Shown in pieces: positions 1-64,000 of a stretch of 64,000 bases of DNA (position 1 is the stretch's first letter; every line of letters starts with the position of its first letter). A model generated the notes under the pieces. That model saw nothing but the letters and a program-made list of their open reading frames with translations. It made no database searches and had not been told where the DNA came from. The translations under genes and the position numbers were made by a program. Source of the stretch: a virus; the IMG/VR virus record IMGVR_UViG_3300028734_000012, positions 32,001-96,000 of that record. One strand, written 5' to 3'.

Positions 1-186
1 AATGTTGGAAATAAGAGTATAATAAAATTACAAAATAAATCAATTGAGGTAAAAGATGAAGTTTAAATATTATGTACACAAGAAATACGCTCAAATAAAT
101 GACCGTATTAAATACTTGCCAGTTAAAAAAGAAGAAATTCCTAAAGAACAAGTTCCAGAAGTTTATGTGTCCAGAAAATCTATGAA

Positions 187-387
187 ATGAGAGGTAAATA
201 TATGAAAATCAAAAGACTTTTAAAATTTCTATTCTACTGCATATTCCCAATTCTTGTTGGAGTTGTTGTTACTCTATGGTGTACTTATCAGAATATCTTT
301 GTGTACATAATCTATTTATTAGGGGTTTTTGTTTGGTGTGGTATGATTTATAAGCTTTTGTTAAAAGCAGAAGAAAATACAAAATAA
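187..387 (+). CDS. small membrane protein
   Basis: ORF with two hydrophobic helices; GAGGT SD suggests start at the second Met. Confidence 0.6.
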   Translation: MRGKYMKIKRLLKFLFYCIFPILVGVVVTLWCTYQNIFVYIIYLLGVFVWCGMIYKLLLKAEENTK

Positions 388-402
388 AAAGGGGTATTCA
401 AA

Positions 403-849
403 ATGGATGTAGCAGGACAAATTAACAGTGTGGTCAACAACATTTCAAGCAAATTGGGTGACATTGCAAAACAACTCGGTGTGGCAGTCAACATGGTTTA
501 TCCAATGTTCGTACAGAAGGCATTTACGGATGGAATCGTTGGGCTTATCTTTGCTATAATTTCAGTTATAGTAATCTTATTTACGCTTACATATGCGTAT
601 AAAGTCTTTTACAAATCTAATAAAGATGGGCTTTCAAAGTATGAAATTGCTGTTCACAGTAATAATTATAGTTCAGACGAACATGAAGCAAAATATGCGA
701 TTATGATTATTGTACTCGGTATTATTTCATTTATATTTGGTGTGTATTTGTTGGTTTCACTTGGCGATACAATTAATCATTTGGTAAATCCGCAGTATTG
801 CGCGTTAAAAGAACTTACGGACTTAGTTAAAAATACAACATCAAAATAA
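403..849 (+). CDS. hypothetical membrane protein
   Basis: AAGGGG SD; two hydrophobic segments. Confidence 0.7.
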   Translation: MDVAGQINSVVNNISSKLGDIAKQLGVAVNMVYPMFVQKAFTDGIVGLIFAIISVIVILFTLTYAYKVFYKSNKDGLSKYEIAVHSNNYSSDEHEAKYAIMIIVLGIISFIFGVYLLVSLGDTINHLVNPQYCALKELTDLVKNTTSK

Positions 850-870
850 AAAAGAATGAGGTAATCAACA

Positions 871-1146
871 ATGGCTGAACAAAAAAAATATTACGGAGCA
901 GTACTGGAAACTGGTAAAATATTTGGTGCGCTGATTGATGCTTACAAGGGCTGTAAAAAGCAAGGAATTTATGAAGCAGACGGCAACAAGATGAACGTTG
1001 TTGATATCTTCACGGGCAAGCTAAAGAGCGCAACAATGGTTGATGGGGTTGTCACGGAATTTAAAATCCTCAACCACAATCTCACCGCAGAAATGAAAAT
1101 CACGAATGGTGAACTGACAGTTGTTTCCATAAGAGCAGTAGCGTAA
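871..1146 (+). CDS. hypothetical protein
   Basis: GAGGT SD; followed by a terminator. Confidence 0.75.
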   Translation: MAEQKKYYGAVLETGKIFGALIDAYKGCKKQGIYEADGNKMNVVDIFTGKLKSATMVDGVVTEFKILNHNLTAEMKITNGELTVVSIRAVA

Positions 1147-1182
1147 CCTTACAAATATAAATCTTACAGATAAGCAAATTAG

Positions 1183-1208
1183 GGGTGGCGAATAGCCATC
1201 CTTTTTTT
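1183..1208 (+). terminator. intrinsic terminator
   Basis: GGGTGGC/GCCATCC stem followed by T7. Confidence 0.75.
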
Positions 1209-1699
1209 GGGTTTCAATTATTTTTGGGTTCATCAAATAGGAATTTTTTTGCATATAGATAGTTCACATTGTAATATGAATCTTGATTCATCAAATAGGA
1301 AAAAAGTTGCATATACAAGGTTCACATGGGTTGCTATGCAATTGATATTCGCTACGCTCAACTGATATGAGACAAACATTCACTTCATTTCATATTGTAA
1401 TATGAATTAATACGTTTCACATTATAATATAATCTCATATTGGTTGCTTCGCAACTAATACAAAACGCAAAGCGTTTCATATTGTAATATAAGGTTAATA
1501 CGTTCATATTATAATATGAATCTCACTACGTTCGATTTATATTCTATGAGTTTTAATATTTCACATTATAATATGAGGTATATATTTTCATATTATAATA
1601 TGACTTAATATATTTAATTCCAAAAAGAATTTTCCATTTCTCTTGACAAAATTGCTGTGCAATTTTTTGAAGAATATTAAAATAAATATTTTAATATTC

Positions 1700-1728
1700 T
1701 TGACAAATTGAGAATACTATTATATAAT
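1700..1728 (+). promoter_or_regulatory. sigmaA-type promoter
   Basis: TTGACA-17-TATAAT. Similar promoters have -35 boxes at 2347, 3693, 4405, 4914, 5266, 6199, 6911, 7529, 8361, 8993, 9586, 13307, 16281, 17522, 22200, 23245, 27874. Confidence 0.85.
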
Positions 1729-1761
1729 ATAGACAGACAAAAAAGAAATGGCGGTAAATTA

Positions 1762-1809
1762 ATGATTGTGATGTTCTTAATACTATTATTTTCACCTAAG
1801 AAAAAATAA
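1762..1809 (+). CDS. 15-aa hydrophobic micropeptide MIVMFLILLFSPKKK
   Basis: First ORF after the promoter; GGCGGT SD; paralogues at 6968 and 10603(-). Confidence 0.6.
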   Translation: MIVMFLILLFSPKKK

Positions 1810-1825
1810 GGAAGAGGTTATTAAA

Positions 1826-2014
1826 ATGAAAAACAAAACTATAGAGCGTGTCTTAATTATACTGATAGCAATTCAAGTTGTGTTAATCATTTTAGGGTTC
1901 GTACTTTACGCAGGGAAACCATTCGATGTATTAAGATATACGGTCATGAATGCATCGTTACTTGTTATGAATGCTTATACGCTACATAACTGTAAGAAAG
2001 AGGAAAGCAAATGA
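1826..2014 (+). CDS. small membrane protein
   Basis: GAGGT SD; hydrophobic. Confidence 0.65.
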   Translation: MKNKTIERVLIILIAIQVVLIILGFVLYAGKPFDVLRYTVMNASLLVMNAYTLHNCKKEESK

Positions 2015-2407
2015 AATACTTAAATGAAAGAATATCCTTGGTTATCCTAATTATCACAGCAATCATATTCCTAAAGAATAGCATAATTACCGCGCCTATA
2101 TTTTTCATTACAATAATACTGATATTCATAGCAGATGAACTTATAGACATAAAATGCGCTATAGATAAGAAAGGGGATAACAAATGATGATACTTGAAGC
2201 GCATTGCCTATTAAAAAATTGGTGGTCGGTCACTAAGAATATGGTTGTAAAAGGGTTTTTAATTTTAGACATTAGTATCGAAAATGAATTTGTTAATTTA
2301 GTATTCGGTAGAATAATGTAATTTCTAAATAAATATTTTAATAGTCTTGACAATTAATAAATAGTGATATATAATAGAGATACAAACAAAAGAAAAGAGG
2401 ACAAAAA

Positions 2408-2752
2408 ATGGAAAAGAGATATATTATGCTTAGTCGTTCTAAAGAGACAATCACTGAAAAGACATTGGCATTTCTGAAAGACGGCTACGAATTAGTAGGG
2501 GTAGATGACCGCGGTGAATCCCTTGAATTTCAAAAAGAACATCCTGTGTGGAAAATCATTAATCCAATATGGGAAATTACCAATCCAAACGGTGCATATA
2601 CCAAAGAGGGCGCTAAAAACATCGAAGGTATATACAATTTCATTGAAGGAACAATTTCAGAAATTGGGGTCAGCGATGCAAAATCACTTTACCGTCATCT
2701 TACTGAAAATCCAACGGAGACATTAGCAATATTAAAATCATTATCTGAATAA
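2408..2752 (+). CDS. hypothetical protein
   Basis: Promoter plus GAGGA SD. Confidence 0.75.
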   Translation: MEKRYIMLSRSKETITEKTLAFLKDGYELVGVDDRGESLEFQKEHPVWKIINPIWEITNPNGAYTKEGAKNIEGIYNFIEGTISEIGVSDAKSLYRHLTENPTETLAILKSLSE

Positions 2753-2802
2753 ACAAAAGATAAACAAAACATACGACAACAAAATAAAAAGGAGAATTAA
2801 AT

Positions 2803-3120
2803 ATGTTCAAGATTTATTGGATAAATATGTCAAAAGCAACGGGTGACACAAGAATTGGGACAAGACCAGTCGTGTCGGTCGAACAAGTCGGTAAAAAGCT
2901 AACAGTCTATGAGATTACAAGCCGCAACAAGGGAGACAGATATCATGCGCACATGAACAACTACCTCATAAGGGGTTATTGCGATTGCGGAACTGCATAT
3001 AGGGTCGATGAGAAGTACATCAAGAGTTATGTCAGAGATTGCACACTAACAGAATATAAGGCTATTTCAGATACTATAGCGGCACTAAAACCTAGAGATT
3101 CAAATAAACAGGCTGTATAA
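2803..3120 (+). CDS. PemK/MazF-like fold protein
   Basis: IYW..M...G...GTRPVV.V...ITSR pattern resembles PemK/MazF. Confidence 0.5.
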   Translation: MFKIYWINMSKATGDTRIGTRPVVSVEQVGKKLTVYEITSRNKGDRYHAHMNNYLIRGYCDCGTAYRVDEKYIKSYVRDCTLTEYKAISDTIAALKPRDSNKQAV

Positions 3121-3135
3121 AAAGAAGGAGCAAAA

Positions 3136-3534
3136 ATGCAATTTATCAATAAAACAACGGGCGAAGTTATCTCAACTAATAATAGAAGAATACTGCTTCA
3201 TACGGTTCTTTCATCGGTGTATCTTCAATTCATGTTGGAGAGTGACACCTTGGCAAAAGAGACAGCGAAATATAAAAATGTTCCACTTCTGCCATACATC
3301 ATGACGGATAAGGATAAAGAGAAAATTGCCTTAAATCCAGATACCATTGAGGATATCCCACGGTTTATTGTAAAGGGCTATGATAAGGCGGTCAGCGCCA
3401 GTTACTTTGACCAAAAGGTTTGGGATGAATTTATCACCAGATATAACCAGAATGATGAACGGCTGTGTACATTCATAAACCGCTATCATCCTGTGTTCAA
3501 AGCAACCTTAGATGTTTCATCTATGGCTTCATAA
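3136..3534 (+). CDS. hypothetical protein
   Basis: AAGGAG SD. Confidence 0.7.
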   Translation: MQFINKTTGEVISTNNRRILLHTVLSSVYLQFMLESDTLAKETAKYKNVPLLPYIMTDKDKEKIALNPDTIEDIPRFIVKGYDKAVSASYFDQKVWDEFITRYNQNDERLCTFINRYHPVFKATLDVSSMAS

Positions 3535-3740
3535 AGCAATCAAGGTGGGTTTATTCACATCTTCCCACATTGATATATTAGGGTGACAGCGTAGCTAACT
3601 GCCATCCTATTTTTTTAAGATATATAAGTTCATATTATAATATGAATCTATTATTTAGAAATTGAGATTCTAAAATAAACTTTAAAATACTATTGACATT
3701 CTTATTTTATGGGGTTATAATGTAATTACAAAAGAAAAGG

Positions 3741-4266
3741 ATGTGTAACAATATGAATTATTTTACAGACTGCAAATGTATTGAAGAGGTTAAGGAAATT
3801 TACCGCAAGATGGCTTGCTTGCTCCATCCAGACATTAATCACGCGCCAGATGCAACACAGCAAATGCAAGCTTTAAACAGCCAGTATGAGCATATATTCG
3901 CACTTCTAAAGAACACTCATAGGTCAATCAACAACGCAGAGGAAGTCTATACGGCAACAGGAGATAAGGAAACCAAAGAAGTACCAGAAGACTTCATCGG
4001 AATCATTAGCGTAATCATTGGTTTAGTCGGTATCAAAATCGAATTGATGTCGTTGGGTTTGGGTAACAGGTGAAACCAAACAATATAAGGACATTTTTAA
4101 GGGTCACGGCTTCATGTGGAGCAATCCAAAACAAGCATGGTCATGGCATAAAGCAGAGGATGCAACACACAGCAGAAAGCGTATTCCACTTGATAAGATA
4201 AGGGAAATGTACGGGTCACAAGAAATCACCCAAGAACGCAATAACAGGGCGGCTTTAAATAGTTAA
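3741..4266 (+). pseudogene. J-domain (HPD) protein, frameshifted near 4050
   Basis: LHPD motif; Trp-rich continuation WVWVTGETK..GFMW..KQAWSW in another frame ends at TAA 4264-4266. Confidence 0.7.
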
Positions 4267-4452
4267 TCATTACGGGGCAGTAGAAATACTGCTCCATTTT
4301 TTTTAGAATATAATCTTCATATTATAATATGAAGCGTTATATAATATAATTCACATTATAATATGATATAATATATTAAATAAAAAATAAACTTCTCTTA
4401 TATCTTGACATTAGAAAAATACCGTGTTATAATATAATTACAAAATAAAGAA

Positions 4453-4797
4453 ATGAGGAAATACAAAATGATTTACGAAAAACTACAGAAGACAACGGTT
4501 GAGGACAAGTTCTTAAAAGCAGAGATATATTATAGTAAGGGTGGATATCATGCCAAACGTGGCTATTATCTAAGGGTTACACCAGTAAAGGTTAAAAAAG
4601 GAAACGGCTATACAAGCGAGGAATCAAGCCTGTTCGGCAATGAAAGTGGAGATGTAATGTTCATCCATGAAGTGGGTCGTCAGTCAGACAAGCAGTTCCA
4701 GATTGCTTGCAGTATCGCAGAGGATAAAGCGAACAACTTAGTCGAGAAGCTAACCGCTAAAGTATCTGCTCAAAGTGGATGGATTCTAAAAGAATAA
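4453..4797 (+). CDS. hypothetical protein
   Basis: Own promoter and terminator; GAGG SD favours ATG at 4468. Confidence 0.75.
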   Translation: MRKYKMIYEKLQKTTVEDKFLKAEIYYSKGGYHAKRGYYLRVTPVKVKKGNGYTSEESSLFGNESGDVMFIHEVGRQSDKQFQIACSIAEDKANNLVEKLTAKVSAQSGWILKE

Positions 4798-4973
4798 ATT
4801 GTAAAAGGGTGTTCGGTAACGGATGCCCTTTATTTTATATGGAGTTATTTCATATTATAATATGAATGTTTAATTTAGAAATTCAATTCTTAAAAATAAA
4901 GTTTAATTAACTATTGACATTAATTATTTATAGTGTTATAATATAATTACAAAAGAAAGAGAGGTATTAATTA

Positions 4974-5171
4974 ATGAGTTGTCCAAATTGCGGTCACGAA
5001 GAATATGTATGCATCGAAGTTTCAGATTCTTCTGGTTCTTGCGCATTAGTGGTTGGTTGTACTGGTTCGGTAAGACCAAGGGTTTGTTTAAATTGTGGGG
5101 TTGTTTATTTGTCAAAAGAGCGCTTAGAAGAGATTAAGGATTGCGAAAATAGATTAAAAAGAGCGAAGTAA
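4974..5171 (+). CDS. small Zn-ribbon protein
   Basis: CPNCG...CLNCG; own promoter and SD. Confidence 0.7.
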   Translation: MSCPNCGHEEYVCIEVSDSSGSCALVVGCTGSVRPRVCLNCGVVYLSKERLEEIKDCENRLKRAK

Positions 5172-5509
5172 AATTCGCTCTTTTTATTTTAGAATGTGAT
5201 TTCATATTATAATATAAAACTATTAATTATAAATTCAATTTCTAAAAATAAAGTTTAATAAAGTATTGACATTGATTATTTACCATGTTATAATGTAATC
5301 ACAAAGAAAAGAGGTAAGCAATATGAAAGAAAATCCGTGGTACAATGGTTCAAATGGTCAAAGAGAATGGATAGACAAATGGAATCAAGAGTATGCAGTT
5401 TGCATAAAATGTCCTAAATATCCAAACTGTAATGCCATTGACCGTACAGATGAAAATACATGTGGCTTGCTAACACTACCAATACTAAATAAATAAGAGG
5501 TAAAATAAA

Positions 5510-5788
5510 ATGACAGTAGAACAAATTAAAGAGATGAAACCGTTTGAGGTATGCATGGAGTTAGAGTGTGGAAACTTACTAGACCAGATTGACACTGTTG
5601 ACAAGGCACAAGCAATCTTGGACAAGGTAAGTTGTCTACGTCGTTCACAGGGGTTTTATACACGCTTATGTGAAAGCTTGGAAGATTTTATTGCAAGCTT
5701 TGATGATGACAGCGATGATATGCCATATGATGACGGTGAAGAATGCGACGGAGAATGTGACGGTGGCTGTAGCGAGGGTGAAGATTAA
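5510..5788 (+). CDS. hypothetical protein with acidic C-terminus
   Basis: GAGGT SD. Confidence 0.7.
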   Translation: MTVEQIKEMKPFEVCMELECGNLLDQIDTVDKAQAILDKVSCLRRSQGFYTRLCESLEDFIASFDDDSDDMPYDDGEECDGECDGGCSEGED

Positions 5789-5790
5789 TT

Positions 5791-6063
5791 ATGGATAACG
5801 ACAGCTATATTCTGAACAATGGACTTGGGGAAATCCTTCATATACAATTGTATAATGATGGATATTATTTAGCTAGTGTACCATATGTATGCAAAAAAGA
5901 CGGCAAAATTTATATTCAAGGATTTTGGAGTGAAGATGAAGCAACTATTGATAAATACGAAATTTTAAACGGCAAAATTAGGATATTGCATTATATCCAA
6001 TATTATCGCGGTATTGAAATAAAGAATTGTGAATGTGATGTTACCGTAGATTGGATTATATAG
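5791..6063 (+). CDS. hypothetical protein
   Basis: Coupled to upstream ORF; terminator follows. Confidence 0.65.
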   Translation: MDNDSYILNNGLGEILHIQLYNDGYYLASVPYVCKKDGKIYIQGFWSEDEATIDKYEILNGKIRILHYIQYYRGIEIKNCECDVTVDWII

Positions 6064-6264
6064 TTTTAAAAAGGATAGTCGGCTCTATCCTTTTTTTTAT
6101 AGACAATTATTTCATATTATAATATGAATAGCTTATAATTCTTGTCATATTATAATATGACTTAACATATAAACCTAAAAATAAAGATTAAAATTAGCTT
6201 GACATTATATATAATAGATGTTATAATATATTTAGAAACTAAAAGAAAAGGACGTGTAAACAAT

Positions 6265-6558
6265 ATGAATGAAAGAGCAAAGATTATCTTAGAGCAACTT
6301 GGTGGGAATCATTTCATGGTGATGACAGGCGCAAAGCTTATCACATATGATGATAATTCTATTTCCTTATCACTACCACGTAATATCTCAAAAGCGAACA
6401 AATTTTCGGTGACACTTGATGGTGACGATACTTACACAATGAAGTTCTATTCCACTACACGTAAAGAGCCGATGATATGCGCTCAAAGTGGATTGTACTT
6501 CAATATGTTACAGCCAGAGTTTACCAGAGTGACAGGGATGGACACTAAATTATTCTAA
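6265..6558 (+). CDS. hypothetical phage protein
   Basis: QLGG..F..MTGAK...DTYTMKF; the track start at 6199 is the -35 box, and ATG 6265 follows an AAGGA SD. Confidence 0.75.
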   Translation: MNERAKIILEQLGGNHFMVMTGAKLITYDDNSISLSLPRNISKANKFSVTLDGDDTYTMKFYSTTRKEPMICAQSGLYFNMLQPEFTRVTGMDTKLF

Positions 6559-6571
6559 AGGAGTAAACAAC

Positions 6572-6736
6572 ATGTTTGATTCAAGAGAGTTACACAATAT
6601 TGCCGTTGGCATTGCAGAGATGGAGAGCGCACACAGCGAGGACACCGACAAAGACATAGCAATCGTTAATGCTATTGATGGCGCAGTAGATGCACTAAGG
6701 AGACTTTCAAATCTATTGCTTACAGAAGAAGCTTAA
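6572..6736 (+). CDS. 54-aa hypothetical protein (not in ORF track)
   Basis: AAGGAG SD; MFDSRELHNIAVG...; terminator follows. Confidence 0.6.
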   Translation: MFDSRELHNIAVGIAEMESAHSEDTDKDIAIVNAIDGAVDALRRLSNLLLTEEA

Positions 6737-6967
6737 TAAATGGGGTGGAGAAATCCATCCTATTTTTTTTATCCAATTCATTTTATATTATAATATGAAA
6801 AATAACTATACTTCTCTTCATATGAGTTGCAAAGCAACTGGATATAAAACGCTCCGCGTTTCATATTACAATATGATTAAAATATTGAATTAATTATTTA
6901 GTATATTTACTTGACATTCGCATATAAATATAGTATAATAATTAAACAAAGAAAAGGGGATTAACGA

Positions 6968-7015
6968 ATGTTTATGATGTTTCTTTATTTACTATTTTTT
7001 GGAAAAAAGAAATGA
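6968..7015 (+). CDS. 15-aa hydrophobic micropeptide MFMMFLYLLFFGKKK
   Basis: First ORF after promoter 6911; AAGGGGA SD; two paralogues. Confidence 0.6.
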   Translation: MFMMFLYLLFFGKKK

Positions 7016-7588
7016 AAACGCTTGACAAATGACGAAAACAATGGTATACTAGTAACAGAGATTAAGAGAAGAACGACAAAAGAAAGAGAGGTATTTCAAC
7101 ATGAAACTTATTTACTTCGGTCGATGTAGTTGCTCAACTAAAAAAAATATTATTAAATAATTAACGACAGCCGCGGCAGTTTGGCGCACAGCCAAAGAAG
7201 GAGATATGACGATGTTTCATAGTGGATTTGTTTAGCTAGACATTATAAATTAGAACGTATTAGATGAGAACAGCGCGGCTACAGCCGCACGAACCAAACG
7301 TTATTAGGGGGATTTGTGATGAGATTTACAACTGGATTTACTTAGCTAAACTATGATAATTAAAAATTAGATTGTATATATAAATAAATAAATAATACGC
7401 GGCGACGGGGTTATTTTATATCCCGCCGCCGCCTTTTTATTTAGGAATGAATTTCATATTATAATATGAATATAAGAAGCGAATTGTTATATTATAATAT
7501 GAATTAGAATATTTATTTTTAAATAAGATTGACAATTAAAAAAACGTATGTTATAATATAATTACAAAAGAAAAGAGGGTATATAATT

Positions 7589-7777
7589 ATGAAATTTATT
7601 GTTGATGAATTACCGAACGGTTGTTCTGAATGCCCCATAAGTAAAAAAGAATACCATGGAAAATTTGGTACTTTTTATAGTTGCCCATTAACTGGTGAAT
7701 CAACTATTGGTGGCTGTAGTTGGATGCAAGGGCAATTAAAAATATGTAAAAGTTGCCCATTAGCTATACTAAAATAA
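7589..7777 (+). CDS. small Cys-rich protein
   Basis: VDELP..C.ECP...CPL pattern; promoter and SD. Confidence 0.7.
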   Translation: MKFIVDELPNGCSECPISKKEYHGKFGTFYSCPLTGESTIGGCSWMQGQLKICKSCPLAILK

Positions 7778-8422
7778 AAGAAAAGAGAACCTAATTATGA
7801 AAGATATGATTAAAAGACTTGTAGTATTCACAATCGTTATTCTGGTTGTTATAGCTTGCACTTGGAGACTAACCATGTTATCATTAGGAATAGTAGTCAA
7901 TGACGACACTTGCTACATTACAAGTTACGGGCAAGTAGATGCATATGATTACACACCAAATTTTTAAAGGTGGGTACATATAATGAAACGGAAGTTTATA
8001 TTCTGGTTACTGGTTGATGTTTTCACAATCGGTTTGTTTATCTGGTTTGTTTGGTCTTGCTTGGATGTAAACGCTCATAATAACCTTGGTGATACAAGTA
8101 CCATCAGTACATACAATCTATTCTACATGGCAGAGAGGGCAAGAGATAGCATAATGAGTTGACTTAGTAGGCGGCAGAAATGCCGCCTATTTTTTACCTA
8201 TAGTTGTTTCATATTACAATATGAATCGTTTTATATTATAATATGAGTTTCACTTCGTTCAACTGATATTTTATGAATCTGCTGTAAAAATCTGTTTTCA
8301 TATTCTAATATGAGTTGATTATATAAAAATACAATTTCTAAAATAAAGTTTTAATATCTATTGACAATGATTATTTTTCATGTTATTATATATATAGAAA
8401 AGAAAAGGAAGTGCAATAATAA

Positions 8423-8716
8423 ATGAGTAAAAGTATATTAATCATTGGGGAGTTCAAGACTAGGAGAAAAGATGTTGCCGTTGGTATTCATATTCCAACT
8501 GATAGGCTGATAACGGAGTTAGACATTGAGGAGATACAAACTAAATTCGTATCGACATTCAATCCTATAAAGGATAAAATCAAGAGATATATTGTTGATG
8601 TTGTACACTGTACGAATACAGAAGAAGAAAAAGACTTGGCTATATCATTCAACAGTATATCTTATAATCAAATGGTTCTACATCTGGAACAGTACGCAAG
8701 AATTGCTAACTTATAA
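8423..8716 (+). CDS. hypothetical protein
   Basis: Promoter and SD. Confidence 0.7.
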   Translation: MSKSILIIGEFKTRRKDVAVGIHIPTDRLITELDIEEIQTKFVSTFNPIKDKIKRYIVDVVHCTNTEEEKDLAISFNSISYNQMVLHLEQYARIANL

Positions 8717-8736
8717 AATAAAGGAGAAAAATATTA

Positions 8737-8891
8737 TGGTAAAAGTTTGTGTTAATGTAATCGGCGCTGATAATCTGACAATGGGTAAGAGGTACGAAAT
8801 AAAAAAAGCAACGCACTCGGATTATGTCAAGGTCAAGAACGATAATGGAAAAGATAAGTGCTATCATAAAATGAGATTTGCGGCTGAATAA
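8737..8891 (+). CDS. small SH3-like hypothetical protein
   Basis: AAGGAG SD before MVKVCVN; LT.GK.YE....V.NDNG pattern; start approximate. Confidence 0.5.
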
Positions 8892-9183
8892 GCCGCATTT
8901 TTCTTTATATAAACGTTTCATATTACAATATGAATACTTATAATTCTTATCATATTCTAATATGAATTGATAAAATAAAGTTTTAATTAGTGTTGACAAT
9001 TGTTATTTTCCATGTTATAATAAATATAGAAATTAAAGAGAGAAGGATTTAAAAATGACAGTTTACAGAAAAGGTTTGAGGAAAAATTTCATCTATTTGT
9101 ACGAGATGACAATGAAAGAATATCTGGTCAACCGCTACATCTATGGAAGTAAAATATTTAGGAAATAAAAGGAGTGCAACATT

Positions 9184-9414
9184 ATGTATAAAAAATCAAT
9201 AGCAATATTAGAATTGACAAATTTTAGCGGCATTAAGATTCTAGGCATTGAATACGGAATCAATGATAAGGTAAAATTTTGTTATACTGATGATGAAAAG
9301 GGCGATGGTAGGACTATAACGGCAAAAATCAGATATGATGATGAGGGCAAAAGTTATTTCATATCCTATGGTCATCGTTATGATATTGATGAATTTATAA
9401 GAACAAATTCATAA
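9184..9414 (+). CDS. hypothetical protein
   Basis: AAGGAG SD. Confidence 0.7.
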   Translation: MYKKSIAILELTNFSGIKILGIEYGINDKVKFCYTDDEKGDGRTITAKIRYDDEGKSYFISYGHRYDIDEFIRTNS

Positions 9415-9673
9415 TTAATAAGCCCGTGAGGGCTTATTTTTTTACCTATAAATGAGTTTCATATTACAATATGAAATAGATTAATCTTTATCACATTACA
9501 ATATGAAATACCCTTCACTTCAATTCATATTAGAATATGAAATATAAATTGAAAATTCAATTCTAAAATAAATATTTTAATTCGCTTGACAAATGTCATA
9601 AAACATGGTAATATATATATAGACCTAAAAGAAAAGACGTAAAAAATAAAGAATAGAAAAGAAGGATTTTAAA

Positions 9674-10009
9674 ATGTTTGGATTACCTACAAAATTTACA
9701 AAGCACGAAGTTATGGTTGGACTTAATGATAAGGTCACTAAAACGCAGTTAGTTCCTACAATCGAAGCTTTTAAGGCGGCATCAAGTATCGTAGCAAGAT
9801 ACTACGACGGAGCGAGTATATATCAAGGCAACGGAGTTTATAAGCACGACGACGGCACAGTCGTATTTGAGGAATCACTCAAAATTGATATTCTGGTATT
9901 CGATAAAAAGAATGATAACATTGACGGGCTGATTGAGGAATTGAAATTAAAACTGAATCAAGAGAGCGTAGCAATCCAAACAAGCCGAGTTTCAAGCCGC
10001 TTAATGTAA
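9674..10009 (+). CDS. PII-like / DUF3574-like protein
   Basis: G.G.Y...G..V.E.S...LNQESV pattern. Confidence 0.5.
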   Translation: MFGLPTKFTKHEVMVGLNDKVTKTQLVPTIEAFKAASSIVARYYDGASIYQGNGVYKHDDGTVVFEESLKIDILVFDKKNDNIDGLIEELKLKLNQESVAIQTSRVSSRLM

Positions 10010-10366
10010 TTATAAGGCATACGGAAAATAAACCGTATGCCTTATTTTTGGGTTCATGTGTTAAAACATTAACAATCATATGGGTAATTTCATATTACAA
10101 TATGAATCATGGGCTGTAAAAATTTCCAAAACTTTATCCCTCAAAAGTTTCCATAGACTAAGCGTTTCATATTACAATATGAATTATGAATCGTTAAGGT
10201 AAAACGGTAATATGGTAATATGGTAACGCTTTAAAGTAGTAACGCTTTAACTTGATAAAGTGGTAAATCATTAAAACATATTTACTTACTATGTTAATTT
10301 CATATTACAATATGAATCGTTTTGGGCAAAAAAAATAAGCCGCATATTTCAGCGGCTTATTTTCAA

Positions 10367-10504
10367 TTATCTGCCTAATAATATGTCAGAATCATATTCC
10401 TCATTATTATTGAATGCTATCCATTCAGCGGCTTTTTCTTCACTCATACCCTGTTCCATCCAATAATCAATTTTTTCAAGGTAATTCATTTCATCATAGT
10501 TCAT
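10367..10504 (-). CDS. 45-aa acidic hypothetical protein (not in ORF track)
   Basis: MNYDEMNYLEKIDYWMEQGMSEE...; minus-strand terminator at about 10328-10362. Confidence 0.55.
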   Translation of the reverse strand: MNYDEMNYLEKIDYWMEQGMSEEKAAEWIAFNNNEEYDSDILLGR

Positions 10505-10558
10505 AATAATAACCATCTTTCAAATTAAAATTAAGCCGCCCGTAGGCGGCTTATTGGA

Positions 10559-10603
10559 TTACTTTTTTTTACCGAATAACAAATACAATGCCATTAAAAA
10601 CAA
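10559..10603 (-). CDS. 14-aa hydrophobic micropeptide (M)FLMALYLLFGKKK
   Basis: TTG start; AAGGCGGTG SD; paralogue of 1762 and 6968. Confidence 0.55.
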   Translation of the reverse strand: MFLMALYLLFGKKK

Positions 10604-10637
10604 AACATCACCGCCTTATAAGAATAAGCGCGGTTAT

Positions 10638-11543
10638 TCACCGCGCTTTGCTGTTGTTGCGTTCGCTTCTCATACATAATGCTTTACCAGTTGCGTATTT
10701 TTTGAAAAGTTCAATAAGTTCATTCGCAGTTTCATCAATGTCGTTAAAATAATCATCTTTGCAGAATTGGTCAACCAATAACATTATCTCTTTACACATG
10801 TTCATAAGATAAAAATATTGATTGACGTTATTGAATTTTGCAAGTCTAAATTCTAAACAACATTCATTTTTGAAAGTATCGTTTCTAATGTTTAACCAAT
10901 ACCCATGCGTAAATGAAATACTTGTAAATTCAGCATAATTTGTAAAGTATCTACCGAACACCCGTTCTGTTAGATATCTGTTTTCTTTCATATAATATGA
11001 AAGTGGTGCAAATAATTTTTCCGAGTTAGCTTTTAAAATTCTTGCGAACCGATTATCCCATGTGGTGCGGCTAATGTTGATATGATGACCACAGTTACTA
11101 GCGGTTAAGTCAACTATTTCGGATATTCCTTGAATACGATTTTTGTATCCGTGTAGTGAAGTCCGTCGCTCTTCTTTATATTCACAATCGACGGTGCAAT
11201 CATGAGTAGGTAATAAATGATATTGGCTTGCCATATATGCATTTATTTCCTCTTGTGTTTCAAGGTGAACGCCATTTACATTTGTACCGTTGTATTTATA
11301 AGCGCATTCCCATTCTACAGCAATTTGCATTTTTGACTTTGTTTCAAGTCCTATGAGATTATCAACCTCATCATTATAGGATGATGAGCCGTTGCGCGTG
11401 TCATTATTTGCGCATTCGTTACAAGTGTAACGAGTTTCGCCGCAACCCTTTGTAGGAATTGCAATGTAGTCAATTCCCTTTGTTCCCGTGATTTGTTTAC
11501 CGCATTTACGGCAAAACGTACCGATTCTAATTTTTGCGTTCAT
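10638..11543 (-). CDS. putative amidoligase (COOH-NH2 ligase type 2) with N-terminal Zn ribbon
   Basis: AVEWE, HDCTV..E, CGHHINIS and LEFR motifs in amidoligase order. Confidence 0.65.
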   Translation of the reverse strand: MNAKIRIGTFCRKCGKQITGTKGIDYIAIPTKGCGETRYTCNECANNDTRNGSSSYNDEVDNLIGLETKSKMQIAVEWECAYKYNGTNVNGVHLETQEEINAYMASQYHLLPTHDCTVDCEYKEERRTSLHGYKNRIQGISEIVDLTASNCGHHINISRTTWDNRFARILKANSEKLFAPLSYYMKENRYLTERVFGRYFTNYAEFTSISFTHGYWLNIRNDTFKNECCLEFRLAKFNNVNQYFYLMNMCKEIMLLVDQFCKDDYFNDIDETANELIELFKKYATGKALCMRSERNNSKAR

Positions 11544-11617
11544 TTTAATTTTTCATTCCTTTATTTTTTAATTTTTGCCCATATGAGATTATATAAGCGG
11601 ATATTTTTTTTATTTGA

Positions 11618-11854
11618 TTATGCTACAGTCAATGTGTAAATACCATCATAAGTGACCTTGCAATTGACTACAGATTGAATTTGCTCAACTTGTGAACGCT
11701 TGAAACAATATGTTTCTTTTTTGTGTTTTAGTTCTGTAATACAATCTTTTACAATTTGCTCAAAATAGTTATAACCTTTATTCTCTGTTTGTTCGCTCTT
11801 ATCGGTATCTAATATGCTATCTACTAACTCTTCAATATTAACATCTTTATTCAT
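11618..11854 (-). CDS. hypothetical protein
   Basis: AAGGA SD on the minus strand. Confidence 0.65.
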   Translation of the reverse strand: MNKDVNIEELVDSILDTDKSEQTENKGYNYFEQIVKDCITELKHKKETYCFKRSQVEQIQSVVNCKVTYDGIYTLTVA

Positions 11855-13377
11855 CTTTAAACATCCTTTATTATCCGCTTATATAATCTCATATGGTAAC
11901 ATTAATTTGTCGTAACTACCTTGCACTTATGGCATGAAGTAGGACTATAACACTACAGTCACAGTTACACGCTATACACTCTCGTTACTCATTAATGCTT
12001 ATTCTATTATCAAAGTACAATGGCGCTTATTAGACCATGTGAATGTGAATCACTTCCCTTGCTTATTCGTTTTTTGGAATATCTTAATAATAAACTGTTT
12101 TCATTTGTTCGTCAATAGTTATTTCAAATATTTTTTTATTTATTCGTAATTTATTTTTTTATTTATTTCATTAATTAAGAATACAATTTAGATATAACAA
12201 TAGTTAATTAACAATGTCATTACAAGCCCGTAAAGGGTCATTGTAGGCATTATGTATCATACATGCCATTAGTTACACCCATGATAACAACGTGCCTTGC
12301 AAGCCCTATGTAAAGCCCTATTGTAAAGGACTTATGTTAAACAATTAACAACGTGTTATATGTTACATTACATCTCATATTATAATGTGATGAGTACTAG
12401 TTATTGATATTACATTACTAACAAACAATTAGTTAAACTAAATATCTTTTAGGTCAACCCGTATCATGCTATGCTACAATGCTATGATGACCACATGCAA
12501 GGCATGTTGTAACAATGTTGCTACGTGTGTGTGTAACAATGATTACAAGTCACTAGAATAATACAAACAGTGTTAAAACAGTTTAGGGTATAGATTATAC
12601 TCTAAAATAAAAATGCCTTAATGAGCCGTTTAAACGCTCGTAATCGCATGTTGTTATAATGGCACGTTGTAACACATGCCTTTCAAGCCGTACGATAGTA
12701 TCAATACAGCGTGTAATACTGTGATTATACAATGCGTATAATTCCCTCAACTGTATTACTGTAGTACTGTATTAAGTATATGATACAACACATTGAAGAG
12801 TGTCAATGTATATTTATGTAATGCATATACATTTGTATGATTATACATTATGATTGTATGTGTTTATGCATATTGCATATACAAACAATGTATTATTGTA
12901 CAATGTCACCACGGGGGACGGGTGCGAACCCAAAATGAATAAATATTCATGTATATTCAATGTATATTTATGCATGGGGGGCTTTAGCACTTTAGCGTGT
13001 TGAAGCGCGGAACAGGGCATAGTAGCTACTAAGCATACATACTATAAAACGATATAGTCCATATAAGACAGTATACAGACACATGAACGATATACCCTAT
13101 ATACATACTGGCTAACGATATCAACCATAAGCCATAGAATCAACCGATATACTATATATACATTCAATTTATTTCACTTTTATTCCCTATATACTGTATA
13201 TACCCTATTTTAAAAAATACTGGGACTGTTTTTCAAAACGATATACCATATAAATGTATTAATAAAGAATTGAATTAAATATATTAAAAGTTTATTTAAA
13301 AACTACTTGACAAATTAATTCGTTTGATATATAATATGAGCAAGTAGAAAAGAGAGAAAAAAAGGGGAAACAAAAAA

Positions 13378-13944
13378 ATGGAATATATGATAACGGATGG
13401 CATCAATTACATAGCCGTTTCGTCTAGCGGTTCAGTTGCTACAGATGACTTTACACTCGCACAGCACTTTTCCTTTTTAAAGGCAAACAATTTTGTAAAA
13501 GCATTACCCATTGTGCTTAGAGATTATCAATGGAGAGTTGAACCCCTAAGTGTATCAGCAGACGGTAGCGCCTTTACTAATCCGTTTGGTGATGATTCTT
13601 ATAGTATATCTGATAAGGTAGATGAACTTTCAGATTTCTCTAAGAAACTTATTGAATATGAAAAATACCTACTAGCGGAACTATCTAAAACAGATTTAGC
13701 AATTGTTGATATTGAACATGCCGCTGAATTTCAAAATCTCAATGTTGTAAAAGGATACAAACTTTATAAGTTGTTACAAGAAAAAAGAATTAGGCGCAGA
13801 CATATCAAGAATGAGATAGAAGGAACAAGAATTGTTATGAGTAATAAAATGACAGCCTATGCTTCTGATGCAATTTCAAAATCAATTGCAAAATTGGATG
13901 AAAAAAAATATGCCCCTAGAGTTTTAAAAGAACTCTTTATATAA
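13378..13944 (+). CDS. Firmicutes phage coiled-coil protein
   Basis: LS..D..I.DI.H..EF..LN...GYK.Y....RR.IKNE; promoter at 13307. Confidence 0.75.
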   Translation: MEYMITDGINYIAVSSSGSVATDDFTLAQHFSFLKANNFVKALPIVLRDYQWRVEPLSVSADGSAFTNPFGDDSYSISDKVDELSDFSKKLIEYEKYLLAELSKTDLAIVDIEHAAEFQNLNVVKGYKLYKLLQEKRIRRRHIKNEIEGTRIVMSNKMTAYASDAISKSIAKLDEKKYAPRVLKELFI

Positions 13945-13955
13945 GGAGAAGTAAA

Positions 13956-14345
13956 ATGAGTACTATTATTTATTTTATTATTATCGCATTGTTGTCCATA
14001 GGTTTTATAACATTTGTCATCATAAGCTATTTAAGAGCAGATTATGATATTCATAAAAGCATGGTAGTTTGGTTATGTAATCTTCGGAATTATGGAACTA
14101 TTCATGCAGATTTTGACGAATTTAAACGTAAGTTTGATAGTACGGATTGGTATCAATATGAAGATGGTATGTTTCCAGAGAGTTTATTCGTACATGGAGA
14201 TGGTTACTTTAGCAAAAGTGAAATTCACGCTTTTGTTATCCTATTTGACAATGTAGGTATGATAATGAAGAGCAACAAGGATTTTAAAAAGGCTATGAAA
14301 TACACAAAACAATATATAATTAATTTAAGGAAAGGTAACAAATAA
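13956..14345 (+). CDS. membrane-anchored protein, paralogue family A
   Basis: N-terminal TM; FD.TDW and FDNVGMIMK motifs. Confidence 0.7.
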   Translation: MSTIIYFIIIALLSIGFITFVIISYLRADYDIHKSMVVWLCNLRNYGTIHADFDEFKRKFDSTDWYQYEDGMFPESLFVHGDGYFSKSEIHAFVILFDNVGMIMKSNKDFKKAMKYTKQYIINLRKGNK

Positions 14346-14346
14346 A

Positions 14347-14586
14347 ATGAATTTATTTAAAACGTACACAGGATTCGATACAGAGGTTCTAAAAACTGGA
14401 ACAATCGTAAAAATGTTTTATGCGGGAGTAGGTACACAAACCCTTTGGTTGGTGCATGAAGTAAGACCAGATTCTATCAAGCTTATTGATTACACGGGCA
14501 ACATCAAAGAGTTACTTCCTGCTCAATTCCTAAGTATTGAGGGCAGAAAACCATCTTACTCATTCGAAATTTTAGATATAAAATAA
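14347..14586 (+). CDS. hypothetical protein
   Basis: In operon, with SD. Confidence 0.65.
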   Translation: MNLFKTYTGFDTEVLKTGTIVKMFYAGVGTQTLWLVHEVRPDSIKLIDYTGNIKELLPAQFLSIEGRKPSYSFEILDIK

Positions 14587-14598
14587 GGAGAAAACACA

Positions 14599-14958
14599 AT
14601 GGGTTTAATTATATTTCTTATAATGGTTTTTGTAGTTACCATGATTATAACGTTACTTATTTGGCATTCGCATATTGACATAACTAAGTATGAAAATAAA
14701 AAATGCGGATGGGCATCATTCAAATCTTTTAAAAAGAATTTTGATGCCGCTAAATGGGAAGATGTAGAGGATGAAGACGATTGTTTATGTGAATATAACG
14801 GCAAACTTTTAGTCAGTTGTATTGCTGACCTTAGTTTTAAGTTTAATAATATTGGAATGCTTATGAGAACCCCAATATCATTTATTAGGGCTAAATTATA
14901 TGCTAACAAATATATAAAACTTCAACTTAAAAAAAATATATTATATAAATGGGATTAA
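14599..14958 (+). CDS. membrane-anchored protein, paralogue family A
   Basis: TM; GWASFKSFKKNFDA..W; FNNIGM; LYKWD. Confidence 0.75.
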   Translation: MGLIIFLIMVFVVTMIITLLIWHSHIDITKYENKKCGWASFKSFKKNFDAAKWEDVEDEDDCLCEYNGKLLVSCIADLSFKFNNIGMLMRTPISFIRAKLYANKYIKLQLKKNILYKWD

Positions 14959-14970
14959 GGAGAAAACACA

Positions 14971-15336
14971 ATGGGTTTAATTATATTTATGCTAATACTT
15001 TTTACGATTTTCATAACGATATATGAATATATCGAATGGATTTGTCATGCTCAAACGGTAAAAGAAATCCACAAACCTTATGGGTATGCATCATTTAATA
15101 CCTTTAAAAAGCATTTCGATGCTACCGAATGGGATGCTGATAGAAATAATATGAAATATTGTCTTTACAAATATTACCATGGTGATTGTATTAGTAAAAC
15201 TGATACTTATTCTATTAGGTTTAATGATGTAGGAATGATTTTAAAATCACCATTATCACTTTTCAGAGCCAGAAGATATATAAGAAAATATCAAAAATCT
15301 CGAATTAAAAAAGAAGAATTATATAAATGGGATTAA
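14971..15336 (+). CDS. membrane-anchored protein, paralogue family A
   Basis: Same motifs; same AAGGAGAAAACACAATGGGTTTAATTATATTT start as 14599. Confidence 0.75.
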   Translation: MGLIIFMLILFTIFITIYEYIEWICHAQTVKEIHKPYGYASFNTFKKHFDATEWDADRNNMKYCLYKYYHGDCISKTDTYSIRFNDVGMILKSPLSLFRARRYIRKYQKSRIKKEELYKWD

Positions 15337-15345
15337 GGAGAAAAA

Positions 15346-15714
15346 ATGGTAGGAATAGAAATAATTATAACTTTAATCATTATGTCTATATTTGTATTTA
15401 TAGGAACGCAATGTCTTGAATGGAGTTCTCATATTGATATAGTAAAATCCTATACCGAAAAATACGGATGGTCATCGTTCAAAACGTTTAAGAAAAATTT
15501 CGATGCTACTGAATGGACTGATATGGATAATGATAAATACTACGTCAGTAGATATCTTAATAAGAATTTAATTAGCAAAACTTCTCAATATATTTTTAAG
15601 TTTAATAATATCGGAATGATTATGAAAACACCACTTGCATTTTTTAGAGCAAGAAGATATATAATAAAATATAAAAAAGCTATGAACAAAAAAGAATTAT
15701 ATAAATGGGAATAA
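15346..15714 (+). CDS. membrane-anchored protein, paralogue family A
   Basis: Same motifs; ends LYKWE. Confidence 0.75.
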   Translation: MVGIEIIITLIIMSIFVFIGTQCLEWSSHIDIVKSYTEKYGWSSFKTFKKNFDATEWTDMDNDKYYVSRYLNKNLISKTSQYIFKFNNIGMIMKTPLAFFRARRYIIKYKKAMNKKELYKWE

Positions 15715-15727
15715 TGAGGTAACACAA

Positions 15728-15934
15728 ATGATAGATTTAACAAAAGAGAATACTCACACGCTATTAAAATGGATGCTATACACAAGACAATTTAGCGGTA
15801 AGTTTAACCCACATAATGGTGATGTATATGTCACATATGATGAGTTAAAAGCTGAACTAGCTAAACGTGAACACGTCCCTAGCCACGCTGAATCAAAAAG
15901 AAAAAGAATTGAAAAAATTAAAAGGGGTATCTAA
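15728..15934 (+). CDS. hypothetical phage protein
   Basis: ELKAELAKREHVP; GAGGT SD. Confidence 0.7.
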   Translation: MIDLTKENTHTLLKWMLYTRQFSGKFNPHNGDVYVTYDELKAELAKREHVPSHAESKRKRIEKIKRGI

Positions 15935-15935
15935 G

Positions 15936-16178
15936 ATGTTTAAAAAAATATGGACTGCCATCAAGAAGTTTTTCGCAGAGCCGCAAACAACATGGAGTGT
16001 TACATTGACTGATAGGTTAGACCTTCACCCTTGTGTACAATGCCAATATGGGGTACAAGGTGAGCCTTGCAATCGTTGTACACACCCACAAAGCGGCTTA
16101 TTACTAGTTCCTCATGATTATTGGGTCTATGATAGACCAAGTTTTTGCCCACTCATCAAAAATGAGGTAAAAGATTGA
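15936..16178 (+). CDS. small Cys-rich protein
   Basis: AGGGG SD before MFKKIW; CxxC...CPL. Confidence 0.6.
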   Translation: MFKKIWTAIKKFFAEPQTTWSVTLTDRLDLHPCVQCQYGVQGEPCNRCTHPQSGLLLVPHDYWVYDRPSFCPLIKNEVKD

Positions 16179-16360
16179 AGTATGGAATATAAAATAAATT
16201 TCTAACGCATATCTTTATATTATACCCACAATTCAATTTGGAGATTATTATTTAAATTAGAAATTAATTTTTCAATTTACTTGACAATCTCCTTTTTTTA
16301 TTGTATAATAGAAACACCAGAAAAAGACGGAAGTAAAGATGTTTAACAAGGAGTAATATA

Positions 16361-16582
16361 ATGATTTTAAAACCAGTATACAATATTATTGACGAGTATT
16401 CAGTTGAAGTATTTCTTAGGGCACATATTTGGGATAATAAAAAAGAGCCTTATTTTTGGTGTCTACAAGGTCACAGAAGGTCTACCGATGGTTGGACTAA
16501 TGAAGGTAGCGGATGGGCTGTATCGCCAGAACAAGCATTCAAAGATGCTACGGCATACCATGAAAGGATAATTAAGCTATGA
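16361..16582 (+). CDS. hypothetical protein
   Basis: AAGGAG SD after promoter 16281. Confidence 0.7.
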   Translation: MILKPVYNIIDEYSVEVFLRAHIWDNKKEPYFWCLQGHRRSTDGWTNEGSGWAVSPEQAFKDATAYHERIIKL

Positions 16583-16998
16583 CAACAGAAGTAATGACAG
16601 TAGAAACACCGATTATGCAACAAATACAAGTCGGTACTAAATCATCCAAACAATTAAGATACGTTGCAGAGGATGGTAAAGATTTTAAATATGCATCAGA
16701 TTGTGAAAAATATGAGCATAAGTTAGCAATTGATAAAATCCTTGCCGACGTTAAACATGTAAGAGCATATTGTGATGATTTTAACGATTGGTATCTATTC
16801 AAGGATGAGGATACTCTAAGAAGATATATTCTACTAATCAGCAAAGAAAATATTGGATTTTTAGAGGATATTTTCTTCCCACAATGGATTGGCATTAGAC
16901 TAAATGAAAGCCAAAATTCAAGAGATTGGTATAGCTTTACAACGTTAGATATGGCTAAATCGGAGTTTAAATTATTTGAAGACACATTAAATAGTTAA
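16579..16998 (+). CDS. hypothetical protein
   Basis: Y.AEDGK.F....C..YE pattern; ATGA overlap. Confidence 0.7.
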   Translation: MTTEVMTVETPIMQQIQVGTKSSKQLRYVAEDGKDFKYASDCEKYEHKLAIDKILADVKHVRAYCDDFNDWYLFKDEDTLRRYILLISKENIGFLEDIFFPQWIGIRLNESQNSRDWYSFTTLDMAKSEFKLFEDTLNS

Positions 16999-17008
16999 GG
17001 AGAATATT

Positions 17009-17449
17009 ATGGATAATTGTAGTTTGGTCAATGCAGACCTTAGATATCTAGGCAACCTACCCTCATTCATTTCAGAAGATAAGAAAGTCTACGCAACAAA
17101 ATTCGGAACAGGCATTGTAAAAAACGGCACGATATTTAACGGCGAATGCAGAATTGAAAACATTACTTTTTATCTGTATAGTGACGGTTTCCTTGCTACT
17201 TATAGACACCCCGTTTCAAGAGTTGAAACGAATATGGTACTAGGCGAAGAGGTTAAACTATACAAAAAGAGTACAACGTATAAATTAACCGTCAGCCAAA
17301 TTTTAACAACCATGTACAGAAACAGATGTAACAGCTATTATGTCAATATGTTTAAAAATGCGGTGTGCAATACCTTAAAATCGTATTTTATTCTTACATC
17401 ATTTCAAGAGAAATTAATCACGATGATTAAGGTTTCAACTTTTAATTAA
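17009..17449 (+). CDS. hypothetical protein
   Basis: AAGGAG SD. Confidence 0.65.
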   Translation: MDNCSLVNADLRYLGNLPSFISEDKKVYATKFGTGIVKNGTIFNGECRIENITFYLYSDGFLATYRHPVSRVETNMVLGEEVKLYKKSTTYKLTVSQILTTMYRNRCNSYYVNMFKNAVCNTLKSYFILTSFQEKLITMIKVSTFN

Positions 17450-17669
17450 TTAATTGTATATTTAATTGGAAATTGGGCATAATATTATTAATATTATATT
17501 TTAAATAAATTATCAATTTACTTGACAAATTCTATTTAGTATAGTATAATAAATTATAGAAAGAGATTCAAAAAAATGACAATTGATATCATCGAAACCG
17601 AAGACAAGCCATTAACGGAAGAAGAGATATTGGAAATTCTCGAACTACTATGCAAGTAATATTTAAGGA

Positions 17670-18005
17670 ATGATTTATTTGGGGTTTTTTATATTTTTAG
17701 GATTAGCTATTGTTTGCGTGTTAATCTATACTGTGTACACTAAATACTCAACGTACACAGTAACACGCAACATACATAATAAAGTAAAAGAAATACTGGA
17801 AACGAATAGAAAAGAAGAGGAAAATATGAAAGATGTTTTAGTAAAATTAAAGAGCGAACTGGATTCTTATCAGAAAGTTAACGATACATTCTGTACTCCA
17901 TGTGATAAAAAAGATTGTAAAGAGTGTTTGCATAATCAAGAAAAAGATGATATTGACGATAGATATATGGAAATTATCAAATTGATTAGGGGGAATAAAC
18001 AGTGA
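17670..18005 (+). CDS. hypothetical protein, possibly two adjacent genes
   Basis: N-terminal TM; internal GAGG SD before MKDVLVK. Confidence 0.5.
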   Translation: MIYLGFFIFLGLAIVCVLIYTVYTKYSTYTVTRNIHNKVKEILETNRKEEENMKDVLVKLKSELDSYQKVNDTFCTPCDKKDCKECLHNQEKDDIDDRYMEIIKLIRGNKQ

Positions 18006-18457
18006 TTTTTATTTTAATTACTTTTATCCTGTTTTTAGCTTATGCATTTGAAACTCATAAAAAGGAAACGAAAAAAACGGCTACTGAACACGTTACTACT
18101 TTTTTTGCAATGTTATGTGACGGCATACTTGGATTCTTCGTTGGCATTTTAATCTATCTACTCTTAGGGAATACCATAGGTTCTTTACTTCCATATAATA
18201 CAAAGTTATTAGAAACATATAAAATTGTTAATATTGATGAAACTCATATGGAGTACGTAGTAAAGACAAACGATGGATTTGATATTTTTAATACAAAAGA
18301 TAAGAACGTACATATCAATTATATAACCACTGGGGTAGCCCACATTGACAGCTATTACGCTACATATGATAATGACTTTGATATAAGATATTTAATCGCA
18401 TACCCATCTGATTACGGCAAAAGAAACTGTTACGAATTATACATACCGAAACATTAA
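18002..18457 (+). CDS. membrane protein, paralogue family B
   Basis: Two TM segments; C-terminal Y.LYIP shared with 18472. Confidence 0.7.
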   Translation: MIFILITFILFLAYAFETHKKETKKTATEHVTTFFAMLCDGILGFFVGILIYLLLGNTIGSLLPYNTKLLETYKIVNIDETHMEYVVKTNDGFDIFNTKDKNVHINYITTGVAHIDSYYATYDNDFDIRYLIAYPSDYGKRNCYELYIPKH

Positions 18458-18471
18458 AGGAGAAAAGAAAA

Positions 18472-18903
18472 ATGATTTATTTATTTATAGGAACTATTGG
18501 TGGAATAGTAGTAGCTTTTCTTGCAGATGCTTTTACTCATGAGAAGTTTATAGATTGGGTTAAGACTATCTTCAACGCACTTTTTTGCGCTATTGTCGGT
18601 TTTGCAATGGGTGCAATGGCTACTATTGCATTTAGTATAGGTGCTGGGCTTGCTATTCCCGCAGAAGTCCATGCGGTAAGCACAACCAATATCGTTGCAT
18701 ATGATACACACTCATACCAAACCACAGAGGGTAACTACATACTGCTCCATGATATAACTGATAAAACGGTTCATATTGAGAAAACAGATGGTCAACAGCA
18801 TGTTACACACTATGAATCATACTACAAAGATACATGGAAATATATCTTTTTTATACCCAACATCAATATTGATTACTACACTTTATATGTGAATAAAACA
18901 TGA
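18472..18903 (+). CDS. membrane protein, paralogue family B
   Basis: Two TM segments; AAGGAG SD. Confidence 0.7.
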   Translation: MIYLFIGTIGGIVVAFLADAFTHEKFIDWVKTIFNALFCAIVGFAMGAMATIAFSIGAGLAIPAEVHAVSTTNIVAYDTHSYQTTEGNYILLHDITDKTVHIEKTDGQQHVTHYESYYKDTWKYIFFIPNINIDYYTLYVNKT

Positions 18904-18931
18904 CTTTTATGTTGAAAGGAAACTAAACGGA

Positions 18932-19198
18932 ATGGATAAAAATATAGCAATTTACTTTGAATATGATGACGGATGGATGATTGTTTTATACTGTAATGGT
19001 AAAAATGTAAAATATTGGAACTGCGACGAACACTATTGGGATGATGCCTGTGAATATATTAACTTACTTAATAAGTATGAAAAAGTGTTAAAGCTACATC
19101 TAAAACTTAAAGCCCACGAAGATATAGATAAATATGATATCTTTGATTTAACTGAATCAGATATTGAAGAATTAAAATCTATTAGTCGAGAAAGATGA
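18932..19198 (+). CDS. hypothetical protein
   Basis: ORF in operon. Confidence 0.6.
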   Translation: MDKNIAIYFEYDDGWMIVLYCNGKNVKYWNCDEHYWDDACEYINLLNKYEKVLKLHLKLKAHEDIDKYDIFDLTESDIEELKSISRER

Positions 19199-19204
19199 TA
19201 AAAA

Positions 19205-19399
19205 ATGAAATGCTATAAATATGAAGGAAATTCTACAGTTTGGGAAGGATATTCTTATATTATCTTTGCGGATAATTTAGACGAAGCTAAACAAATGTTT
19301 AAAGATTCTTGTGGAGAGAAATTTATAGAAGCAGACGAAAATTGGATAGAAATCCAAATGACTAAGCATATTGAATTATTCAGCGAATGGTGTGATTAA
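19205..19399 (+). CDS. hypothetical protein
   Basis: IIFADNLDEAK pattern. Confidence 0.6.
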   Translation: MKCYKYEGNSTVWEGYSYIIFADNLDEAKQMFKDSCGEKFIEADENWIEIQMTKHIELFSEWCD

Positions 19400-19420
19400 A
19401 AAAAATAGGGAGTAAATTCG

Positions 19421-20452
19421 ATGATAAATGTATATAACGCAGAAGACATATTGGCTGTAAAAAAAGTTGGAGATTTATTTGCCAACGATGTAAACTCACT
19501 AAAAAAGGATTACAGACTGCTTGTAAAAATATGGCATCCAGATGTAAATTCAGATAAACAAGCAGGAAGTGTCATGAATTATATCAACACGTTATATGAA
19601 CATGCCAACTTACTAATCAAAAATAACCAATGGGAAGTAAGTAATCAAGCCCAGTACATTTCTAATAAAGATGAAGTTATTTCAATTAACTTTCAACTTG
19701 AAAAGAATTTTGAATTAGGCAAGTATTACGTTTGTTCTAATAAAGTAGTATATGTTATTGATAAGAGCAAAGAAAATCTTGCCAATAATGCCGTGAAAAT
19801 GATGGCATCATTTAGTTTTGCAGACGATGAAATGGAAAGAGAAATTAGAAAACTTCTTCCCAAAGTAATCCATTATTACTTGACGAAAGACGGAAAATAC
19901 GTTATAATTGAAATAGAGAAAACGAATGACTTACTTCCGTTATCAGAGATATTAAAACATTACAATGGTATAATTCCGCACAAACATGTGGCATGGATAA
20001 TGAGTAGGCTAAATAACCTTATTTGTTATCTGCAATGGTCGGGATTAGCACACAATGGTATTTCTTTAGATACTTGTTTCATATCCCCAATGTATCACAG
20101 CGTAGTTGTTTATGGTGGTTGGTGGTATGCTAGACCACTTGGCGAATCTCTAAAAGCAACGTCGAAAGATGTTTACGATATAATTCCTTTCTCTGTTAAG
20201 AACAAAAAGGTTTCAAGCATTCTTACTGACATCGAATCCGTTAAAGCTTTAGGTAGACAGCTATTGGGTGACAGAAGTGGTTATCGCATGGACAACACTA
20301 CCCCTAAATCCTTTACTGATTTTCTAAGCAAAACTAACGCTAAAAACGGATTCGAGAATTACAATAATTGGTCTAAAGTACTACACGAATCATATGGTGT
20401 ACGTAAATTTATACCAATGGAGATAAATGAAAACGAACTGTACACAGGATGA
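19421..20452 (+). CDS. J-domain fused to a protein-kinase-like domain
   Basis: WHPD J motif; C-terminal HVAWI..RL...LAHNGIS...GGWWY (degenerate kinase-like). Confidence 0.7.
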   Translation: MINVYNAEDILAVKKVGDLFANDVNSLKKDYRLLVKIWHPDVNSDKQAGSVMNYINTLYEHANLLIKNNQWEVSNQAQYISNKDEVISINFQLEKNFELGKYYVCSNKVVYVIDKSKENLANNAVKMMASFSFADDEMEREIRKLLPKVIHYYLTKDGKYVIIEIEKTNDLLPLSEILKHYNGIIPHKHVAWIMSRLNNLICYLQWSGLAHNGISLDTCFISPMYHSVVVYGGWWYARPLGESLKATSKDVYDIIPFSVKNKKVSSILTDIESVKALGRQLLGDRSGYRMDNTTPKSFTDFLSKTNAKNGFENYNNWSKVLHESYGVRKFIPMEINENELYTG

Positions 20453-20477
20453 CGTAAAATATTAAGGAGCAACAAAA

Positions 20478-20744
20478 ATGCAGACGATATCGAACAGAGA
20501 GTACTACGAAGGAATAAAAGATAAAGCCGTTATTATTTATGATAAAGGACAAAACACAGAAGAATTAAGCAAAACAAAAACCGTTATCCTACGTTGCAGA
20601 GATGGGTATGCCCATTCGGACTATCTTGTTCTAAGTAATATGTGGGAACTGGAAGAGTTTGAATTGGCTTTAATCTGTGATGGCGGCAATCTATGTTTTG
20701 GTTATAGGGCTTCTGGAAATATGATATCAGTCTATAATGATTAA
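20478..20744 (+). CDS. hypothetical protein
   Basis: LALICDGGNLCFGY; SD. Confidence 0.7.
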   Translation: MQTISNREYYEGIKDKAVIIYDKGQNTEELSKTKTVILRCRDGYAHSDYLVLSNMWELEEFELALICDGGNLCFGYRASGNMISVYND

Positions 20745-21060
20745 GGAGAAAAAAATGGCTAAATTAATTAAAACCTTTGAAAAAGGAATTGACAAAACCG
20801 AGTTAACTTTCATGGGCGGCACATTTACTGTTACTATGATTCCAACGGACTATGGCTCTAAAAGTATCGAAAAATCGTTAGATATACAAATTAAGGCATA
20901 TCTTAATAGTTCTTACACAGACATTGATACAGAATCAAAGTTAATGGAAGAAGTTTTCGATGTTCTTGATATAATTGATTCTGACGAAGATGAAGATAGA
21001 TTGGACGACCTAGAAGTCCTTGATAAATTTGAAGCAGAGGTTGGATATCATGCTGATTAG
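20737..21060 (+). CDS. acidic hypothetical protein
   Basis: AAGGAG SD favours MAKLIK start. Confidence 0.65.
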   Translation: MIKEKKMAKLIKTFEKGIDKTELTFMGGTFTVTMIPTDYGSKSIEKSLDIQIKAYLNSSYTDIDTESKLMEEVFDVLDIIDSDEDEDRLDDLEVLDKFEAEVGYHAD

Positions 21061-21334
21061 GTCACAAGATAAAACGATGCTGATTCCAATGGATAAGTTT
21101 ATTATAGGATTATATAATTATCAAGGTAATTATTCCGTTGGACTATATTCTATAGAATCAGATGAATGTATCTCTACAATTGGGTCATATGATTCTGTAG
21201 AAAGAGCAATTAAGATTATTGATAAAATTCAACTTGCTTATATGAACTGTAACTTTTTTACTGCAAATCCATTGAACGGAGTAAGAACTGCCGTTAGCAT
21301 CCAAAACTCGGTGTTTGAAATGCCAGAAAGGTAG
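21020..21334 (+). CDS. hypothetical phage protein
   Basis: IRSQDK...G.Y.S.ERA......FEMP pattern. Confidence 0.65.
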   Translation: MINLKQRLDIMLIRSQDKTMLIPMDKFIIGLYNYQGNYSVGLYSIESDECISTIGSYDSVERAIKIIDKIQLAYMNCNFFTANPLNGVRTAVSIQNSVFEMPER

Positions 21335-21341
21335 TAACAAA

Positions 21342-22007
21342 ATGAAATTTAAAGGCGATATTATTATCACAGACCCATGTTATGTCACGAAAAAAAGATA
21401 TGATTTTTGGAGTGACCCAACGTATCCTAAATGGAAAGATTATATGATAGACGATAAGCTATGTCTAATTAAAAACACAGAAATTTTTATTAATGAATCA
21501 AAAGATGCAGAACAAAAAAAATTCAGAAAAATTTGGGTGAGTGCGTGTAGGGATGCATTAGATTTAGCAGAAGAAAAATGGAAAAAAGACCATAAAGAAT
21601 TAATGAAAGATGATTGGGAAGACTGTGGATTCGGAGAAGATATGTCCGTTTTAGGATTTACCACTTTTATTTCAGAAGATACGTTATATGGTGATTGGTC
21701 ATGCACTACATATGAAACTGATTCTAAAAAAGAATTAGGTAATTTTTGTGCTGATGCAGGAATGGTTTGTGTATTATTACTTGATGAAGTTTTAAAATAC
21801 AATCCAGACTTTAATTATCATATTACAAAACCTTGGACTACTACTTTAATTAAAGATTTCGACGGAGATATTTATACGGAAGTTTCCCCTGTTGAAGATT
21901 ATTCAGATGAAGAATTTGATTCAGAAGACGAAAGTTGTGAATTAGAATTACTTAAAGTAATTGGTGTGGGTAATGTGAATTTTTATACCTCACAGACAGG
22001 ATACTAA
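21342..22007 (+). CDS. hypothetical phage protein
   Basis: IIITDPCY...TLYGDW...FCADAGMVCV motifs. Confidence 0.75.
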   Translation: MKFKGDIIITDPCYVTKKRYDFWSDPTYPKWKDYMIDDKLCLIKNTEIFINESKDAEQKKFRKIWVSACRDALDLAEEKWKKDHKELMKDDWEDCGFGEDMSVLGFTTFISEDTLYGDWSCTTYETDSKKELGNFCADAGMVCVLLLDEVLKYNPDFNYHITKPWTTTLIKDFDGDIYTEVSPVEDYSDEEFDSEDESCELELLKVIGVGNVNFYTSQTGY

Positions 22008-22272
22008 TATGGGTAATGACAACGGAGATTCTAAAATAAGTAAGGATAAATGCCCTTATCTTTCAAGCAAAGAGGACTATTGGGGAACTACTAGCTATCC
22101 AATATGTACTTGCGGCTTCAAGCATTGCAAAGAAGACGTTGGGTATTGTCCGATAAAAGATAATTAATTTAATTAATTAAAAATAAAATTCTTAATTACT
22201 TGACAAATAGTATTAATAGTACTATAATATATATAGATTAAAAAATAAATAAATTTAAAGGGGTAATGACAA

Positions 22273-23208
22273 ATGTCTTCAAAAGGCAGTTGGACTAGTT
22301 CTGCATGGGATACCTATTCTAAATCAACTGGTGTAAAAAGTGTCACCGCGGCAACTGTAAGTTCTGTTTATAAATCTACGGGGTTAAAAGATTCATTAAA
22401 TCCGCTAAAATTCAAGCTAAGAGAATCAAGGGATAGCGCAGAGTATCCAAATAGTACACCAATTTTTATTGGTCTCGATGTCACAGGCTCAATGGCAGGA
22501 GTAATTACAGAGGTAATTAAAGGATTAGATACTCTTGTTACAGAAGTATACAGTCGAAAACCTATCACAGATGCACAGATTGCTTTTGGTGGTATTGGTG
22601 ATTTCGTATACGATAAAGCACCAATTCAGATTTCTCAATTTGAATCTGATATCAAAATTGCAGAAGCATTGCAGGAAATTTACTACGAAAGCTGTGGCGG
22701 TGGCAACGATTCCGAGGGTTACATTGGCGCATGGTATTATGCCGCTAATCATATCGTAAGCGATAACTACGAAAAACGTGGTAAAAAGGGTATCTTATTC
22801 ACTATTGGTGATGAATGCCCAACACCTCGTTTGACTAAGGAACAGATTAAGAAATTCATTGGCGACGATGTTCAAGTGGACAGCTATACCGCAGAGGAAC
22901 TTTTGGATGAAGTTTCTAAGAAATGGGAAGTTTATCATTTGATTATCGAACAGGGTAATTATATCAGAAACCACGGCAACAGAGATAAGGTTATTGAAAA
23001 GTGGTCATCCCTTATGGGACAGAATGCAATTCCTGTTGATGACTATACTAAGATTTCCGAAATTATCGTGTCTATTCTTCAAGCGTATGCAGGAGAAAGC
23101 ATTGATAAGATTGTATCAAGTTGGGATGGCTCAACTAGTTTGACGGTCAAGAGAGCAATTTCTGGACTAAAAACTACCGATACATCTTCTGGTTTAGTCG
23201 AATTTTAA
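22273..23208 (+). CDS. von Willebrand factor A (vWA) domain protein
   Basis: MIDAS DVTGSM; GGGNDSE; FTIGDE. Confidence 0.85.
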   Translation: MSSKGSWTSSAWDTYSKSTGVKSVTAATVSSVYKSTGLKDSLNPLKFKLRESRDSAEYPNSTPIFIGLDVTGSMAGVITEVIKGLDTLVTEVYSRKPITDAQIAFGGIGDFVYDKAPIQISQFESDIKIAEALQEIYYESCGGGNDSEGYIGAWYYAANHIVSDNYEKRGKKGILFTIGDECPTPRLTKEQIKKFIGDDVQVDSYTAEELLDEVSKKWEVYHLIIEQGNYIRNHGNRDKVIEKWSSLMGQNAIPVDDYTKISEIIVSILQAYAGESIDKIVSSWDGSTSLTVKRAISGLKTTDTSSGLVEF

Positions 23209-23310
23209 TTAAATAATTAATTTAAAAATAGATTTGTCAATTACTTGACAAATCTATTTTTTTGTTGTATAATTAATACACAAGATAAAAGAATTAGAGA
23301 GGTAATTAAA

Positions 23311-24528
23311 ATGAAAAAAATTAAAATCGTTATTGGAGCAAATTTCGGTGATGAGGGCAAAGGATTAATGACAGATTATTTCTCAACTAGCCCAAATACA
23401 ATTGTAGTTTGTCACAATGGTGGCGCACAAAAAGGGCATACTGTTGTCACACCAGATGGTAAACGTCACGTTTTTAACCATTTTGGTTCTGGTACATTAG
23501 CAAATGCAGAAACCTATTTGAGCGAGGATTACATCGTTAACCCTATGTTATTTCATAGAGAATACAACGAATTGTCAGATATGGGATATTTAATAGACTG
23601 TGCCCCTATGGTATTCGTAAATGAAAAATGCTTAATCACTACACCTTATGATATGATGATTAATCAAATCGTTGAAGAACAACGTAGTGGAGATAAACAC
23701 GGCTCATGCGGCACTGGTATTTTTGAAACAATTGTTCGTAACAGAAATGAAACTTTTAACCTAAATGCAAAGAAAGTTTTCAGCGATAATCTGTGGATGG
23801 ATTCATATGTTTCTTCAATGATGAACCGTATTAAAACTATTTATACCTCTAAAAGACTTTCAGAACTTAACGTAAATATTAAAGATACAAAATGGGAACA
23901 TTTAATTTATGATGACAACGAGATTATAAGCAACTATATGAAAGATATTCAATTCATGAAAGAGCATGTTATTATCGTTAATGACAGTCAAGAAAAATCA
24001 TTGTTAAATGGTCATGACAACATTGTGTTTGAAGGCGCACAGGGACTACTACTTGACCAAAACAACACAGATTACTTCCCTAACCTTACACCATCCAACA
24101 CTGGACTTACCAATCCCGTCAAGATTTTGAAAGCCAACGGACTTACCAGTGAGGATATCGAAGTGTGCTACGTAACGCGCAGTTACGCTACCAGACACGG
24201 CGCAGGACGCTTTGAAACGGAATGCGAGAGTAAACTTATAGCCGAAGATTTAGTCGATTCTACGAACATACAGAACCCCTTTCAAGATACAATCCGCTAC
24301 GGCAAGTTGGACGTAGACTTAATGATGAAAAATATCAAGAATGATTTAAGTATTGTGGACTTTGAAATCAAAACTTCAATAGCAATTACGCATCTTGATG
24401 AAACTAGGGGATTTATTCGTTGCAAAGATTATGATAGACTTCCAGTTGATTCAAAGTTTTCTAAATTTAATCATACGTATGCATCATGGGGTGCATCAAG
24501 AGTTAAAATAACTAAAACTGTGAGGTAA
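23311..24528 (+). CDS. purA: adenylosuccinate synthetase-like protein
   Basis: GANFGDEGKG, GGAQKGHT, GSCGTG, FEGAQGLLLD, TRHGAG; the track start at 23245 is the -35 box. Confidence 0.85.
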   Translation: MKKIKIVIGANFGDEGKGLMTDYFSTSPNTIVVCHNGGAQKGHTVVTPDGKRHVFNHFGSGTLANAETYLSEDYIVNPMLFHREYNELSDMGYLIDCAPMVFVNEKCLITTPYDMMINQIVEEQRSGDKHGSCGTGIFETIVRNRNETFNLNAKKVFSDNLWMDSYVSSMMNRIKTIYTSKRLSELNVNIKDTKWEHLIYDDNEIISNYMKDIQFMKEHVIIVNDSQEKSLLNGHDNIVFEGAQGLLLDQNNTDYFPNLTPSNTGLTNPVKILKANGLTSEDIEVCYVTRSYATRHGAGRFETECESKLIAEDLVDSTNIQNPFQDTIRYGKLDVDLMMKNIKNDLSIVDFEIKTSIAITHLDETRGFIRCKDYDRLPVDSKFSKFNHTYASWGASRVKITKTVR

Positions 24529-24532
24529 AACA

Positions 24533-24856
24533 ATGCTTATATTAGAGGGTAGCCCCTATAAATCAAAAGTGGTACAAGACCTAATTACCGCAAGTTCAAA
24601 TTCTTTAGCATTTGTTCAAGACAATCCAAATATCTTATCGCCTTGTAGAAACGTTTGGAATATTGGAAGTGGTAAAATTTCGATATCTAATGTTATATCA
24701 TATGTCAAGGCTTTATATATTCTAAAATATGAATATATCATCATCTATACTAATCAAGAGAGAGATAATATAGATTTTGAAGGTTTCAAAGAACTTGAAC
24801 AGTACTGCAATTGTTTAATTATTACTTGCAAATCAAATAAAATTAAGGAGAACTAA
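24533..24856 (+). CDS. hypothetical protein
   Basis: GAGGT SD. Confidence 0.65.
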   Translation: MLILEGSPYKSKVVQDLITASSNSLAFVQDNPNILSPCRNVWNIGSGKISISNVISYVKALYILKYEYIIIYTNQERDNIDFEGFKELEQYCNCLIITCKSNKIKEN

Positions 24857-25033
24857 TCATGAATGAAGACGAACAAATGAGCAAAGAGGAACTTATTTTG
24901 GAACTGGTATTGTCTTTAAATAAAGGTGGGGCATATTGGGAAACTACCGTACCTCATGCGATAAAACAATATGAGCAATTAATTTCTTACGGAATTATCA
25001 CAGAAGCAGAATAAAAGAAAGGATGATAGACAA

Positions 25034-25330
25034 ATGGATTTTTTAATATTTTACATTATCAGCACAATTATAGTTTTATTAATTAAAGCTATAATTATCA
25101 AATCAGTATCCAATCAATTAAAGAGAGAACTTCCAGATTTTAAAGAAAAGCAAAAAAAAATTACAATTTCTGAAAAGATAGCTAATAATTTAATGCTTCT
25201 TTTGCCATTGATAAATATAGGTATTATTATTATACTTATATTTAGTCAAGATGACGTTAAAAATGATGTCAGAATAGACGTTTATGGGAAAGAAAAGAAG
25301 GAAGAGACAAATGAGAGATACTACCATTAA
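25034..25330 (+). CDS. membrane protein, paralogue of 27132
   Basis: MDFLIFYIISTII versus MEFLMFYIISTII. Confidence 0.65.
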   Translation: MDFLIFYIISTIIVLLIKAIIIKSVSNQLKRELPDFKEKQKKITISEKIANNLMLLLPLINIGIIIILIFSQDDVKNDVRIDVYGKEKKEETNERYYH

Positions 25331-25859
25331 TTATAGACCAGAAGTTTCTAAACAATTACAAGAGATTCAAAGTTTAGCTTTGAGGGCTTATAGACAAGAT
25401 TCTCAAAAGTTTTATCTTAATGCAATTATGTTTCGCTTGGAAAAAATAGACAAAGAAAAAGCTAAAAGATTAAAGACTGTATTAAGCCAAATCGATAAAA
25501 ATTGCACAAACTATATTCCATACAGATTTAAGAAGGAATTTGGGTTTGAAATTATTTCAGCTACGCATTCAGCCCCAATCATGTTTAAAGTAATTGAAGC
25601 TGTTATCGATGATGATATTGCTAAAATTGATACAAGTGATTTTAACGAATTTGAAAAATTCATGTTAACCCAATTTATTTACTCGCTTAAAATGCCTAAT
25701 CGTAATATAAATTTAAAGCCAGATGAAAATGGATTATGCTATTATGATAAAAATCAATATCCAACATTTCAATCATCTTTAATATCGGACTTAAATTATC
25801 TTGAATATGCTACTAATATTTTAATTGACATAATGAATACACCAGATGAGGAAGGATAA
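25284..25859 (+). CDS. hypothetical protein
   Basis: 191-aa ORF in operon. Confidence 0.65.
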   Translation: MGKKRRKRQMRDTTINYRPEVSKQLQEIQSLALRAYRQDSQKFYLNAIMFRLEKIDKEKAKRLKTVLSQIDKNCTNYIPYRFKKEFGFEIISATHSAPIMFKVIEAVIDDDIAKIDTSDFNEFEKFMLTQFIYSLKMPNRNINLKPDENGLCYYDKNQYPTFQSSLISDLNYLEYATNILIDIMNTPDEEG

Positions 25860-26029
25860 ACAATGTTTTTATTTATTGCTTTTATATTAATTGTCATTGG
25901 AGCGATATTACGAAATCATGTTTCAGAAAAATATCAATATTTGTTTGGCTATACAGTTGGTAGTATAGTAATTTTTTTAATTTGTACCCAAAATTATTTT
26001 TTTTCGTAAAAATAAAAGTTTAGTTTTGT

Positions 26030-26371
26030 TTGAAGAAGGTGATATATTTGTCAGAAATTTTGATTGATTTTAATGATAATTGGAATAAGGATATTTGCCC
26101 ACATAGTCCATCGTATTTTATTAATGACAATTTTTCAAAATATAATATCGATGGAAGGAAAATTATTTTATCTCAAATTCCTTTGATATGGATTGATACT
26201 ACTAAAAATAATAAGGTTTATTGTATCTTTTGGGGGAGTACAGAATGTGTTGGCAGAATTTCTGCTAGAAATAATAATAAACAAAACAAGTTTAAAAAAT
26301 TAAGAGAAGAAATTATACAAGTAAACCAAAAAAGACAAGAGTTGTCTTTCGCTGTAAAAGCAATTCGATGA
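26030..26371 (+). CDS. hypothetical protein
   Basis: ORF with internal AAGGTG SD. Confidence 0.5.
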   Translation: MKKVIYLSEILIDFNDNWNKDICPHSPSYFINDNFSKYNIDGRKIILSQIPLIWIDTTKNNKVYCIFWGSTECVGRISARNNNKQNKFKKLREEIIQVNQKRQELSFAVKAIR

Positions 26372-26555
26372 AACTTTGATTTTATTCTCAAAATTTTTCA
26401 AATTCGGTAGATTTTAGTGAAATCGTGTCCACAGGAGACACTTTTTTATAGGGGGTAGGGTAATCTTATACCCAAAATTATCGTGTCATACAGAGCCTTC
26501 TAGGGCATCTAAAAATCATGATAAAATAATACAATGAATTAAAGGGGTAAATGTC

Positions 26556-26771
26556 ATGGCAATGGGTAATTTTTGTTACATTGAGGGTACGGAGTGCCCC
26601 TACGCGACAGTTATGGGTAGTTGCAAGTATGAGGACAGTGGACTGTGTACCATGCATGGTGACGATATGCCAGATGAAAAGAAAAATAAAGCAAGCGAAG
26701 AAAATAAAGTTTTTAAGTTAAGAGATTATGGAATGTCAATGTTATTTAATATAAATTTTGGTAAAATATAA
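26556..26771 (+). CDS. small Cys-rich protein
   Basis: AGGGG SD. Confidence 0.6.
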   Translation: MAMGNFCYIEGTECPYATVMGSCKYEDSGLCTMHGDDMPDEKKNKASEENKVFKLRDYGMSMLFNINFGKI

Positions 26772-26800
26772 TAACAAAACCAAATGAAAGGAGAAACAAG

Positions 26801-27118
26801 ATGAACGAAGAAAATCTAAAAAAATATATAAAACTACAGCAAATAGGAATTGATACATTTAAGTCATTGGAAGAACAAAATAGGATATACGATTTTACAA
26901 ATGAAATCAATAATCATCAAGAAATCATTGATTGCATTTCAAAACAAATATCCGAAAAACCAGTTTCTGGATTAGGGTTAAGTAGTGTTTTTATTCATGA
27001 TGATGGCGGTGCAGATGATTTATTGAAATTTACATTACACTGTAAGCGGTGTGGTCATGCACTAGAGATAGGCGAAGATTACTGCATGAAATGCGGTCAA
27101 AAAATAGATAAAAATTAA
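26801..27118 (+). CDS. Zn-ribbon phage protein
   Basis: KQI..KP...CKRC...YCMKCGQKI. Confidence 0.7.
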   Translation: MNEENLKKYIKLQQIGIDTFKSLEEQNRIYDFTNEINNHQEIIDCISKQISEKPVSGLGLSSVFIHDDGGADDLLKFTLHCKRCGHALEIGEDYCMKCGQKIDKN

Positions 27119-27131
27119 AGGAGAAATTCAA

Positions 27132-27422
27132 ATGGAATTTTTAATGTTCTATATCATTAGCACAATTATTACTTTAATAATAGCGTTTATTGTCTTAAAA
27201 GGTACTTGCGTTAGTTTGCAACGTCAAAATGAAAAGTTCAAAAAGGCAACAAAAAGTGTATCTTTTTGGGAGAAGCTAATGTTTTCACTTCCTTGTTTCG
27301 TGCCGTGTATTAATTGCTTACTTGCATTGTTTTTAATTTGCGGTGGCTTTTTAACAATTAAATATGTTGTCAATTACATAGTATACGGTGATACCGACGG
27401 CGAACCATATTCCTATAGATAA
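27132..27422 (+). CDS. membrane protein, paralogue of 25034
   Basis: AAGGAG SD; hydrophobic. Confidence 0.65.
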   Translation: MEFLMFYIISTIITLIIAFIVLKGTCVSLQRQNEKFKKATKSVSFWEKLMFSLPCFVPCINCLLALFLICGGFLTIKYVVNYIVYGDTDGEPYSYR

Positions 27423-27474
27423 TAATCATAATTTATTTTAAATTGCATATAATATAAAATAAGGTGGTGATATT

Positions 27475-27885
27475 TTGAAAGTATGTACTGTATGTTGGGA
27501 TAAGAGTTGTAATCATAGCTATCAATATAAAGCAGAGATTGATGATAATATTTCGGATATTATTTGTATTCTAAATAGAAAAGGATACAAAACGTTGTAT
27601 TGTTGTGGTGGTCACATTTCGGAAGATAATATATTGCAAGGTTATCTTCCGAATATTTATATAGCTTTTAATAAATATAATAGCAAAGTAATTAATATGG
27701 ATACTAGCCCATTGGGTGAAAATTGGACTTGGAATAAAACGAATGCTACACTAAGATATTTTTTAAAAGAAGCAAAACAATTTAAAAATAAATCAATGAA
27801 TGATAAAGATATTTTATTAGTAACTGATATTTTAAATAACGAGATAAATAGACTAAAAGAATTTGTTATATTACTTGACAAATAA
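27475..27885 (+). CDS. hypothetical protein
   Basis: EID..I..I...LN.KGY.T.YCCGGH pattern. Confidence 0.65.
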   Translation: MKVCTVCWDKSCNHSYQYKAEIDDNISDIICILNRKGYKTLYCCGGHISEDNILQGYLPNIYIAFNKYNSKVINMDTSPLGENWTWNKTNATLRYFLKEAKQFKNKSMNDKDILLVTDILNNEINRLKEFVILLDK

Positions 27886-27942
27886 ACAAATCTAAGGTAT
27901 AATACATCTACAAGATAAGACACAATAAAAGGAGAAAGAGAA

Positions 27943-29067
27943 ATGGGAAAATTAGCTTATATACCCGAACTTGAAAAAGCAACATTAGTTAGAAAATTTA
28001 TACCTAGACTTATTAATATAGATGAAAGTATTGAAAGCGCTTATGGGTATTATTACAAAAATAATGGTAGTGATGGATTACACTATCAGCCAAAAGATGC
28101 AACCTTTTTAATAGAAGACGGTAATCCACGCACAGCTTTTAAAAAATGCGAAGAATACATTAATTCGTTGCCAGTACAAGCTACTATTCCACAAACAAGA
28201 AGAATGTATAATGCCTATGCTCCATATTATGACAGTTATGATATTGCATGGAAACCAATCCTTGTCGATGCTAAAGAAGATAAGGATGATATCTATACTT
28301 ATTCATATCTTGCGAACACCTACAAAATTCCTAAAAAATTTGTATTCTTCTTTGATAATTTTGAATATGCAACTGGTCGCGAGGGCTGTGTAGCAATTAT
28401 TAATAAATATCTTAACAAAAATATCTGTAATACATGTGATTACAGAGATATCGATATTAATTTAAAATGCAATAGTTGTATCAATGCTGGATATGTTGAT
28501 GGGGTCGGCACAATTTGCAGACTGGTCAAAAAAGAAAAAAATGTAACGTTGTGCGTTAATCCTAATGTAAACTTAAATGAGAACGTTATTTGTAAAGACT
28601 ATATCCCCGTTTCTGCTGTCAGATGGGATGGATTTGACCGTTACATGAAAGCTATGAAGGACTGCTACTATAATCCTAGCTGTGGCTATATAAGGTCACA
28701 TATGCTAACTGGTAATACCTTTGAGGGTAATTTCCCACAAGCTGTAAAGGTCGAAGTGAAAAACCTATATCTTAAAGGCAGATTAATTGAATCAATTTGG
28801 ATTCCTGTTGATAAATGGACAAGTAGAACGTTCATCGACGATGAAAAAATCTACACTAAATTCATTAAGTATAAAGAAATCAAGGGTTCAACCTTAAATC
28901 ATTTAGGACTTGTCTATGTATCTGAAATTCCCTACGTTAAGGATATTACTTTTATAGAAACAAGATTAAAGTTTATTCAATCAATTACTTATAAAGATAG
29001 TGATAAACCGCCATTTGATGCTGATGAAAATTATGCCGAATATATAGACAGTTTAATAAGAGACTAA
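27943..29067 (+). CDS. hypothetical protein with Cys clusters
   Basis: 374-aa ORF with promoter and SD. Confidence 0.75.
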   Translation: MGKLAYIPELEKATLVRKFIPRLINIDESIESAYGYYYKNNGSDGLHYQPKDATFLIEDGNPRTAFKKCEEYINSLPVQATIPQTRRMYNAYAPYYDSYDIAWKPILVDAKEDKDDIYTYSYLANTYKIPKKFVFFFDNFEYATGREGCVAIINKYLNKNICNTCDYRDIDINLKCNSCINAGYVDGVGTICRLVKKEKNVTLCVNPNVNLNENVICKDYIPVSAVRWDGFDRYMKAMKDCYYNPSCGYIRSHMLTGNTFEGNFPQAVKVEVKNLYLKGRLIESIWIPVDKWTSRTFIDDEKIYTKFIKYKEIKGSTLNHLGLVYVSEIPYVKDITFIETRLKFIQSITYKDSDKPPFDADENYAEYIDSLIRD

Positions 29068-29314
29068 TGTTTCATTGGATTTTATGAGGGCGGTAATTCT
29101 ATGCTAGACCCTATTTCGCAAGTTACGCTAATGTTTATATGGTCTAAGTGCCAAAAAGGGGGTGGTAATTCTATGCTAACTTTTTATCAACGTTTAAGCC
29201 ATATTTGATATGAGCAAAACAATGATTTTAAGAGAGTTCGCCCCTCTTATCTTATACGCATCTTTCGTCCCATTCCTAATAACAAATAAATATAATACAT
29301 AAAAGGAGAAACAC

Positions 29315-30085
29315 ATGTTTTTTGATAAAAATAAAGTTAAAGAATCTATGAAAGAGTATGATAAAAATCCAATATTTAAAGGTGACACAACAGAAGAAAA
29401 AAGTATTTTAACTTCTTCTCCTACAACACAAGAAGATTGGCAATGGGTGGAAGGGTTTAAAGCTACGGATTTAGACCTACGTTGCTATGGTAAATTTCAG
29501 TATGAGGTAGGAAAGCAATCCGATATTACAAATGATAGACCTATTAAGTTATGTTCTAATGGTTTTCATTTCTGTAAAGAATTGCCTCATGTATTTTATT
29601 CTATTGGTAATTATTATAATTGTAGATACTTTAAATGTAAAGCTTTAGTAGACGTTAATAGCAATACATATAAAGATTACGGTAAAATTTCTGAATCACA
29701 CGATTACTATTTTGGTAAAAAAATAAGCTGTGTACTTGTAGCTAAATCTATTATTCTAACAGAAGAAATAGCTATTAAAGATACATATAGTGATTTCTTT
29801 AAATCTTTAGAACTTTGTTTGTCTTTACAATGTGCAACACAGTATCGTGAAGTAAACTCTTTAGAAATGTATTTATTAGTGTATAAATATAAAAGTGTTT
29901 ATAACGCACATCATCATTTATTTAAAGAATATATGGTTAGTTTAGGATTTAGTGAAACCTTTTCAACAATACTACATCCTAAAAACTTTGATATAATTAA
30001 AAAATTTGCTAAAGCTATGGTAGATGAAGGTGTCTCAAAAGATATGGCTGTTTACCTAATTTTAGAGAAATGTAGGGAATCTTAA
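29315..30085 (+). CDS. hypothetical phage protein
   Basis: GFK.TD.DL.C...FQYEVGK...LC.NGFHFC pattern. Confidence 0.75.
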   Translation: MFFDKNKVKESMKEYDKNPIFKGDTTEEKSILTSSPTTQEDWQWVEGFKATDLDLRCYGKFQYEVGKQSDITNDRPIKLCSNGFHFCKELPHVFYSIGNYYNCRYFKCKALVDVNSNTYKDYGKISESHDYYFGKKISCVLVAKSIILTEEIAIKDTYSDFFKSLELCLSLQCATQYREVNSLEMYLLVYKYKSVYNAHHHLFKEYMVSLGFSETFSTILHPKNFDIIKKFAKAMVDEGVSKDMAVYLILEKCRES

Positions 30086-30786
30086 TGTTTGGAGTAACTA
30101 ATGATTTTATGGATTTAGATAAGGACTTAGGTTTGTTTGAGCCTTTTGGTAATCCTAAAGGTTTTATTAAAAAGGATGCCGCAGAGACTACATATAGAAC
30201 TAAATCTTCCGAAAGTTTTATGGGGTTGCAATTCCTCAATAAATATCTTAAAAGTTATAGGTGCTTTATTGCGGGTGGCTGTTTTAAGAACATCTTCACG
30301 TCGCAAAAATTTAAAGATATCGATATGTTTTTCTTTGATGAAGCGGCATTCAACGAAGTAGATTTATTAATAAAAGCTGATTCGGATTACACGTTACGTT
30401 ATGAGAATGACAAAGTAATTGCCTATAACCATAAAGATAATGACGTTGTTTTAGAATTGATTAGGTCAACATTCGGTTTTTATGAAGAGGTTATGAATCG
30501 GTTTGATTGGACTATAACTAAATTCGCTTATTACAAAATAGCTAACGGTGAAACAGACCAGTATCAAACTGTTTATCATAAGGATTTCTTTGAACACTTG
30601 CTACAGCATAGATTAGTAGCGGATAATATACTGCCATACCCTGTTAGTTCATTTGAGAGAGCATTACGCTACAAAGGATATGGATATAGTATGTGTAGGG
30701 AAACAAAGGTAAAACTGATTCAAGCAATTAAGGATTCGCAATTAGACGAAGATTTATCTGCAAGTTTATACGATGGGGTAGATTGA
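30085..30786 (+). CDS. Pol-beta superfamily nucleotidyltransferase
   Basis: FIAGG...KDIDMFF (hG[G]x9DhD) and FDWT motifs. Confidence 0.7.
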   Translation: MFGVTNDFMDLDKDLGLFEPFGNPKGFIKKDAAETTYRTKSSESFMGLQFLNKYLKSYRCFIAGGCFKNIFTSQKFKDIDMFFFDEAAFNEVDLLIKADSDYTLRYENDKVIAYNHKDNDVVLELIRSTFGFYEEVMNRFDWTITKFAYYKIANGETDQYQTVYHKDFFEHLLQHRLVADNILPYPVSSFERALRYKGYGYSMCRETKVKLIQAIKDSQLDEDLSASLYDGVD

Positions 30787-31133
30787 TTTTTATACTCATT
30801 TTTACATAAGACCACTTTTTTATACTTGCCCCCGTCCCCCACCCACACTTCAAAACGATATGGTCAAATTTTAATTTTTATTTTTTTTAAAAAATTGAAT
30901 TTGCAATTAATCAATTAAATTAAGAATTAAATTACCATATATCCTATTTATATGCAAAATCAATACCGCATATGCCAAATAAATGAATAAACCTCTACAA
31001 AATTACATCTCACTCATACTGTGAACAGTTTATGAACGAATTTATAAACTACGTTTATGAACTAATTGATAAACTATGTTTATGAACTACACAGTAAATC
31101 ATATTAAATATAAAGAATATAGAGGATAATATA

Positions 31134-31355
31134 ATGAATGAATTTAACGTTCCGTTGGATAATAATGCAAGAGTAAATCTAGTTACTGCAAGCGCACCAG
31201 AAGTCGTCTTTAGCAATAATAATATCAATGGAATTAATGCAATTAAAGAACTTAATGATACATTGAAAACTGCAAACGATGGCATCTCTAAAATGTACGC
31301 ACAATATAAGGATATGATAAATTCCATAATATGGGAAAAATATGGTCGCACATAG
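31134..31355 (+). CDS. hypothetical protein
   Basis: GAGGA SD. Confidence 0.5.
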   Translation: MNEFNVPLDNNARVNLVTASAPEVVFSNNNINGINAIKELNDTLKTANDGISKMYAQYKDMINSIIWEKYGRT

Positions 31356-31452
31356 CAAAAGATATGCACTTTTATCACTTTAAATTAATAAAATAATAAA
31401 ATATACATATCTTTTTGTTCAAATTTATTAAGTTTTACTTGAATTAATGCTA

Positions 31453-31674
31453 TTATTCTTCAATAATGTTAAAAATCTTGCCATTTAATTGTTTTTCAAA
31501 GCCATATTGCTTAAATTTAACTTCTTTTTTGATTTTTTCTTGATTTTTTACGTCATAATCAATATAAAACGTATCATTATCTTCATTCAAAATTAAATAT
31601 TTTTTATCCATTTTTAATTCAATTCCAGTAACACCATCTGTAATATCTTCTGTGAACACCATATACTTATTCAT
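31453..31674 (-). CDS. hypothetical protein
   Basis: AAGGGGA SD. Confidence 0.65.
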   Translation of the reverse strand: MNKYMVFTEDITDGVTGIELKMDKKYLILNEDNDTFYIDYDVKNQEKIKKEVKFKQYGFEKQLNGKIFNIIEE

Positions 31675-31691
31675 GTAATCCCCTTATTGTT

Positions 31692-32354
31692 TTAATATAT
31701 TACTATTTTAATTTTATTAGAATTATCAACTATAGTTTCCTTTATGTCATTTACAGTTGATTTAGAGAATACACCAATATCTCCATAATTATCAATGTTA
31801 GGTATTCCACCATATCTATCTGTAAAAATCGCAGGTAATAATACAGCATTTAGATTTTCAAACTTATGTCTTACAGTGCTTTTAATATTACGATATTTGT
31901 TTGCATTGATAGAATCTTGATATACAAATACACCATATAATTTATTATTATATTTTATAGATATATCTATACCATCAAATATATCTGTTCTCAAATCGTA
32001 ACATACCTCGAACTCATCATATTTAAATAAGTTATATAAAAGTTCTACTTCTCTATTAAATGAATTATATGCTCTGCATATTCTTCCAAATATATCGTTT
32101 CTACTAAATAATACTTTACAATTATCTATGTTAAGATAACAATCTTTTAGTTTGTATTTACCATCAACACAATCAAAATATTTACATAAATATATTTCAC
32201 ATAAATATTCAACAGATGGTATCTTCATATTTTTAGTAAATAAAAAATAATATACATATGCTATTTCTGGTGCATGTATATTTTCAAATATAGAATTTTT
32301 TGCATCTCTGCCGCCAATGCTTCGATAAAATTTATTATAATTAATTGACTTCAT
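31692..32354 (-). CDS. putative PD-(D/E)XK restriction-like endonuclease
   Basis: R.Y.SF.RE...D...GID pattern. Confidence 0.45.
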   Translation of the reverse strand: MKSINYNKFYRSIGGRDAKNSIFENIHAPEIAYVYYFLFTKNMKIPSVEYLCEIYLCKYFDCVDGKYKLKDCYLNIDNCKVLFSRNDIFGRICRAYNSFNREVELLYNLFKYDEFEVCYDLRTDIFDGIDISIKYNNKLYGVFVYQDSINANKYRNIKSTVRHKFENLNAVLLPAIFTDRYGGIPNIDNYGDIGVFSKSTVNDIKETIVDNSNKIKIVIY

Positions 32355-32685
32355 TTCGTTATGTATATTTTCTATATTAACAGAATTTGCTTTACTTAAA
32401 ATCTCTACTTTATCATTAGCTATATTTGGATAATAAATAATATCTTTTGTTATTTTAATCTCTAAACCATTGGGTATATATGTAATGGTTTATTCAACTC
32501 CTTCAATGGTTATCGAAGTCCTACCAGTATCATATGCAGTAAATTGTGATATACTTGAAATCTGATAGATATGTCCATCCACTTCAATCTTAGAATTAAA
32601 TCCAAGTTGATGTGTTTCATATTTATCTATAATTTTATTAGCCGCACTAATCATTAACTTTTTCATATAATCCTCTTAACCAATT

Positions 32686-32928
32686 TTATTTTTTATAATT
32701 ACCTATAATTACTCCATCAATACATTTGTAATCTATAGCATCATTAATCTCTTTATTTAATCCGTATCTATCCTTATAGATATAATAATAGTTAGAATTA
32801 GGATTTTTATATAGCACAATTCCATTCTCGTCTAAAACACGCTTTGACTTTACCGCATGAATTACTATATTATATAAAATATCACAAGATGGATTTGGGT
32901 ACTGTATGTCACTAAAATTAATTTTCAT
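32686..32928 (-). CDS. hypothetical protein
   Basis: SD; minus-strand operon. Confidence 0.6.
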   Translation of the reverse strand: MKINFSDIQYPNPSCDILYNIVIHAVKSKRVLDENGIVLYKNPNSNYYYIYKDRYGLNKEINDAIDYKCIDGVIIGNYKK

Positions 32929-32960
32929 TTATTAGTCCCTTTCAATAATCATATTATAAT

Positions 32961-33179
32961 TTAACTCATTAAAAATCCTTTTGTTATTTTCATTTTCTCA
33001 AACTTATATCCTAAACATAAGCAACTACTTTTTATAAAAGAAATCCTATCGTTATAACAACTACTAGCAGTTACATTCCATAGACCCGTAATTACATCTT
33101 CTGGTGCATCACTAACATATGTACTTGTGCTATCCCAACCAAGAAAATCATCTACCATAGTAAATGAATAAATATTCAT
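32961..33179 (-). CDS. hypothetical protein
   Basis: AAGGGG SD. Confidence 0.6.
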   Translation of the reverse strand: MNIYSFTMVDDFLGWDSTSTYVSDAPEDVITGLWNVTASSCYNDRISFIKSSCLCLGYKFEKMKITKGFLMS

Positions 33180-33368
33180 ATTTATTTCCCCTTATATTTA
33201 ATTAAATAGTTTGACATCCAATCATATCCCTCACTATCAGAAATTGAATCCCAATCTTTTTCACAAAGTTGATTGCAATTACTACATTCTAAAATTTGAG
33301 TATCATCAATTTTATGTATAATTAATTTACTAAGTTCTAAATCAAAACCACAATATGGGCAGTCAATA

Positions 33369-33665
33369 TTATTTTACCACAACCCATTCAGTCACAGTTT
33401 TTTGTTTTGGAGTTACTTCATATGCTTCGTGAGATTGGTCTTCTAAATAATAACTATAGTCCTCATATCCACATCTTGAATAAGTTATATCAACTTGAAA
33501 ATACTTTCCAGAGGATGGTTGTATGTAAATTACTCCAACGAAAGCCCTATCTTCATTTAATTCTTTATCAAGTTCTTTTACAAATTCCCAAGTTTCTCCA
33601 TTAACAACTAACTTACTCTCATTATGGACTTGTTCGCAATTTTTATTTGTTAAATTAATTATCAT
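33369..33665 (-). CDS. hypothetical phage protein
   Basis: C-terminal EVTPKQKTVTEW. Confidence 0.7.
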   Translation of the reverse strand: MIINLTNKNCEQVHNESKLVVNGETWEFVKELDKELNEDRAFVGVIYIQPSSGKYFQVDITYSRCGYEDYSYYLEDQSHEAYEVTPKQKTVTEWVVVK

Positions 33666-33667
33666 CC

Positions 33668-33904
33668 TTATTCTTCCTCTTCTAATTTAAACCCATATTT
33701 AAAATCACCCACGACTACGTTACATCCAAAAAGCTCTATACAATATCCCAACTTATCCATTTCTTTAGTTGTTGAAATATGTACACATAAATCTTTGTTT
33801 AATATTTTAGCAGTTTCAGAACCAACAATAACAATTGGAGATTTATTATTATCATCTGAATATTTTGTTATATTGCTTAACATAAATTTATCAAAAGAAT
33901 CCAT
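33668..33904 (-). CDS. hypothetical protein
   Basis: Minus-strand operon. Confidence 0.6.
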   Translation of the reverse strand: MDSFDKFMLSNITKYSDDNNKSPIVIVGSETAKILNKDLCVHISTTKEMDKLGYCIELFGCNVVVGDFKYGFKLEEEE

Positions 33905-34195
33905 TTATTCACACTCACTATTATTTATTTCTTCTACAATAACATAATTACCCTTTAAAAGATATGGAGCAAATAATATTTTTTTTCTTCCATCCAGAGA
34001 CATCATATCTTTTATTTCTGTTCCATCCTCACGACACCATACAAAGATATGGTCAGAATACTTCATACATAAACTAAAATTATTAATTCTACATATTTTA
34101 TTATTATATTCCATTTCTATTGCGGCTTCAAATACCGTCATTATATTATCCCTTTCAACAGGTAATTTCAGTATCTTTATTAAGAGGTGCATCAC
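33905..34195 (-). CDS. hypothetical protein
   Basis: SD favours MTVFEAA start. Confidence 0.6.
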   Translation of the reverse strand: MMHLLIKILKLPVERDNIMTVFEAAIEMEYNNKICRINNFSLCMKYSDHIFVWCREDGTEIKDMMSLDGRKKILFAPYLLKGNYVIVEEINNSECE

Positions 34196-34430
34196 TTACC
34201 TTATAAGGTGGCTCAATGCCACGAAAGTTATAAGGTGGGTTATATTTATTAGGAATTGGATATGTACACCCATGAATACTTCCATCTTGAACTCCTGCTT
34301 CATATGCTTTATTTATAATCTCTCTAAATTCTTCTTTAGAAATAGATACCTTACCATTATCTGAAACTGATTCTAAAATTATAATTGGCTTCATATTATA
34401 TATCCTTTCTAAAAGTGAATTTATCCCCAA
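34155..34430 (-). CDS. hypothetical protein
   Basis: SD favours MKPIIIL start. Confidence 0.6.
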   Translation of the reverse strand: MGINSLLERIYNMKPIIILESVSDNGKVSISKEEFREIINKAYEAGVQDGSIHGCTYPIPNKYNPPYNFRGIEPPYKVSDAPLNKDTEITC

Positions 34431-34809
34431 ATTGTTCGCGTAATTTTTCTAAAAATGCTTGATAATCTTTATCGCTTAACTTAATATTTGGAATTTCTTT
34501 TTTTAAACAACCTTGATTTTCACATAACATCTTAATATCATTTTCTAATTGTCTAATCTTTTCATTTAAGACTTTAATTGCTTCTTCATTTGTTTCTCTT
34601 TTACTTTTATCAATAGAAAGCAAATCCTCTATAAAGCCCTCGAGCGCGTTTTCATGTTTTTTCATACTTACTACTCTACCTTGTAAATCATCAATTATCT
34701 CTACTAATTCATTATTGTTGCTTATTACTTGTTGCAATAAATAACTATCTCCATCATACCGCCCACTACTTATTTTACTAATATTGTGCATTAATATTCT
34801 CCTTATCAT
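34396..34809 (-). CDS. coiled-coil hypothetical protein
   Basis: Heptad-rich ORF. Confidence 0.6.
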   Translation of the reverse strand: MIRRILMHNISKISSGRYDGDSYLLQQVISNNNELVEIIDDLQGRVVSMKKHENALEGFIEDLLSIDKSKRETNEEAIKVLNEKIRQLENDIKMLCENQGCLKKEIPNIKLSDKDYQAFLEKLREQFGDKFTFRKDI

Positions 34810-34821
34810 TCTAAAAATTAT

Positions 34822-35169
34822 TTACTTCATCTTTTGACCGCAAGACCTACAAAACTTATCATCTTTACTTACTCTACTATCACATCTTGGACACCAATAA
34901 TAATTTCTTCCTTCGATTGGTTCTAATCTAACATGTTTTACATCGTTTATTGAATTACCTTTATATACTAGACCACTTGCTGTGCTTATTCTGAACTGAC
35001 CGCTTTCAAAATCCATACCTATATCAACACCTATAACTCCAATCGATGCCCTAGCGCCTACGGATGGCTCTGCAAGGTTAACTAAAACGGGAATATCCTC
35101 TGGACTTTGATAAGTTCTTAAATGCTGTATTTCAAAATCTACTGAATGTTTTAACTCTAAAAGATTCAC
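34822..35169 (-). CDS. Zn-ribbon phage protein
   Basis: CPRC...FCRSCGQK; minus-strand promoter at about 35222-35251. Confidence 0.7.
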   Translation of the reverse strand: MNLLELKHSVDFEIQHLRTYQSPEDIPVLVNLAEPSVGARASIGVIGVDIGMDFESGQFRISTASGLVYKGNSINDVKHVRLEPIEGRNYYWCPRCDSRVSKDDKFCRSCGQKMK

Positions 35170-35375
35170 TTTAACATTCTCCTTTATTTATTATATATTA
35201 AAATACTTTACTTCCTATATATATTATAGTATAATCCATGATGTTTGTCAAGTAATTAAATAAAATAATTAAAATATATTTTCCCCTATTTCATTTTTAA
35301 TCAAATATTTAAATAAACTATATTTTATATGAATTAAATAAATACTTAAAATTTCTATTATATAAACATTGGATT

Positions 35376-35528
35376 AAAATACAAGTCATTTCATTTTAAC
35401 CTATATATTGCAACTTATGCTATATTATATATGATGATATCAACGTTTTTATACCCTAAAAATACAAGTCATTTCATTTATTTTTTTAATGCTATTTAGT
35501 CCATATCTATACTGGACTAAATAGCATT
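35376..35528. repeat. two 21-bp direct repeats plus a 16-bp inverted repeat
   Basis: AAAATACAAGTCATTTCATTT at 35376 and 35459; AATGCTATTTAGTCCA-9-TGGACTAAATAGCATT at 35488-35528. Confidence 0.8.
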
Positions 35529-35576
35529 TTCAATATGTCTATCCCTCTCTTCTCTATACCTCGTAATTTTCGTATT

Positions 35577-36440
35577 TTAAAATTCACCGAGTATCTCTAC
35601 TTTATTCCACTTAGAACCCGCATAAAATACATTTGGATTAATAAACATTTTGTATTCTCTTTTATCTTTATTATTAGAGACAAAACTTATTATATGTTTA
35701 TTTGTGCCAGTATTTATATTACATAAAATTTCATATAATCTATTTGAATTTTCTTTATTATAATGTAATAACTCGCACAAGTCTCCTAGATTTATTTTTT
35801 TAATTTTTTTCAATTCCGTTTCCATTGGGTTAATGCAAAGGATATTATAATCAATATTTATATATGGAACTAGCTTAAATAAATATCCTAATTGTTTATG
35901 AGATTTCACTTCGAATTGTTTATACAATAATCTGATTGTATTTACATACATACGGGTTACGTCGTTATTGTTTATGATAAGTTGGTCTAAATCCCCTTTG
36001 ATAAAATAACTACTATTTAAATAAATCCTTTTCTCTTCTTTTTCAGTCATAATTTCACACTCTATCATTCTCTTGTAGAAAAGTTTATACGTATTCTCTT
36101 TCAATTCTAATATAGAGTTTAAGTTATCCTTATTAATATACTTACCATTATCAAATTTTAGATACCCGTCGTATGAAATGTAAGTAGATATAATAAATAA
36201 TTTAGTTATATCAGACAATTGTAACTCTGGAAATAGTTCTTCTGTATAGTTAAATAAAACCCATATAAAACTCCCCATTCCTTTATTAGAATTTTTAATA
36301 GCTATTGACCTAATATCTTTCTCTTCTTGCTTTAGGCGATAATTTTTATTCCTTTCCAGTTGCTTGTTAGTAATGAATACCCCATCTTCCGCAACTTCGC
36401 CAGTATTCTTGTAAATCATAATTGCTTCTCTGTTACTCAT
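35577..36440 (-). CDS. RepL-like / winged-helix DNA-binding protein
   Basis: Two IYLNSSYF/MFINPNVFYAG-type wing motifs as in Firmicute RepL-like proteins; own promoter. Confidence 0.5.
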   Translation of the reverse strand: MSNREAIMIYKNTGEVAEDGVFITNKQLERNKNYRLKQEEKDIRSIAIKNSNKGMGSFIWVLFNYTEELFPELQLSDITKLFIISTYISYDGYLKFDNGKYINKDNLNSILELKENTYKLFYKRMIECEIMTEKEEKRIYLNSSYFIKGDLDQLIINNNDVTRMYVNTIRLLYKQFEVKSHKQLGYLFKLVPYINIDYNILCINPMETELKKIKKINLGDLCELLHYNKENSNRLYEILCNINTGTNKHIISFVSNNKDKREYKMFINPNVFYAGSKWNKVEILGEF

Positions 36441-36692
36441 TTTCCATCTCCTTCAAAATATTATAGATAGTATTTATCTATCTATATAGTATTATAGTAT
36501 AATTATAATCAAAAGTCAAGGGATATAAAATCATTATATATTAATTGTATTTTTATTTATTAATATGTAAAGGAAAATCACTTGACTTTCACCGTGAATT
36601 ATACTATAATATAGTTGTAGGGATGGCTTACAAAATAAATTAGAAAGGAGATGAATTTTGTGTTTTACTTTAAGTAACGCTCAAAAAAATAT

Positions 36693-37157
36693 ATGAACAA
36701 CAAATTAAAAATTTTTATTCAATTTCAAGACAGTAATGATTTAACTAATATTCTAAAACTCAATGAAAATATAAGTGACTTTACTTCTTCTAAATTATTA
36801 TCTAGTAAAATATTAAACAAGTTTGATATTTATTCTTACATAATAGGAGAATCAGAAGCCTATAAGTATTTTATTAAGAAACAATATAGTTGGTTAAAGA
36901 ATACTATATTTACAAGCAAAATAGATGAAGATAACAATATTAATACAGATTTACTAAATTACGAACAACTCAATGTACTAATTACTATAGATAGTAAAAA
37001 TGATTCTAATAAATATACGTTATACGATGATATTATTATAATCGATGGTCAAATTTTAAACGCAACTAATCCGAGAGAAGAAGTAAACAAATATTATTAT
37101 AATAGTTTTAATGAAATCTATCAACATTTAGACTATATGTATTGTTTAGAAAAATAA
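36693..37157 (+). CDS. hypothetical protein
   Basis: After promoter 36582; the true start may be an upstream TTG following an AGGAG SD. Confidence 0.6.
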   Translation: MNNKLKIFIQFQDSNDLTNILKLNENISDFTSSKLLSSKILNKFDIYSYIIGESEAYKYFIKKQYSWLKNTIFTSKIDEDNNINTDLLNYEQLNVLITIDSKNDSNKYTLYDDIIIIDGQILNATNPREEVNKYYYNSFNEIYQHLDYMYCLEK

Positions 37158-37169
37158 GGAGCAACACTA

Positions 37170-37415
37170 ATGCCGTGTGATAAGTTAAATGGATATCCAA
37201 TGTTTCCAGATGGCAGAAAATTTTGTACAGATACTATACCCCAAGGTTTAGAAGCGGGTAATCTATACAACATTGTTTGTAAATGTGATAATAAACCAGA
37301 TGGATGTGTACAACAACTATTTGTATTTACAGATGCCGTAGAAGCTGTTAGAGATAATTTTTGGGGTAAGAGTTGTAAGGCTAATAATATTACAATAACA
37401 GTAAGTAAAATTTAA
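37170..37415 (+). CDS. hypothetical protein
   Basis: AAGGAG SD. Confidence 0.65.
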   Translation: MPCDKLNGYPMFPDGRKFCTDTIPQGLEAGNLYNIVCKCDNKPDGCVQQLFVFTDAVEAVRDNFWGKSCKANNITITVSKI

Positions 37416-37433
37416 CAAGGAGTAAATAAAATA

Positions 37434-37625
37434 ATGAAGCATAGCTGTAAAAAATGTTCATCCCGTTGTAATTATTATCCTTATGCTTATGAGGATGTCA
37501 CAAACGAATATATTGATGTAGATGGATTAAAACACCGTGACGGTACGTTACGTTGTAGATATGATAACCATAAGATTACTAAGTTTGTAGTTTGTAAAAA
37601 TTATTTAGATTTTACAAAGGAGTAA
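37434..37625 (+). CDS. small Cys-rich protein
   Basis: AAGGAG SD. Confidence 0.65.
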   Translation: MKHSCKKCSSRCNYYPYAYEDVTNEYIDVDGLKHRDGTLRCRYDNHKITKFVVCKNYLDFTKE

Positions 37626-37629
37626 AATA

Positions 37630-37818
37630 ATGAAATATATCCATAATCCACAAGTTGATTATGTGCTTAGATTCAAAAATAAAGATTGTTCATATTGGTC
37701 TGAACTAGCATTAATAGATATCAGTAAAATGTTTGAATGTTACAATGGATATAAAGAAAGATATGATTATGTTTATGTAATAAAAAGAACTACTACAGAG
37801 GAATTAATTAAGATGTAA
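37630..37818 (+). CDS. hypothetical protein
   Basis: AAGGAG SD. Confidence 0.6.
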   Translation: MKYIHNPQVDYVLRFKNKDCSYWSELALIDISKMFECYNGYKERYDYVYVIKRTTTEELIKM

Positions 37819-37883
37819 CGGTTAATAAGGTAATATAATATAGCAAGGGGCGATGTCATCTGTCAGTAAATAGACAATTCTAT

Positions 37884-40661
37884 GTGATGAAGTTCTTTTC
37901 TTCTAAATTGAAAAGCGATGGATATAATTTAAATATTTCTTTTTCAGAAGCTAAAGAAACAAAAGAAATTGTTGCATTAGCAGATAACCAAATATTAAGA
38001 AGTATCAGAGATATTTGTAAATATCCTGTTGACTTAGAAGATGTTGAAACTTTATATCAGAGAAGAGATATGTTAAAGAAATTATCTGGTAATAATTCTA
38101 AGGAAATACAAGAGTTACAAGACCAAATTAACCACTTAATGTTTATTCCAGAATACATAACCGTTATTATGGAACACCCAAAACATTACGAGCATATATA
38201 TAGAAACGGCATTATAATTAATGGTATAAAATATAAAAGATTAAGCTGTTCAGCAGGACAAGCTAGAATTTCAACAGTAGCATTATGTAGCGAAGAAATT
38301 ATAGATGAACTAAGAGAGAGATTAGATAACGGCAGAGATAAAGCCATTCCTTTAGCGCCAAGTAAGTATAACGCTTATTTTGGACTATCTGGCTCTGCTA
38401 CATTTAAAGTAAGTGAACCTAATTTTATAGTTGTTAAAGATTATAATAATCTCGCTAAATTCATGACAAACTTTGTTACAGAAACAGCATGGGATAAAGA
38501 TGATACGATTGAGCAAAAGGAAATAGAATTAGAGATGAATAGAACTGACGGGTTAGGTCTAATCAGTCCTAGACAGGCTCAAATTTGGGCTAACGATATG
38601 GAACTAGATTATATACCATCACAGTTTATCATTCGTCAAAGCTTTCTTAAAGGCTTACTATGTACATTTGATATCCATGAATTTTGCAAAGAGAAAAACA
38701 ATAATAACTACATCGTAGATACAGTATATAAAGATAGTAGTGGCAATTACATAAAAGCAGACCTTAGAGAATACGATGTTATCATTAGCGAATCTCAATT
38801 CAAACTATGGAATGCATACCCTAATATAGAGACTTATATCGATAACTACCATAAGAATAAATTATTTTGGGGTGTGGCTCAATATTCTCCAAACCAAGCA
38901 AAGGATATATTAAAATTAAATTATCAATTTATACAAACTCTTAATTTAAATGATGAGGATGTAGAAGTATTATCTAAACAATTTGTAGAATGGATAAATG
39001 GTATTACATACAAGAATATACCATACGCACTCTTATTTCTTTTAGGAACTAATAATACTGAATTGAACATTCAAACGTATTTACAAAAAAGTGATACATA
39101 TTGGATTAAAGCTTTAATTCTAAATCCAGAGTTAATACACGATAGATATATTACTTCTAAAATATATAATCTAATTAAGGTTAAAATACAAAATGGATGT
39201 TTAGGAAATGTTATCGTAGATGGTAATTTTCAATATTTAGTTTCAGACCCATATGGATTTATGCAAGCAGTATGTGGTCAAGAAGTCACAGGCTTATTAA
39301 AGGAAGGTGAATTTTACTCTAACTACTGGAATGATAAAGATATTAAACAAGTAGATTCTATGAGAAGCCCACTTACATATAGAAGCGAACATATTATACT
39401 TAATCTTAGAAACGATAAAGAGTTAAAGAAATGGTATAAATATTGTGATTTAGGAATAATCGTAAACTATCATGGTCATGAAGTTTGCAATTGGGGCGGC
39501 GCTGATTTTGATGGAGATATTTGTGCAACAACAAGCAATAAAGTAATGATTAAAGGTGTATTCAAAAATGAACTCACTGTTTCATATGACCCACCAAAAC
39601 CTAATAAGATAGTATTTACAGAAGATGATTTATACTACGCAGACTTGTTCTCATTTGGCTCTATCATCGGTTCTATCACTAATAAAGGCAGTATTGCATA
39701 TACTATGTTGCCAGTAATAGAAGAGGAATATGGTAGGGACAGCGAAGAAGTTAAATTGATTATATCAAGATTACAACAATGTTGTAAAGCACAATCTGCT
39801 CAAATAGATAAGGCAAAGATAGGTAGAGAGGTAAAAGGTATCCCCGATGATTGGATTAAATATAAAGTTCCGTCTATTGATTCAAATGGGGAAGTGTTAA
39901 ATACTGATGAAGAGTTAGATTTAATTCAAATCCATAATCATACTCTACTAACTAAAAAACCTTATTTCTTTAAATATTTGTATGACGATACAAAAAGAAC
40001 ATATAGCAATTATATAAATACTGTAAATATGAACTGTAAAAATAAATTCTTTATGACAACAAATGAATTAGAAAATCTTAAAAGACAAACAATTGAGCAA
40101 AAAGAATTTATAGAAAACTATTATCGTTATATGCCAGTTACTATTAGTGATAGTCCAATGAATGTATTATGTAGATATATTGAATCAATTAACTTTGATA
40201 TAAAAGCTAAGTTAAAAACAGATGGTAACAATAATATATATAAGCTATATTTAAATAATAAATTTGAATTTAATCAAGATTTATACAATAAAGTAATACA
40301 AGTAATTGATGATTCATTAAAATCTGCAAGATACATATGGGCTAGTGCAAAAAATAATAAGAAAGATTATAATAACGAAGAGAAGGAGACTACCCCATAT
40401 CCATTATATGCTGAAATATTAGGTAGTAAACTGAACGAATTAAATAGTAATATATATGAATTAACAAATTATGTTGTAAAATATTTTTATGAGTATAAAC
40501 CGTCATCTAATAAGGATATATTATGGTCTGTATATGGTAAATATATCTATCATAATTTAAAGCAAAAAAATAATAATATTTGTTACTTCCCATTTCCAGA
40601 TGATAATGGAGACATTATTTATTTAGGTAAGAAATATAGTCTAAGAGAGGTGACGTTATGA
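37884..40661 (+). CDS. yonO: YonO-like single-subunit two-barrel RNA polymerase
   Basis: GGADFDGD catalytic motif; TDG.G.IS, RSP and Q.AQIDKAK motifs; SPbeta-like context; start may be CTG near 37860. Confidence 0.85.
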   Translation: MMKFFSSKLKSDGYNLNISFSEAKETKEIVALADNQILRSIRDICKYPVDLEDVETLYQRRDMLKKLSGNNSKEIQELQDQINHLMFIPEYITVIMEHPKHYEHIYRNGIIINGIKYKRLSCSAGQARISTVALCSEEIIDELRERLDNGRDKAIPLAPSKYNAYFGLSGSATFKVSEPNFIVVKDYNNLAKFMTNFVTETAWDKDDTIEQKEIELEMNRTDGLGLISPRQAQIWANDMELDYIPSQFIIRQSFLKGLLCTFDIHEFCKEKNNNNYIVDTVYKDSSGNYIKADLREYDVIISESQFKLWNAYPNIETYIDNYHKNKLFWGVAQYSPNQAKDILKLNYQFIQTLNLNDEDVEVLSKQFVEWINGITYKNIPYALLFLLGTNNTELNIQTYLQKSDTYWIKALILNPELIHDRYITSKIYNLIKVKIQNGCLGNVIVDGNFQYLVSDPYGFMQAVCGQEVTGLLKEGEFYSNYWNDKDIKQVDSMRSPLTYRSEHIILNLRNDKELKKWYKYCDLGIIVNYHGHEVCNWGGADFDGDICATTSNKVMIKGVFKNELTVSYDPPKPNKIVFTEDDLYYADLFSFGSIIGSITNKGSIAYTMLPVIEEEYGRDSEEVKLIISRLQQCCKAQSAQIDKAKIGREVKGIPDDWIKYKVPSIDSNGEVLNTDEELDLIQIHNHTLLTKKPYFFKYLYDDTKRTYSNYINTVNMNCKNKFFMTTNELENLKRQTIEQKEFIENYYRYMPVTISDSPMNVLCRYIESINFDIKAKLKTDGNNNIYKLYLNNKFEFNQDLYNKVIQVIDDSLKSARYIWASAKNNKKDYNNEEKETTPYPLYAEILGSKLNELNSNIYELTNYVVKYFYEYKPSSNKDILWSVYGKYIYHNLKQKNNNICYFPFPDDNGDIIYLGKKYSLREVTL

Positions 40662-41452
40662 TTGATATAAACCATCAAACAGAATATACTAAATATGTAT
40701 TAGAAAATGGATTTCAAAGTGATAATATTCTTATGGAATTAAAATTACTTGCTGTTTATATGAGGGATGTATTATTATACAAGCCGAAGAAACGCAAAGA
40801 AGAATTAATCAGATTTTGTAGAGAGAATTATAACGATTTTAAAGAACGCAGAGATTATTGGTTAATTAAAAAGTCACTAGGATATTCTACTAACAAAAAA
40901 AACAAATTGATTGACTTCTATGATATTAATTTATATAACAATGAAATGAAATTTATTTCTGGTCAAAATATATCAGATGATGCAAAAAGATTGTTGACGA
41001 CTTTATTAATTGAACATAAGAAAAGTGAATATCGATATAGTATCTTTCATGATGATAAATATATGTCTAACTTGTGCGGTGGTAATTCTACTAAGTATAG
41101 TTATTATAAAAAGATTAGCCATATATCAAATTCACAAGATATAAATTATCTAATTGGAGATATTGGTAATGATATTACTTTGATTGATAAAGATGCTACA
41201 CACGGATTATTCAAGATAACATTTATAAATCAAATTGTAGAACATGATACTCTATGGATGAATGTCACTGACTTTGAAAATTTAGGTTGGTATTATGATT
41301 TATACATAGATAATAAAAAAGTTGGTATTTGTAAGCAATGTGAAAAGTTATTTAAACAAACTGGTAAATATCAATTGTATTGTAAAGAATGTGCTGTTAA
41401 TATAGATAGGATTAAAGCAAGAGAAAGAATGCAAAATCTTAGAAATAAATAA
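40658..41452 (+). CDS. hypothetical protein with C-terminal Zn finger, coupled to RNAP gene
   Basis: CKQC...YCKEC; ATGA overlap. Confidence 0.75.
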   Translation: MIDINHQTEYTKYVLENGFQSDNILMELKLLAVYMRDVLLYKPKKRKEELIRFCRENYNDFKERRDYWLIKKSLGYSTNKKNKLIDFYDINLYNNEMKFISGQNISDDAKRLLTTLLIEHKKSEYRYSIFHDDKYMSNLCGGNSTKYSYYKKISHISNSQDINYLIGDIGNDITLIDKDATHGLFKITFINQIVEHDTLWMNVTDFENLGWYYDLYIDNKKVGICKQCEKLFKQTGKYQLYCKECAVNIDRIKARERMQNLRNK

Positions 41453-41825
41453 TATGTTCGATTCTTAAACTTACATAAAACCTATATTATGATTGAAAAA
41501 TTAGGTGTTGAAATTCTACCAATTACATGATAGAGAAGGGTAAATAAAATCGAGTGACTTAATCGTTACTCGATTTTTCTTTGTCAAAAATAAATTATAA
41601 AAGGATTGAATACTAATTGAAGTATGTCACTAAAAGCGAGTTTGAGTTGCTACAAAAGGCAGGATTATTAATAGCGGATAAAAACAATAAAAATTTTAAT
41701 ATTACTAGCCAGAAAAAGAAAGCCCCTAGAGGGAAACACTATGTCGAGGAAACTAAAAAGATAATGGAGTTCCTAAAAAATCTTAATAAGTAAAAGAAAA
41801 TAAATTATAAAAGGATGATAATATT

Positions 41826-43055
41826 TTGGGAAATGACCTAAGAAATATCGTTGTTGACACAAGTTCCTTAATGGAGAATGACGGTATCCTTGATGAGTTA
41901 ATCAATGTTTACAATGTTATTATTAACATCGTAGTCGTAGAAGAACTTGACAATTTAAAAACAAACAAAGATTTTGACAGAGCATTTAAAGCCAAACGCG
42001 CTATTAGAAGTTTAGAGAAGTACAAAGATTCAGTACAATTTGATTTAGTCCGTAAAGCAGATGAAGCCTTTACTCAAAATCAATATAACCTTAACGATGA
42101 TGTTATCGTTACTTGCGCAAAACTTAATAATGCATATCTAATGACAGAAGATTTAAATCTTAGAATTAAAGCAAACGTTATCGGTGTTACATGTTCTACA
42201 AAAATAGAAACATCTAATACATATAAGGGTTTTAAAAGAGTTAAATTATCTGATGTAGAAACTGCATATTTTTATGAGCATATGAACGAGAATCAATTTG
42301 ATTCGCTTATTAATGAATACATTGTTATCACTAATAATGTCGAAGCTTTCGAAGATACATATCGTTGGGACGGAAATAAATATATACCTATTAAAACAAA
42401 GAACTTAACTACTGTTGCTTTCGGTTCAGAAATTAAACCTAAAGATGTTTACCAACGTATGGTAATTGACAGTATTCTAAATAATACAATGACTGTTATC
42501 GCAGGAGAAGCAGGAAGTGGTAAAAGTCTATTAGCATTGGTAACTGCTATGTACTTAGTTGAAAATAGAAGCAGTAAATACGAGAGAATCGTTGTACTTG
42601 CTAACCCAACTAAAACCCGTGGTGCTACAGATATGGGATTCTATACTGGTAGTGCTATGGAAAAACTTATGCAATGTTCAATCGGTAATGTCTTAAACAC
42701 TAAGTTTGGTGAACGTAATGGCATTGACCAGTTGATTGCAGGAGATAAACTTAGACTTGTTAGCATGGCTGATTGCCGTGGTATGGAAGTTAGAGATGAC
42801 GAAATCCTATATATCACAGAAGCCCAAAATACAACAGTAGATTTAATGAAATTATGTCTATCAAGAGCAAGTTCAGATTGTAAGATTATTATCGAAGGTG
42901 ATTACAATTCACAAGTAGATAGTAATATGTATGAGAATAAGAACAATGGTATGAAACGTGCTATAGAGGTATTAAAAGGCGAAGATATCTTCGGATATGT
43001 CGAACTTCAAAATGTATGGAGAAGCAAAATTGCTAATCTTGTATACAAATTCTAA
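41826..43055 (+). CDS. phoH: PIN-PhoH (PhoH2/YlaK-like) protein
   Basis: PIN motifs VVDTS, EELD, NDD, TED; Walker A GEAGSGKS; RG; EAQN; GD..Q.D. Confidence 0.9.
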   Translation: MGNDLRNIVVDTSSLMENDGILDELINVYNVIINIVVVEELDNLKTNKDFDRAFKAKRAIRSLEKYKDSVQFDLVRKADEAFTQNQYNLNDDVIVTCAKLNNAYLMTEDLNLRIKANVIGVTCSTKIETSNTYKGFKRVKLSDVETAYFYEHMNENQFDSLINEYIVITNNVEAFEDTYRWDGNKYIPIKTKNLTTVAFGSEIKPKDVYQRMVIDSILNNTMTVIAGEAGSGKSLLALVTAMYLVENRSSKYERIVVLANPTKTRGATDMGFYTGSAMEKLMQCSIGNVLNTKFGERNGIDQLIAGDKLRLVSMADCRGMEVRDDEILYITEAQNTTVDLMKLCLSRASSDCKIIIEGDYNSQVDSNMYENKNNGMKRAIEVLKGEDIFGYVELQNVWRSKIANLVYKF

Positions 43056-43080
43056 AATAAATTTAAGGTGGTTAGCTTAG

Positions 43081-43686
43081 TTGGGATTAACTAAAAATGA
43101 ATCTGAATATATAGAGTTCAAACCACAAAATGGTTTGGTCGCACAAATGAAGTTATCATTGGTACTAAATCAAAGAAAGATTTTCTTATATGATGATGTA
43201 AGTGAAAATTCTATTTTTGAATGTATTTACTATCTATATAAGTTAATGGATATGGATAAACGAACAGGAGAAAAATCACCGATTGATATTTTTATTAATA
43301 GCAACGGTGGATATGTTGACGATGGTTTAACATTAATTTCTTTAATTGAGTATATGAAAGATAACGGTTATGATATAACCACAATTAATATGGGTAGAGC
43401 ATATTCTATGGGCTTTATGATATCCATCTGTGGCACTCATAGGAAGTCTTATAGATATGGCAGATACATGGTTCATGATATCTCTTCATGCGCATACGGC
43501 AAGGCACAGCAAATGCAAGAGGATATTGAGGATATGAAGATATCTAGGGCTGTGTTGTATGATATTATCCAAAAATATACTTCTATTACTTTAGAACAAC
43601 TAACAGAATGGCAAGAGAAGAAGATAGATAAATTCTTATCGGCACAAGAACTATTAGAATTAAAAGGAGTAGATGAAATATTATGA
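43081..43686 (+). CDS. clpP: ClpP-like protease
   Basis: INSNGG, AYSMG (Ser), MVH (His), DKFLSAQE (Asp). Confidence 0.85.
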   Translation: MGLTKNESEYIEFKPQNGLVAQMKLSLVLNQRKIFLYDDVSENSIFECIYYLYKLMDMDKRTGEKSPIDIFINSNGGYVDDGLTLISLIEYMKDNGYDITTINMGRAYSMGFMISICGTHRKSYRYGRYMVHDISSCAYGKAQQMQEDIEDMKISRAVLYDIIQKYTSITLEQLTEWQEKKIDKFLSAQELLELKGVDEIL

Positions 43687-44042
43687 GTGAAATTAAAGAA
43701 CAACCTATTCAGTTCTCACCAGAGGAAATGGATATGGTTCAATCCCCTAGTGATTATATCGAAGAAAACATTATCCATTTAGATACAAAGAAATTGGATA
43801 AAGCTAGATTAGATGATATTTTGTTTGCTAAAGGCATCAATTCGGTTTCAGAGTTATGTGGTGCTATCAGTGCTTTAGTTAGCGTTGGTATCTCACCACC
43901 TATGGCTATGATGTATCTATCGGAGCGTGAGGGCACTATTTTAGCAATGGAACATACTCTTAACCTTAGTAAGATAAACGCTAATGCGACCGTAGAAGCT
44001 TCTAAATTTGAAAGTATTAATCTTCAAAAAAATATGTTATAA
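43683..44042 (+). CDS. hypothetical protein
   Basis: ATGA overlap with clpP. Confidence 0.7.
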   Translation: MSEIKEQPIQFSPEEMDMVQSPSDYIEENIIHLDTKKLDKARLDDILFAKGINSVSELCGAISALVSVGISPPMAMMYLSEREGTILAMEHTLNLSKINANATVEASKFESINLQKNML

Positions 44043-44058
44043 TTAATTTCTAAATCAC

Positions 44059-44274
44059 TTGACAAATTAATTGGATTATACTATAATATATATAGAAACA
44101 AAAATACATATTAAAAAAAAGAATTTTTAATTAATTTAGAAAACTACTTGACAAACAATATAAATTATACTATAATATATATAGAGACCAAGTAAATAAC
44201 AAAACTTAATAAAAAAAAGAATTTTTAAAAAGTTTTAAAAATTACTTGACAAACACTACAAATTATACTATAAT
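44059..44274 (+). promoter_or_regulatory. three tandem sigmaA promoters in ~90-bp repeats
   Basis: TTGACA-17-TATAAT at 44059, 44148 and 44246. Confidence 0.85.
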
Positions 44275-44298
44275 ATATATAGAGAACAGAAACACTAA

Positions 44299-44353
44299 AA
44301 GATACTTACAGCTATTAACTACATAAAAATTATATTTTTTATTTAGTATCTTG
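44299..44353 (+). ncRNA. ACAGC-stem RNA copy 1
   Basis: AAGATACT-TACAGCTA...AGTATCTTG. Confidence 0.6.
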
Positions 44354-44359
44354 TTTTTT

Positions 44360-44433
44360 AAGGCACTTACAGCTAACTAATAATAGAAAGAATACATACT
44401 AAATATATATTTACTTTAATTATTAGTGCCTTG
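44360..44433 (+). ncRNA. ACAGC-stem RNA copy 2
   Basis: AAGGCACT-TACAGCTA...AGTGCCTTG. Confidence 0.6.
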
Positions 44434-44504
44434 GTAATATCGCATTTAAAAGTGAAAGCTTTTAAAAATATAAAATATTTATGAATTAAAGGGAGAAAAT
44501 CAAC

Positions 44505-44786
44505 ATGACTAGTAAAACATTTATTAAAGCAGTAGCAGATGCTACAGGTAAGACACAGAAAGACACTAAAGCATTCCTTGACGGTGTAGAGACAGTACTT
44601 AAATCAACAGTCGCATCAGCAGTTGTTGGAGAAAAAGTTAAAGTTCTTGATACTACATATACAGTTAAAGATGTATCCGCAAGAGAAGGCAGAAATCCTG
44701 CAACTGGTGAATCTATTTCAATTCCTGCAACAAAGAAAGTTGCACTTAAAGTATCTAAGGATTTCAAGGATGTAGTTAAAGCCTAA
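44505..44786 (+). CDS. hup: HU-family DNA-binding protein
   Basis: AREGRNPATGESISIPA motif. Confidence 0.95.
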   Translation: MTSKTFIKAVADATGKTQKDTKAFLDGVETVLKSTVASAVVGEKVKVLDTTYTVKDVSAREGRNPATGESISIPATKKVALKVSKDFKDVVKA

Positions 44787-44870
44787 TTTTAACTAAAACG
44801 GATATAATGCTTAAAATATTATAAACGCTTAGATGAAGCCGTGAGTGATGGCTTAAAATCACTCAAATAT

Positions 44871-44945
44871 ATCACTGTAATTTAACTGGTAAAATACGAA
44901 ACTGATAATTTCGATTTCTAAGTCCAAGTCTTAGCGGTGATACCA
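44871..44945 (+). tRNA. tRNA-Ile(GAT)
   Basis: ATCACTG/CGGTGAT acceptor; CGAAA-CTGATAA-TTTCG; CCA. Confidence 0.85.
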
Positions 44946-44948
44946 TTT

Positions 44949-44974
44949 GGGTTTGTCATATAATGGTTATTATG
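44949..44974 (+). pseudogene. 5' tRNA fragment (acceptor strand plus D arm)
   Basis: GGGTTTG TC ATATAATGGTTATTAT G, then the HNH cassette. Confidence 0.5.
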
Positions 44975-44987
44975 TGACGTGATTTAA

Positions 44988-45086
44988 ATAGGTTTTATAT
45001 TATAATTGCAATTATAATATAAGTAATTAATTTTATTACCACAATTAATAAAATTCCCTATAATATCTTTTATTGTGGAAAGGATA
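44988..45086 (+). promoter_or_regulatory. structured HNH leader with SD-sequestering kissing loop, copy A
   Basis: Homologous to 48039-48136 with compensatory changes. Confidence 0.7.
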
Positions 45087-45092
45087 ATAATT

Positions 45093-45794
45093 ATGGATAT
45101 TAGTAAAAAGCAAATTGAAGAAACTGCAATACATTCTACTTCTTTAAGTGATTTGTTAGGAAATTTAGGTTTTACTAAAAGTGGTGCTAATACAAAAAAT
45201 TTAAATAAGTTAATTAAAGAATATAGCATTGAAACTAAATTTAATACTATAGTACATCGTATAGTAAATAATGATGACATATTTATTCAAGATAGTACTG
45301 CAAATCAATCAACTTTAAGACGTCATTATTATGAATTAACTAAAGAAAATTATCATTGTTATATTTGTGGACAAGAATCAGCATGGTTTGGAAAAGAACT
45401 TTCTTTAACATTAGACCATATTAATGGAGATAATCATGACGATAGATTTGAAAATTTAAGATGGATTTGTCCAAATTGTGATAGGCAACTTGATACTTTT
45501 AGTGGAAAAAATATTAAAAATAGAAAGTCTAAATTGTTAGATTCAAAAACGTGCAAAAGTTGTGGAAAAGAATTTATTCCTAAAAATACAATTCAAGAAT
45601 ATTGTTGTATAGAATGTGTCCATATATCTCAAAGAAAAACAATTAGACCATCTAAAGATGAGTTGTCAATATTAATTCGTAATTATACTTTTGTAGATTT
45701 AGGAAAGATGTTTGATGTTTCAGATAACACTATTAGAAAATGGTGTAAAATATATGGTTTACCATATTTAAAATCTGAAATTTTAAATACATAA
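45093..45794 (+). CDS. HNH endonuclease with Zn finger and C-terminal HTH
   Basis: LDHINGD..D.R.ENLR.ICPNC; V..NTIRKW; ATG 45093 follows AAAGGA SD. Confidence 0.85.
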   Translation: MDISKKQIEETAIHSTSLSDLLGNLGFTKSGANTKNLNKLIKEYSIETKFNTIVHRIVNNDDIFIQDSTANQSTLRRHYYELTKENYHCYICGQESAWFGKELSLTLDHINGDNHDDRFENLRWICPNCDRQLDTFSGKNIKNRKSKLLDSKTCKSCGKEFIPKNTIQEYCCIECVHISQRKTIRPSKDELSILIRNYTFVDLGKMFDVSDNTIRKWCKIYGLPYLKSEILNT

Positions 45795-45801
45795 TTATTT
45801 T

Positions 45802-45876
45802 GGTTGTATAGTATAGCGATTATTACATCGGACTGTCACTCCGAAAATCAGAGTTTAACTCTCTGTATAACCGCCA
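45802..45876 (+). tRNA. tRNA-Asp(GTC)
   Basis: TCGGA-CTGTCAC-TCCGA; GCCA end. Confidence 0.85.
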
Positions 45877-45880
45877 AATA

Positions 45881-45917
45881 ACAGTAAATCCGAGTTCGAT
45901 TCTCGGCATTCCCGCCA
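45881..45917 (+). pseudogene. 3' tRNA fragment (T arm, acceptor, GCCA)
   Basis: CCGAG TTCGATT CTCGG CATTCCC GCCA. Confidence 0.7.
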
Positions 45918-45952
45918 AAACCGTAAGTGATGGTTATATAATCACTTAATAA

Positions 45953-46030
45953 TACAGGGTAGAGAAGTTTGGTCATCTCATTAGGCTCATAACCTAAAAA
46001 TCGCTAGTTCGAATCTAGCCCCTGCAACCA
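45953..46030 (+). tRNA. tRNA-Met(CAT), initiator-like
   Basis: TTAGG-CTCATAA-CCTAA; fMet-like ...CCCTGCAACCA end. Confidence 0.85.
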
Positions 46031-46062
46031 AGGAAACCTATATCCTTTAAAGTAGGTGATAT

Positions 46063-46138
46063 ATCTGTTGGACGGTAAGGTATCGTTGTCTATCTCATAA
46101 GTAGATACAATTCGCTTCGATTGCGAAAGCAGATACCA
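46063..46138 (+). tRNA. tRNA-Met/Ile2(CAT)
   Basis: ATCTGTT/AGCAGAT; TCTAT-CTCATAA-GTAGA; CCA. Confidence 0.8.
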
Positions 46139-46176
46139 GAATTTTATTTAGAATGGTGGTGTGTTATTAAACAATA

Positions 46177-46608
46177 ATGAAAAATGGTGAATACATATTA
46201 GTTGTTGCCCCAAAAAATTACGATGGTAAAAAATATAGAAATAAATATTGTTATGAACATATTTTAGTTTATTGGGAATATTATAAAATATTACCAAAGG
46301 ACAATGAAATTATACATCATATTGATGGTAATAAACATAATAATGACATATCTAATTTAAAATTAATGTCAAAATTAGAACATGATATATTACATAAAAA
46401 TAAAAGAGGAATTAAATTTGTAATGCTAAAATGTACTGGATGTGGTAAAATTTTCGAAAAAGAAAAGAGAAAAACATTTTTAATTAGTGGTGGAAAATTT
46501 ACTTGTTGTTGTCGTAAATGTATAGGTATAACCACTGGATTAAATCAAGAAGAAAAAAATAAAAGGATATCTCAAAATTTAATATATGAATTTACTAAAT
46601 ATAAATAA
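46177..46608 (+). CDS. HNH endonuclease
   Basis: YEH.LV...IHHIDGNKHNN.ISNL; Zn finger. Confidence 0.85.
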   Translation: MKNGEYILVVAPKNYDGKKYRNKYCYEHILVYWEYYKILPKDNEIIHHIDGNKHNNDISNLKLMSKLEHDILHKNKRGIKFVMLKCTGCGKIFEKEKRKTFLISGGKFTCCCRKCIGITTGLNQEEKNKRISQNLIYEFTKYK

Positions 46609-46619
46609 ATCAATTATAT

Positions 46620-46691
46620 TCTGGTGTAACACAACGGTAGTGTAATTCCCTGTTAAGGAAAAGGCTGTTGGTTCAAGTCCAACCACCAGAG
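46620..46691 (+). tRNA. tRNA-Asn(GTT), no encoded CCA
   Basis: TCTGGTG/CACCAGA; CTGTTAA loop; TTCAAGT. Confidence 0.9.
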
Positions 46692-46692
46692 C

Positions 46693-46765
46693 GTTCCACA
46701 ATTTACAGTAACCTTTACGTGGTGTGGAATATCAACTATCTAAATTGATAGGCTAATAACTGTAA
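46693..46765 (+). ncRNA. HDV-like (theta-type, tRNA-associated) self-cleaving ribozyme
   Basis: P1 GTTCCAC/GTGGAAT (G1-U wobble), P2 TTACAGT/ACTGTAA, P3 ACC/GGT, L3 TTTACGT, P4 CTATC/GATAG, J4/2 GCTAA. Confidence 0.8.
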
Positions 46766-46804
46766 TTATTAATAATAGGTATATAATCATAATAGAGAAA
46801 ACAT

Positions 46805-46878
46805 AGCACCATCGAATAAAAGTAATTCGCAAGGTTCTCAACCTTGTAATCTGGTGGCAGAATCCAGTGGTGTTACCA
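46805..46878 (+). tRNA. tRNA-Glu(CTC), atypical T loop
   Basis: CAAGG-TTCTCAA-CCTTG; T loop GGCAGAA; CCA. Confidence 0.7.
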
Positions 46879-46882
46879 ACAT

Positions 46883-46958
46883 GGCACATTAGGCAAGTGG
46901 ACTAAGCCGTCACCCTTTCACGGTGAAGACACCGTTTCAATTACGGTATGTGTCTCCA
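46883..46958 (+). tRNA. tRNA-Glu(TTC)
   Basis: TCACC-CTTTCAC-GGTGA; CCA. Confidence 0.9.
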
Positions 46959-47010
46959 TAGTTCTCTTTTAGTGCTTTTCTATCTTTGCAAATAGTAAAA
47001 GCGCATTTAT

Positions 47011-47093
47011 GTCGAAGTGATGGAATGCATACATGCTAGTTTTAGAAGCTAGTGCCGAAAGGATTAGGAGTTCAAATCTCCTCTTCGACACCA
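47011..47093 (+). tRNA. tRNA-Leu(TAG)
   Basis: CTAGT-TTTAGAA-GCTAG; variable arm; CCA. Confidence 0.9.
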
Positions 47094-47122
47094 TTGACAA
47101 TCTGGAAAGACAGATAAAATAT

Positions 47123-47197
47123 GGAAGATTAGCTTATGTGGTAAAGCAGTAGTCCGAAGAACTACGGAATCCTATTCGAACGAGGAATGTTCCACCA
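47123..47197 (+). tRNA. tRNA-Phe(GAA)
   Basis: GTAGT-CCGAAGA-ACTAC; one acceptor mismatch; CCA. Confidence 0.75.
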
Positions 47198-47321
47198 GTT
47201 GAACAACGCAGGATACATATACGTTATAGGAGTAGGCACTAGTGCCCGCACCAAATTCTAAAAAATTAAGTAAATAGAGTGATATCCCTATCTGAAAGAT
47301 TTTTAAGTGTATCCAATATAT

Positions 47322-47396
47322 GGGGTCTGTAGTGTAATGGTAGCACGGAAAATTGTGATTTTTTAAGTAACAGTTCAATTCTGTTCATTCCCACCA
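47322..47396 (+). tRNA. tRNA-His(GTG)
   Basis: G-1; GAAAA-TTGTGAT-TTTTT; CCA; two acceptor mismatches. Confidence 0.8.
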
Positions 47397-47427
47397 AGCA
47401 ATAAGCACGGCTTTGTAGATGCTTTTA

Positions 47428-47486
47428 AAGACACACACAGCGATACAATAATAATAAAATATTTGCTTTTTATTAACTGTGTCTTG
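47428..47486 (+). ncRNA. ACAGC-stem RNA copy 3
   Basis: AAGACACA-CACAGCGA...TGTGTCTTG. Confidence 0.55.
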
Positions 47487-47565
47487 TTATCTAATTGGGT
47501 TCGTAACCTCAATTTCTTTGCGGCGAAGAGTTTAAATATGAGCCGAAAATAAGTTACGATTATAC

Positions 47566-47655
47566 GGAGAATAAACCAGACAGGCGAACTGGAACTGCCT
47601 TGAAAACAGATTGATGTTTAACAGCATTGGGTTTCGAGTACTCTGTTCTCCGCCA
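47566..47655 (+). tRNA. tRNA-Ser(TGA)
   Basis: GGAGAAT/GTTCTCC; CTTGAAA loop; long variable arm; GCCA. Confidence 0.85.
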
Positions 47656-47764
47656 AATTAGTGTGAAAATGGAACAACCACGCTATCTTACCTATAGAGA
47701 GTTTAAATAAATATAGGTGTTGACCTAATTAGGGTAGTAAAACTAATTTGTTGTTCCAAAATAT

Positions 47765-47840
47765 GTACTATTAGTGTAAATGGCAAGCACTTCTGCCTTC
47801 CAAGCAGAGAATTTCGGTTCAAGTCCGAAATGGTACACCA
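47765..47840 (+). tRNA. tRNA-Gly(TCC)
   Basis: TCTGC-CTTCCAA-GCAGA; CCA. Confidence 0.9.
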
Positions 47841-47891
47841 AACCTACTTTTCTGTTGCTTGGCTGTAGATAATGTGGAACAGAATTTTTAT

Positions 47892-47963
47892 CGAGGATGA
47901 GTTGTAATGGTATGCATGTGTACCTTGGACGTATGCGGAGAGGTTCGATTCCTACATCTTCGA
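47892..47963 (+). tRNA. tRNA-Pro(TGG), no encoded CCA
   Basis: CGAGGAT/ATCTTCG-A; CTTGGAC loop; imperfect D and T stems. Confidence 0.7.
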
Positions 47964-48035
47964 GTTAGACAAGATAATATACCTCTATGTGGTGTCAAAC
48001 ATCAACTGTTATTTATAACAGGCTAAATTATTATC
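47964..48035 (+). ncRNA. HDV-like (theta-type, tRNA-associated) self-cleaving ribozyme
   Basis: P1 GTTAGAC/GTCAAAC, P2 GATAATA/TATTATC, P3 ACC/GGT, L3 TCTATGT, P4 CTGTTA/TAACAG, J4/2 GCTAA; starts at the base after the tRNA discriminator. Confidence 0.8.
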
Positions 48036-48038
48036 AAA

Positions 48039-48136
48039 ATAGGTTTTTATATAGTGTTGCAACATTATATAAAGTAATTAAACTAATTGCTACTATCAAT
48101 TAGTTTCCCTATTAAATCTTTTATAGTAGAAAGGAT
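48039..48136 (+). promoter_or_regulatory. structured HNH leader with SD-sequestering kissing loop, copy B
   Basis: Homologous to 44988-45086. Confidence 0.7.
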
Positions 48137-48140
48137 AGAA

Positions 48141-48965
48141 ATGTTAAGTCAAGAAGAATTTGAAAAAAGAATATCTATTACATTTAATGATACGATTGAG
48201 ATTTTATCTGATTATAAGGGTAAGAGAAAAGACATAGAACTTAAATGTAAGAAATGCGGTTATCAATGGAATGTAGTTGCACAAAATGCAATGTATGGAA
48301 AACAAAGAAACTGTCCAGAATGTGAAATTGATAAAAAGAAAACAGGAGATTCTATAGTATGCGCTAATTGTGGCAAGAAAATATATAGAGTAAAGTCAAA
48401 GATGAGTAAATCAAAAAGTGGCTTGTACTTCTGTAATAGGAATTGTTCAAGTACATATTTTAATCATTCTAGTAATATAGTATCTATAAATAATTATAGA
48501 GATAAAGCTATAGATTATTATGGTGCAAAGTGTGAACTATGTGGAGACAATGAAGATATAAGATTATTAGATGTACATCATATTGATGAAAACAGATGTA
48601 ATAATGAAATTAATAATCTAATTGTTTTATGTGTTAAATGCCATGCTAAAATTACAAGAGGTATAGATAAACTTATTGATAGAACTCTGATAATAAATGA
48701 AGATAATATTGATAAAAATAACTCTGTGCATTGTAAGCCAGAAACAGTACATAAAAAATATTGTAAAATAAATTGTTATGATAAAACAGATAATCTAATA
48801 AAATCATTTAATAAAATGTCTGATGCATTAGATTGGTTAAAACAATTTTACCAAAATCCATCATCTACTCATATAATAGAATGTATCTTACATAAGAGAA
48901 AAAGTGCATATAATTATATTTGGGTTGGAGTGACTATAAATAAAAAGATACTTACAGCTATATAA
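48141..48965 (+). CDS. HNH endonuclease with Zn ribbons and NUMOD1-like C-terminus
   Basis: LDVHHID.NR.NN.INNL.VLC..CH; SAYNYIW; ATG 48141 follows AAAGGA SD. Confidence 0.85.
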   Translation: MLSQEEFEKRISITFNDTIEILSDYKGKRKDIELKCKKCGYQWNVVAQNAMYGKQRNCPECEIDKKKTGDSIVCANCGKKIYRVKSKMSKSKSGLYFCNRNCSSTYFNHSSNIVSINNYRDKAIDYYGAKCELCGDNEDIRLLDVHHIDENRCNNEINNLIVLCVKCHAKITRGIDKLIDRTLIINEDNIDKNNSVHCKPETVHKKYCKINCYDKTDNLIKSFNKMSDALDWLKQFYQNPSSTHIIECILHKRKSAYNYIWVGVTINKKILTAI

Positions 48966-49023
48966 ATTAATGATTTAGAATATGAAATTGTATAGGAATA
49001 TTAAGCGTGTAAGCAGTATCTTG
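48945..49023 (+). ncRNA. ACAGC-stem RNA copy 4
   Basis: AAGATACT-TACAGCTA...AGTATCTTG; overlaps the HNH stop codon. Confidence 0.55.
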
Positions 49024-49031
49024 TAAATGGA

Positions 49032-49101
49032 AAGGCACATACAGCTAATTTTAAAATCAAGAAGAATATTATAATTCTACTAATTTTTATTTAGTGCCTT
49101 G
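49032..49101 (+). ncRNA. ACAGC-stem RNA copy 5
   Basis: AAGGCACA-TACAGCTA...AGTGCCTTG. Confidence 0.55.
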
Positions 49102-49127
49102 TCAATAGTTTTAAGTAAAGAGGTCAT

Positions 49128-49886
49128 ATGGGAGAAAAAGAAAATAACAATTGTTCAGTGTATGTACATATTTTCCCTAATAGCAAACTATATTTTGGGA
49201 TTACTTCATTAGTACCACAAATACGATGGGGAAATAACGGAATAGGATATCAAGGTCAATGTGTATATAGTGCAATAAATAAATATGGTTGGGATAATAT
49301 TGAGCATATTATTTTATATGATAATTTGACGTTGGAACAGGCTAATAATTATGAAAAATTATTTATTAAATATTATGATACCAAAATTGATAATGGTAAT
49401 GGTTATAATGTTACAAATGGTGGTAATGGAACTTGTGGATACATATGGTCAGAAGAACAAAAATTAATTTTAAGTAAATCTCATATGGGATTAAATAATT
49501 TTATTAATAAGACTGAAAACGAAATGGAAGAAATAAATAAAAAGCGTAGTAAGTCAATAACAGAAACAATTAATTCGGAAGATTGGAAAGCAAAAAATAA
49601 AGGAATACATATAGGACATATAGTTTCTAAAGAGACAAAAGATAAAATAAGTAACTCTTTAATTGGATATAAACGTTCTGATTCTTTTAAAAAAAAATTA
49701 AGTGATATCCATAATATTCCTGTAATATGTGTATCAACAGGAGAAATATTTAAATCTACAAAAGAAGCAAGTAAGTTTTATAACTGTGATAGTTCAAATA
49801 TTACTGCATGTTGTAAAGGTAGGTTAAAAACAGCAGGTAAATTTAATGGAGTTAAGTTAGTATGGGAATATTGTACCAACATGTGA
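49128..49886 (+). CDS. GIY-YIG homing endonuclease with NUMOD3/NUMOD1-like domains
   Basis: VYVH...K.YFGIT..RW; GYN.T.GG; SKETKDKIS; ITACCKG..KTAG. Confidence 0.85.
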   Translation: MGEKENNNCSVYVHIFPNSKLYFGITSLVPQIRWGNNGIGYQGQCVYSAINKYGWDNIEHIILYDNLTLEQANNYEKLFIKYYDTKIDNGNGYNVTNGGNGTCGYIWSEEQKLILSKSHMGLNNFINKTENEMEEINKKRSKSITETINSEDWKAKNKGIHIGHIVSKETKDKISNSLIGYKRSDSFKKKLSDIHNIPVICVSTGEIFKSTKEASKFYNCDSSNITACCKGRLKTAGKFNGVKLVWEYCTNM

Positions 49887-49986
49887 ATCATAACACATAA
49901 AAATAAAATGTGGCTAGTCGATTACTGCTTGGCTGATTGGTAGTATAGGTTATGTAGCCTTAGTTTTACTTTGACTATATAAATAT

Positions 49987-50062
49987 GGGGATATAATTCA
50001 TTTGGTAGAATATCTGCCTTGCAAGCAGAACGTGAACGGTTCAAATCCGTTTATCTCCACCA
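49987..50062 (+). tRNA. tRNA-Ala(TGC)
   Basis: G3-U70; TCTGC-CTTGCAA-GCAGA; CCA. Confidence 0.95.
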
Positions 50063-50159
50063 ACATATCAAGTCGGAATGGAGACATTAAACCCATATCC
50101 ATTCCAGAATAAAACTGTGAAAAATTGATGGTTATACTTCCATACAAAAAGTAATTTAT

Positions 50160-50233
50160 GGTCAATTATTTTAACGGTAGAATCTCTGTTTTGTAATCAG
50201 AAGATGCGGGTTCGATTCCTGCATTGACCTCCA
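50160..50233 (+). tRNA. tRNA-Thr(TGT)
   Basis: GGTCAAT/ATTGACC; TTTGTAA loop; CCA. Confidence 0.85.
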
Positions 50234-50350
50234 CTTTCATTGACCTATATCTGCTTTGTTGCAAGAGTGGTGTAGAGAGAAAGCTTTAACTGTTTGTATG
50301 TATAACATGACTGCAACTATGTACTTTAGTACACAAAAACATTCGTTCAT

Positions 50351-50427
50351 ACGCTAATGGCTTAACTGGATAAAGCATCAGATTTCTAATCTGTGTATTG
50401 GGGGTTCAAGTCCCTCTTAGCGTACCA
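50351..50427 (+). tRNA. tRNA-Arg(TCT)
   Basis: ACGCTAA/TTAGCGT; TTTCTAA loop; CCA. Confidence 0.9.
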
Positions 50428-50432
50428 AATTA

Positions 50433-50488
50433 AAGATACTTACAGCTATTAAATAAAATCAAGCTTTATTGATAAAAATAGTATCTTG
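50433..50488 (+). ncRNA. ACAGC-stem RNA copy 6
   Basis: AAGATACT-TACAGCTA...AGTATCTTG. Confidence 0.6.
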
Positions 50489-50494
50489 TTATAT

Positions 50495-50568
50495 GGGGCA
50501 ATAGTCCAACGGTAGAACGTCAGCTTCCAAAACTGATTACGTGGGTTCAACTCCTACTTGCTTCGCCA
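50495..50568 (+). tRNA. tRNA-Trp(CCA)
   Basis: TTCCAAA loop; GCCA end. Confidence 0.85.
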
Positions 50569-50605
50569 AATATCTCATTGAACGTGAGTATAAAGAATGT
50601 TCATT

Positions 50606-50634
50606 AAACACCTATTTTTTATAGGTGTTTTTTT
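50606..50634 (+). terminator. terminator of the tRNA operon
   Basis: AAACACCTAT/ATAGGTGTTT stem plus T tract. Confidence 0.75.
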
Positions 50635-50711
50635 GTTATGTAAAAATACAAAATCTATATTTTATTTATATATAAAATTAATTTATATATAGAAGAAAGA
50701 GAGGAATTAAT

Positions 50712-52304
50712 ATGGCTGAAATCCATGTAGCGCCACAAATACAGAATGATGATGGCACTTTTACTGATGTAAAAATTCAAACAGATTCAAGTCAAGTATT
50801 TAATACTGATGGCACTACAGTACAATCACATGTTGATAATTCTAGTAAACATATTACCAAATGTTCGCACGTTAAGATTGGTACTGTTCATAATTTATCA
50901 GATGATAATATAGGGACTGTAACAGGCTCTAATGTCACAATTAATGGGACTGTAAATACTAGCATTAAAAGCTTAATTATTAATGGTAGCACTACTTTAA
51001 CTGGGACTGGAATAGCTTCTCCAAATAATCTTTATACTATAACAGGAGTAGTTGCTCCAAGTATTACTATCAACGATGTGGTACGCTCTACTACTATTAT
51101 TAATGCACTTTATAGTATGAGTGATGGAGTAAAAGATACCGTAAATATTACAACAGGAATAAGAACTAATTACACTGGATTAGTTAAATTTGTTGGCAAT
51201 GAAACTTGGTCAATATATTCTACTTCTGATAATTCTACTTCTGTATGTTTTTATGTTAGTTCTTTTACAAATAGATTAGCATCAAGTACAGACGTATGTA
51301 ATGAGTTTACATATAAAACAAATCTTTTAAGTAGTACTACAACAGATGAAGGGTACTGGTTAAGTGACGTACAAGCAAATGCAACCCTTGGATATTTCCG
51401 TGTAAATAAAAGCAGATTAATTGGATGGTCTGATTCACTTTCTGATGTAAACAAAATTGCATTATTTAAAACTTGGCTTTCTTCATATAATCTTATTGTA
51501 TTATATGAATTATTAACACCAACAACTTCTACAGAAACAATTCAAGAGTTTAGAACAGCGGATACAACTACAAATGTATCTATAGATAAAGGTTCATTTA
51601 CATTAGTTTATTTTAAAGATATGTTAGGTAGTAATACGATAAGTTTTCAAACTACTGCTGATTTTACCGTTGGAGATACATGGAAAATTAATGGTTCTCA
51701 ATTAATTGCAAAAATGATTAATGGTAATGCATTATATACCAATGTATTTAAATCTGGTGGATTTATTGTAGGTAAAATTGATGGCTCTAATTTATTAATA
51801 AGTATTACTGATGGCGGTAATTCAGATACTGTAGATGGAAAACATTCAAGCGATTTTGTACCAAAGGTTATTGGTTGTACTGGTAGTTGTGATGGTTATT
51901 TTCAGACAGGAGTTTATCAAGGTATATTTACAAATTATCCACCTTCATTACCAGATGGTCAAGGAAACTTAATTGTGCATTCATATAGTACAACTTCTAC
52001 AAGTGCTGGGTGGACACAACAAGAGTTTGTATCTGCTCAAACAAGTGTTAAAAACATAAGGAAAGCAGTTAATGGTGTTTGGGAATCATGGGGAACTCAA
52101 TATTCTTCTTTAAATATTGGTACTGCAAGTGTTTTAAATGCAGATACTGTAGATGGGATACATGCCGCTGATTTAGGTGGTATGTATGTAGGAATTGTCG
52201 CCCCAACTGCTGTAACAAAAGGTTGGATAGATACTGCTAATGGCGGTATATTGAAATATTTTAATGGTACTGCTTGGGTAGCGGCTAAAGGAGTTTGGGG
52301 ATGA
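50712..52304 (+). CDS. tail fibre-like virion protein
   Basis: Thr/Ser/Gly-rich; repeated DTVDG.H motifs; knob-like segment; C-terminal WIDT..GG.LKYFNG..W. Confidence 0.65.
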   Translation: MAEIHVAPQIQNDDGTFTDVKIQTDSSQVFNTDGTTVQSHVDNSSKHITKCSHVKIGTVHNLSDDNIGTVTGSNVTINGTVNTSIKSLIINGSTTLTGTGIASPNNLYTITGVVAPSITINDVVRSTTIINALYSMSDGVKDTVNITTGIRTNYTGLVKFVGNETWSIYSTSDNSTSVCFYVSSFTNRLASSTDVCNEFTYKTNLLSSTTTDEGYWLSDVQANATLGYFRVNKSRLIGWSDSLSDVNKIALFKTWLSSYNLIVLYELLTPTTSTETIQEFRTADTTTNVSIDKGSFTLVYFKDMLGSNTISFQTTADFTVGDTWKINGSQLIAKMINGNALYTNVFKSGGFIVGKIDGSNLLISITDGGNSDTVDGKHSSDFVPKVIGCTGSCDGYFQTGVYQGIFTNYPPSLPDGQGNLIVHSYSTTSTSAGWTQQEFVSAQTSVKNIRKAVNGVWESWGTQYSSLNIGTASVLNADTVDGIHAADLGGMYVGIVAPTAVTKGWIDTANGGILKYFNGTAWVAAKGVWG

Positions 52305-52310
52305 GTATAA

Positions 52311-52982
52311 ATGAGTGAAATGATTTCTAGTGAACTAATTGCTTTAAAAGCAAAAGTAAAAGCAGAAATGCAAAGAAGAGCATATACGGGAAGTCTTGTT
52401 GCTTATGCTGATACTTCTTGGGATTTTTCTACAACACCTGCTACGGGTGGAATAATATTAGCTGAACATGGTAAAAAAGTTATAGAACCATTACTAGCAG
52501 TTAAAACATATGGAGATTTAGTTCCTGTTGTTTCAGGCGCTATTATCCCTACATCTTTTGATAATACTGGATTAACAACTATAGTTAATAATTTAGCCGC
52601 AGAAGCTACTACAACGTCAGCATCTTCATGTTCTGCATCATGTACAGGATTATGTGTTGCTTGTACTGGTAGTTGCACTGGTGGTTGTAGCGGTAGTTGT
52701 AGCGGTAGTTGTAAAACTGGATGTAGCGGATGTGAGGGTTGCGGAGTATGTGATGTTACTTGTTTAGGATTTTGTAAAGCAACTTGTAATACCACATGTA
52801 CTCCATGTACTGGATGTTCTAGTATGTGTGCTGGTACTTGTGGGGCATGTACATCGTGTGATGGTTGCTCTGGATGTAGTGGTTCTAAATCTTCTGGTGC
52901 TAACTGTAGCGGATACTGTTCCAGTACATGTACAAGCAGTTGCGGAGCATGTACTGGATGTTCTGGTCAAAGAGCGAGTTAA
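52311..52982 (+). CDS. Cys-rich CXXX-repeat radical SAM target protein
   Basis: About 105-aa Cys-free N-terminus, then 30 Cys in CXX/CXXX spacing. Confidence 0.8.
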   Translation: MSEMISSELIALKAKVKAEMQRRAYTGSLVAYADTSWDFSTTPATGGIILAEHGKKVIEPLLAVKTYGDLVPVVSGAIIPTSFDNTGLTTIVNNLAAEATTTSASSCSASCTGLCVACTGSCTGGCSGSCSGSCKTGCSGCEGCGVCDVTCLGFCKATCNTTCTPCTGCSSMCAGTCGACTSCDGCSGCSGSKSSGANCSGYCSSTCTSSCGACTGCSGQRAS

Positions 52983-53005
52983 AATAAAAGGAGAAATATT
53001 TTATT

Positions 53006-53299
53006 ATGAAGGTAGAAATTAAAGGGGAACTTGTCGATTATATAGAATCATTGCAATATGAAACATATGCACGTAAAGATATTATAGCGTTTATGTTAGA
53101 AAAAAATATGAATATGAGTACTGATTCTGCAAAAGAATATCAAAAAGAATATAAAAGGTATTTTTCTGAATATGAAATTGCACTACAACAATTGAAAGAA
53201 TTATACATATATGCTAATCCTAGTATTGCTGATAAAGAAGTCAAATGGAGTTTAGATTTTGAGAGCAAAATGTTAACAATCGAGGTAGATAATGTATAA
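53006..53299 (+). CDS. small accessory protein of the CXXX-repeat modification locus
   Basis: Helical body, C-terminal W.LDF motif; lies between target and rSAM genes. Confidence 0.6.
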   Translation: MKVEIKGELVDYIESLQYETYARKDIIAFMLEKNMNMSTDSAKEYQKEYKRYFSEYEIALQQLKELYIYANPSIADKEVKWSLDFESKMLTIEVDNV

Positions 53300-54614
53300 A
53301 AAAATAGAACAATATGCTGATTATATCAATAGACTATTTCCACAACCATATGACGGTGATGTGCATCATAAAAAACTTGCACGTACAATAACATTTCAAG
53401 TTACTGATGATTGTAACCTAAGATGTACATATTGTTATGAAATTAACAAAGGTCATCATTTTATGAATTTTGATATAGCAAAACGTTTTATAGATGATAT
53501 ATTAAATACAGATATAGATACCAATGAATATATTAATATTGATAATTCTCCTGCTATTATAATGGAATTTATAGGTGGAGAACCATTCCTAGCAATAGAT
53601 TTGATTGATAAAATAACTGATTATTTTATTACACAAATGATTATAAAAAAACATCCGTGGGCTACAAGATTTATGATAACTATCTGTTCTAACGGTGTAT
53701 TATATTTTGATGAAAGAGTACAAACTTATATAAAGAAACACTTACATCATTTATCATTTTCCGTATCTGTAGATGGTAATAAGAGATTACATGATACTTG
53801 CAGAGTATTCCCTAATGGTATGGGTTCTTATGATATGGCTATAAAAGCAGTTAAGCACTTTACAGAAGTGCTTGGTGGTAAAATGGGAAGTAAGATGACA
53901 CTTGCTCCTGCTAATATAGGGTATACATTTGAAGCTGTTGAAAATCTTATTAAATTAGGATATGAACAAATATTTCTTAATACTGTATATGAAAAAGGAT
54001 GGACTAAAGAAAACGCAACTACACTATATGAACAACTTAAAATGGTAGCTGATTATTTATTAGAAAATGGGTTACAAAATAAGATATACCTATCTATTTT
54101 TGAGGAAGATTTTGCAAGACCAAAGGGCACTGATGATATTGATAATTGGTGTGGTGGTACTGGCAACATGATTGCTGTAGATTATAAGGGAGATATTTTT
54201 CCATGCTTACGTTATATGGAAAGTAGTCTAGGTGATGACCAAGAACCTATGATAATTGGTAATGTATTTGACGGTATGATGAAAACAGAAAAACAATGTG
54301 ATTGTGTTAATTGTTTAGGATGTATTGATAGAAGAACACAATCTACTGATGAATGTTTTAATTGTCCTATTGCGCAAGGTTGTGGATGGTGTTCTGCTCA
54401 TAATTATCAAGAGTTTGGTACGGCTAATAAAAGAACTACATATGCTTGCGATATGCATAAAGCAAGAGCATTGGCTAATGTATACTTTTGGAATAAAACA
54501 TATGCTAAAAACGGTATAGCTAAAAGATTTAAAAATTACGTACCAGACGAATGGGCTTTAGAAATTATAAATAAAGATGAACTTGAAATGCTTAAAAGTT
54601 TAGAAAAGAGATGA
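53292..54614 (+). CDS. radical SAM/SPASM peptide maturase, CXXX-repeat target type
   Basis: CNLRCTYC, FIGGEP, SVDG....HD; SPASM WCGG...PC...CFNCPI..GCGWC. Confidence 0.9.
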   Translation: MYKKIEQYADYINRLFPQPYDGDVHHKKLARTITFQVTDDCNLRCTYCYEINKGHHFMNFDIAKRFIDDILNTDIDTNEYINIDNSPAIIMEFIGGEPFLAIDLIDKITDYFITQMIIKKHPWATRFMITICSNGVLYFDERVQTYIKKHLHHLSFSVSVDGNKRLHDTCRVFPNGMGSYDMAIKAVKHFTEVLGGKMGSKMTLAPANIGYTFEAVENLIKLGYEQIFLNTVYEKGWTKENATTLYEQLKMVADYLLENGLQNKIYLSIFEEDFARPKGTDDIDNWCGGTGNMIAVDYKGDIFPCLRYMESSLGDDQEPMIIGNVFDGMMKTEKQCDCVNCLGCIDRRTQSTDECFNCPIAQGCGWCSAHNYQEFGTANKRTTYACDMHKARALANVYFWNKTYAKNGIAKRFKNYVPDEWALEIINKDELEMLKSLEKR

Positions 54615-54618
54615 TATA

Positions 54619-54945
54619 ATGTTTAAAATTAAATTAATTGATGGCACGATTTTTAACGCAACTTCTGTAGAAGAAAATTTTAGAACAGAAGTTACTGGTG
54701 ATGCTCATATTTCACTTACTATACAAAATGATAAAGCTGAACCTAGTGATAACCTTGAAGTATATAAAAATAAATTGATTACCGAAAATCTTAAATCAAT
54801 TTCAGTATACGATGAAACTGGTAAAAATCTAATTACTGTATATCAAGGATATGTATTTGTTAGATATTTAGCGGCTAGGATTCAAGCGAATGGAAGTATA
54901 CTATACGATTTTAATCTTACTAAAGAAGACTTAGTAACAGTATAA
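54619..54945 (+). CDS. hypothetical phage protein
   Basis: KIKL.DGT start; in operon. Confidence 0.65.
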   Translation: MFKIKLIDGTIFNATSVEENFRTEVTGDAHISLTIQNDKAEPSDNLEVYKNKLITENLKSISVYDETGKNLITVYQGYVFVRYLAARIQANGSILYDFNLTKEDLVTV

Positions 54946-55031
54946 TAATCTAAAAACAAATCATAATTGAGTAGGATAATTTCCCCCTTATATATGAATG
55001 GTTTAAACTTATTTTTAAGGGAGATGCTAAT

Positions 55032-55478
55032 ATGCAAGCACAGATTGATATGAATAGCGTATCAATTATTGTTGGGCTTATCTTATCTTTAAGTGCAATA
55101 ATTGGATTATTATTCAAGGTATTTAAGAAATTTGATAAGATTGATAAAATTGATATAATTTTAGTCAAAGTAGAGGAATTAGAGAAGAAATTTATTTTTG
55201 TAGATGTTATGAAGCAAGATTTTGAAGCAAATGCAAAAGAATCAGAAACTAAAATTACTTTACTCTCTGGATTAAAAGATGATGTAAAAGAGATATCTAC
55301 GCAATTAGAGGAAGTAAAAGAAGAAACACGATTTAATACTAGCATGAATAAAGTTGATACAGAAGTATTAGAAGCGTTAGCAGACCATGCCATTAAAACA
55401 CAGAATGCTAATGGTAAGGTACATAGAAGTTTAGAAATGCTAGAAAAACTAAAATTTAATAATCCAAAATTTTCATAA
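55032..55478 (+). CDS. TM plus coiled-coil protein (holin-like)
   Basis: Single N-terminal TM, coiled coil, NGKV motif. Confidence 0.5.
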   Translation: MQAQIDMNSVSIIVGLILSLSAIIGLLFKVFKKFDKIDKIDIILVKVEELEKKFIFVDVMKQDFEANAKESETKITLLSGLKDDVKEISTQLEEVKEETRFNTSMNKVDTEVLEALADHAIKTQNANGKVHRSLEMLEKLKFNNPKFS

Positions 55479-55559
55479 TTATCGTACTACTACATTTTAC
55501 TAATTGTTTACCCCTTTGATATTATTATTTAAAAATAATTAAAAAAGGAGTTTTATATT

Positions 55560-55709
55560 ATGGCTTTGACAACTAAACAAATTAAAGATTTAAATAATAT
55601 GAATATATCGGCTCAAAAAGCAAAGTTAGGAACGGAGATACAATCTATATTATCACAAATTGGTGATATAGAGATAATACTAGATATAATTAATGGTGAG
55701 ATTGTATGA
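55560..55709 (+). CDS. 49-aa phage protein (not in ORF track)
   Basis: AAGGAG SD; IGDI...LD.INGE.V C-terminus; ATGA overlap with next gene. Confidence 0.6.
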   Translation: MALTTKQIKDLNNMNISAQKAKLGTEIQSILSQIGDIEIILDIINGEIV

Positions 55710-57376
55710 GTATAATTAACAAATTACAATATTTAAATGAAACTAAAAATGAAATTAAAAATGCTATTAGAGATAAAGGTGTCGAGATATTAGACACTGA
55801 TATTTTTAGAAATTATCCTAATAAGATTAGTCAAATTAGTGGTGGTAGCGTTGAACCGCCATCCCCTTTAGAGGTATACAATACAACTAGACCTAAAGAT
55901 TGGCTGACGATGCCAATCCCTAATGATAATGAAGCTTATATGTTATTTTTAATACCACATACTGATATGGCTTTGTTTGCTATAAATGTAATATGTGACG
56001 GTATCTATAGCGTTTATTTTGGTGCTAATGAAAGCATAATCAATATATTGAGCGGGACTACAGCCGAAAAAACACTTGATTTTAATGATTATGATGATTT
56101 AACTTCTGATGGGTTTAAACAGGTAATGATAAGAATAACTGGTGAAAATATTACGGATATAAGTCTTGTATCTCATAGTTTGAAAAATGGTTATACAGAT
56201 TTTACGGTTGTAGATTTTATTGGGAAATTACCTGTTGTAGAAGATATTAAGATAACATCTAATAATTTAAGATACTTTAATCTAATTGGGAATAACAATA
56301 TAAGTCAGGTATCTGATATATCTAATCCTATGGTATTTAATAAATGTATATCATTAATCGCATTATTATCATTAAACACTAGCAAAGTTACTAGCATGAA
56401 TAGTATGTTTAGCAATTGCACCTCTTTAAAAAGTATACCATTATTAGATACAAGTAATGTTACTGATATGAATAATATGTTTAGCGGTTGCAATTGTTTA
56501 AAAAGTATACCATTATTAGATACAAGTAAAGTTACTAATATGAATAATATGTTTGATAGTTGTTTTTCTTTAACAAATATACCACTATTAGATACAAGTA
56601 ATGTTACTGATATGAGTAGCATGTTATCTTTTTGTCAGCTTTTAAAAAATATACCATTATTAGATACAAGAAATGTTACCGATATGAATAATATGTTTTC
56701 CACTTGTGTTTCTTTAATAAGTATACCATTATTAAACACTAGCAAAGTTACTAGCATGAATAGTATGTTTAGCAATTGCACCTCTTTAACAAATATACCA
56801 TTATTAGACACAAGTAATGTTACTGATATGAGTTATATGTTTATTGGGTGCAATTGCTTAATAAATATACCATTACTAAACACTAGCAAAGTTACTAATA
56901 TGAATAATATGTTTAGTAGTTGTATGTGTTTAAAAAGTATACCATTATTAGATACAATCAACGTTACTGATATGAGTAATATGTTTAATAGTTGTTTTTT
57001 TTTAAAAAGTATACCATTATTAGATACAAGTAATGTTATTGATATGAGTTATATATTTTATAATTGTACGTCTTTAATGGACATACCGTTGTTAAACATA
57101 AAAAGTCTTGTATCTAATGATGGTATGTTTAATTACTGTTCCTCAATATATAATATATTATTTGGTGGTCTAAATGTATCTAGTATTATAATTTCCATAC
57201 GTTCATGTCCTTTATCACATAAAGCAATAGTTAATTTAATTAATTCATTACCAATATCTGCGGAAAGTTCTACTTTAAATATTATTAACATTTTGAATAA
57301 TGAACCGCTAACAGATGCAGAAAAGTTAGTTGCTAATAATAAAAATTGGGATATAGCTACAGGAGAATTGGAATAA
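55706..57376 (+). CDS. BspA/DUF285-type repeat protein, probable virion-surface or receptor-binding protein
   Basis: About 10 tandem 24-aa IPLLDTSNVTDMNNMF..C..L repeats; N-terminal TK..IK.AI..KGV motif. Confidence 0.85.
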   Translation: MSIINKLQYLNETKNEIKNAIRDKGVEILDTDIFRNYPNKISQISGGSVEPPSPLEVYNTTRPKDWLTMPIPNDNEAYMLFLIPHTDMALFAINVICDGIYSVYFGANESIINILSGTTAEKTLDFNDYDDLTSDGFKQVMIRITGENITDISLVSHSLKNGYTDFTVVDFIGKLPVVEDIKITSNNLRYFNLIGNNNISQVSDISNPMVFNKCISLIALLSLNTSKVTSMNSMFSNCTSLKSIPLLDTSNVTDMNNMFSGCNCLKSIPLLDTSKVTNMNNMFDSCFSLTNIPLLDTSNVTDMSSMLSFCQLLKNIPLLDTRNVTDMNNMFSTCVSLISIPLLNTSKVTSMNSMFSNCTSLTNIPLLDTSNVTDMSYMFIGCNCLINIPLLNTSKVTNMNNMFSSCMCLKSIPLLDTINVTDMSNMFNSCFFLKSIPLLDTSNVIDMSYIFYNCTSLMDIPLLNIKSLVSNDGMFNYCSSIYNILFGGLNVSSIIISIRSCPLSHKAIVNLINSLPISAESSTLNIINILNNEPLTDAEKLVANNKNWDIATGELE

Positions 57377-57411
57377 TCATAATTTTTAGAATCGAAAGGA
57401 ATGTTTTTTTA

Positions 57412-58701
57412 TTGAGTAAAATCGAACAAGAGAACTTTATCTTATCCCTGTATAGAGATAAGGGTTTATGCTATAGAGAGATAGCTATTAAATCAAATGA
57501 AAAATTTTCGACTGATTATTGGGATAACGAAAGAATTAGAAGCGTTATTAGAAAGTCAAGAAAAACATCTAAAATTATCCCAAATAAACCACTTAATGTT
57601 CAAGAACATTCTATGGGTTATAAAGATAGCACACAGTTAAATCAAGATGGTTCAATGGTTTCTGACCGTATTATTGAAATATGTGAAGAAGATTTAAAAA
57701 GTCCAGAGAGATTATTAGAAGCGCATAAATTTGATGCTTCTAAATGGGAATTAATTAATTGTAAAAACAATTTGTGGAATGCACCAGCAGGAAACGGATT
57801 AAAGATTGTTATGTATCAAAGTAAAATCACAGTAAAACCAAAAAAAGATTTTGCTTGGTCAGCGGATTATATTGAACAGTTATTCGATAACATAAAAATA
57901 AAGGACATTTCAAATATCAAAAAAGAACAATATGAGAAGAATGGGAAGGCTTTAATACTTCCAATTACTGATTTACATTATGCTCTTAGAAGTTATGTTG
58001 AAAGTTCTGGTAATGAATACGACGAAAATATAGCTGAAAAAATATTCTATCAAGTTGTTAACGATGTATTAGAAAGAACTAAACATCTTAAATTTGAAAA
58101 AATATACTTCACTATTGGTTCAGATATAATCAATGTAGATAACAAAATGGGCACTACAACTAAAGGCACTCCACAAGTAGAATCTATGGAAGTTGAAAAA
58201 GCAGTTATTAACGTTACTAATATGTTAATTTCTACTATTGAAAGATTAAGAAAAATCTCTAATGTTGAAGTTATACATATACCGTCTAATCATGATTACC
58301 ATGTTGCTTTCGGAATTGCAAATGCTTTGCGTGTGAAATATGATGGCTGTGAAGACGTTAATGTAGACTATGAGTGGATTGAAAGAAAATATAAGGTTTT
58401 TGGTAAAACTTTAATTGGGTTTGCGCATGATTTAAGACAAAACAATATTAATGATATTGTTAATTCCGATGCAAGACAATTATTAGGTCAAACTGAAAAT
58501 ACGGTATATCTATTGGCTCACTATCACCATGAGAGCGTTGTTGATAAAGGTGGTACTGATGTAAGAAGATTGCCAACTGTATCCGCATTAAGTAGATGGG
58601 GATACGAACAAGGATATGGCGCTGTGAGAAAGAATCAGTCATTTGTACTTGATTCTGAACACGGTATAAGCGATATCATATATACATTTATAGAAGAATA
58701 A
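57412..58701 (+). CDS. calcineurin-like metallophosphoesterase (YonJ-like) with N-terminal HTH
   Basis: DLH, GSD, SNHD, FAH and AHYH motifs; TTG start after GAAAGGA. Confidence 0.75.
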   Translation: MSKIEQENFILSLYRDKGLCYREIAIKSNEKFSTDYWDNERIRSVIRKSRKTSKIIPNKPLNVQEHSMGYKDSTQLNQDGSMVSDRIIEICEEDLKSPERLLEAHKFDASKWELINCKNNLWNAPAGNGLKIVMYQSKITVKPKKDFAWSADYIEQLFDNIKIKDISNIKKEQYEKNGKALILPITDLHYALRSYVESSGNEYDENIAEKIFYQVVNDVLERTKHLKFEKIYFTIGSDIINVDNKMGTTTKGTPQVESMEVEKAVINVTNMLISTIERLRKISNVEVIHIPSNHDYHVAFGIANALRVKYDGCEDVNVDYEWIERKYKVFGKTLIGFAHDLRQNNINDIVNSDARQLLGQTENTVYLLAHYHHESVVDKGGTDVRRLPTVSALSRWGYEQGYGAVRKNQSFVLDSEHGISDIIYTFIEE

Positions 58702-58716
58702 AAAGGGGTTGGTTAG

Positions 58717-59763
58717 ATGGGAAGAACCGCAGTAAGAAGTAATCCAACTGCAACAGAAGCTGATAAGATTAAATGTGTAAAGTGTGGTACATCTAATCAA
58801 GCTAATTTTTATCAGTCTAAAGATAGATTTAGACAATATTTTGGGAAAATACCATACTGTAAAGAATGTACTAAAGAAATATATTCATATTATCTACAAA
58901 AATATAAGAATATGAACTTAGCAATATATTATATGTGTAGAAAGATTGACGTACCATACATAAACGTTTGTTATCAAGGTGCTGTTGTTAATATTAACAA
59001 TCCAGAATCTAAGATTAAAGGCGAAGATGCAATTGTACAATCATATATGAAAGGCTTAGGATTTTCAGAACAAAATGGTTGGGGGTACTCCTTTGATGAT
59101 TCAATGGGGGAAAATGAAATTGATGGATTGGCATCATTTGATGAAATTACTAAAATTAAGAGAAAAGCAAAGAACGAAGATATAGATACAGAAAAATATG
59201 ATATTATTGAATATGACACAGATGATTTACAACAAAAATGGGGAATGTTCGATAATGAAGATTTGGCTTATTTAGAAAATGAGTATCTTGATTGGCAAGA
59301 TAAACTTAACGGTATTAATGAAAAATCAATTGATATCATGGTGCAACAAGTTTGTTTACAATGTAATGAAATCAGAAAAGATAGAGAAATTGGTAACAGC
59401 GTAGAGAAGAAAGTAAAATCTTTATTAGAATTATTAAATACCAGTGGACTTGTTGAAAAACAAAATAGTGTTGGTTCAATTAAAGCTACAACTGGACAGA
59501 GAATAGAAGATTTAGAAAAAATTAGACCAGTTAAACAAGTTGACCCATCTTTTGAAGATGTGGATGATATTAACAAGTTATTGATTGGATTTATTGCTTC
59601 TACATGTAAGGCATTAGGTAAAACAAATGCTTATACAGAGAAATTTGATGAATTATATAAGGATTATACAATTGATTTAATCGAAGATATTCAAGATGTG
59701 AATGAAGAGGAATCGCCTATTTCGGATGTTCCAGAAGCTGTGGATGAAAAAGGTGAATCATAA
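58717..59763 (+). CDS. Zn-finger protein upstream of terminase, candidate small subunit
   Basis: CVKCG...PYCKEC; TAATG overlap with terL. Confidence 0.5.
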   Translation: MGRTAVRSNPTATEADKIKCVKCGTSNQANFYQSKDRFRQYFGKIPYCKECTKEIYSYYLQKYKNMNLAIYYMCRKIDVPYINVCYQGAVVNINNPESKIKGEDAIVQSYMKGLGFSEQNGWGYSFDDSMGENEIDGLASFDEITKIKRKAKNEDIDTEKYDIIEYDTDDLQQKWGMFDNEDLAYLENEYLDWQDKLNGINEKSIDIMVQQVCLQCNEIRKDREIGNSVEKKVKSLLELLNTSGLVEKQNSVGSIKATTGQRIEDLEKIRPVKQVDPSFEDVDDINKLLIGFIASTCKALGKTNAYTEKFDELYKDYTIDLIEDIQDVNEEESPISDVPEAVDEKGES

Positions 59764-61526
59764 TGCCAACGATTACAATAAAGAGATTAAAAAAGGAAAA
59801 TAAAACTCAACAACAAATTTATGCAGAGAACTTTGAAGAATGGGTAGGTTATTGGAGAAGTAATCCACATAGATTTATTACTGATTATTTAGGATTAGAA
59901 TTACATGATTTTCAAAAGGTATTGATATACCAAATGAATAAATATCCTAACTTTATTTTTATTGCAAGTCGTGGATTAGCTAAATCAACTATAACGCTTC
60001 TATTTGCAGTTCAACGTGCAATTCTTTATCCTAACCAAAAAATATTGGTTGTATGTCCTGTTAAAAGTCAGTCTACTAGATTTATAAAAAAGATACTAGA
60101 CTTTTCAAGAGATAGTAAAAATCTAAGTAATGAGATAGAAAAAGACGGTGTAAAAACTGGACAAAATGAAAGCAGTATTACTTTTAAGAACGGTTCTGTT
60201 ATTGCTACCGCACCTTATAGTGAAAACTCATTAGGTATTCGTTGCCATATATTAATTGTTGATGAATTTGTAAGAACAGAAAAAGAAGTTTTAACTAGAG
60301 TATTCGTACCAATGTTAACATCTCCTAGATGCCCACCATACAGAAGTTTAACTGCAAAAGAGAAAAATGCATTGCCATCAGAAGAACAAAGACAATTGTA
60401 TTTAAGTTCTATACGTGGAGCAGAAGAATGGTCTTATAAATATTTTGAACAATTTGTGCAATATATGTTAGATGGTAACATGGATTATTCTACTGTTGCT
60501 TTACCTTATCACTTTGGTGTAAAGAATAAGTTTATTACTCGTAAAATTGTAGAACAAAGTTTTAGAGAAAATCAAGAATCATTAGAAATACTAAAAGCTG
60601 AATATTTAGGTATTCCAGAACGAGGTAATGGTGATTCATACTTTAAATATACTGTAATGGATAAAGTAAGAACAAATACTAAAGCGCTATATGCTATGAG
60701 TAATGAAGAGTTCGTAGATTTCAAAGAAGATAAGACTAAATGGCAGTTCTATCAAGAAAAGTTACCAAATGAAATTCGTCTTTTATGTATGGATGTCGCG
60801 CTGATAGAATCAGCAAAAAACGATAATACCGCTTACTGGATTATAAGACTAATTCCAAGTGATGGTAAGTATAAGAAAATTGTAGCGTATGGTGAAAGCC
60901 TACATGGTATTAACTCACTTATTCAAGCTAGACGTTCTAAACAATTGTTCTATGAATTAGATTGTGACTATTTTGTTATCGATACACAGGGAAATGGTGT
61001 TGGTGTATTCGATGCTTGTACTACAGAAACTTATGATGAAGAACGTGGTGAAAATTATCCTGCATGGACAGTTGTTAACTATGACGATGTAAAAATGGTC
61101 AATAGAACTATTAGCCAAAATGCAGTACCATTGATTTATAGTGTTAAAACACCACCACAATTAAAACATGAAATGTTTATTAATATGAAAAATTTGTTTA
61201 CATCAGAAGAAGTTTCACTATTAGTGGAATCACAAGAAGCTGTAGAATATCTTAATAAATATTTTAAATATTATAAAATAGAAGATTCTAATTTAAGAAT
61301 TAGACTTTTAGATTCTTATGTTCAAACTAATATGTTAATTAATGAAGCAATAAATTTAGACCAAGTAGCAGGTGGTTATATCAATTTAAAAGAGAAATCT
61401 GGTAGACGTAAAGATAGAGTTATGTCTTTAGCTTACGGATTATACTATGCAAAACTTTTAGAAGATAACCATTTTAGCAATAATAATAGCGATTATGGTT
61501 TGCTAGACTACATACAATACGGATAA
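59763..61526 (+). CDS. terL: terminase large subunit
   Basis: ASRGLAKS Walker A, LIVDE Walker B, nuclease MDVA..DNT and KDR motifs. Confidence 0.9.
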   Translation: MPTITIKRLKKENKTQQQIYAENFEEWVGYWRSNPHRFITDYLGLELHDFQKVLIYQMNKYPNFIFIASRGLAKSTITLLFAVQRAILYPNQKILVVCPVKSQSTRFIKKILDFSRDSKNLSNEIEKDGVKTGQNESSITFKNGSVIATAPYSENSLGIRCHILIVDEFVRTEKEVLTRVFVPMLTSPRCPPYRSLTAKEKNALPSEEQRQLYLSSIRGAEEWSYKYFEQFVQYMLDGNMDYSTVALPYHFGVKNKFITRKIVEQSFRENQESLEILKAEYLGIPERGNGDSYFKYTVMDKVRTNTKALYAMSNEEFVDFKEDKTKWQFYQEKLPNEIRLLCMDVALIESAKNDNTAYWIIRLIPSDGKYKKIVAYGESLHGINSLIQARRSKQLFYELDCDYFVIDTQGNGVGVFDACTTETYDEERGENYPAWTVVNYDDVKMVNRTISQNAVPLIYSVKTPPQLKHEMFINMKNLFTSEEVSLLVESQEAVEYLNKYFKYYKIEDSNLRIRLLDSYVQTNMLINEAINLDQVAGGYINLKEKSGRRKDRVMSLAYGLYYAKLLEDNHFSNNNSDYGLLDYIQYG

Positions 61527-61547
61527 AAGTAAGAAAGGAGAGATAAT

Positions 61548-63152
61548 TTGGCTGACAACGATGGAAAACTAACAGAGGGCGAAGTAAACCAAGTTTTAAA
61601 CGCTTGGGATTTTCTTAGCTTTTCAAACGAATATAATAATCAATTCCGTAATACATATTTCACACCAGACACGGTGAATAGACAATTACAAAATATTAAT
61701 ATGAACCCCGTCGAAGGAACTATGGAAGGGATTGAAAGAGCATTAAGAGCGCCTAAAGATAGCGAAACTATATTAAGAAATTATAGTACAAATTTTGAAG
61801 TTCAAAATATGTTTTATAAAAGATTAATTAGATACTTTGCTGATATAGCTTGTTTTAATTTAACATTTGATTGTACAAACATAACCAAAGATGAAGAATT
61901 TAACTCTCCTGCTTTTAAGAAAGATTTAAAAATCTTAGATGATTTTTGTAGTCACTTTAACTTTAAAGAAGAGTTTCAAAAAGCAATGAAACAAATGCTA
62001 AGACAAGGAATCTATTATACTATACTTAGGGACGAGGGAAGTAAATATACACTTCAAGAACTTCCACCAGATTTTTGTAAGATTACTGGAAGACACGATT
62101 CTGGATTGTTATTTGACTTCAACTTCAACTGGTTTATTGGTAATTACGGTGTAGACATAAATATGTACCCTAAAGTTTTTAAAAGAATGTATAGGGAAAC
62201 ATTTAAGAATGTTTCTACAGAGTATGAACCATCTGGTAACGTTGATTCAAGGAATAGCACGTTTATTTATTGGCATCAATGTTCCCCAAAAGATAAGTTT
62301 TGGGCTTTTAAAATATCACCAGAAATAGCTACCTTAACCCCATATTTCGCCGCATTATTTCCAGAAATATCTATCCAACCAACCGTAAGGAAACTTCAAG
62401 AGGATAAATATTTTATTGAAGCTTCTAAGTTATTAGTTGGTATTATAGGAATGAATAAAGATAAAAAATCTGGTGCTGTTGCGAATCAAATTAATATCAC
62501 ACCAGATATTTTAGGTAAATTCTTAGGTGTAGCTAGACAAGGTTTAGCTAAACAAATTGGATTAACCGCATTACCTATGGATGATATTAAACCAGTAGAA
62601 TTTACTGTTTCTGAAAGAAATATGCTATCAGAGTATGTAGATAATATCTCTGCTCAAAGTGTTGCATCTTCTGAACCATTAATTAGTACTGATAGACTAA
62701 ATGTACACCAATCTAAATTAGCTAGTGCAATAGATAATGCTTTTATTAAATCTATATATCCACTATTTGAAGATTTTGTTGATTATTTTGTTAACGCAAA
62801 TACAAAGAAATACAAATTTAAAGTTAAATTTAGTGATATAGATATACCAGATGATGTTAAAGAAAGACAAGATAAATTTAAGAATTTAGCAACTATGGGT
62901 ATTGTTGATTTTCAACAAGTCTCAAGAATTTGTGATATGAATCCATTCGAACTTAATAGACATTTATCTTTATCTAAATCTATGGGATTTGATAAGAAGC
63001 TAATTCCTTTGATGAGTTTAAATAATCAAACTGCCGAATCACAGAAAGTTGACCCTACAAAAAAAACACAGGGTAGACAGTCTAAAGAAGATACTGACAA
63101 TGAAGATACTTTAAATAGTCAAGCGCGTGGAACTAGCGAGTTAAAAGAGTAA
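61548..63152 (+). CDS. portal protein
   Basis: 534 aa, directly after terL; Q.LP.DFCKI.G motif. Confidence 0.75.
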   Translation: MADNDGKLTEGEVNQVLNAWDFLSFSNEYNNQFRNTYFTPDTVNRQLQNINMNPVEGTMEGIERALRAPKDSETILRNYSTNFEVQNMFYKRLIRYFADIACFNLTFDCTNITKDEEFNSPAFKKDLKILDDFCSHFNFKEEFQKAMKQMLRQGIYYTILRDEGSKYTLQELPPDFCKITGRHDSGLLFDFNFNWFIGNYGVDINMYPKVFKRMYRETFKNVSTEYEPSGNVDSRNSTFIYWHQCSPKDKFWAFKISPEIATLTPYFAALFPEISIQPTVRKLQEDKYFIEASKLLVGIIGMNKDKKSGAVANQINITPDILGKFLGVARQGLAKQIGLTALPMDDIKPVEFTVSERNMLSEYVDNISAQSVASSEPLISTDRLNVHQSKLASAIDNAFIKSIYPLFEDFVDYFVNANTKKYKFKVKFSDIDIPDDVKERQDKFKNLATMGIVDFQQVSRICDMNPFELNRHLSLSKSMGFDKKLIPLMSLNNQTAESQKVDPTKKTQGRQSKEDTDNEDTLNSQARGTSELKE

Positions 63153-63158
63153 TGTACA

Positions 63159-63359
63159 TTGACAAAGGAACTGGGGTGTAATACCATGTTTATTCTTAAT
63201 CCTAAAATAGTAAATGAAGATAAACTATACCGTTGTAAAAAAGAAGAATCTACAATGTTATTAAAAAATGGTTTTTCATTATTTAGTATTGAAAAAGGAG
63301 ATTATATATATTATAAGACACAAGAATTAATACAATTTTTAAATTTAGGGGGTGAGTAA
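63159..63359 (+). CDS. small hypothetical protein
   Basis: GGGGT SD favours MFILNP start. Confidence 0.55.
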   Translation: MTKELGCNTMFILNPKIVNEDKLYRCKKEESTMLLKNGFSLFSIEKGDYIYYKTQELIQFLNLGGE

Positions 63360-63360
63360 A

Positions 63361-64000
63361 ATGAACAAGTATTCTATTAATTTTTCAGTTGATAAAATTG
63401 AATTATTAGGAGATGCAAAAAGTAGTAGATTTCAGAAAGCTAAAATATATGCTTTTGCTGATGGTAAAAATGCTCATACTTTAGATATTGAGAATGATGT
63501 GTTAAATAAGTGTGCTGATACAATTTATGACATTCCGATTCTATATAAATATAATAAATACATAGGTGATTTTGAAGGTCATGAATCAGATGAAGTCCCA
63601 TGTGGGTTTATTAAAGAAGAAGAATCTAATCCAGTTGTGTTTAGTAAAGTACCAGACGGCAGAACTTTTATTACAATAATGGGAACTATTTGGAAGAAAT
63701 ATAGTGCTGATGTACTAAGAGTATTCAATGAAGATGGTAATAAAAAGGCTGTAAGTGTAGAAATGAGTGTTACTGATTCAGAAGAAATTGAAGACAAATT
63801 AAGGGTTAAAGAGTTTGTATTAGAGGGTGTTACTCTCTTAGGAGATTATATAAATCCCGCGGTTAAAGGCGCTAATATCCAATTGGAGTTTTCAGAGGAT
63901 AAAAAAGCCTACCTTAATGAAGTAGGCACTTCTGATGATTTAATAAATAATAATGAAGGTGCAGGTGAGTTGAAATTGACTAAAGAAGAGTTAGAATTTG
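63361..64000 (+). CDS. prohead protease/scaffold-like protein (partial)
   Basis: Open to window end; DF.GH, G.IWK.Y, SVE and TLLG...PA motifs; follows the portal gene. Confidence 0.7.
   Translation, partial: MNKYSINFSVDKIELLGDAKSSRFQKAKIYAFADGKNAHTLDIENDVLNKCADTIYDIPILYKYNKYIGDFEGHESDEVPCGFIKEEESNPVVFSKVPDGRTFITIMGTIWKKYSADVLRVFNEDGNKKAVSVEMSVTDSEEIEDKLRVKEFVLEGVTLLGDYINPAVKGANIQLEFSEDKKAYLNEVGTSDDLINNNEGAGELKLTKEELEF

Follow-up and report, generated by a model that had tools for sequence, protein, structure and literature searches.

In the tRNA array of a tailed phage, only two tRNA genes lack an encoded CCA, and each of them is followed immediately by an HDV-like ribozyme. From the fold of these elements, their position, the covariation among their relatives and the rule that links such ribozymes to CCA-less tRNAs, we infer cleavage itself, and we consider it very probable (approximately 85%) that the two are self-cleaving ribozymes of the HDV type which are active and free tRNA-Asn and tRNA-Pro. 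A tRNA-trimming role was already published in 2024 for the ribozymes of gut phages; the present pair is a new example of it, not a new system.

The window, which is the whole stretch of DNA that was analysed (64,000 nucleotides), corresponds to bases 32001-96000 of a 176,332-bp IMG/VR virus record (30.6% G+C, completeness estimated at 89%). The gene content is that of a tailed dsDNA phage: a T4 gp30.3-like protein, PhoH, ClpP, homing endonuclease and RNA-repair genes. A dense tRNA array occupies 44.4-50.6 kb of the window on the + strand, with four homing-endonuclease-type genes in between. ARAGORN detects 13 tRNAs in the window with default settings. Two more come from the Rfam search, a tRNA-Phe (47123) and a low-scoring tRNA-Pro (47893), and Glu(CUC) at 46804-46878 and Ser(UGA) at 47566-47655 are gained when the ARAGORN thresholds are relaxed. 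This leads to 17 plausible tRNA genes on the + strand of the window (ARAGORN -ps90 and -ps80), 15 of which are backed by Rfam tRNA matches. A CCA is encoded in 15 of the 17, tRNA-Asn and tRNA-Pro being the only two without; the relaxed ARAGORN search thus reproduces the counts and the two exceptions given in an earlier note on this DNA, which had been made from the letters alone. The features of the array that matter here are the following.

44059-44274, + strand: three tandem perfect sigma-70 consensus promoters, 12/12 each, upstream of the array (consensus scan only)
46620-46692, + strand: tRNA-Asn(GUU) without encoded CCA (ARAGORN; Rfam tRNA, 65.4 bits)
47892-47963, + strand: tRNA-Pro(UGG) without encoded CCA, low-scoring (ARAGORN -ps90; Rfam tRNA, 27.1 bits)
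48037-48965, + strand: 106-nt leader (48037-48142) and HNH endonuclease gene (repeat; Pfam HNH)
50606-50630, + strand: strong intrinsic-terminator-like hairpin and T run, after the last tRNA (Trp), read from the sequence

The tandem promoters are the likely start of a polycistronic tRNA precursor and the hairpin is its likely end; since the former precede the array and the latter closes it, the whole array is probably made as one long precursor transcript. The acceptor end of tRNA-Asn consists of G73 (46691) and then a single C (46692), which could be C74. In tRNA-Pro, C1 pairs with G72 and A73 is the last base, at 47963, while the Rfam match is in a register one base shorter. This low-scoring tRNA-Pro (27 bits) could be a decaying gene.

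A search with an HDV descriptor, which had been proposed as a check in the earlier note, was run with cmscan. The family RF02682 matches over its full length (1-74/74) both at 46693-46767 (39.4 bits, E 8.9e-5 in 6.5 kb) and at 47964-48033 (34.2 bits, E 1.4e-3 in 6.5 kb), and the E-values are 2e-5 for the Asn copy and 3e-4 for the Pro copy in a 1.5-kb search. Both scores are below the curated gathering threshold of 44 bits of RF02682. Across the 176-kb genome, the sites at 46693 and 47964 are the sole credible matches to this family; a third one, on the minus strand at genome 10869-10943 (14 bits), was rejected because it lies in a coding region and the core motifs are absent. The spacers of 1 nt (Asn) and 0 nt (Pro) between tRNA and ribozyme that had been read from the letters are correct, and nested MFE folds indicate that tRNA and ribozyme are distinct domains. 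The parts of the two ribozymes were assigned as follows.

46693-46765, + strand: HDV-like ribozyme 1 (73 nt), behind tRNA-Asn (RF02682, 39.4 bits; model R1, 46.8 bits; helix parse)
46693-46699/46724-46730, + strand: ribozyme 1 P1, 7/7 paired, first pair G1.U
46703-46709/46759-46765, + strand: ribozyme 1 P2, 7/7 paired
46711-46713/46721-46723, + strand: ribozyme 1 P3 ACC/GGU, 3/3 paired
46714-46720, + strand: ribozyme 1 L3 UUUACGU
U46716:A46731 and U46715.U46732, + strand: ribozyme 1 P1.1
46736-46740/46747-46751, + strand: ribozyme 1 P4, 5 bp
46753-46758, + strand: ribozyme 1 J4/2 CUAAUA
46753, + strand: ribozyme 1 predicted catalytic cytosine (C75 equivalent), first base of J4/2, matching the invariant C of RF02682 and R1 in the alignments
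47964-48035, + strand: HDV-like ribozyme 2 (72 nt), behind tRNA-Pro (RF02682, 34.2 bits; R1, 42.6 bits; helix parse)
47964-47970/47994-48000, + strand: ribozyme 2 P1, 6/7 paired, one A.A mismatch, first pair G1-C
47973-47979/48029-48035, + strand: ribozyme 2 P2, 7/7 paired
47981-47983/47991-47993, + strand: ribozyme 2 P3 ACC/GGU, 3/3 paired
47984-47990, + strand: ribozyme 2 L3 UCUAUGU
U47986:A48001 and C47985.U48002, + strand: ribozyme 2 P1.1
48006-48011/48016-48021, + strand: ribozyme 2 P4, 6 bp
48023-48028, + strand: ribozyme 2 J4/2 CUAAAU
48023, + strand: ribozyme 2 predicted catalytic cytosine, matching the invariant GGCUAA cytosine of RF02682 and R1 in the alignments

In both copies the helices follow the canonical order P1, P2, P3, P4 and form a nested double pseudoknot. 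The hallmarks of HDV ribozymes are present in both: G1, the U...G of L3, CUAA in J4/2, a P2 of 7 bp and a P4, with P1 paired 7/7 in one copy and 6/7 in the other. The first U and the sixth G of L3, which make the metal-binding reverse wobble pair, are kept, and J1/4 is AUCAA in both ribozymes. In J4/2, an A-rich linker comes after the first-position cytosine. The motifs that had been described as common to the two copies, ACC-UYUAYGU-GGU, AUCAA and GGCUAA, are indeed found in each of them. The helix parse also agrees with the remark that P1, P2 and P4 differ in sequence while their pairing is kept: the P2 helices have no sequence in common and are both paired 7/7, while the differences in P1 and P4 are partial and compensatory. 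P1.1 contains the one Watson-Crick pair (U:A) that had been predicted for each copy, plus a U.U (Asn) or a C.U (Pro), where the HDV-like fold typically has two pairs joining L3 and J1/4. The Pro copy departs from the usual pattern at three places, the A.A in the middle of P1, the C.U in P1.1 and a U for the usual C in L3, because of which it may be slow or impaired.

Relatives of this pair were sought in several ways. Megablast and blastn searches for close relatives among cultured phages return tRNA-level matches only. Two DNA patterns for exact variants of the ribozymes find none in IMG/VR and metagenomes, apart from one false positive in a coding region. The neighbouring 530-aa protein gives no match, and the YonO-like RNA polymerase leads to a single 29-kb fragment (57% identity) without ribozyme. 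HDV-like ribozymes linked to tRNAs in other phages were collected in IMG/VR with a DNA pattern that joins the tRNA T-loop to the ribozyme core, which yields more than 115 loci, a census that is biased to one core motif.

An alignment was built from 26 unique P4-bearing, tRNA-linked ribozymes of other phages, none from the present genome. RNAalifold recovers P1 and P3 from it. The pseudoknotted structure is paired in 95.5% of the cells of the alignment, versus 25-51% in slid controls, and 16 of the 19 pairs, including pairs of P2 and P1.1, show changes on both sides. When the covariance model made from this alignment (R1) is searched over the 176-kb genome, it matches 46693-46765 (46.8 bits) and 47964-48035 (42.6 bits), and the next best match has at most 17 bits. 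This independent model therefore places the two double pseudoknots at the same coordinates, to the base, as the first reading of the letters.

The family that best matches the window copies, in sequence and structure, is drz-Fpra-1 (RF02682) from Faecalibacterium prausnitzii. They share the P3-L3 core, the CAAC lead-in to P4, GGCUAA and a similar size. However, the classic drz-Fpra-1 copies that we retrieved are located behind a hairpin in leader-like regions and not behind tRNAs; they are also GC-richer, with GG or AG after P1, which makes two P1.1 pairs.

Among the closest known systems are also the theta ribozymes of gut Caudoviricetes, HDV-like ribozymes of minimal form in which P4 is absent (Kienbeck et al. 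2024, Nat Commun 15:1559, PMC10879173). Their cleavage site abuts tRNA 3' ends, no more than 5 nt and mostly 1 nt away, and four of them self-cleave in vitro; only 4.5% of the theta-associated tRNAs encode CCA, and the genomes that host theta ribozymes show a 140-fold enrichment of a DRB0094-family RNA ligase (PMC10879173). The present ribozymes are likewise HDV-like, they are found in a large tailed-phage genome, their predicted cut is at most 1 nt from the 3' end of a CCA-less tRNA, and a DRB0094-family RNA ligase is encoded in this genome too. The core layout is also that of theta: P3 ACC/GGU, L3 U-NN-ACGU and CUAA in J4/2. The differences are in P4, where theta has a loop of approximately 6 nt and the copies here have a helix of 5 or 6 bp, and in P1.1, which has two pairs in theta and one Watson-Crick pair here; the distance between P1.1 and J4/2 is 20 nt here, as compared to about 6 nt in theta entries. 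Unlike in theta systems, we see no recoding of the present genome, and the suppressor tRNA of this phage has no ribozyme.

The earlier note had considered three of these features as unusual, and the comparison does not bear this out. Regarding P4, a clear hairpin is present in at least 27 of the 81 unique tRNA-linked ribozymes among the matches listed from IMG/VR, 45 of the 81 having the minimal form. Two unrelated large phages, referred to as G002 and G003, carry P4-bearing ribozymes behind CCA-less tRNAs. None of their tRNA-linked copies that were scored reaches the RF02682 cut-off, and routine Rfam annotation therefore misses such ribozymes. Regarding P1.1, the same make-up, a U:A pair over a cis U.U (as in the Asn copy) or a C.U (as in the Pro copy), is found in two P4-bearing HDV ribozymes of solved structure, which cleave at 4.2 and 9.3 per min (PMC13635239). 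One of them is from Ackermannviridae (BK037802), and the comparison of these crystallised ribozymes with the window copies covers the make-up of P1.1 and the presence of P4. The UU/AU combination in P1.1 is seen in 4 of 74 census sequences among the matches listed, and in two G003 copies as well. Last, the absence of a suppressor tRNA is the common situation: about four fifths of the theta-linked tRNAs are non-suppressors, and only about one in five is a suppressor (PMC10879173). The amber suppressor tRNA of the present genome is located outside the window. A link with stop-codon recoding was dropped, as reading through TAG gains no more open frame than reading through TGA. The core of the earlier reading, HDV-fold ribozymes that process the 3' trailers of tRNAs, is on the contrary backed by sequence, structure, position and comparison.

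The association with CCA-less tRNAs extends to other phages. Among the matches listed in the IMG/VR census, 66 ribozyme-linked tRNAs lack an encoded CCA and one has it, whereas the unlinked tRNAs on the same strand at those loci are divided into 296 without and 355 with CCA (Fisher p 4e-20, in a sample biased to one core motif). At many of the loci listed, every unlinked tRNA has a CCA (for example 25:0, 26:0 and 18:0), whereas the single linked tRNA is without it. In the stretch that was read of G002, a complete 167-kb phage, 20 of 21 tRNAs have a CCA and the sole exception, a tRNA-Gln, has a P4-bearing ribozyme adjoining its end (0 nt). In G003, each of the three CCA-less tRNAs (Ile, Pro, Glu) is followed by a ribozyme. 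A common ancestry of our tRNA-Pro and ribozyme unit with its counterpart in G003 was considered and rejected; the two tRNAs are not notably similar. The predicted cut is directly behind the discriminator in 60 of the 74 (81%) unique tRNA-linked relatives among the matches listed, and one base further in 7 of the 74, the extra base being C in six of these seven. The tRNA-Asn copy has the same one-base offset, also with a C. We see this CCA rule across phage loci as a modest addition to the published picture.

In bacteria, the protein enzyme RNase Z acts in trans on CCA-less tRNA precursors, which it cuts behind the discriminator, leaving a 3'-OH; CCA addition comes next. The CCA rule and the position of the cut are consistent with the ribozyme replacing the RNase Z cut on such precursors: in both cases an endonucleolytic cut right behind the discriminator of a CCA-less tRNA precedes the addition of CCA. 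The ribozyme differs from RNase Z in that it cuts in cis and its product carries a 2',3'-cyclic phosphate, so that an extra healing step is needed.

We propose that each ribozyme would fold into its nested double pseudoknot as the RNA polymerase passes, and that C46753 or C48023, together with Mg2+, would catalyse the attack by the 2'-OH of the nucleotide just before the ribozyme. Cuts would fall at 46692/46693 and 47963/47964, in place of an RNase Z-type endonuclease cut, giving a tRNA-Asn that ends with G73-C and a tRNA-Pro that ends with A73. Both would carry a 2',3'-cyclic phosphate, the product of HDV-type cleavage (PMC13635239), and the ribozyme would remain at the 5' end of the downstream RNA. 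The cyclic phosphate must go before CCA can be added. Its removal could be the task of an enzyme of the host or of RNA-repair proteins of the phage, and the host CCA-adding enzyme would then complete the tail; we infer these steps of cleavage, end healing and CCA addition. The other 15 tRNAs, whose CCA is encoded, would mature by ordinary exonuclease trimming.

It may be that one or both copies, and above all the Pro copy, are decayed relics that no longer cleave, the CCA-less tRNAs being either non-functional or processed by RNase Z of the host. The defects of ribozyme 2 (the A.A in P1, the weakened P1.1, the L3 variant), the 27 bits of its tRNA-Pro and the existence of an additional tRNA-Pro(UGG)-like gene elsewhere in the 176-kb genome would be explained in this way. 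However, no position of the catalytic core is altered in either copy, and the same types of weak P1.1 are fast in vitro (PMC13635239). P2 is paired 7/7 and P4 is perfect, and the fact that this pairing is kept across unrelated sequences argues for ongoing selection. We hold it improbable that the ribozymes are relics.

Another hypothesis is that the ribozymes chiefly serve the RNA downstream, whose structured 5'-OH start would resist 5'-end-dependent decay, the release of the tRNA being a by-product. The client of ribozyme 2 would then be the mRNA of the HNH endonuclease, with its 106-nt leader. It is so that ribozyme 2 ends at 48035 and that the leader starts at 48037, and in G002 a GIY-YIG endonuclease gene lies 25 nt behind one ribozyme and a NUMOD1 remnant lies behind another. 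On the contrary, there are only 40 nt behind ribozyme 1 before another tRNA begins, and the 106-nt leader is repeated at 44986-45091, where it stands behind a CCA-bearing tRNA-Ile, without ribozyme. The near-absolute link to CCA-less tRNAs and the cut at the discriminator in 81% of the relatives listed designate the upstream tRNA as the client, which makes a role chiefly for the downstream RNA distinctly improbable.

The same arrangement bears on the idea that a ribozyme and a homing-endonuclease gene form one mobile cassette, which lands at tRNA 3' ends and mends the damage it causes. The array does contain four homing-endonuclease-type genes, one of which adjoins ribozyme 2, and similar adjacencies exist in G002. 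But the repeated HNH unit begins after the ribozyme, the copy at 48037 starting two bases past its end, and the other copy of the unit has no ribozyme; ribozyme 2 therefore belongs to the tRNA and not to an endonuclease cassette, and the leader and HNH gene (48037-48965) are a separate unit. Moreover, no endonuclease gene follows ribozyme 1 or the copies in G003. We looked for a displaced tRNA 3' end downstream of the HNH gene and found none. The cassette is a very improbable explanation. As for a chance resemblance to the HDV fold, which the scores under the Rfam gathering threshold might suggest, it is effectively refuted by two full-length matches on the tRNA strand, 1 and 0 nt behind the only CCA-less tRNAs, by E-values of 1e-5 to 1e-3 in two models and by P2, which is in neither model and is paired 7/7 in both copies.

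The genome encodes an RNA ligase of the DRB0094 type that has a PHA02142 OB domain, adjacent to a HAD_SAK_2 phosphatase-like protein (genome 171377-171787), as well as a gp30.3 homologue and a 301-aa PNK-like, kinase-like protein. G002 and G003, and two further genomes (G004 and G006), have two PF09414 ligases each. No CCA-adding enzyme (PF01743) was found in the present record or in these four genomes. We may speculate that, in phages in which all other tRNA genes encode CCA, the few CCA-less, ribozyme-coupled tRNAs (here Asn and Pro) follow a deliberately separate route of cutting, healing by phage enzymes and CCA addition by the host, so that their supply is conditional; this is an unlikely reading. 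The healing enzymes would be the HAD_SAK_2 protein, the PNK-like kinase and the DRB0094-type ligase. If it were true, the supply of tRNA-Asn and tRNA-Pro would depend on the repair module, which could be a timing switch; alternatively, the tRNA ends could stay capped, out of reach of the 3' exonucleases of the host or of defences that target tRNAs, until these tRNAs are needed.

With the present pair, the published account of ribozymes that act as trimmers of phage tRNA 3' ends gains two cases with P4. The contrast within one genome, where all the CCA-bearing tRNAs of the array are without a ribozyme and both CCA-less tRNAs have one, gives this picture a sharper functional logic than the published statistic does. 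About a third of the tRNA-linked ribozymes among the matches listed keep P4, a sizeable share that is overlooked by the minimal theta motif and by the Rfam threshold. A broader model could be used in annotation to mark such ribozymes and to correct the 3' ends of phage tRNAs.

The tRNA array is directly preceded by three perfect matches to the sigma-70 consensus (TTGACA, a 17 nt spacer and TATAAT; 12/12 in each case), with about 90–100 bp between successive ones, and a single strong terminator-like hairpin is found at its other end. The gene group directly 5' of the array encodes a YonO-like single-subunit RNA polymerase, a 925-aa protein assigned by its match to the Pfam family RdRP (PF05183); a ClpP protease and a protein that fuses PIN and PhoH are also encoded there.

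Window 37884-43686: gene group directly 5' of the tRNA array
Window 44059-44274, plus strand: three tandem sigma-70 consensus promoters
Window 50606-50630, plus strand: terminator-like hairpin

Three tRNA genes in the window have low scores and were detected only by relaxed settings or Rfam; all three encode CCA. The region of one of them, tRNA-Ser(UGA), has a match of 76.5% identity in Synechococcus phage BUCT-ZZ01, at a place where that phage has no annotation.

Window 46804-46878: tRNA-Glu(CUC)
Window 47123-47197: tRNA-Phe(GAA)
Window 47566-47655: tRNA-Ser(UGA)

Two repeats are associated with the HNH endonuclease genes. The longer one (72% identity between copies) precedes two distinct HNH genes as their leader. 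The shorter one, which is exact, covers the last codons of the HNH gene with the leader at 48037-48142 in one copy and lies in the spacer 3' of tRNA-Arg in the other; it may be a remnant of the spacer that received the HNH gene insertion.

Window 44986-45091 and 48037-48142, plus strand: 106-nt repeat
Window 48944-48961 and 50432-50449, plus strand: 18-nt repeat AAAGATACTTACAGCTAT

Outside the window, the phage genome contains an RNA-repair gene set (161.9-172.2 kb, stretches L021 and L022), which comprises a DRB0094-type RNA ligase with a PHA02142 OB domain, a HAD_SAK_2 protein, a T4 gp30.3 homologue and a 301-aa AAA_33 kinase-like protein. It also contains a second tRNA cluster, whose amber suppressor tRNA(CUA) encodes CCA and has no ribozyme. 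TAG readthrough increases the open frame no more than TGA readthrough does, so that there is no sign of recoding. In the same cluster, tRNA-Tyr is preceded, at a distance of 5 nt, by the second tRNA-Pro(UGG)-like gene of the genome; RNase P cleavage of tRNA-Tyr would leave a 5-nt trailer on the tRNA-Pro(UGG)-like RNA.

Genome 5727-7346, minus strand: second cluster, nine tRNAs
Genome 7271-7346, minus strand: tRNA-Pro(UGG)-like gene, no CCA, no ribozyme

Two further ribozyme loci are in other large phages. In phage G002, the tRNA in front of one ribozyme is represented by its 3' half alone; a PD-(D/E)XK endonuclease gene ends just upstream, and 25 nt after the ribozyme a GIY-YIG endonuclease gene starts. 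The tRNA gene may be split or contain an intron. In phage G003, a ribozyme with a UU/AU P1.1 (a U:A pair and U.U, as in the Asn copy of the window) follows a tRNA-like 3' end in which CCA is present, and is a rare exception to the rule that ribozyme-linked tRNAs do not encode CCA.

G002, stretch L070, 1029-2241: ribozyme behind a tRNA 3' half
G003, stretch L082, 10640-10735: ribozyme behind a CCA-bearing tRNA-like end

Follow-up and report, generated by a model that had tools for sequence, protein, structure and literature searches.

A radical-SAM-associated cysteine-ladder protein as a putative fibre component in phages of gut-type anaerobes

A 176-kb phage of gut-type anaerobes encodes, directly behind a fibre-type gene, a protein with 30 evenly spaced cysteines together with a dedicated radical-SAM enzyme and a helper, and the same gene set follows tail-fibre genes in dozens of phage lineages. 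We therefore assume that the cassette probably makes an enzyme-stapled part of a fibre, although this is inferred from sequence and not from any experiment. We analyzed a window of 64,000 nucleotides (positions 32,001 to 96,000 of IMG/VR record IMGVR_UViG_3300028734_000012), in which five tightly packed genes on the plus strand span 50712-54945, with spacings of 6 nt, 23 nt, an 8-nt overlap and 4 nt. A literature search found no paper on this system. The locus contains the following features:

50606-50630 (+), terminator-like hairpin that closes the tRNA array
50633-50661 (+), promoter-like site ahead of the operon
50712-52304 (+), 530-aa fibre-type protein whose body has no known family
52176-52301 (+), C-terminal module of the 530-aa protein (residues 489-530)
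52311-52982 (+), 223-aa Cys-rich protein
52311-52628 (+), its Cys-free N-terminal domain (residues 1-106), predicted to be folded
52629-52961 (+), its Cys array (residues 107-217)
53006-53299 (+), 97-aa helper protein, overlapping the enzyme gene by 8 nt
53292-54614 (+), 440-aa radical SAM/SPASM maturase, with CX3CX2C at nt 53412-53435 and the SPASM cysteines at nt 54150-54449
54619-54945 (+), 108-aa protein of unknown family, the last gene of the packed block

The terminator-like and promoter-like sites are matches from a consensus scan only, and the same scan showed no terminator-like site on the plus strand between 50712 and 54945. The observation made in the first-pass annotation, four packed genes for a tail-fibre-like protein, a 30-Cys protein, an accessory protein and an rSAM/SPASM enzyme without a transporter, peptidase or immunity gene nearby, is confirmed, with the correction that the resemblance of the 530-aa protein to tail fibres rests only on its last 42 residues. 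Its interpretation as a virion component cross-linked by RiPP chemistry is partly supported: the family assignment is right and the link to tail genes holds in homologous loci, but in this genome the cassette is not inside the tail module, and both thioether chemistry, which follows only from the enzyme family, and presence in virions remain inferences.

The enzyme is a full member of NCBIfam TIGR04115 (rSAM_Cxxx_rpt, CXXX-repeat target family), with 455.3 bits against a cut-off of 350 and residues 30-399 covering positions 1-359 of the 359-position model. It also matches phrog_1802 with 218 bits. The radical-SAM motif CNLRCTYC lies at residues 41-48, and the seven SPASM cysteines C287, C305, C355, C358, C364, C367 and C386 are invariant in our alignment and align to CteB. 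The best solved relative is CteB (PDB 5WGG, E 1e-21), with residues 20-394 aligned to CteB 86-443, so that the N-terminal part of CteB has no counterpart. That part is the peptide-recognition domain of CteB, whereas the enzyme in the window has only about 30 residues before its radical-SAM core. CteB (SCIFF) and PapB (ranthipeptide), which share the radical-SAM core and the two-cluster SPASM domain, are the best sequence matches among characterised enzymes and both make thioethers, but the scores are far below the respective family cut-offs, with 174.6 against 340 for the PapB model (NF047865) and 113.8 against 425 for the SCIFF model (TIGR03974). The enzyme thus qualifies neither as a PapB-type nor as a SCIFF/CteB-type maturase.

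The 223-aa protein ends 310 nt upstream of the enzyme gene, with only the helper gene between. All of its 30 Cys lie between residues 107 and 217, with spacings of 4 (16 times), 3 (12 times) and 10 (once), and residues 1-106 hold no Cys. This layout is not due to chance, as 557 proteins in the 90%-clustered database share the same two-part organization. The repeat units have the composition C-[S/T]-G-[G/S/T], and the array opens with the conserved motif C..SCTGLC, which occurs in 98 of 121 family members. TIGR04117 aligns only to residues 75-139 and scores 16.6 bits against a cut-off of 50, and TIGR04114 gives no hit at E 0.01, while the homologue at the related locus L001 (L numbers denote related loci or lineages) reaches TIGR04114 with 21.3 bits against a cut-off of 20, and relatives at 34-50% identity carry precomputed hits to PF27846. 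The target appears to be of the TIGR04114/PF27846 type. The CXXX-repeat radical-SAM system to which these models belong was defined in silico and is not known to have been characterised. Compared with it, the protein in the window carries a 100-residue N-domain that these models do not cover, and the set also includes a helper without NCBIfam match, a fibre-type protein with a dedicated C-terminal module and a context of phage tail genes.

To get information on the two halves of the protein, we predicted its structure using AlphaFold2 with 100 sequences. The block means of pLDDT are above 90 for residues 11-100, with helices at 6-22, 51-64 and 85-97, whereas pLDDT is below 50 for most of the array, which thus has no confident predicted structure. 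No solved fold matches the N-domain (best Foldseek E 2.1, best VIA Z 5.5). A profile of the domain finds 600 clusters at 50% identity, and among the 150 listed hits it almost always starts at residue 1.

A profile of the 97-aa helper finds it next to the enzyme in 82 of the first 85 loci surveyed and in 61 of 73 lineages, and in L003 it is fused to the N-terminus of the enzyme. Its AlphaFold2 model (pLDDT 95) consists of a strand, a long two-helix hairpin and a beta-hairpin, a predicted fold different from that of the recognition part of CteB, in whose place the helper stands. The RiPP recognition element (PqqD-like) is a winged helix of three strands and three helices. No PqqD-like entry appeared among the listed structural matches, no specific PDB match was found, and a profile search of PDB sequences returned nothing below E 0.07. 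The order Cys protein, helper, enzyme is kept across the 73 lineages, with the N-domain in 58 and a Cys run of 10 or more in 67, and these counts, like that of the helper, are lower bounds because many contigs are short. Homologues of the 108-aa protein lie directly after the enzyme gene in L005, L006, L111, L170 and L191, but the protein itself has no family hit.

The 530-aa protein has no Pfam, NCBIfam, PHROG or phage-database match and only one relative, at 56% identity, and ESM Atlas gives only weak fibre-flavoured leads with scores of 0.81-0.85. Nevertheless, the link to fibres is strong. The last 42 residues form a conserved module with the consensus TAP..T..LWIDT.NGGI.KYYNGTAWV.V..VWG., which occurs once in the 176-kb genome. 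An HMM of the module finds it in the gene upstream of the cassette in 46 related loci (50 proteins), at the very C-terminus in 48 of the 50, and in more than 20 loci this gene ends 2-30 nt before the Cys-protein gene. A reverse search starting from the module alone recovers the cassette in 26 of 32 viral loci. The module-bearing neighbours include recognisable fibres, with PF12571 in L006, phrog_26419 in L016 and a collagen-like fibre with phrog_5073 (E 1.6e-85) in L172.

Absence of linkage to tail genes in homologous loci had been named beforehand as an outcome that would speak against a virion role, and our survey clearly does not show it. In many lineages the cassette follows tape-measure, baseplate and fibre genes or precedes the endolysin, and in most it lies between the baseplate or fibre genes and the lysis genes. 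Upstream genes in L083 and L016 include the tape measure, a baseplate wedge protein (phrog_6) and tail proteins, and an endolysin lies downstream in L055. Furthermore, relatives fuse the Cys array or the N-domain to adsorption-type domains. L055 encodes an 816-aa protein made of a Cys array plus two PF12810 glycine-rich domains, the relative P0220 has the N-domain followed by a host-adsorption/CBM domain (phrog_5499, E 2.5e-14) and a Cys array, and the relative P0136 has the N-domain, a Cys array and a 190-aa C-terminal region with few Cys. In the genome studied here, however, the cassette lies between a tRNA array and the packaging genes, about 45 kb from the main tail module, with tRNAs, homing endonucleases, an exonuclease and the terminase as neighbours, so that its description as part of a tail-fibre operon is only partly right for this phage.

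Taken together, we consider it somewhat more likely than not that this is a late-gene cassette that makes an enzymatically cross-linked part of a tail fibre. In this view, the enzyme would work with the helper, standing where related enzymes carry a built-in N-terminal domain, and act on the (C-X2-3)n array to install many short intramolecular cross-links, most probably Cys-sulfur-to-carbon thioethers as made by CteB and PapB. The N-domain would not be removed, because no recognisable peptidase is encoded, and is proposed to dock the ladder onto the C-terminal WIDT..KYYNG module of the fibre-type protein encoded just upstream. The result would be a thin, reduction- and protease-resistant shaft or tip, useful for phages whose hosts are strict anaerobes, where disulfides would not hold. 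This is in line with the origin of the genome-derived loci, mainly Oscillospiraceae, Lachnospiraceae, Faecalibacterium, Blautia and Eubacterium. The gene content, family membership, four-gene synteny and domain fusions, together with the folds as predictions, are established by the analysis, whereas modification of this protein by the enzyme, the type of bond, the docking and the virion location are inferred without direct evidence. Some observations do not fit easily with this view. Extra Cys-only proteins without an N-domain occur in some lineages as separately translated genes, and therefore the N-domain cannot be the only recognition or docking element. Cys proteins are also not markedly more variable than their neighbours within close phage groups, unlike typical receptor-binding tips, and no cultured phage in the GenBank collection of 50,697 records carries the N-domain.

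It is also possible, although unlikely, that the protein is fibre-associated but the chemistry is different, with the array acting as a metal-binding or disulfide-type structural element and the enzyme making another change, such as Cys oxidation as in anaerobic sulfatase maturases, epimerisation or a link between proteins. Asp and Glu, the acceptors in the Cys-X3-Asp/Glu motifs of PapB substrates, are each at most 5% at every repeat position, which leaves the bond type open. In line with such an alternative are the low PapB and SCIFF scores, a weak match of 61.4 bits to the anaerobic sulfatase maturase model, a BFVD label of one relative as 'TNFR-Cys domain-containing' and the lack of a confident structure for the array. 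On the other hand, the nearest characterised relatives both make thioethers, the full two-cluster SPASM motif is typical of peptide cross-linkers, and a dedicated enzyme kept in 73 lineages argues that the Cys residues themselves are the targets.

A RiPP-like product that is not part of the particle, for example a bacteriocin-like, signalling or host-modifying molecule released at lysis and carried as phage cargo, seems improbable. In its favour, the enzyme family belongs to RiPP maturases, in this genome the cassette lies outside the tail module beside mobile homing-endonuclease genes and tRNAs, and the terminator-like and promoter-like sites suggest its own transcription unit. However, no peptidase, exporter or immunity family was found among the operon's proteins in Pfam, NCBIfam, PHROGs or PADLOC, and no peptidase or transporter family among the genes from 50712 to 57376. 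The products, with 140-970 aa and an N-domain that is predicted to be folded and assumed to be kept, also differ from the short precursor with a cleavable leader of a classical sactipeptide or ranthipeptide cluster. The connection to the fibre module in both search directions, the fusions and the position between structural and lysis genes likewise speak against this reading.

Equally improbable is a fibre assembly factor or chaperone that acts on the upstream fibre and is absent from the finished particle. In its favour, classical tail-fibre assembly genes sit in this same position, the Cys-protein gene appears translationally coupled to the fibre gene by a Shine-Dalgarno-like sequence inside the last codons of the latter, and no solved fold matches the N-domain. 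Nevertheless, arrays of 20-100 Cys with a dedicated maturase are hard to explain for a transient chaperone, and members with C-terminal or inserted adsorption-type domains look like fibre proteins in their own right.

With respect to other phage systems, the gene order resembles that of gp38-type adhesins of T2/S16-like phages, in which a small protein encoded after the fibre gene caps the fibre tip and has a glycine-rich repeat domain. In both cases an N-terminal domain is followed by a Gly/Ser-rich repetitive region, but no sequence or fold similarity was found, and gp38 needs no modifying enzyme, whereas here a dedicated rSAM enzyme and helper accompany the protein. In SPN3US-type giant Salmonella and Erwinia phages, whose hosts are facultative aerobes, three ORFs for CXXX-repeat mini-proteins lie beside two rSAM genes and next to virion structural and fibre-like genes, with an enzyme only about 24% identical.

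Radical-SAM/SPASM maturases are known for making small antimicrobial or cofactor peptides, and a structural use on virus particles would be a new role for this chemistry. In the most far-reaching form of our reading, which we regard as slightly less likely than not, phages of strict anaerobes build a new kind of fibre shaft or tip, in which a dedicated enzyme turns a protein segment into a ladder of tens to about a hundred thioether rings, docked through a previously undescribed N-domain onto a dedicated module of a tail fibre. RiPP-type radical chemistry is not known to have been described as finishing a virion structural protein, so this would be a first case and an anaerobe's substitute for disulfide bonds. 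The cassette is common, as relatives of the enzyme occur on 446 IMG/VR viral contigs, and it is concentrated in phages and prophages of major human-gut Clostridia such as Faecalibacterium, Blautia, Oscillospiraceae and Lachnospiraceae. If the ladder is a fibre part, it makes the so far uncharacterised reaction of TIGR04115 directly testable with a defined trio of enzyme, helper and substrate, it offers a genetically encoded way to make very stable, repetitive cross-linked protein rods, and it bears on how gut phages recognise hosts and survive proteases and reducing conditions.

To characterize the cassette in more detail, we first analyzed the organization of the locus within the genome, which is a single contig of 176,332 bp with 30.6% G+C and is covered by the window from 32001 to 96000. 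Five tightly packed ORFs on the + strand fill 50712-54945, with gaps of 6, 23, -8 and 4 nt, and the surrounding features are as follows (window coordinates):
44871-50568, array of 13 tRNA genes found with ARAGORN, interleaved with HNH and GIY-YIG homing-endonuclease genes, directly upstream of the cassette
50606-50630, terminator-like hairpin
50633-50661, promoter-like site
from 50712, + strand, 530-aa fibre-type protein
52311-52982, + strand, 223-aa Cys-rich protein
53006-53299, + strand, 97-aa helper protein
53292-54614, + strand, 440-aa radical SAM/SPASM enzyme
54619-54945, + strand, 108-aa protein without a family
55706-57376, 556-aa DUF285/PARCEL-repeat protein (PF03382, 193 bits), between the cassette and an exonuclease gene, with PHROG matches only to families of unknown function

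No terminator-like site was detected on the + strand inside the block. Homologues of the 108-aa protein lie directly after the enzyme gene in at least five other loci of our survey (L005, L006, L111, L170 and L191), and it may be a fifth member of the cassette.

The 223-aa protein contains 30 Cys, all between residues 107 and 217, with spacings of 4 (16 times) and 3 (12 times). The units read C-[S/T]-G-[G/S/T] and acidic residues are rare. The 440-aa protein is a full member of NCBIfam TIGR04115, the radical SAM peptide maturase, CXXX-repeat target family, with a score of 455.3 bits against a cut-off of 350, whereas the next families fall far below their cut-offs (PapB 174.6 against 340, SCIFF maturase 113.8 against 425). 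It carries the CX3CX2C motif at residues 41-48 and the SPASM cysteines 287, 305, 355, 358, 364, 367 and 386, which are invariant among five relatives and align to CteB. Therefore, the observation of the first-pass annotation, a radical SAM/SPASM enzyme encoded close to a protein with 30 Cys, is confirmed. PADLOC returned only generic radical-SAM core matches to viperin models, so this is not a known defence system. The enzyme-target pair itself is already curated as a family defined in silico (TIGR04115, TIGR04114/04117, PF27846), to which the cassette described here adds a conserved helper and a fibre-type gene with a dedicated C-terminal module. Literature searches revealed no paper on this pair, in phages or otherwise.

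A search of the 90%-clustered protein database with the 223-aa protein yielded 557 relatives at E 0.001 or better, and almost all of the 120 listed share its layout, with about 105 residues containing no Cys or one Cys followed by 15-38 Cys spaced mostly by 4. Many of them carry Pfam PF27846, named tSAM_targ_Cxxx_rpt in Pfam 38.1, and their Atlas clusters are 71-100% viral. The opening motif C..[A/S]C[T/S/V]GLC of the Cys array occurs in 98 of 121 members. AlphaFold2 with 100 sequences folds residues 11-100 at pLDDT above 90 and leaves most of the Cys array below 50. Fold searches with the model of this N-domain found no solved structure that resembles it (best Foldseek E 2.1, best VIA Z 5.5), and weak TssK matches are within noise. 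An alignment of the N-domain was too variable to give search patterns, but a profile of the N-domain alone finds 600 clusters at 50% identity, 382 of them at E 1e-10 or better, and among the 150 listed hits the domain almost always starts at residue 1.

The 97-aa helper has no family in Pfam, NCBIfam, PHROGs or PADLOC, but it is nevertheless conserved, as a profile finds it next to the enzyme in 82 of the first 85 loci surveyed. In locus L003 it is fused to the N-terminus of the enzyme, resulting in a 549-aa protein. The enzyme of the window aligns to CteB residues 86-443 and has only about 30 residues before its radical-SAM core, and therefore lacks a counterpart of the N-terminal part of CteB, which is the peptide-recognition domain of that enzyme. 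The helper thus stands in the place of such a domain, but its predicted fold differs: the model (pLDDT 95) shows one strand, a long helical hairpin and a beta-hairpin, and fold searches gave no specific PDB match but only generic helical hairpins with Z of 7.9 or less. We assume that the helper is the substrate-handling partner of the enzyme, although this is an inference.

To get an overview of related loci we searched viral and bacterial sequences. A first viral scan with the single enzyme sequence found nothing, whereas an alignment of five enzymes found relatives on 446 IMG/VR contigs and on 114 contigs of bacterial genomes. In total, 159 loci were fetched, which form 82 lineages when clustered at 85% enzyme identity, and 73 of these are at least 35% identical to the enzyme of the window. 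In these 73 lineages the helper is present in 61, the N-domain in 58 and a Cys run of 10 or more in 67, which are lower bounds because many contigs are short. The usual gene order is Cys protein, optional extra Cys-only proteins, helper and enzyme, and Cys runs reach 103 in locus L020. It was also considered whether stop-codon read-through joins the fibre to the Cys protein, or the Cys protein to the extra Cys-only ORFs, but this possibility is rejected. The junction with the fibre and two of the Cys-ORF junctions have a second in-frame stop, the other junctions examined change frame or are long gaps, and the Cys-only ORFs examined have their own ribosome-binding sites, so that they are separate genes. 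In locus L004 (7608-13981) the cassette is duplicated, with two N-domain Cys proteins (207 and 210 aa, 75% identical in the N-domain), each followed by a paralogous protein of about 440 aa, plus two helper genes and one enzyme, flanked by two fibre proteins that carry the C-terminal module described below. Hypervariability of the Cys proteins within close phage groups was not seen in the group of locus L022 and is only mild in the group of locus L055.

The genome-derived loci come mainly from Oscillospiraceae, Lachnospiraceae, Faecalibacterium, Blautia and Eubacterium, all strict anaerobes, and they include isolates. Cultured strains with prophages that carry the cassette are Faecalibacterium prausnitzii strain 2 (NZ_CP186691, locus L160), Anaerolentibacter hominis CSJ-1 (L094) and Eubacterium pyruvativorans i6 (L098). 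In the GenBank phage collection of 50,697 records the N-domain occurs only in one unannotated faecal contig, so no cultured phage in this collection carries it, and the 530-aa protein has no DNA or protein match there. A different arrangement was found in Margulisiibacteriota/Termititenax contigs (L144-L158, L162-L163), which hold many copies of a giant Cys-repeat protein (392-742 aa, runs of 30-122 Cys) directly upstream of a 399-aa radical SAM enzyme that is only about 30% identical to that of the window. Neither a helper nor an N-domain is present. This looks like a separate branch, which was not recognizably phage-borne in the markers used. In addition, Salmonella phage SPN3US (NC_027402, locus L164) has three unannotated CXXX-repeat ORFs of 130, 134 and 68 aa at 11192-12221 on the - strand beside two radical SAM genes, and the RefSeq gene gp100 (11410-11745) is called in another frame over one of them. 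A gene annotated as virion structural protein and a 1481-aa protein that looks fibre-like to us lie next door.

In related phages the cassette sits at the end of the tail module. In locus L083 it follows a tape measure (phrog_1272), a tail protein (phrog_400), a baseplate wedge protein (phrog_6) and a tail protein (phrog_521), in locus L016 it follows a tail protein (phrog_1887) and a tail fibre (phrog_26419), in L006 the upstream gene has the PF12571 fibre N-terminus and in L055 an endolysin follows the cassette. Marker searches place such tail genes in 42 of the 73 lineages. A more specific link is provided by the last 42 residues of the 530-aa protein, which form a conserved C-terminal module with the consensus TAP..T..LWIDT.NGGI.KYYNGTAWV.V..VWG. 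An HMM of the module finds it in 50 proteins of 46 loci, at the very C-terminus in 48 of them, and in more than 20 loci that gene ends 2-30 nt before the Cys-protein gene. Conversely, a search of IMG/VR from the module alone returned 32 loci, 26 of which have the cassette directly downstream, and one such module-bearing protein is an 843-aa collagen-like tail fibre (phrog_5073, E 1.6e-85).

Fused forms point in a similar direction. The L055 group (24 contigs) has an 816-aa protein with a 200-residue Cys array followed by two PF12810 glycine-rich domains, and next to it a 1081-aa protein with three such domains. Longer, fused forms of the N-domain were not found by a single-sequence search, but the profile search recovered a few. 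One of these proteins, P0220, has the N-domain, then a domain matching a host range and adsorption protein (phrog_5499, E 2.5e-14), other tail families and weakly CBM_4_9, and then a Cys array, whereas another, P0136, has the N-domain, a Cys array and a 190-aa C-terminal region with few Cys. In our reading these layouts look like attachment, shaft and head, which is how fibres are built.

The genome analyzed here differs in one respect. Its canonical tail module lies at genome positions 112687-130517 and holds a tape-measure-like 1850-aa protein and homologues of the L016 tail proteins, followed by a GH25-like lysin. A 231-aa homologue of the first 200 residues of the L016 tail fibre sits in the canonical fibre slot (128697-129392 of the genome, outside the window), but it lacks the C-terminal WIDT..KYYNG module. 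The module occurs only once in the 176-kb genome, on the 530-aa protein 45 kb away, as if one fibre had been divided between two loci. The gene of the 530-aa protein lies between the tRNA array with its homing endonucleases and the DUF285 repeat protein, an exonuclease, the large terminase and the portal. The interpretation of the first-pass annotation is only partly supported, and its placement of the cassette inside a tail-fibre operon overstates the case for this genome. The cassette travels with its own fibre-type gene.

Gene content, family membership, synteny, fusions and predicted folds follow directly from the sequence analysis, whereas modification of the Cys protein by the enzyme, the type of bond, the docking and a location in the virion are inferred. 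Thioether bonds are the most likely chemistry because CteB and PapB are the nearest characterized relatives, but the acceptors differ from those of PapB and the bond type cannot be assigned on present evidence. Another chemistry at the same location is possible but considered unlikely, and a released RiPP-like product or an assembly factor that is not part of the virion seem even less likely, both to the same degree. With moderate confidence, we assume that the enzyme and the helper cross-link the Cys array and that the N-domain stays on the protein and docks it to the C-terminal module of the fibre. In this view, the product would be a reduction-proof fibre shaft or tip.
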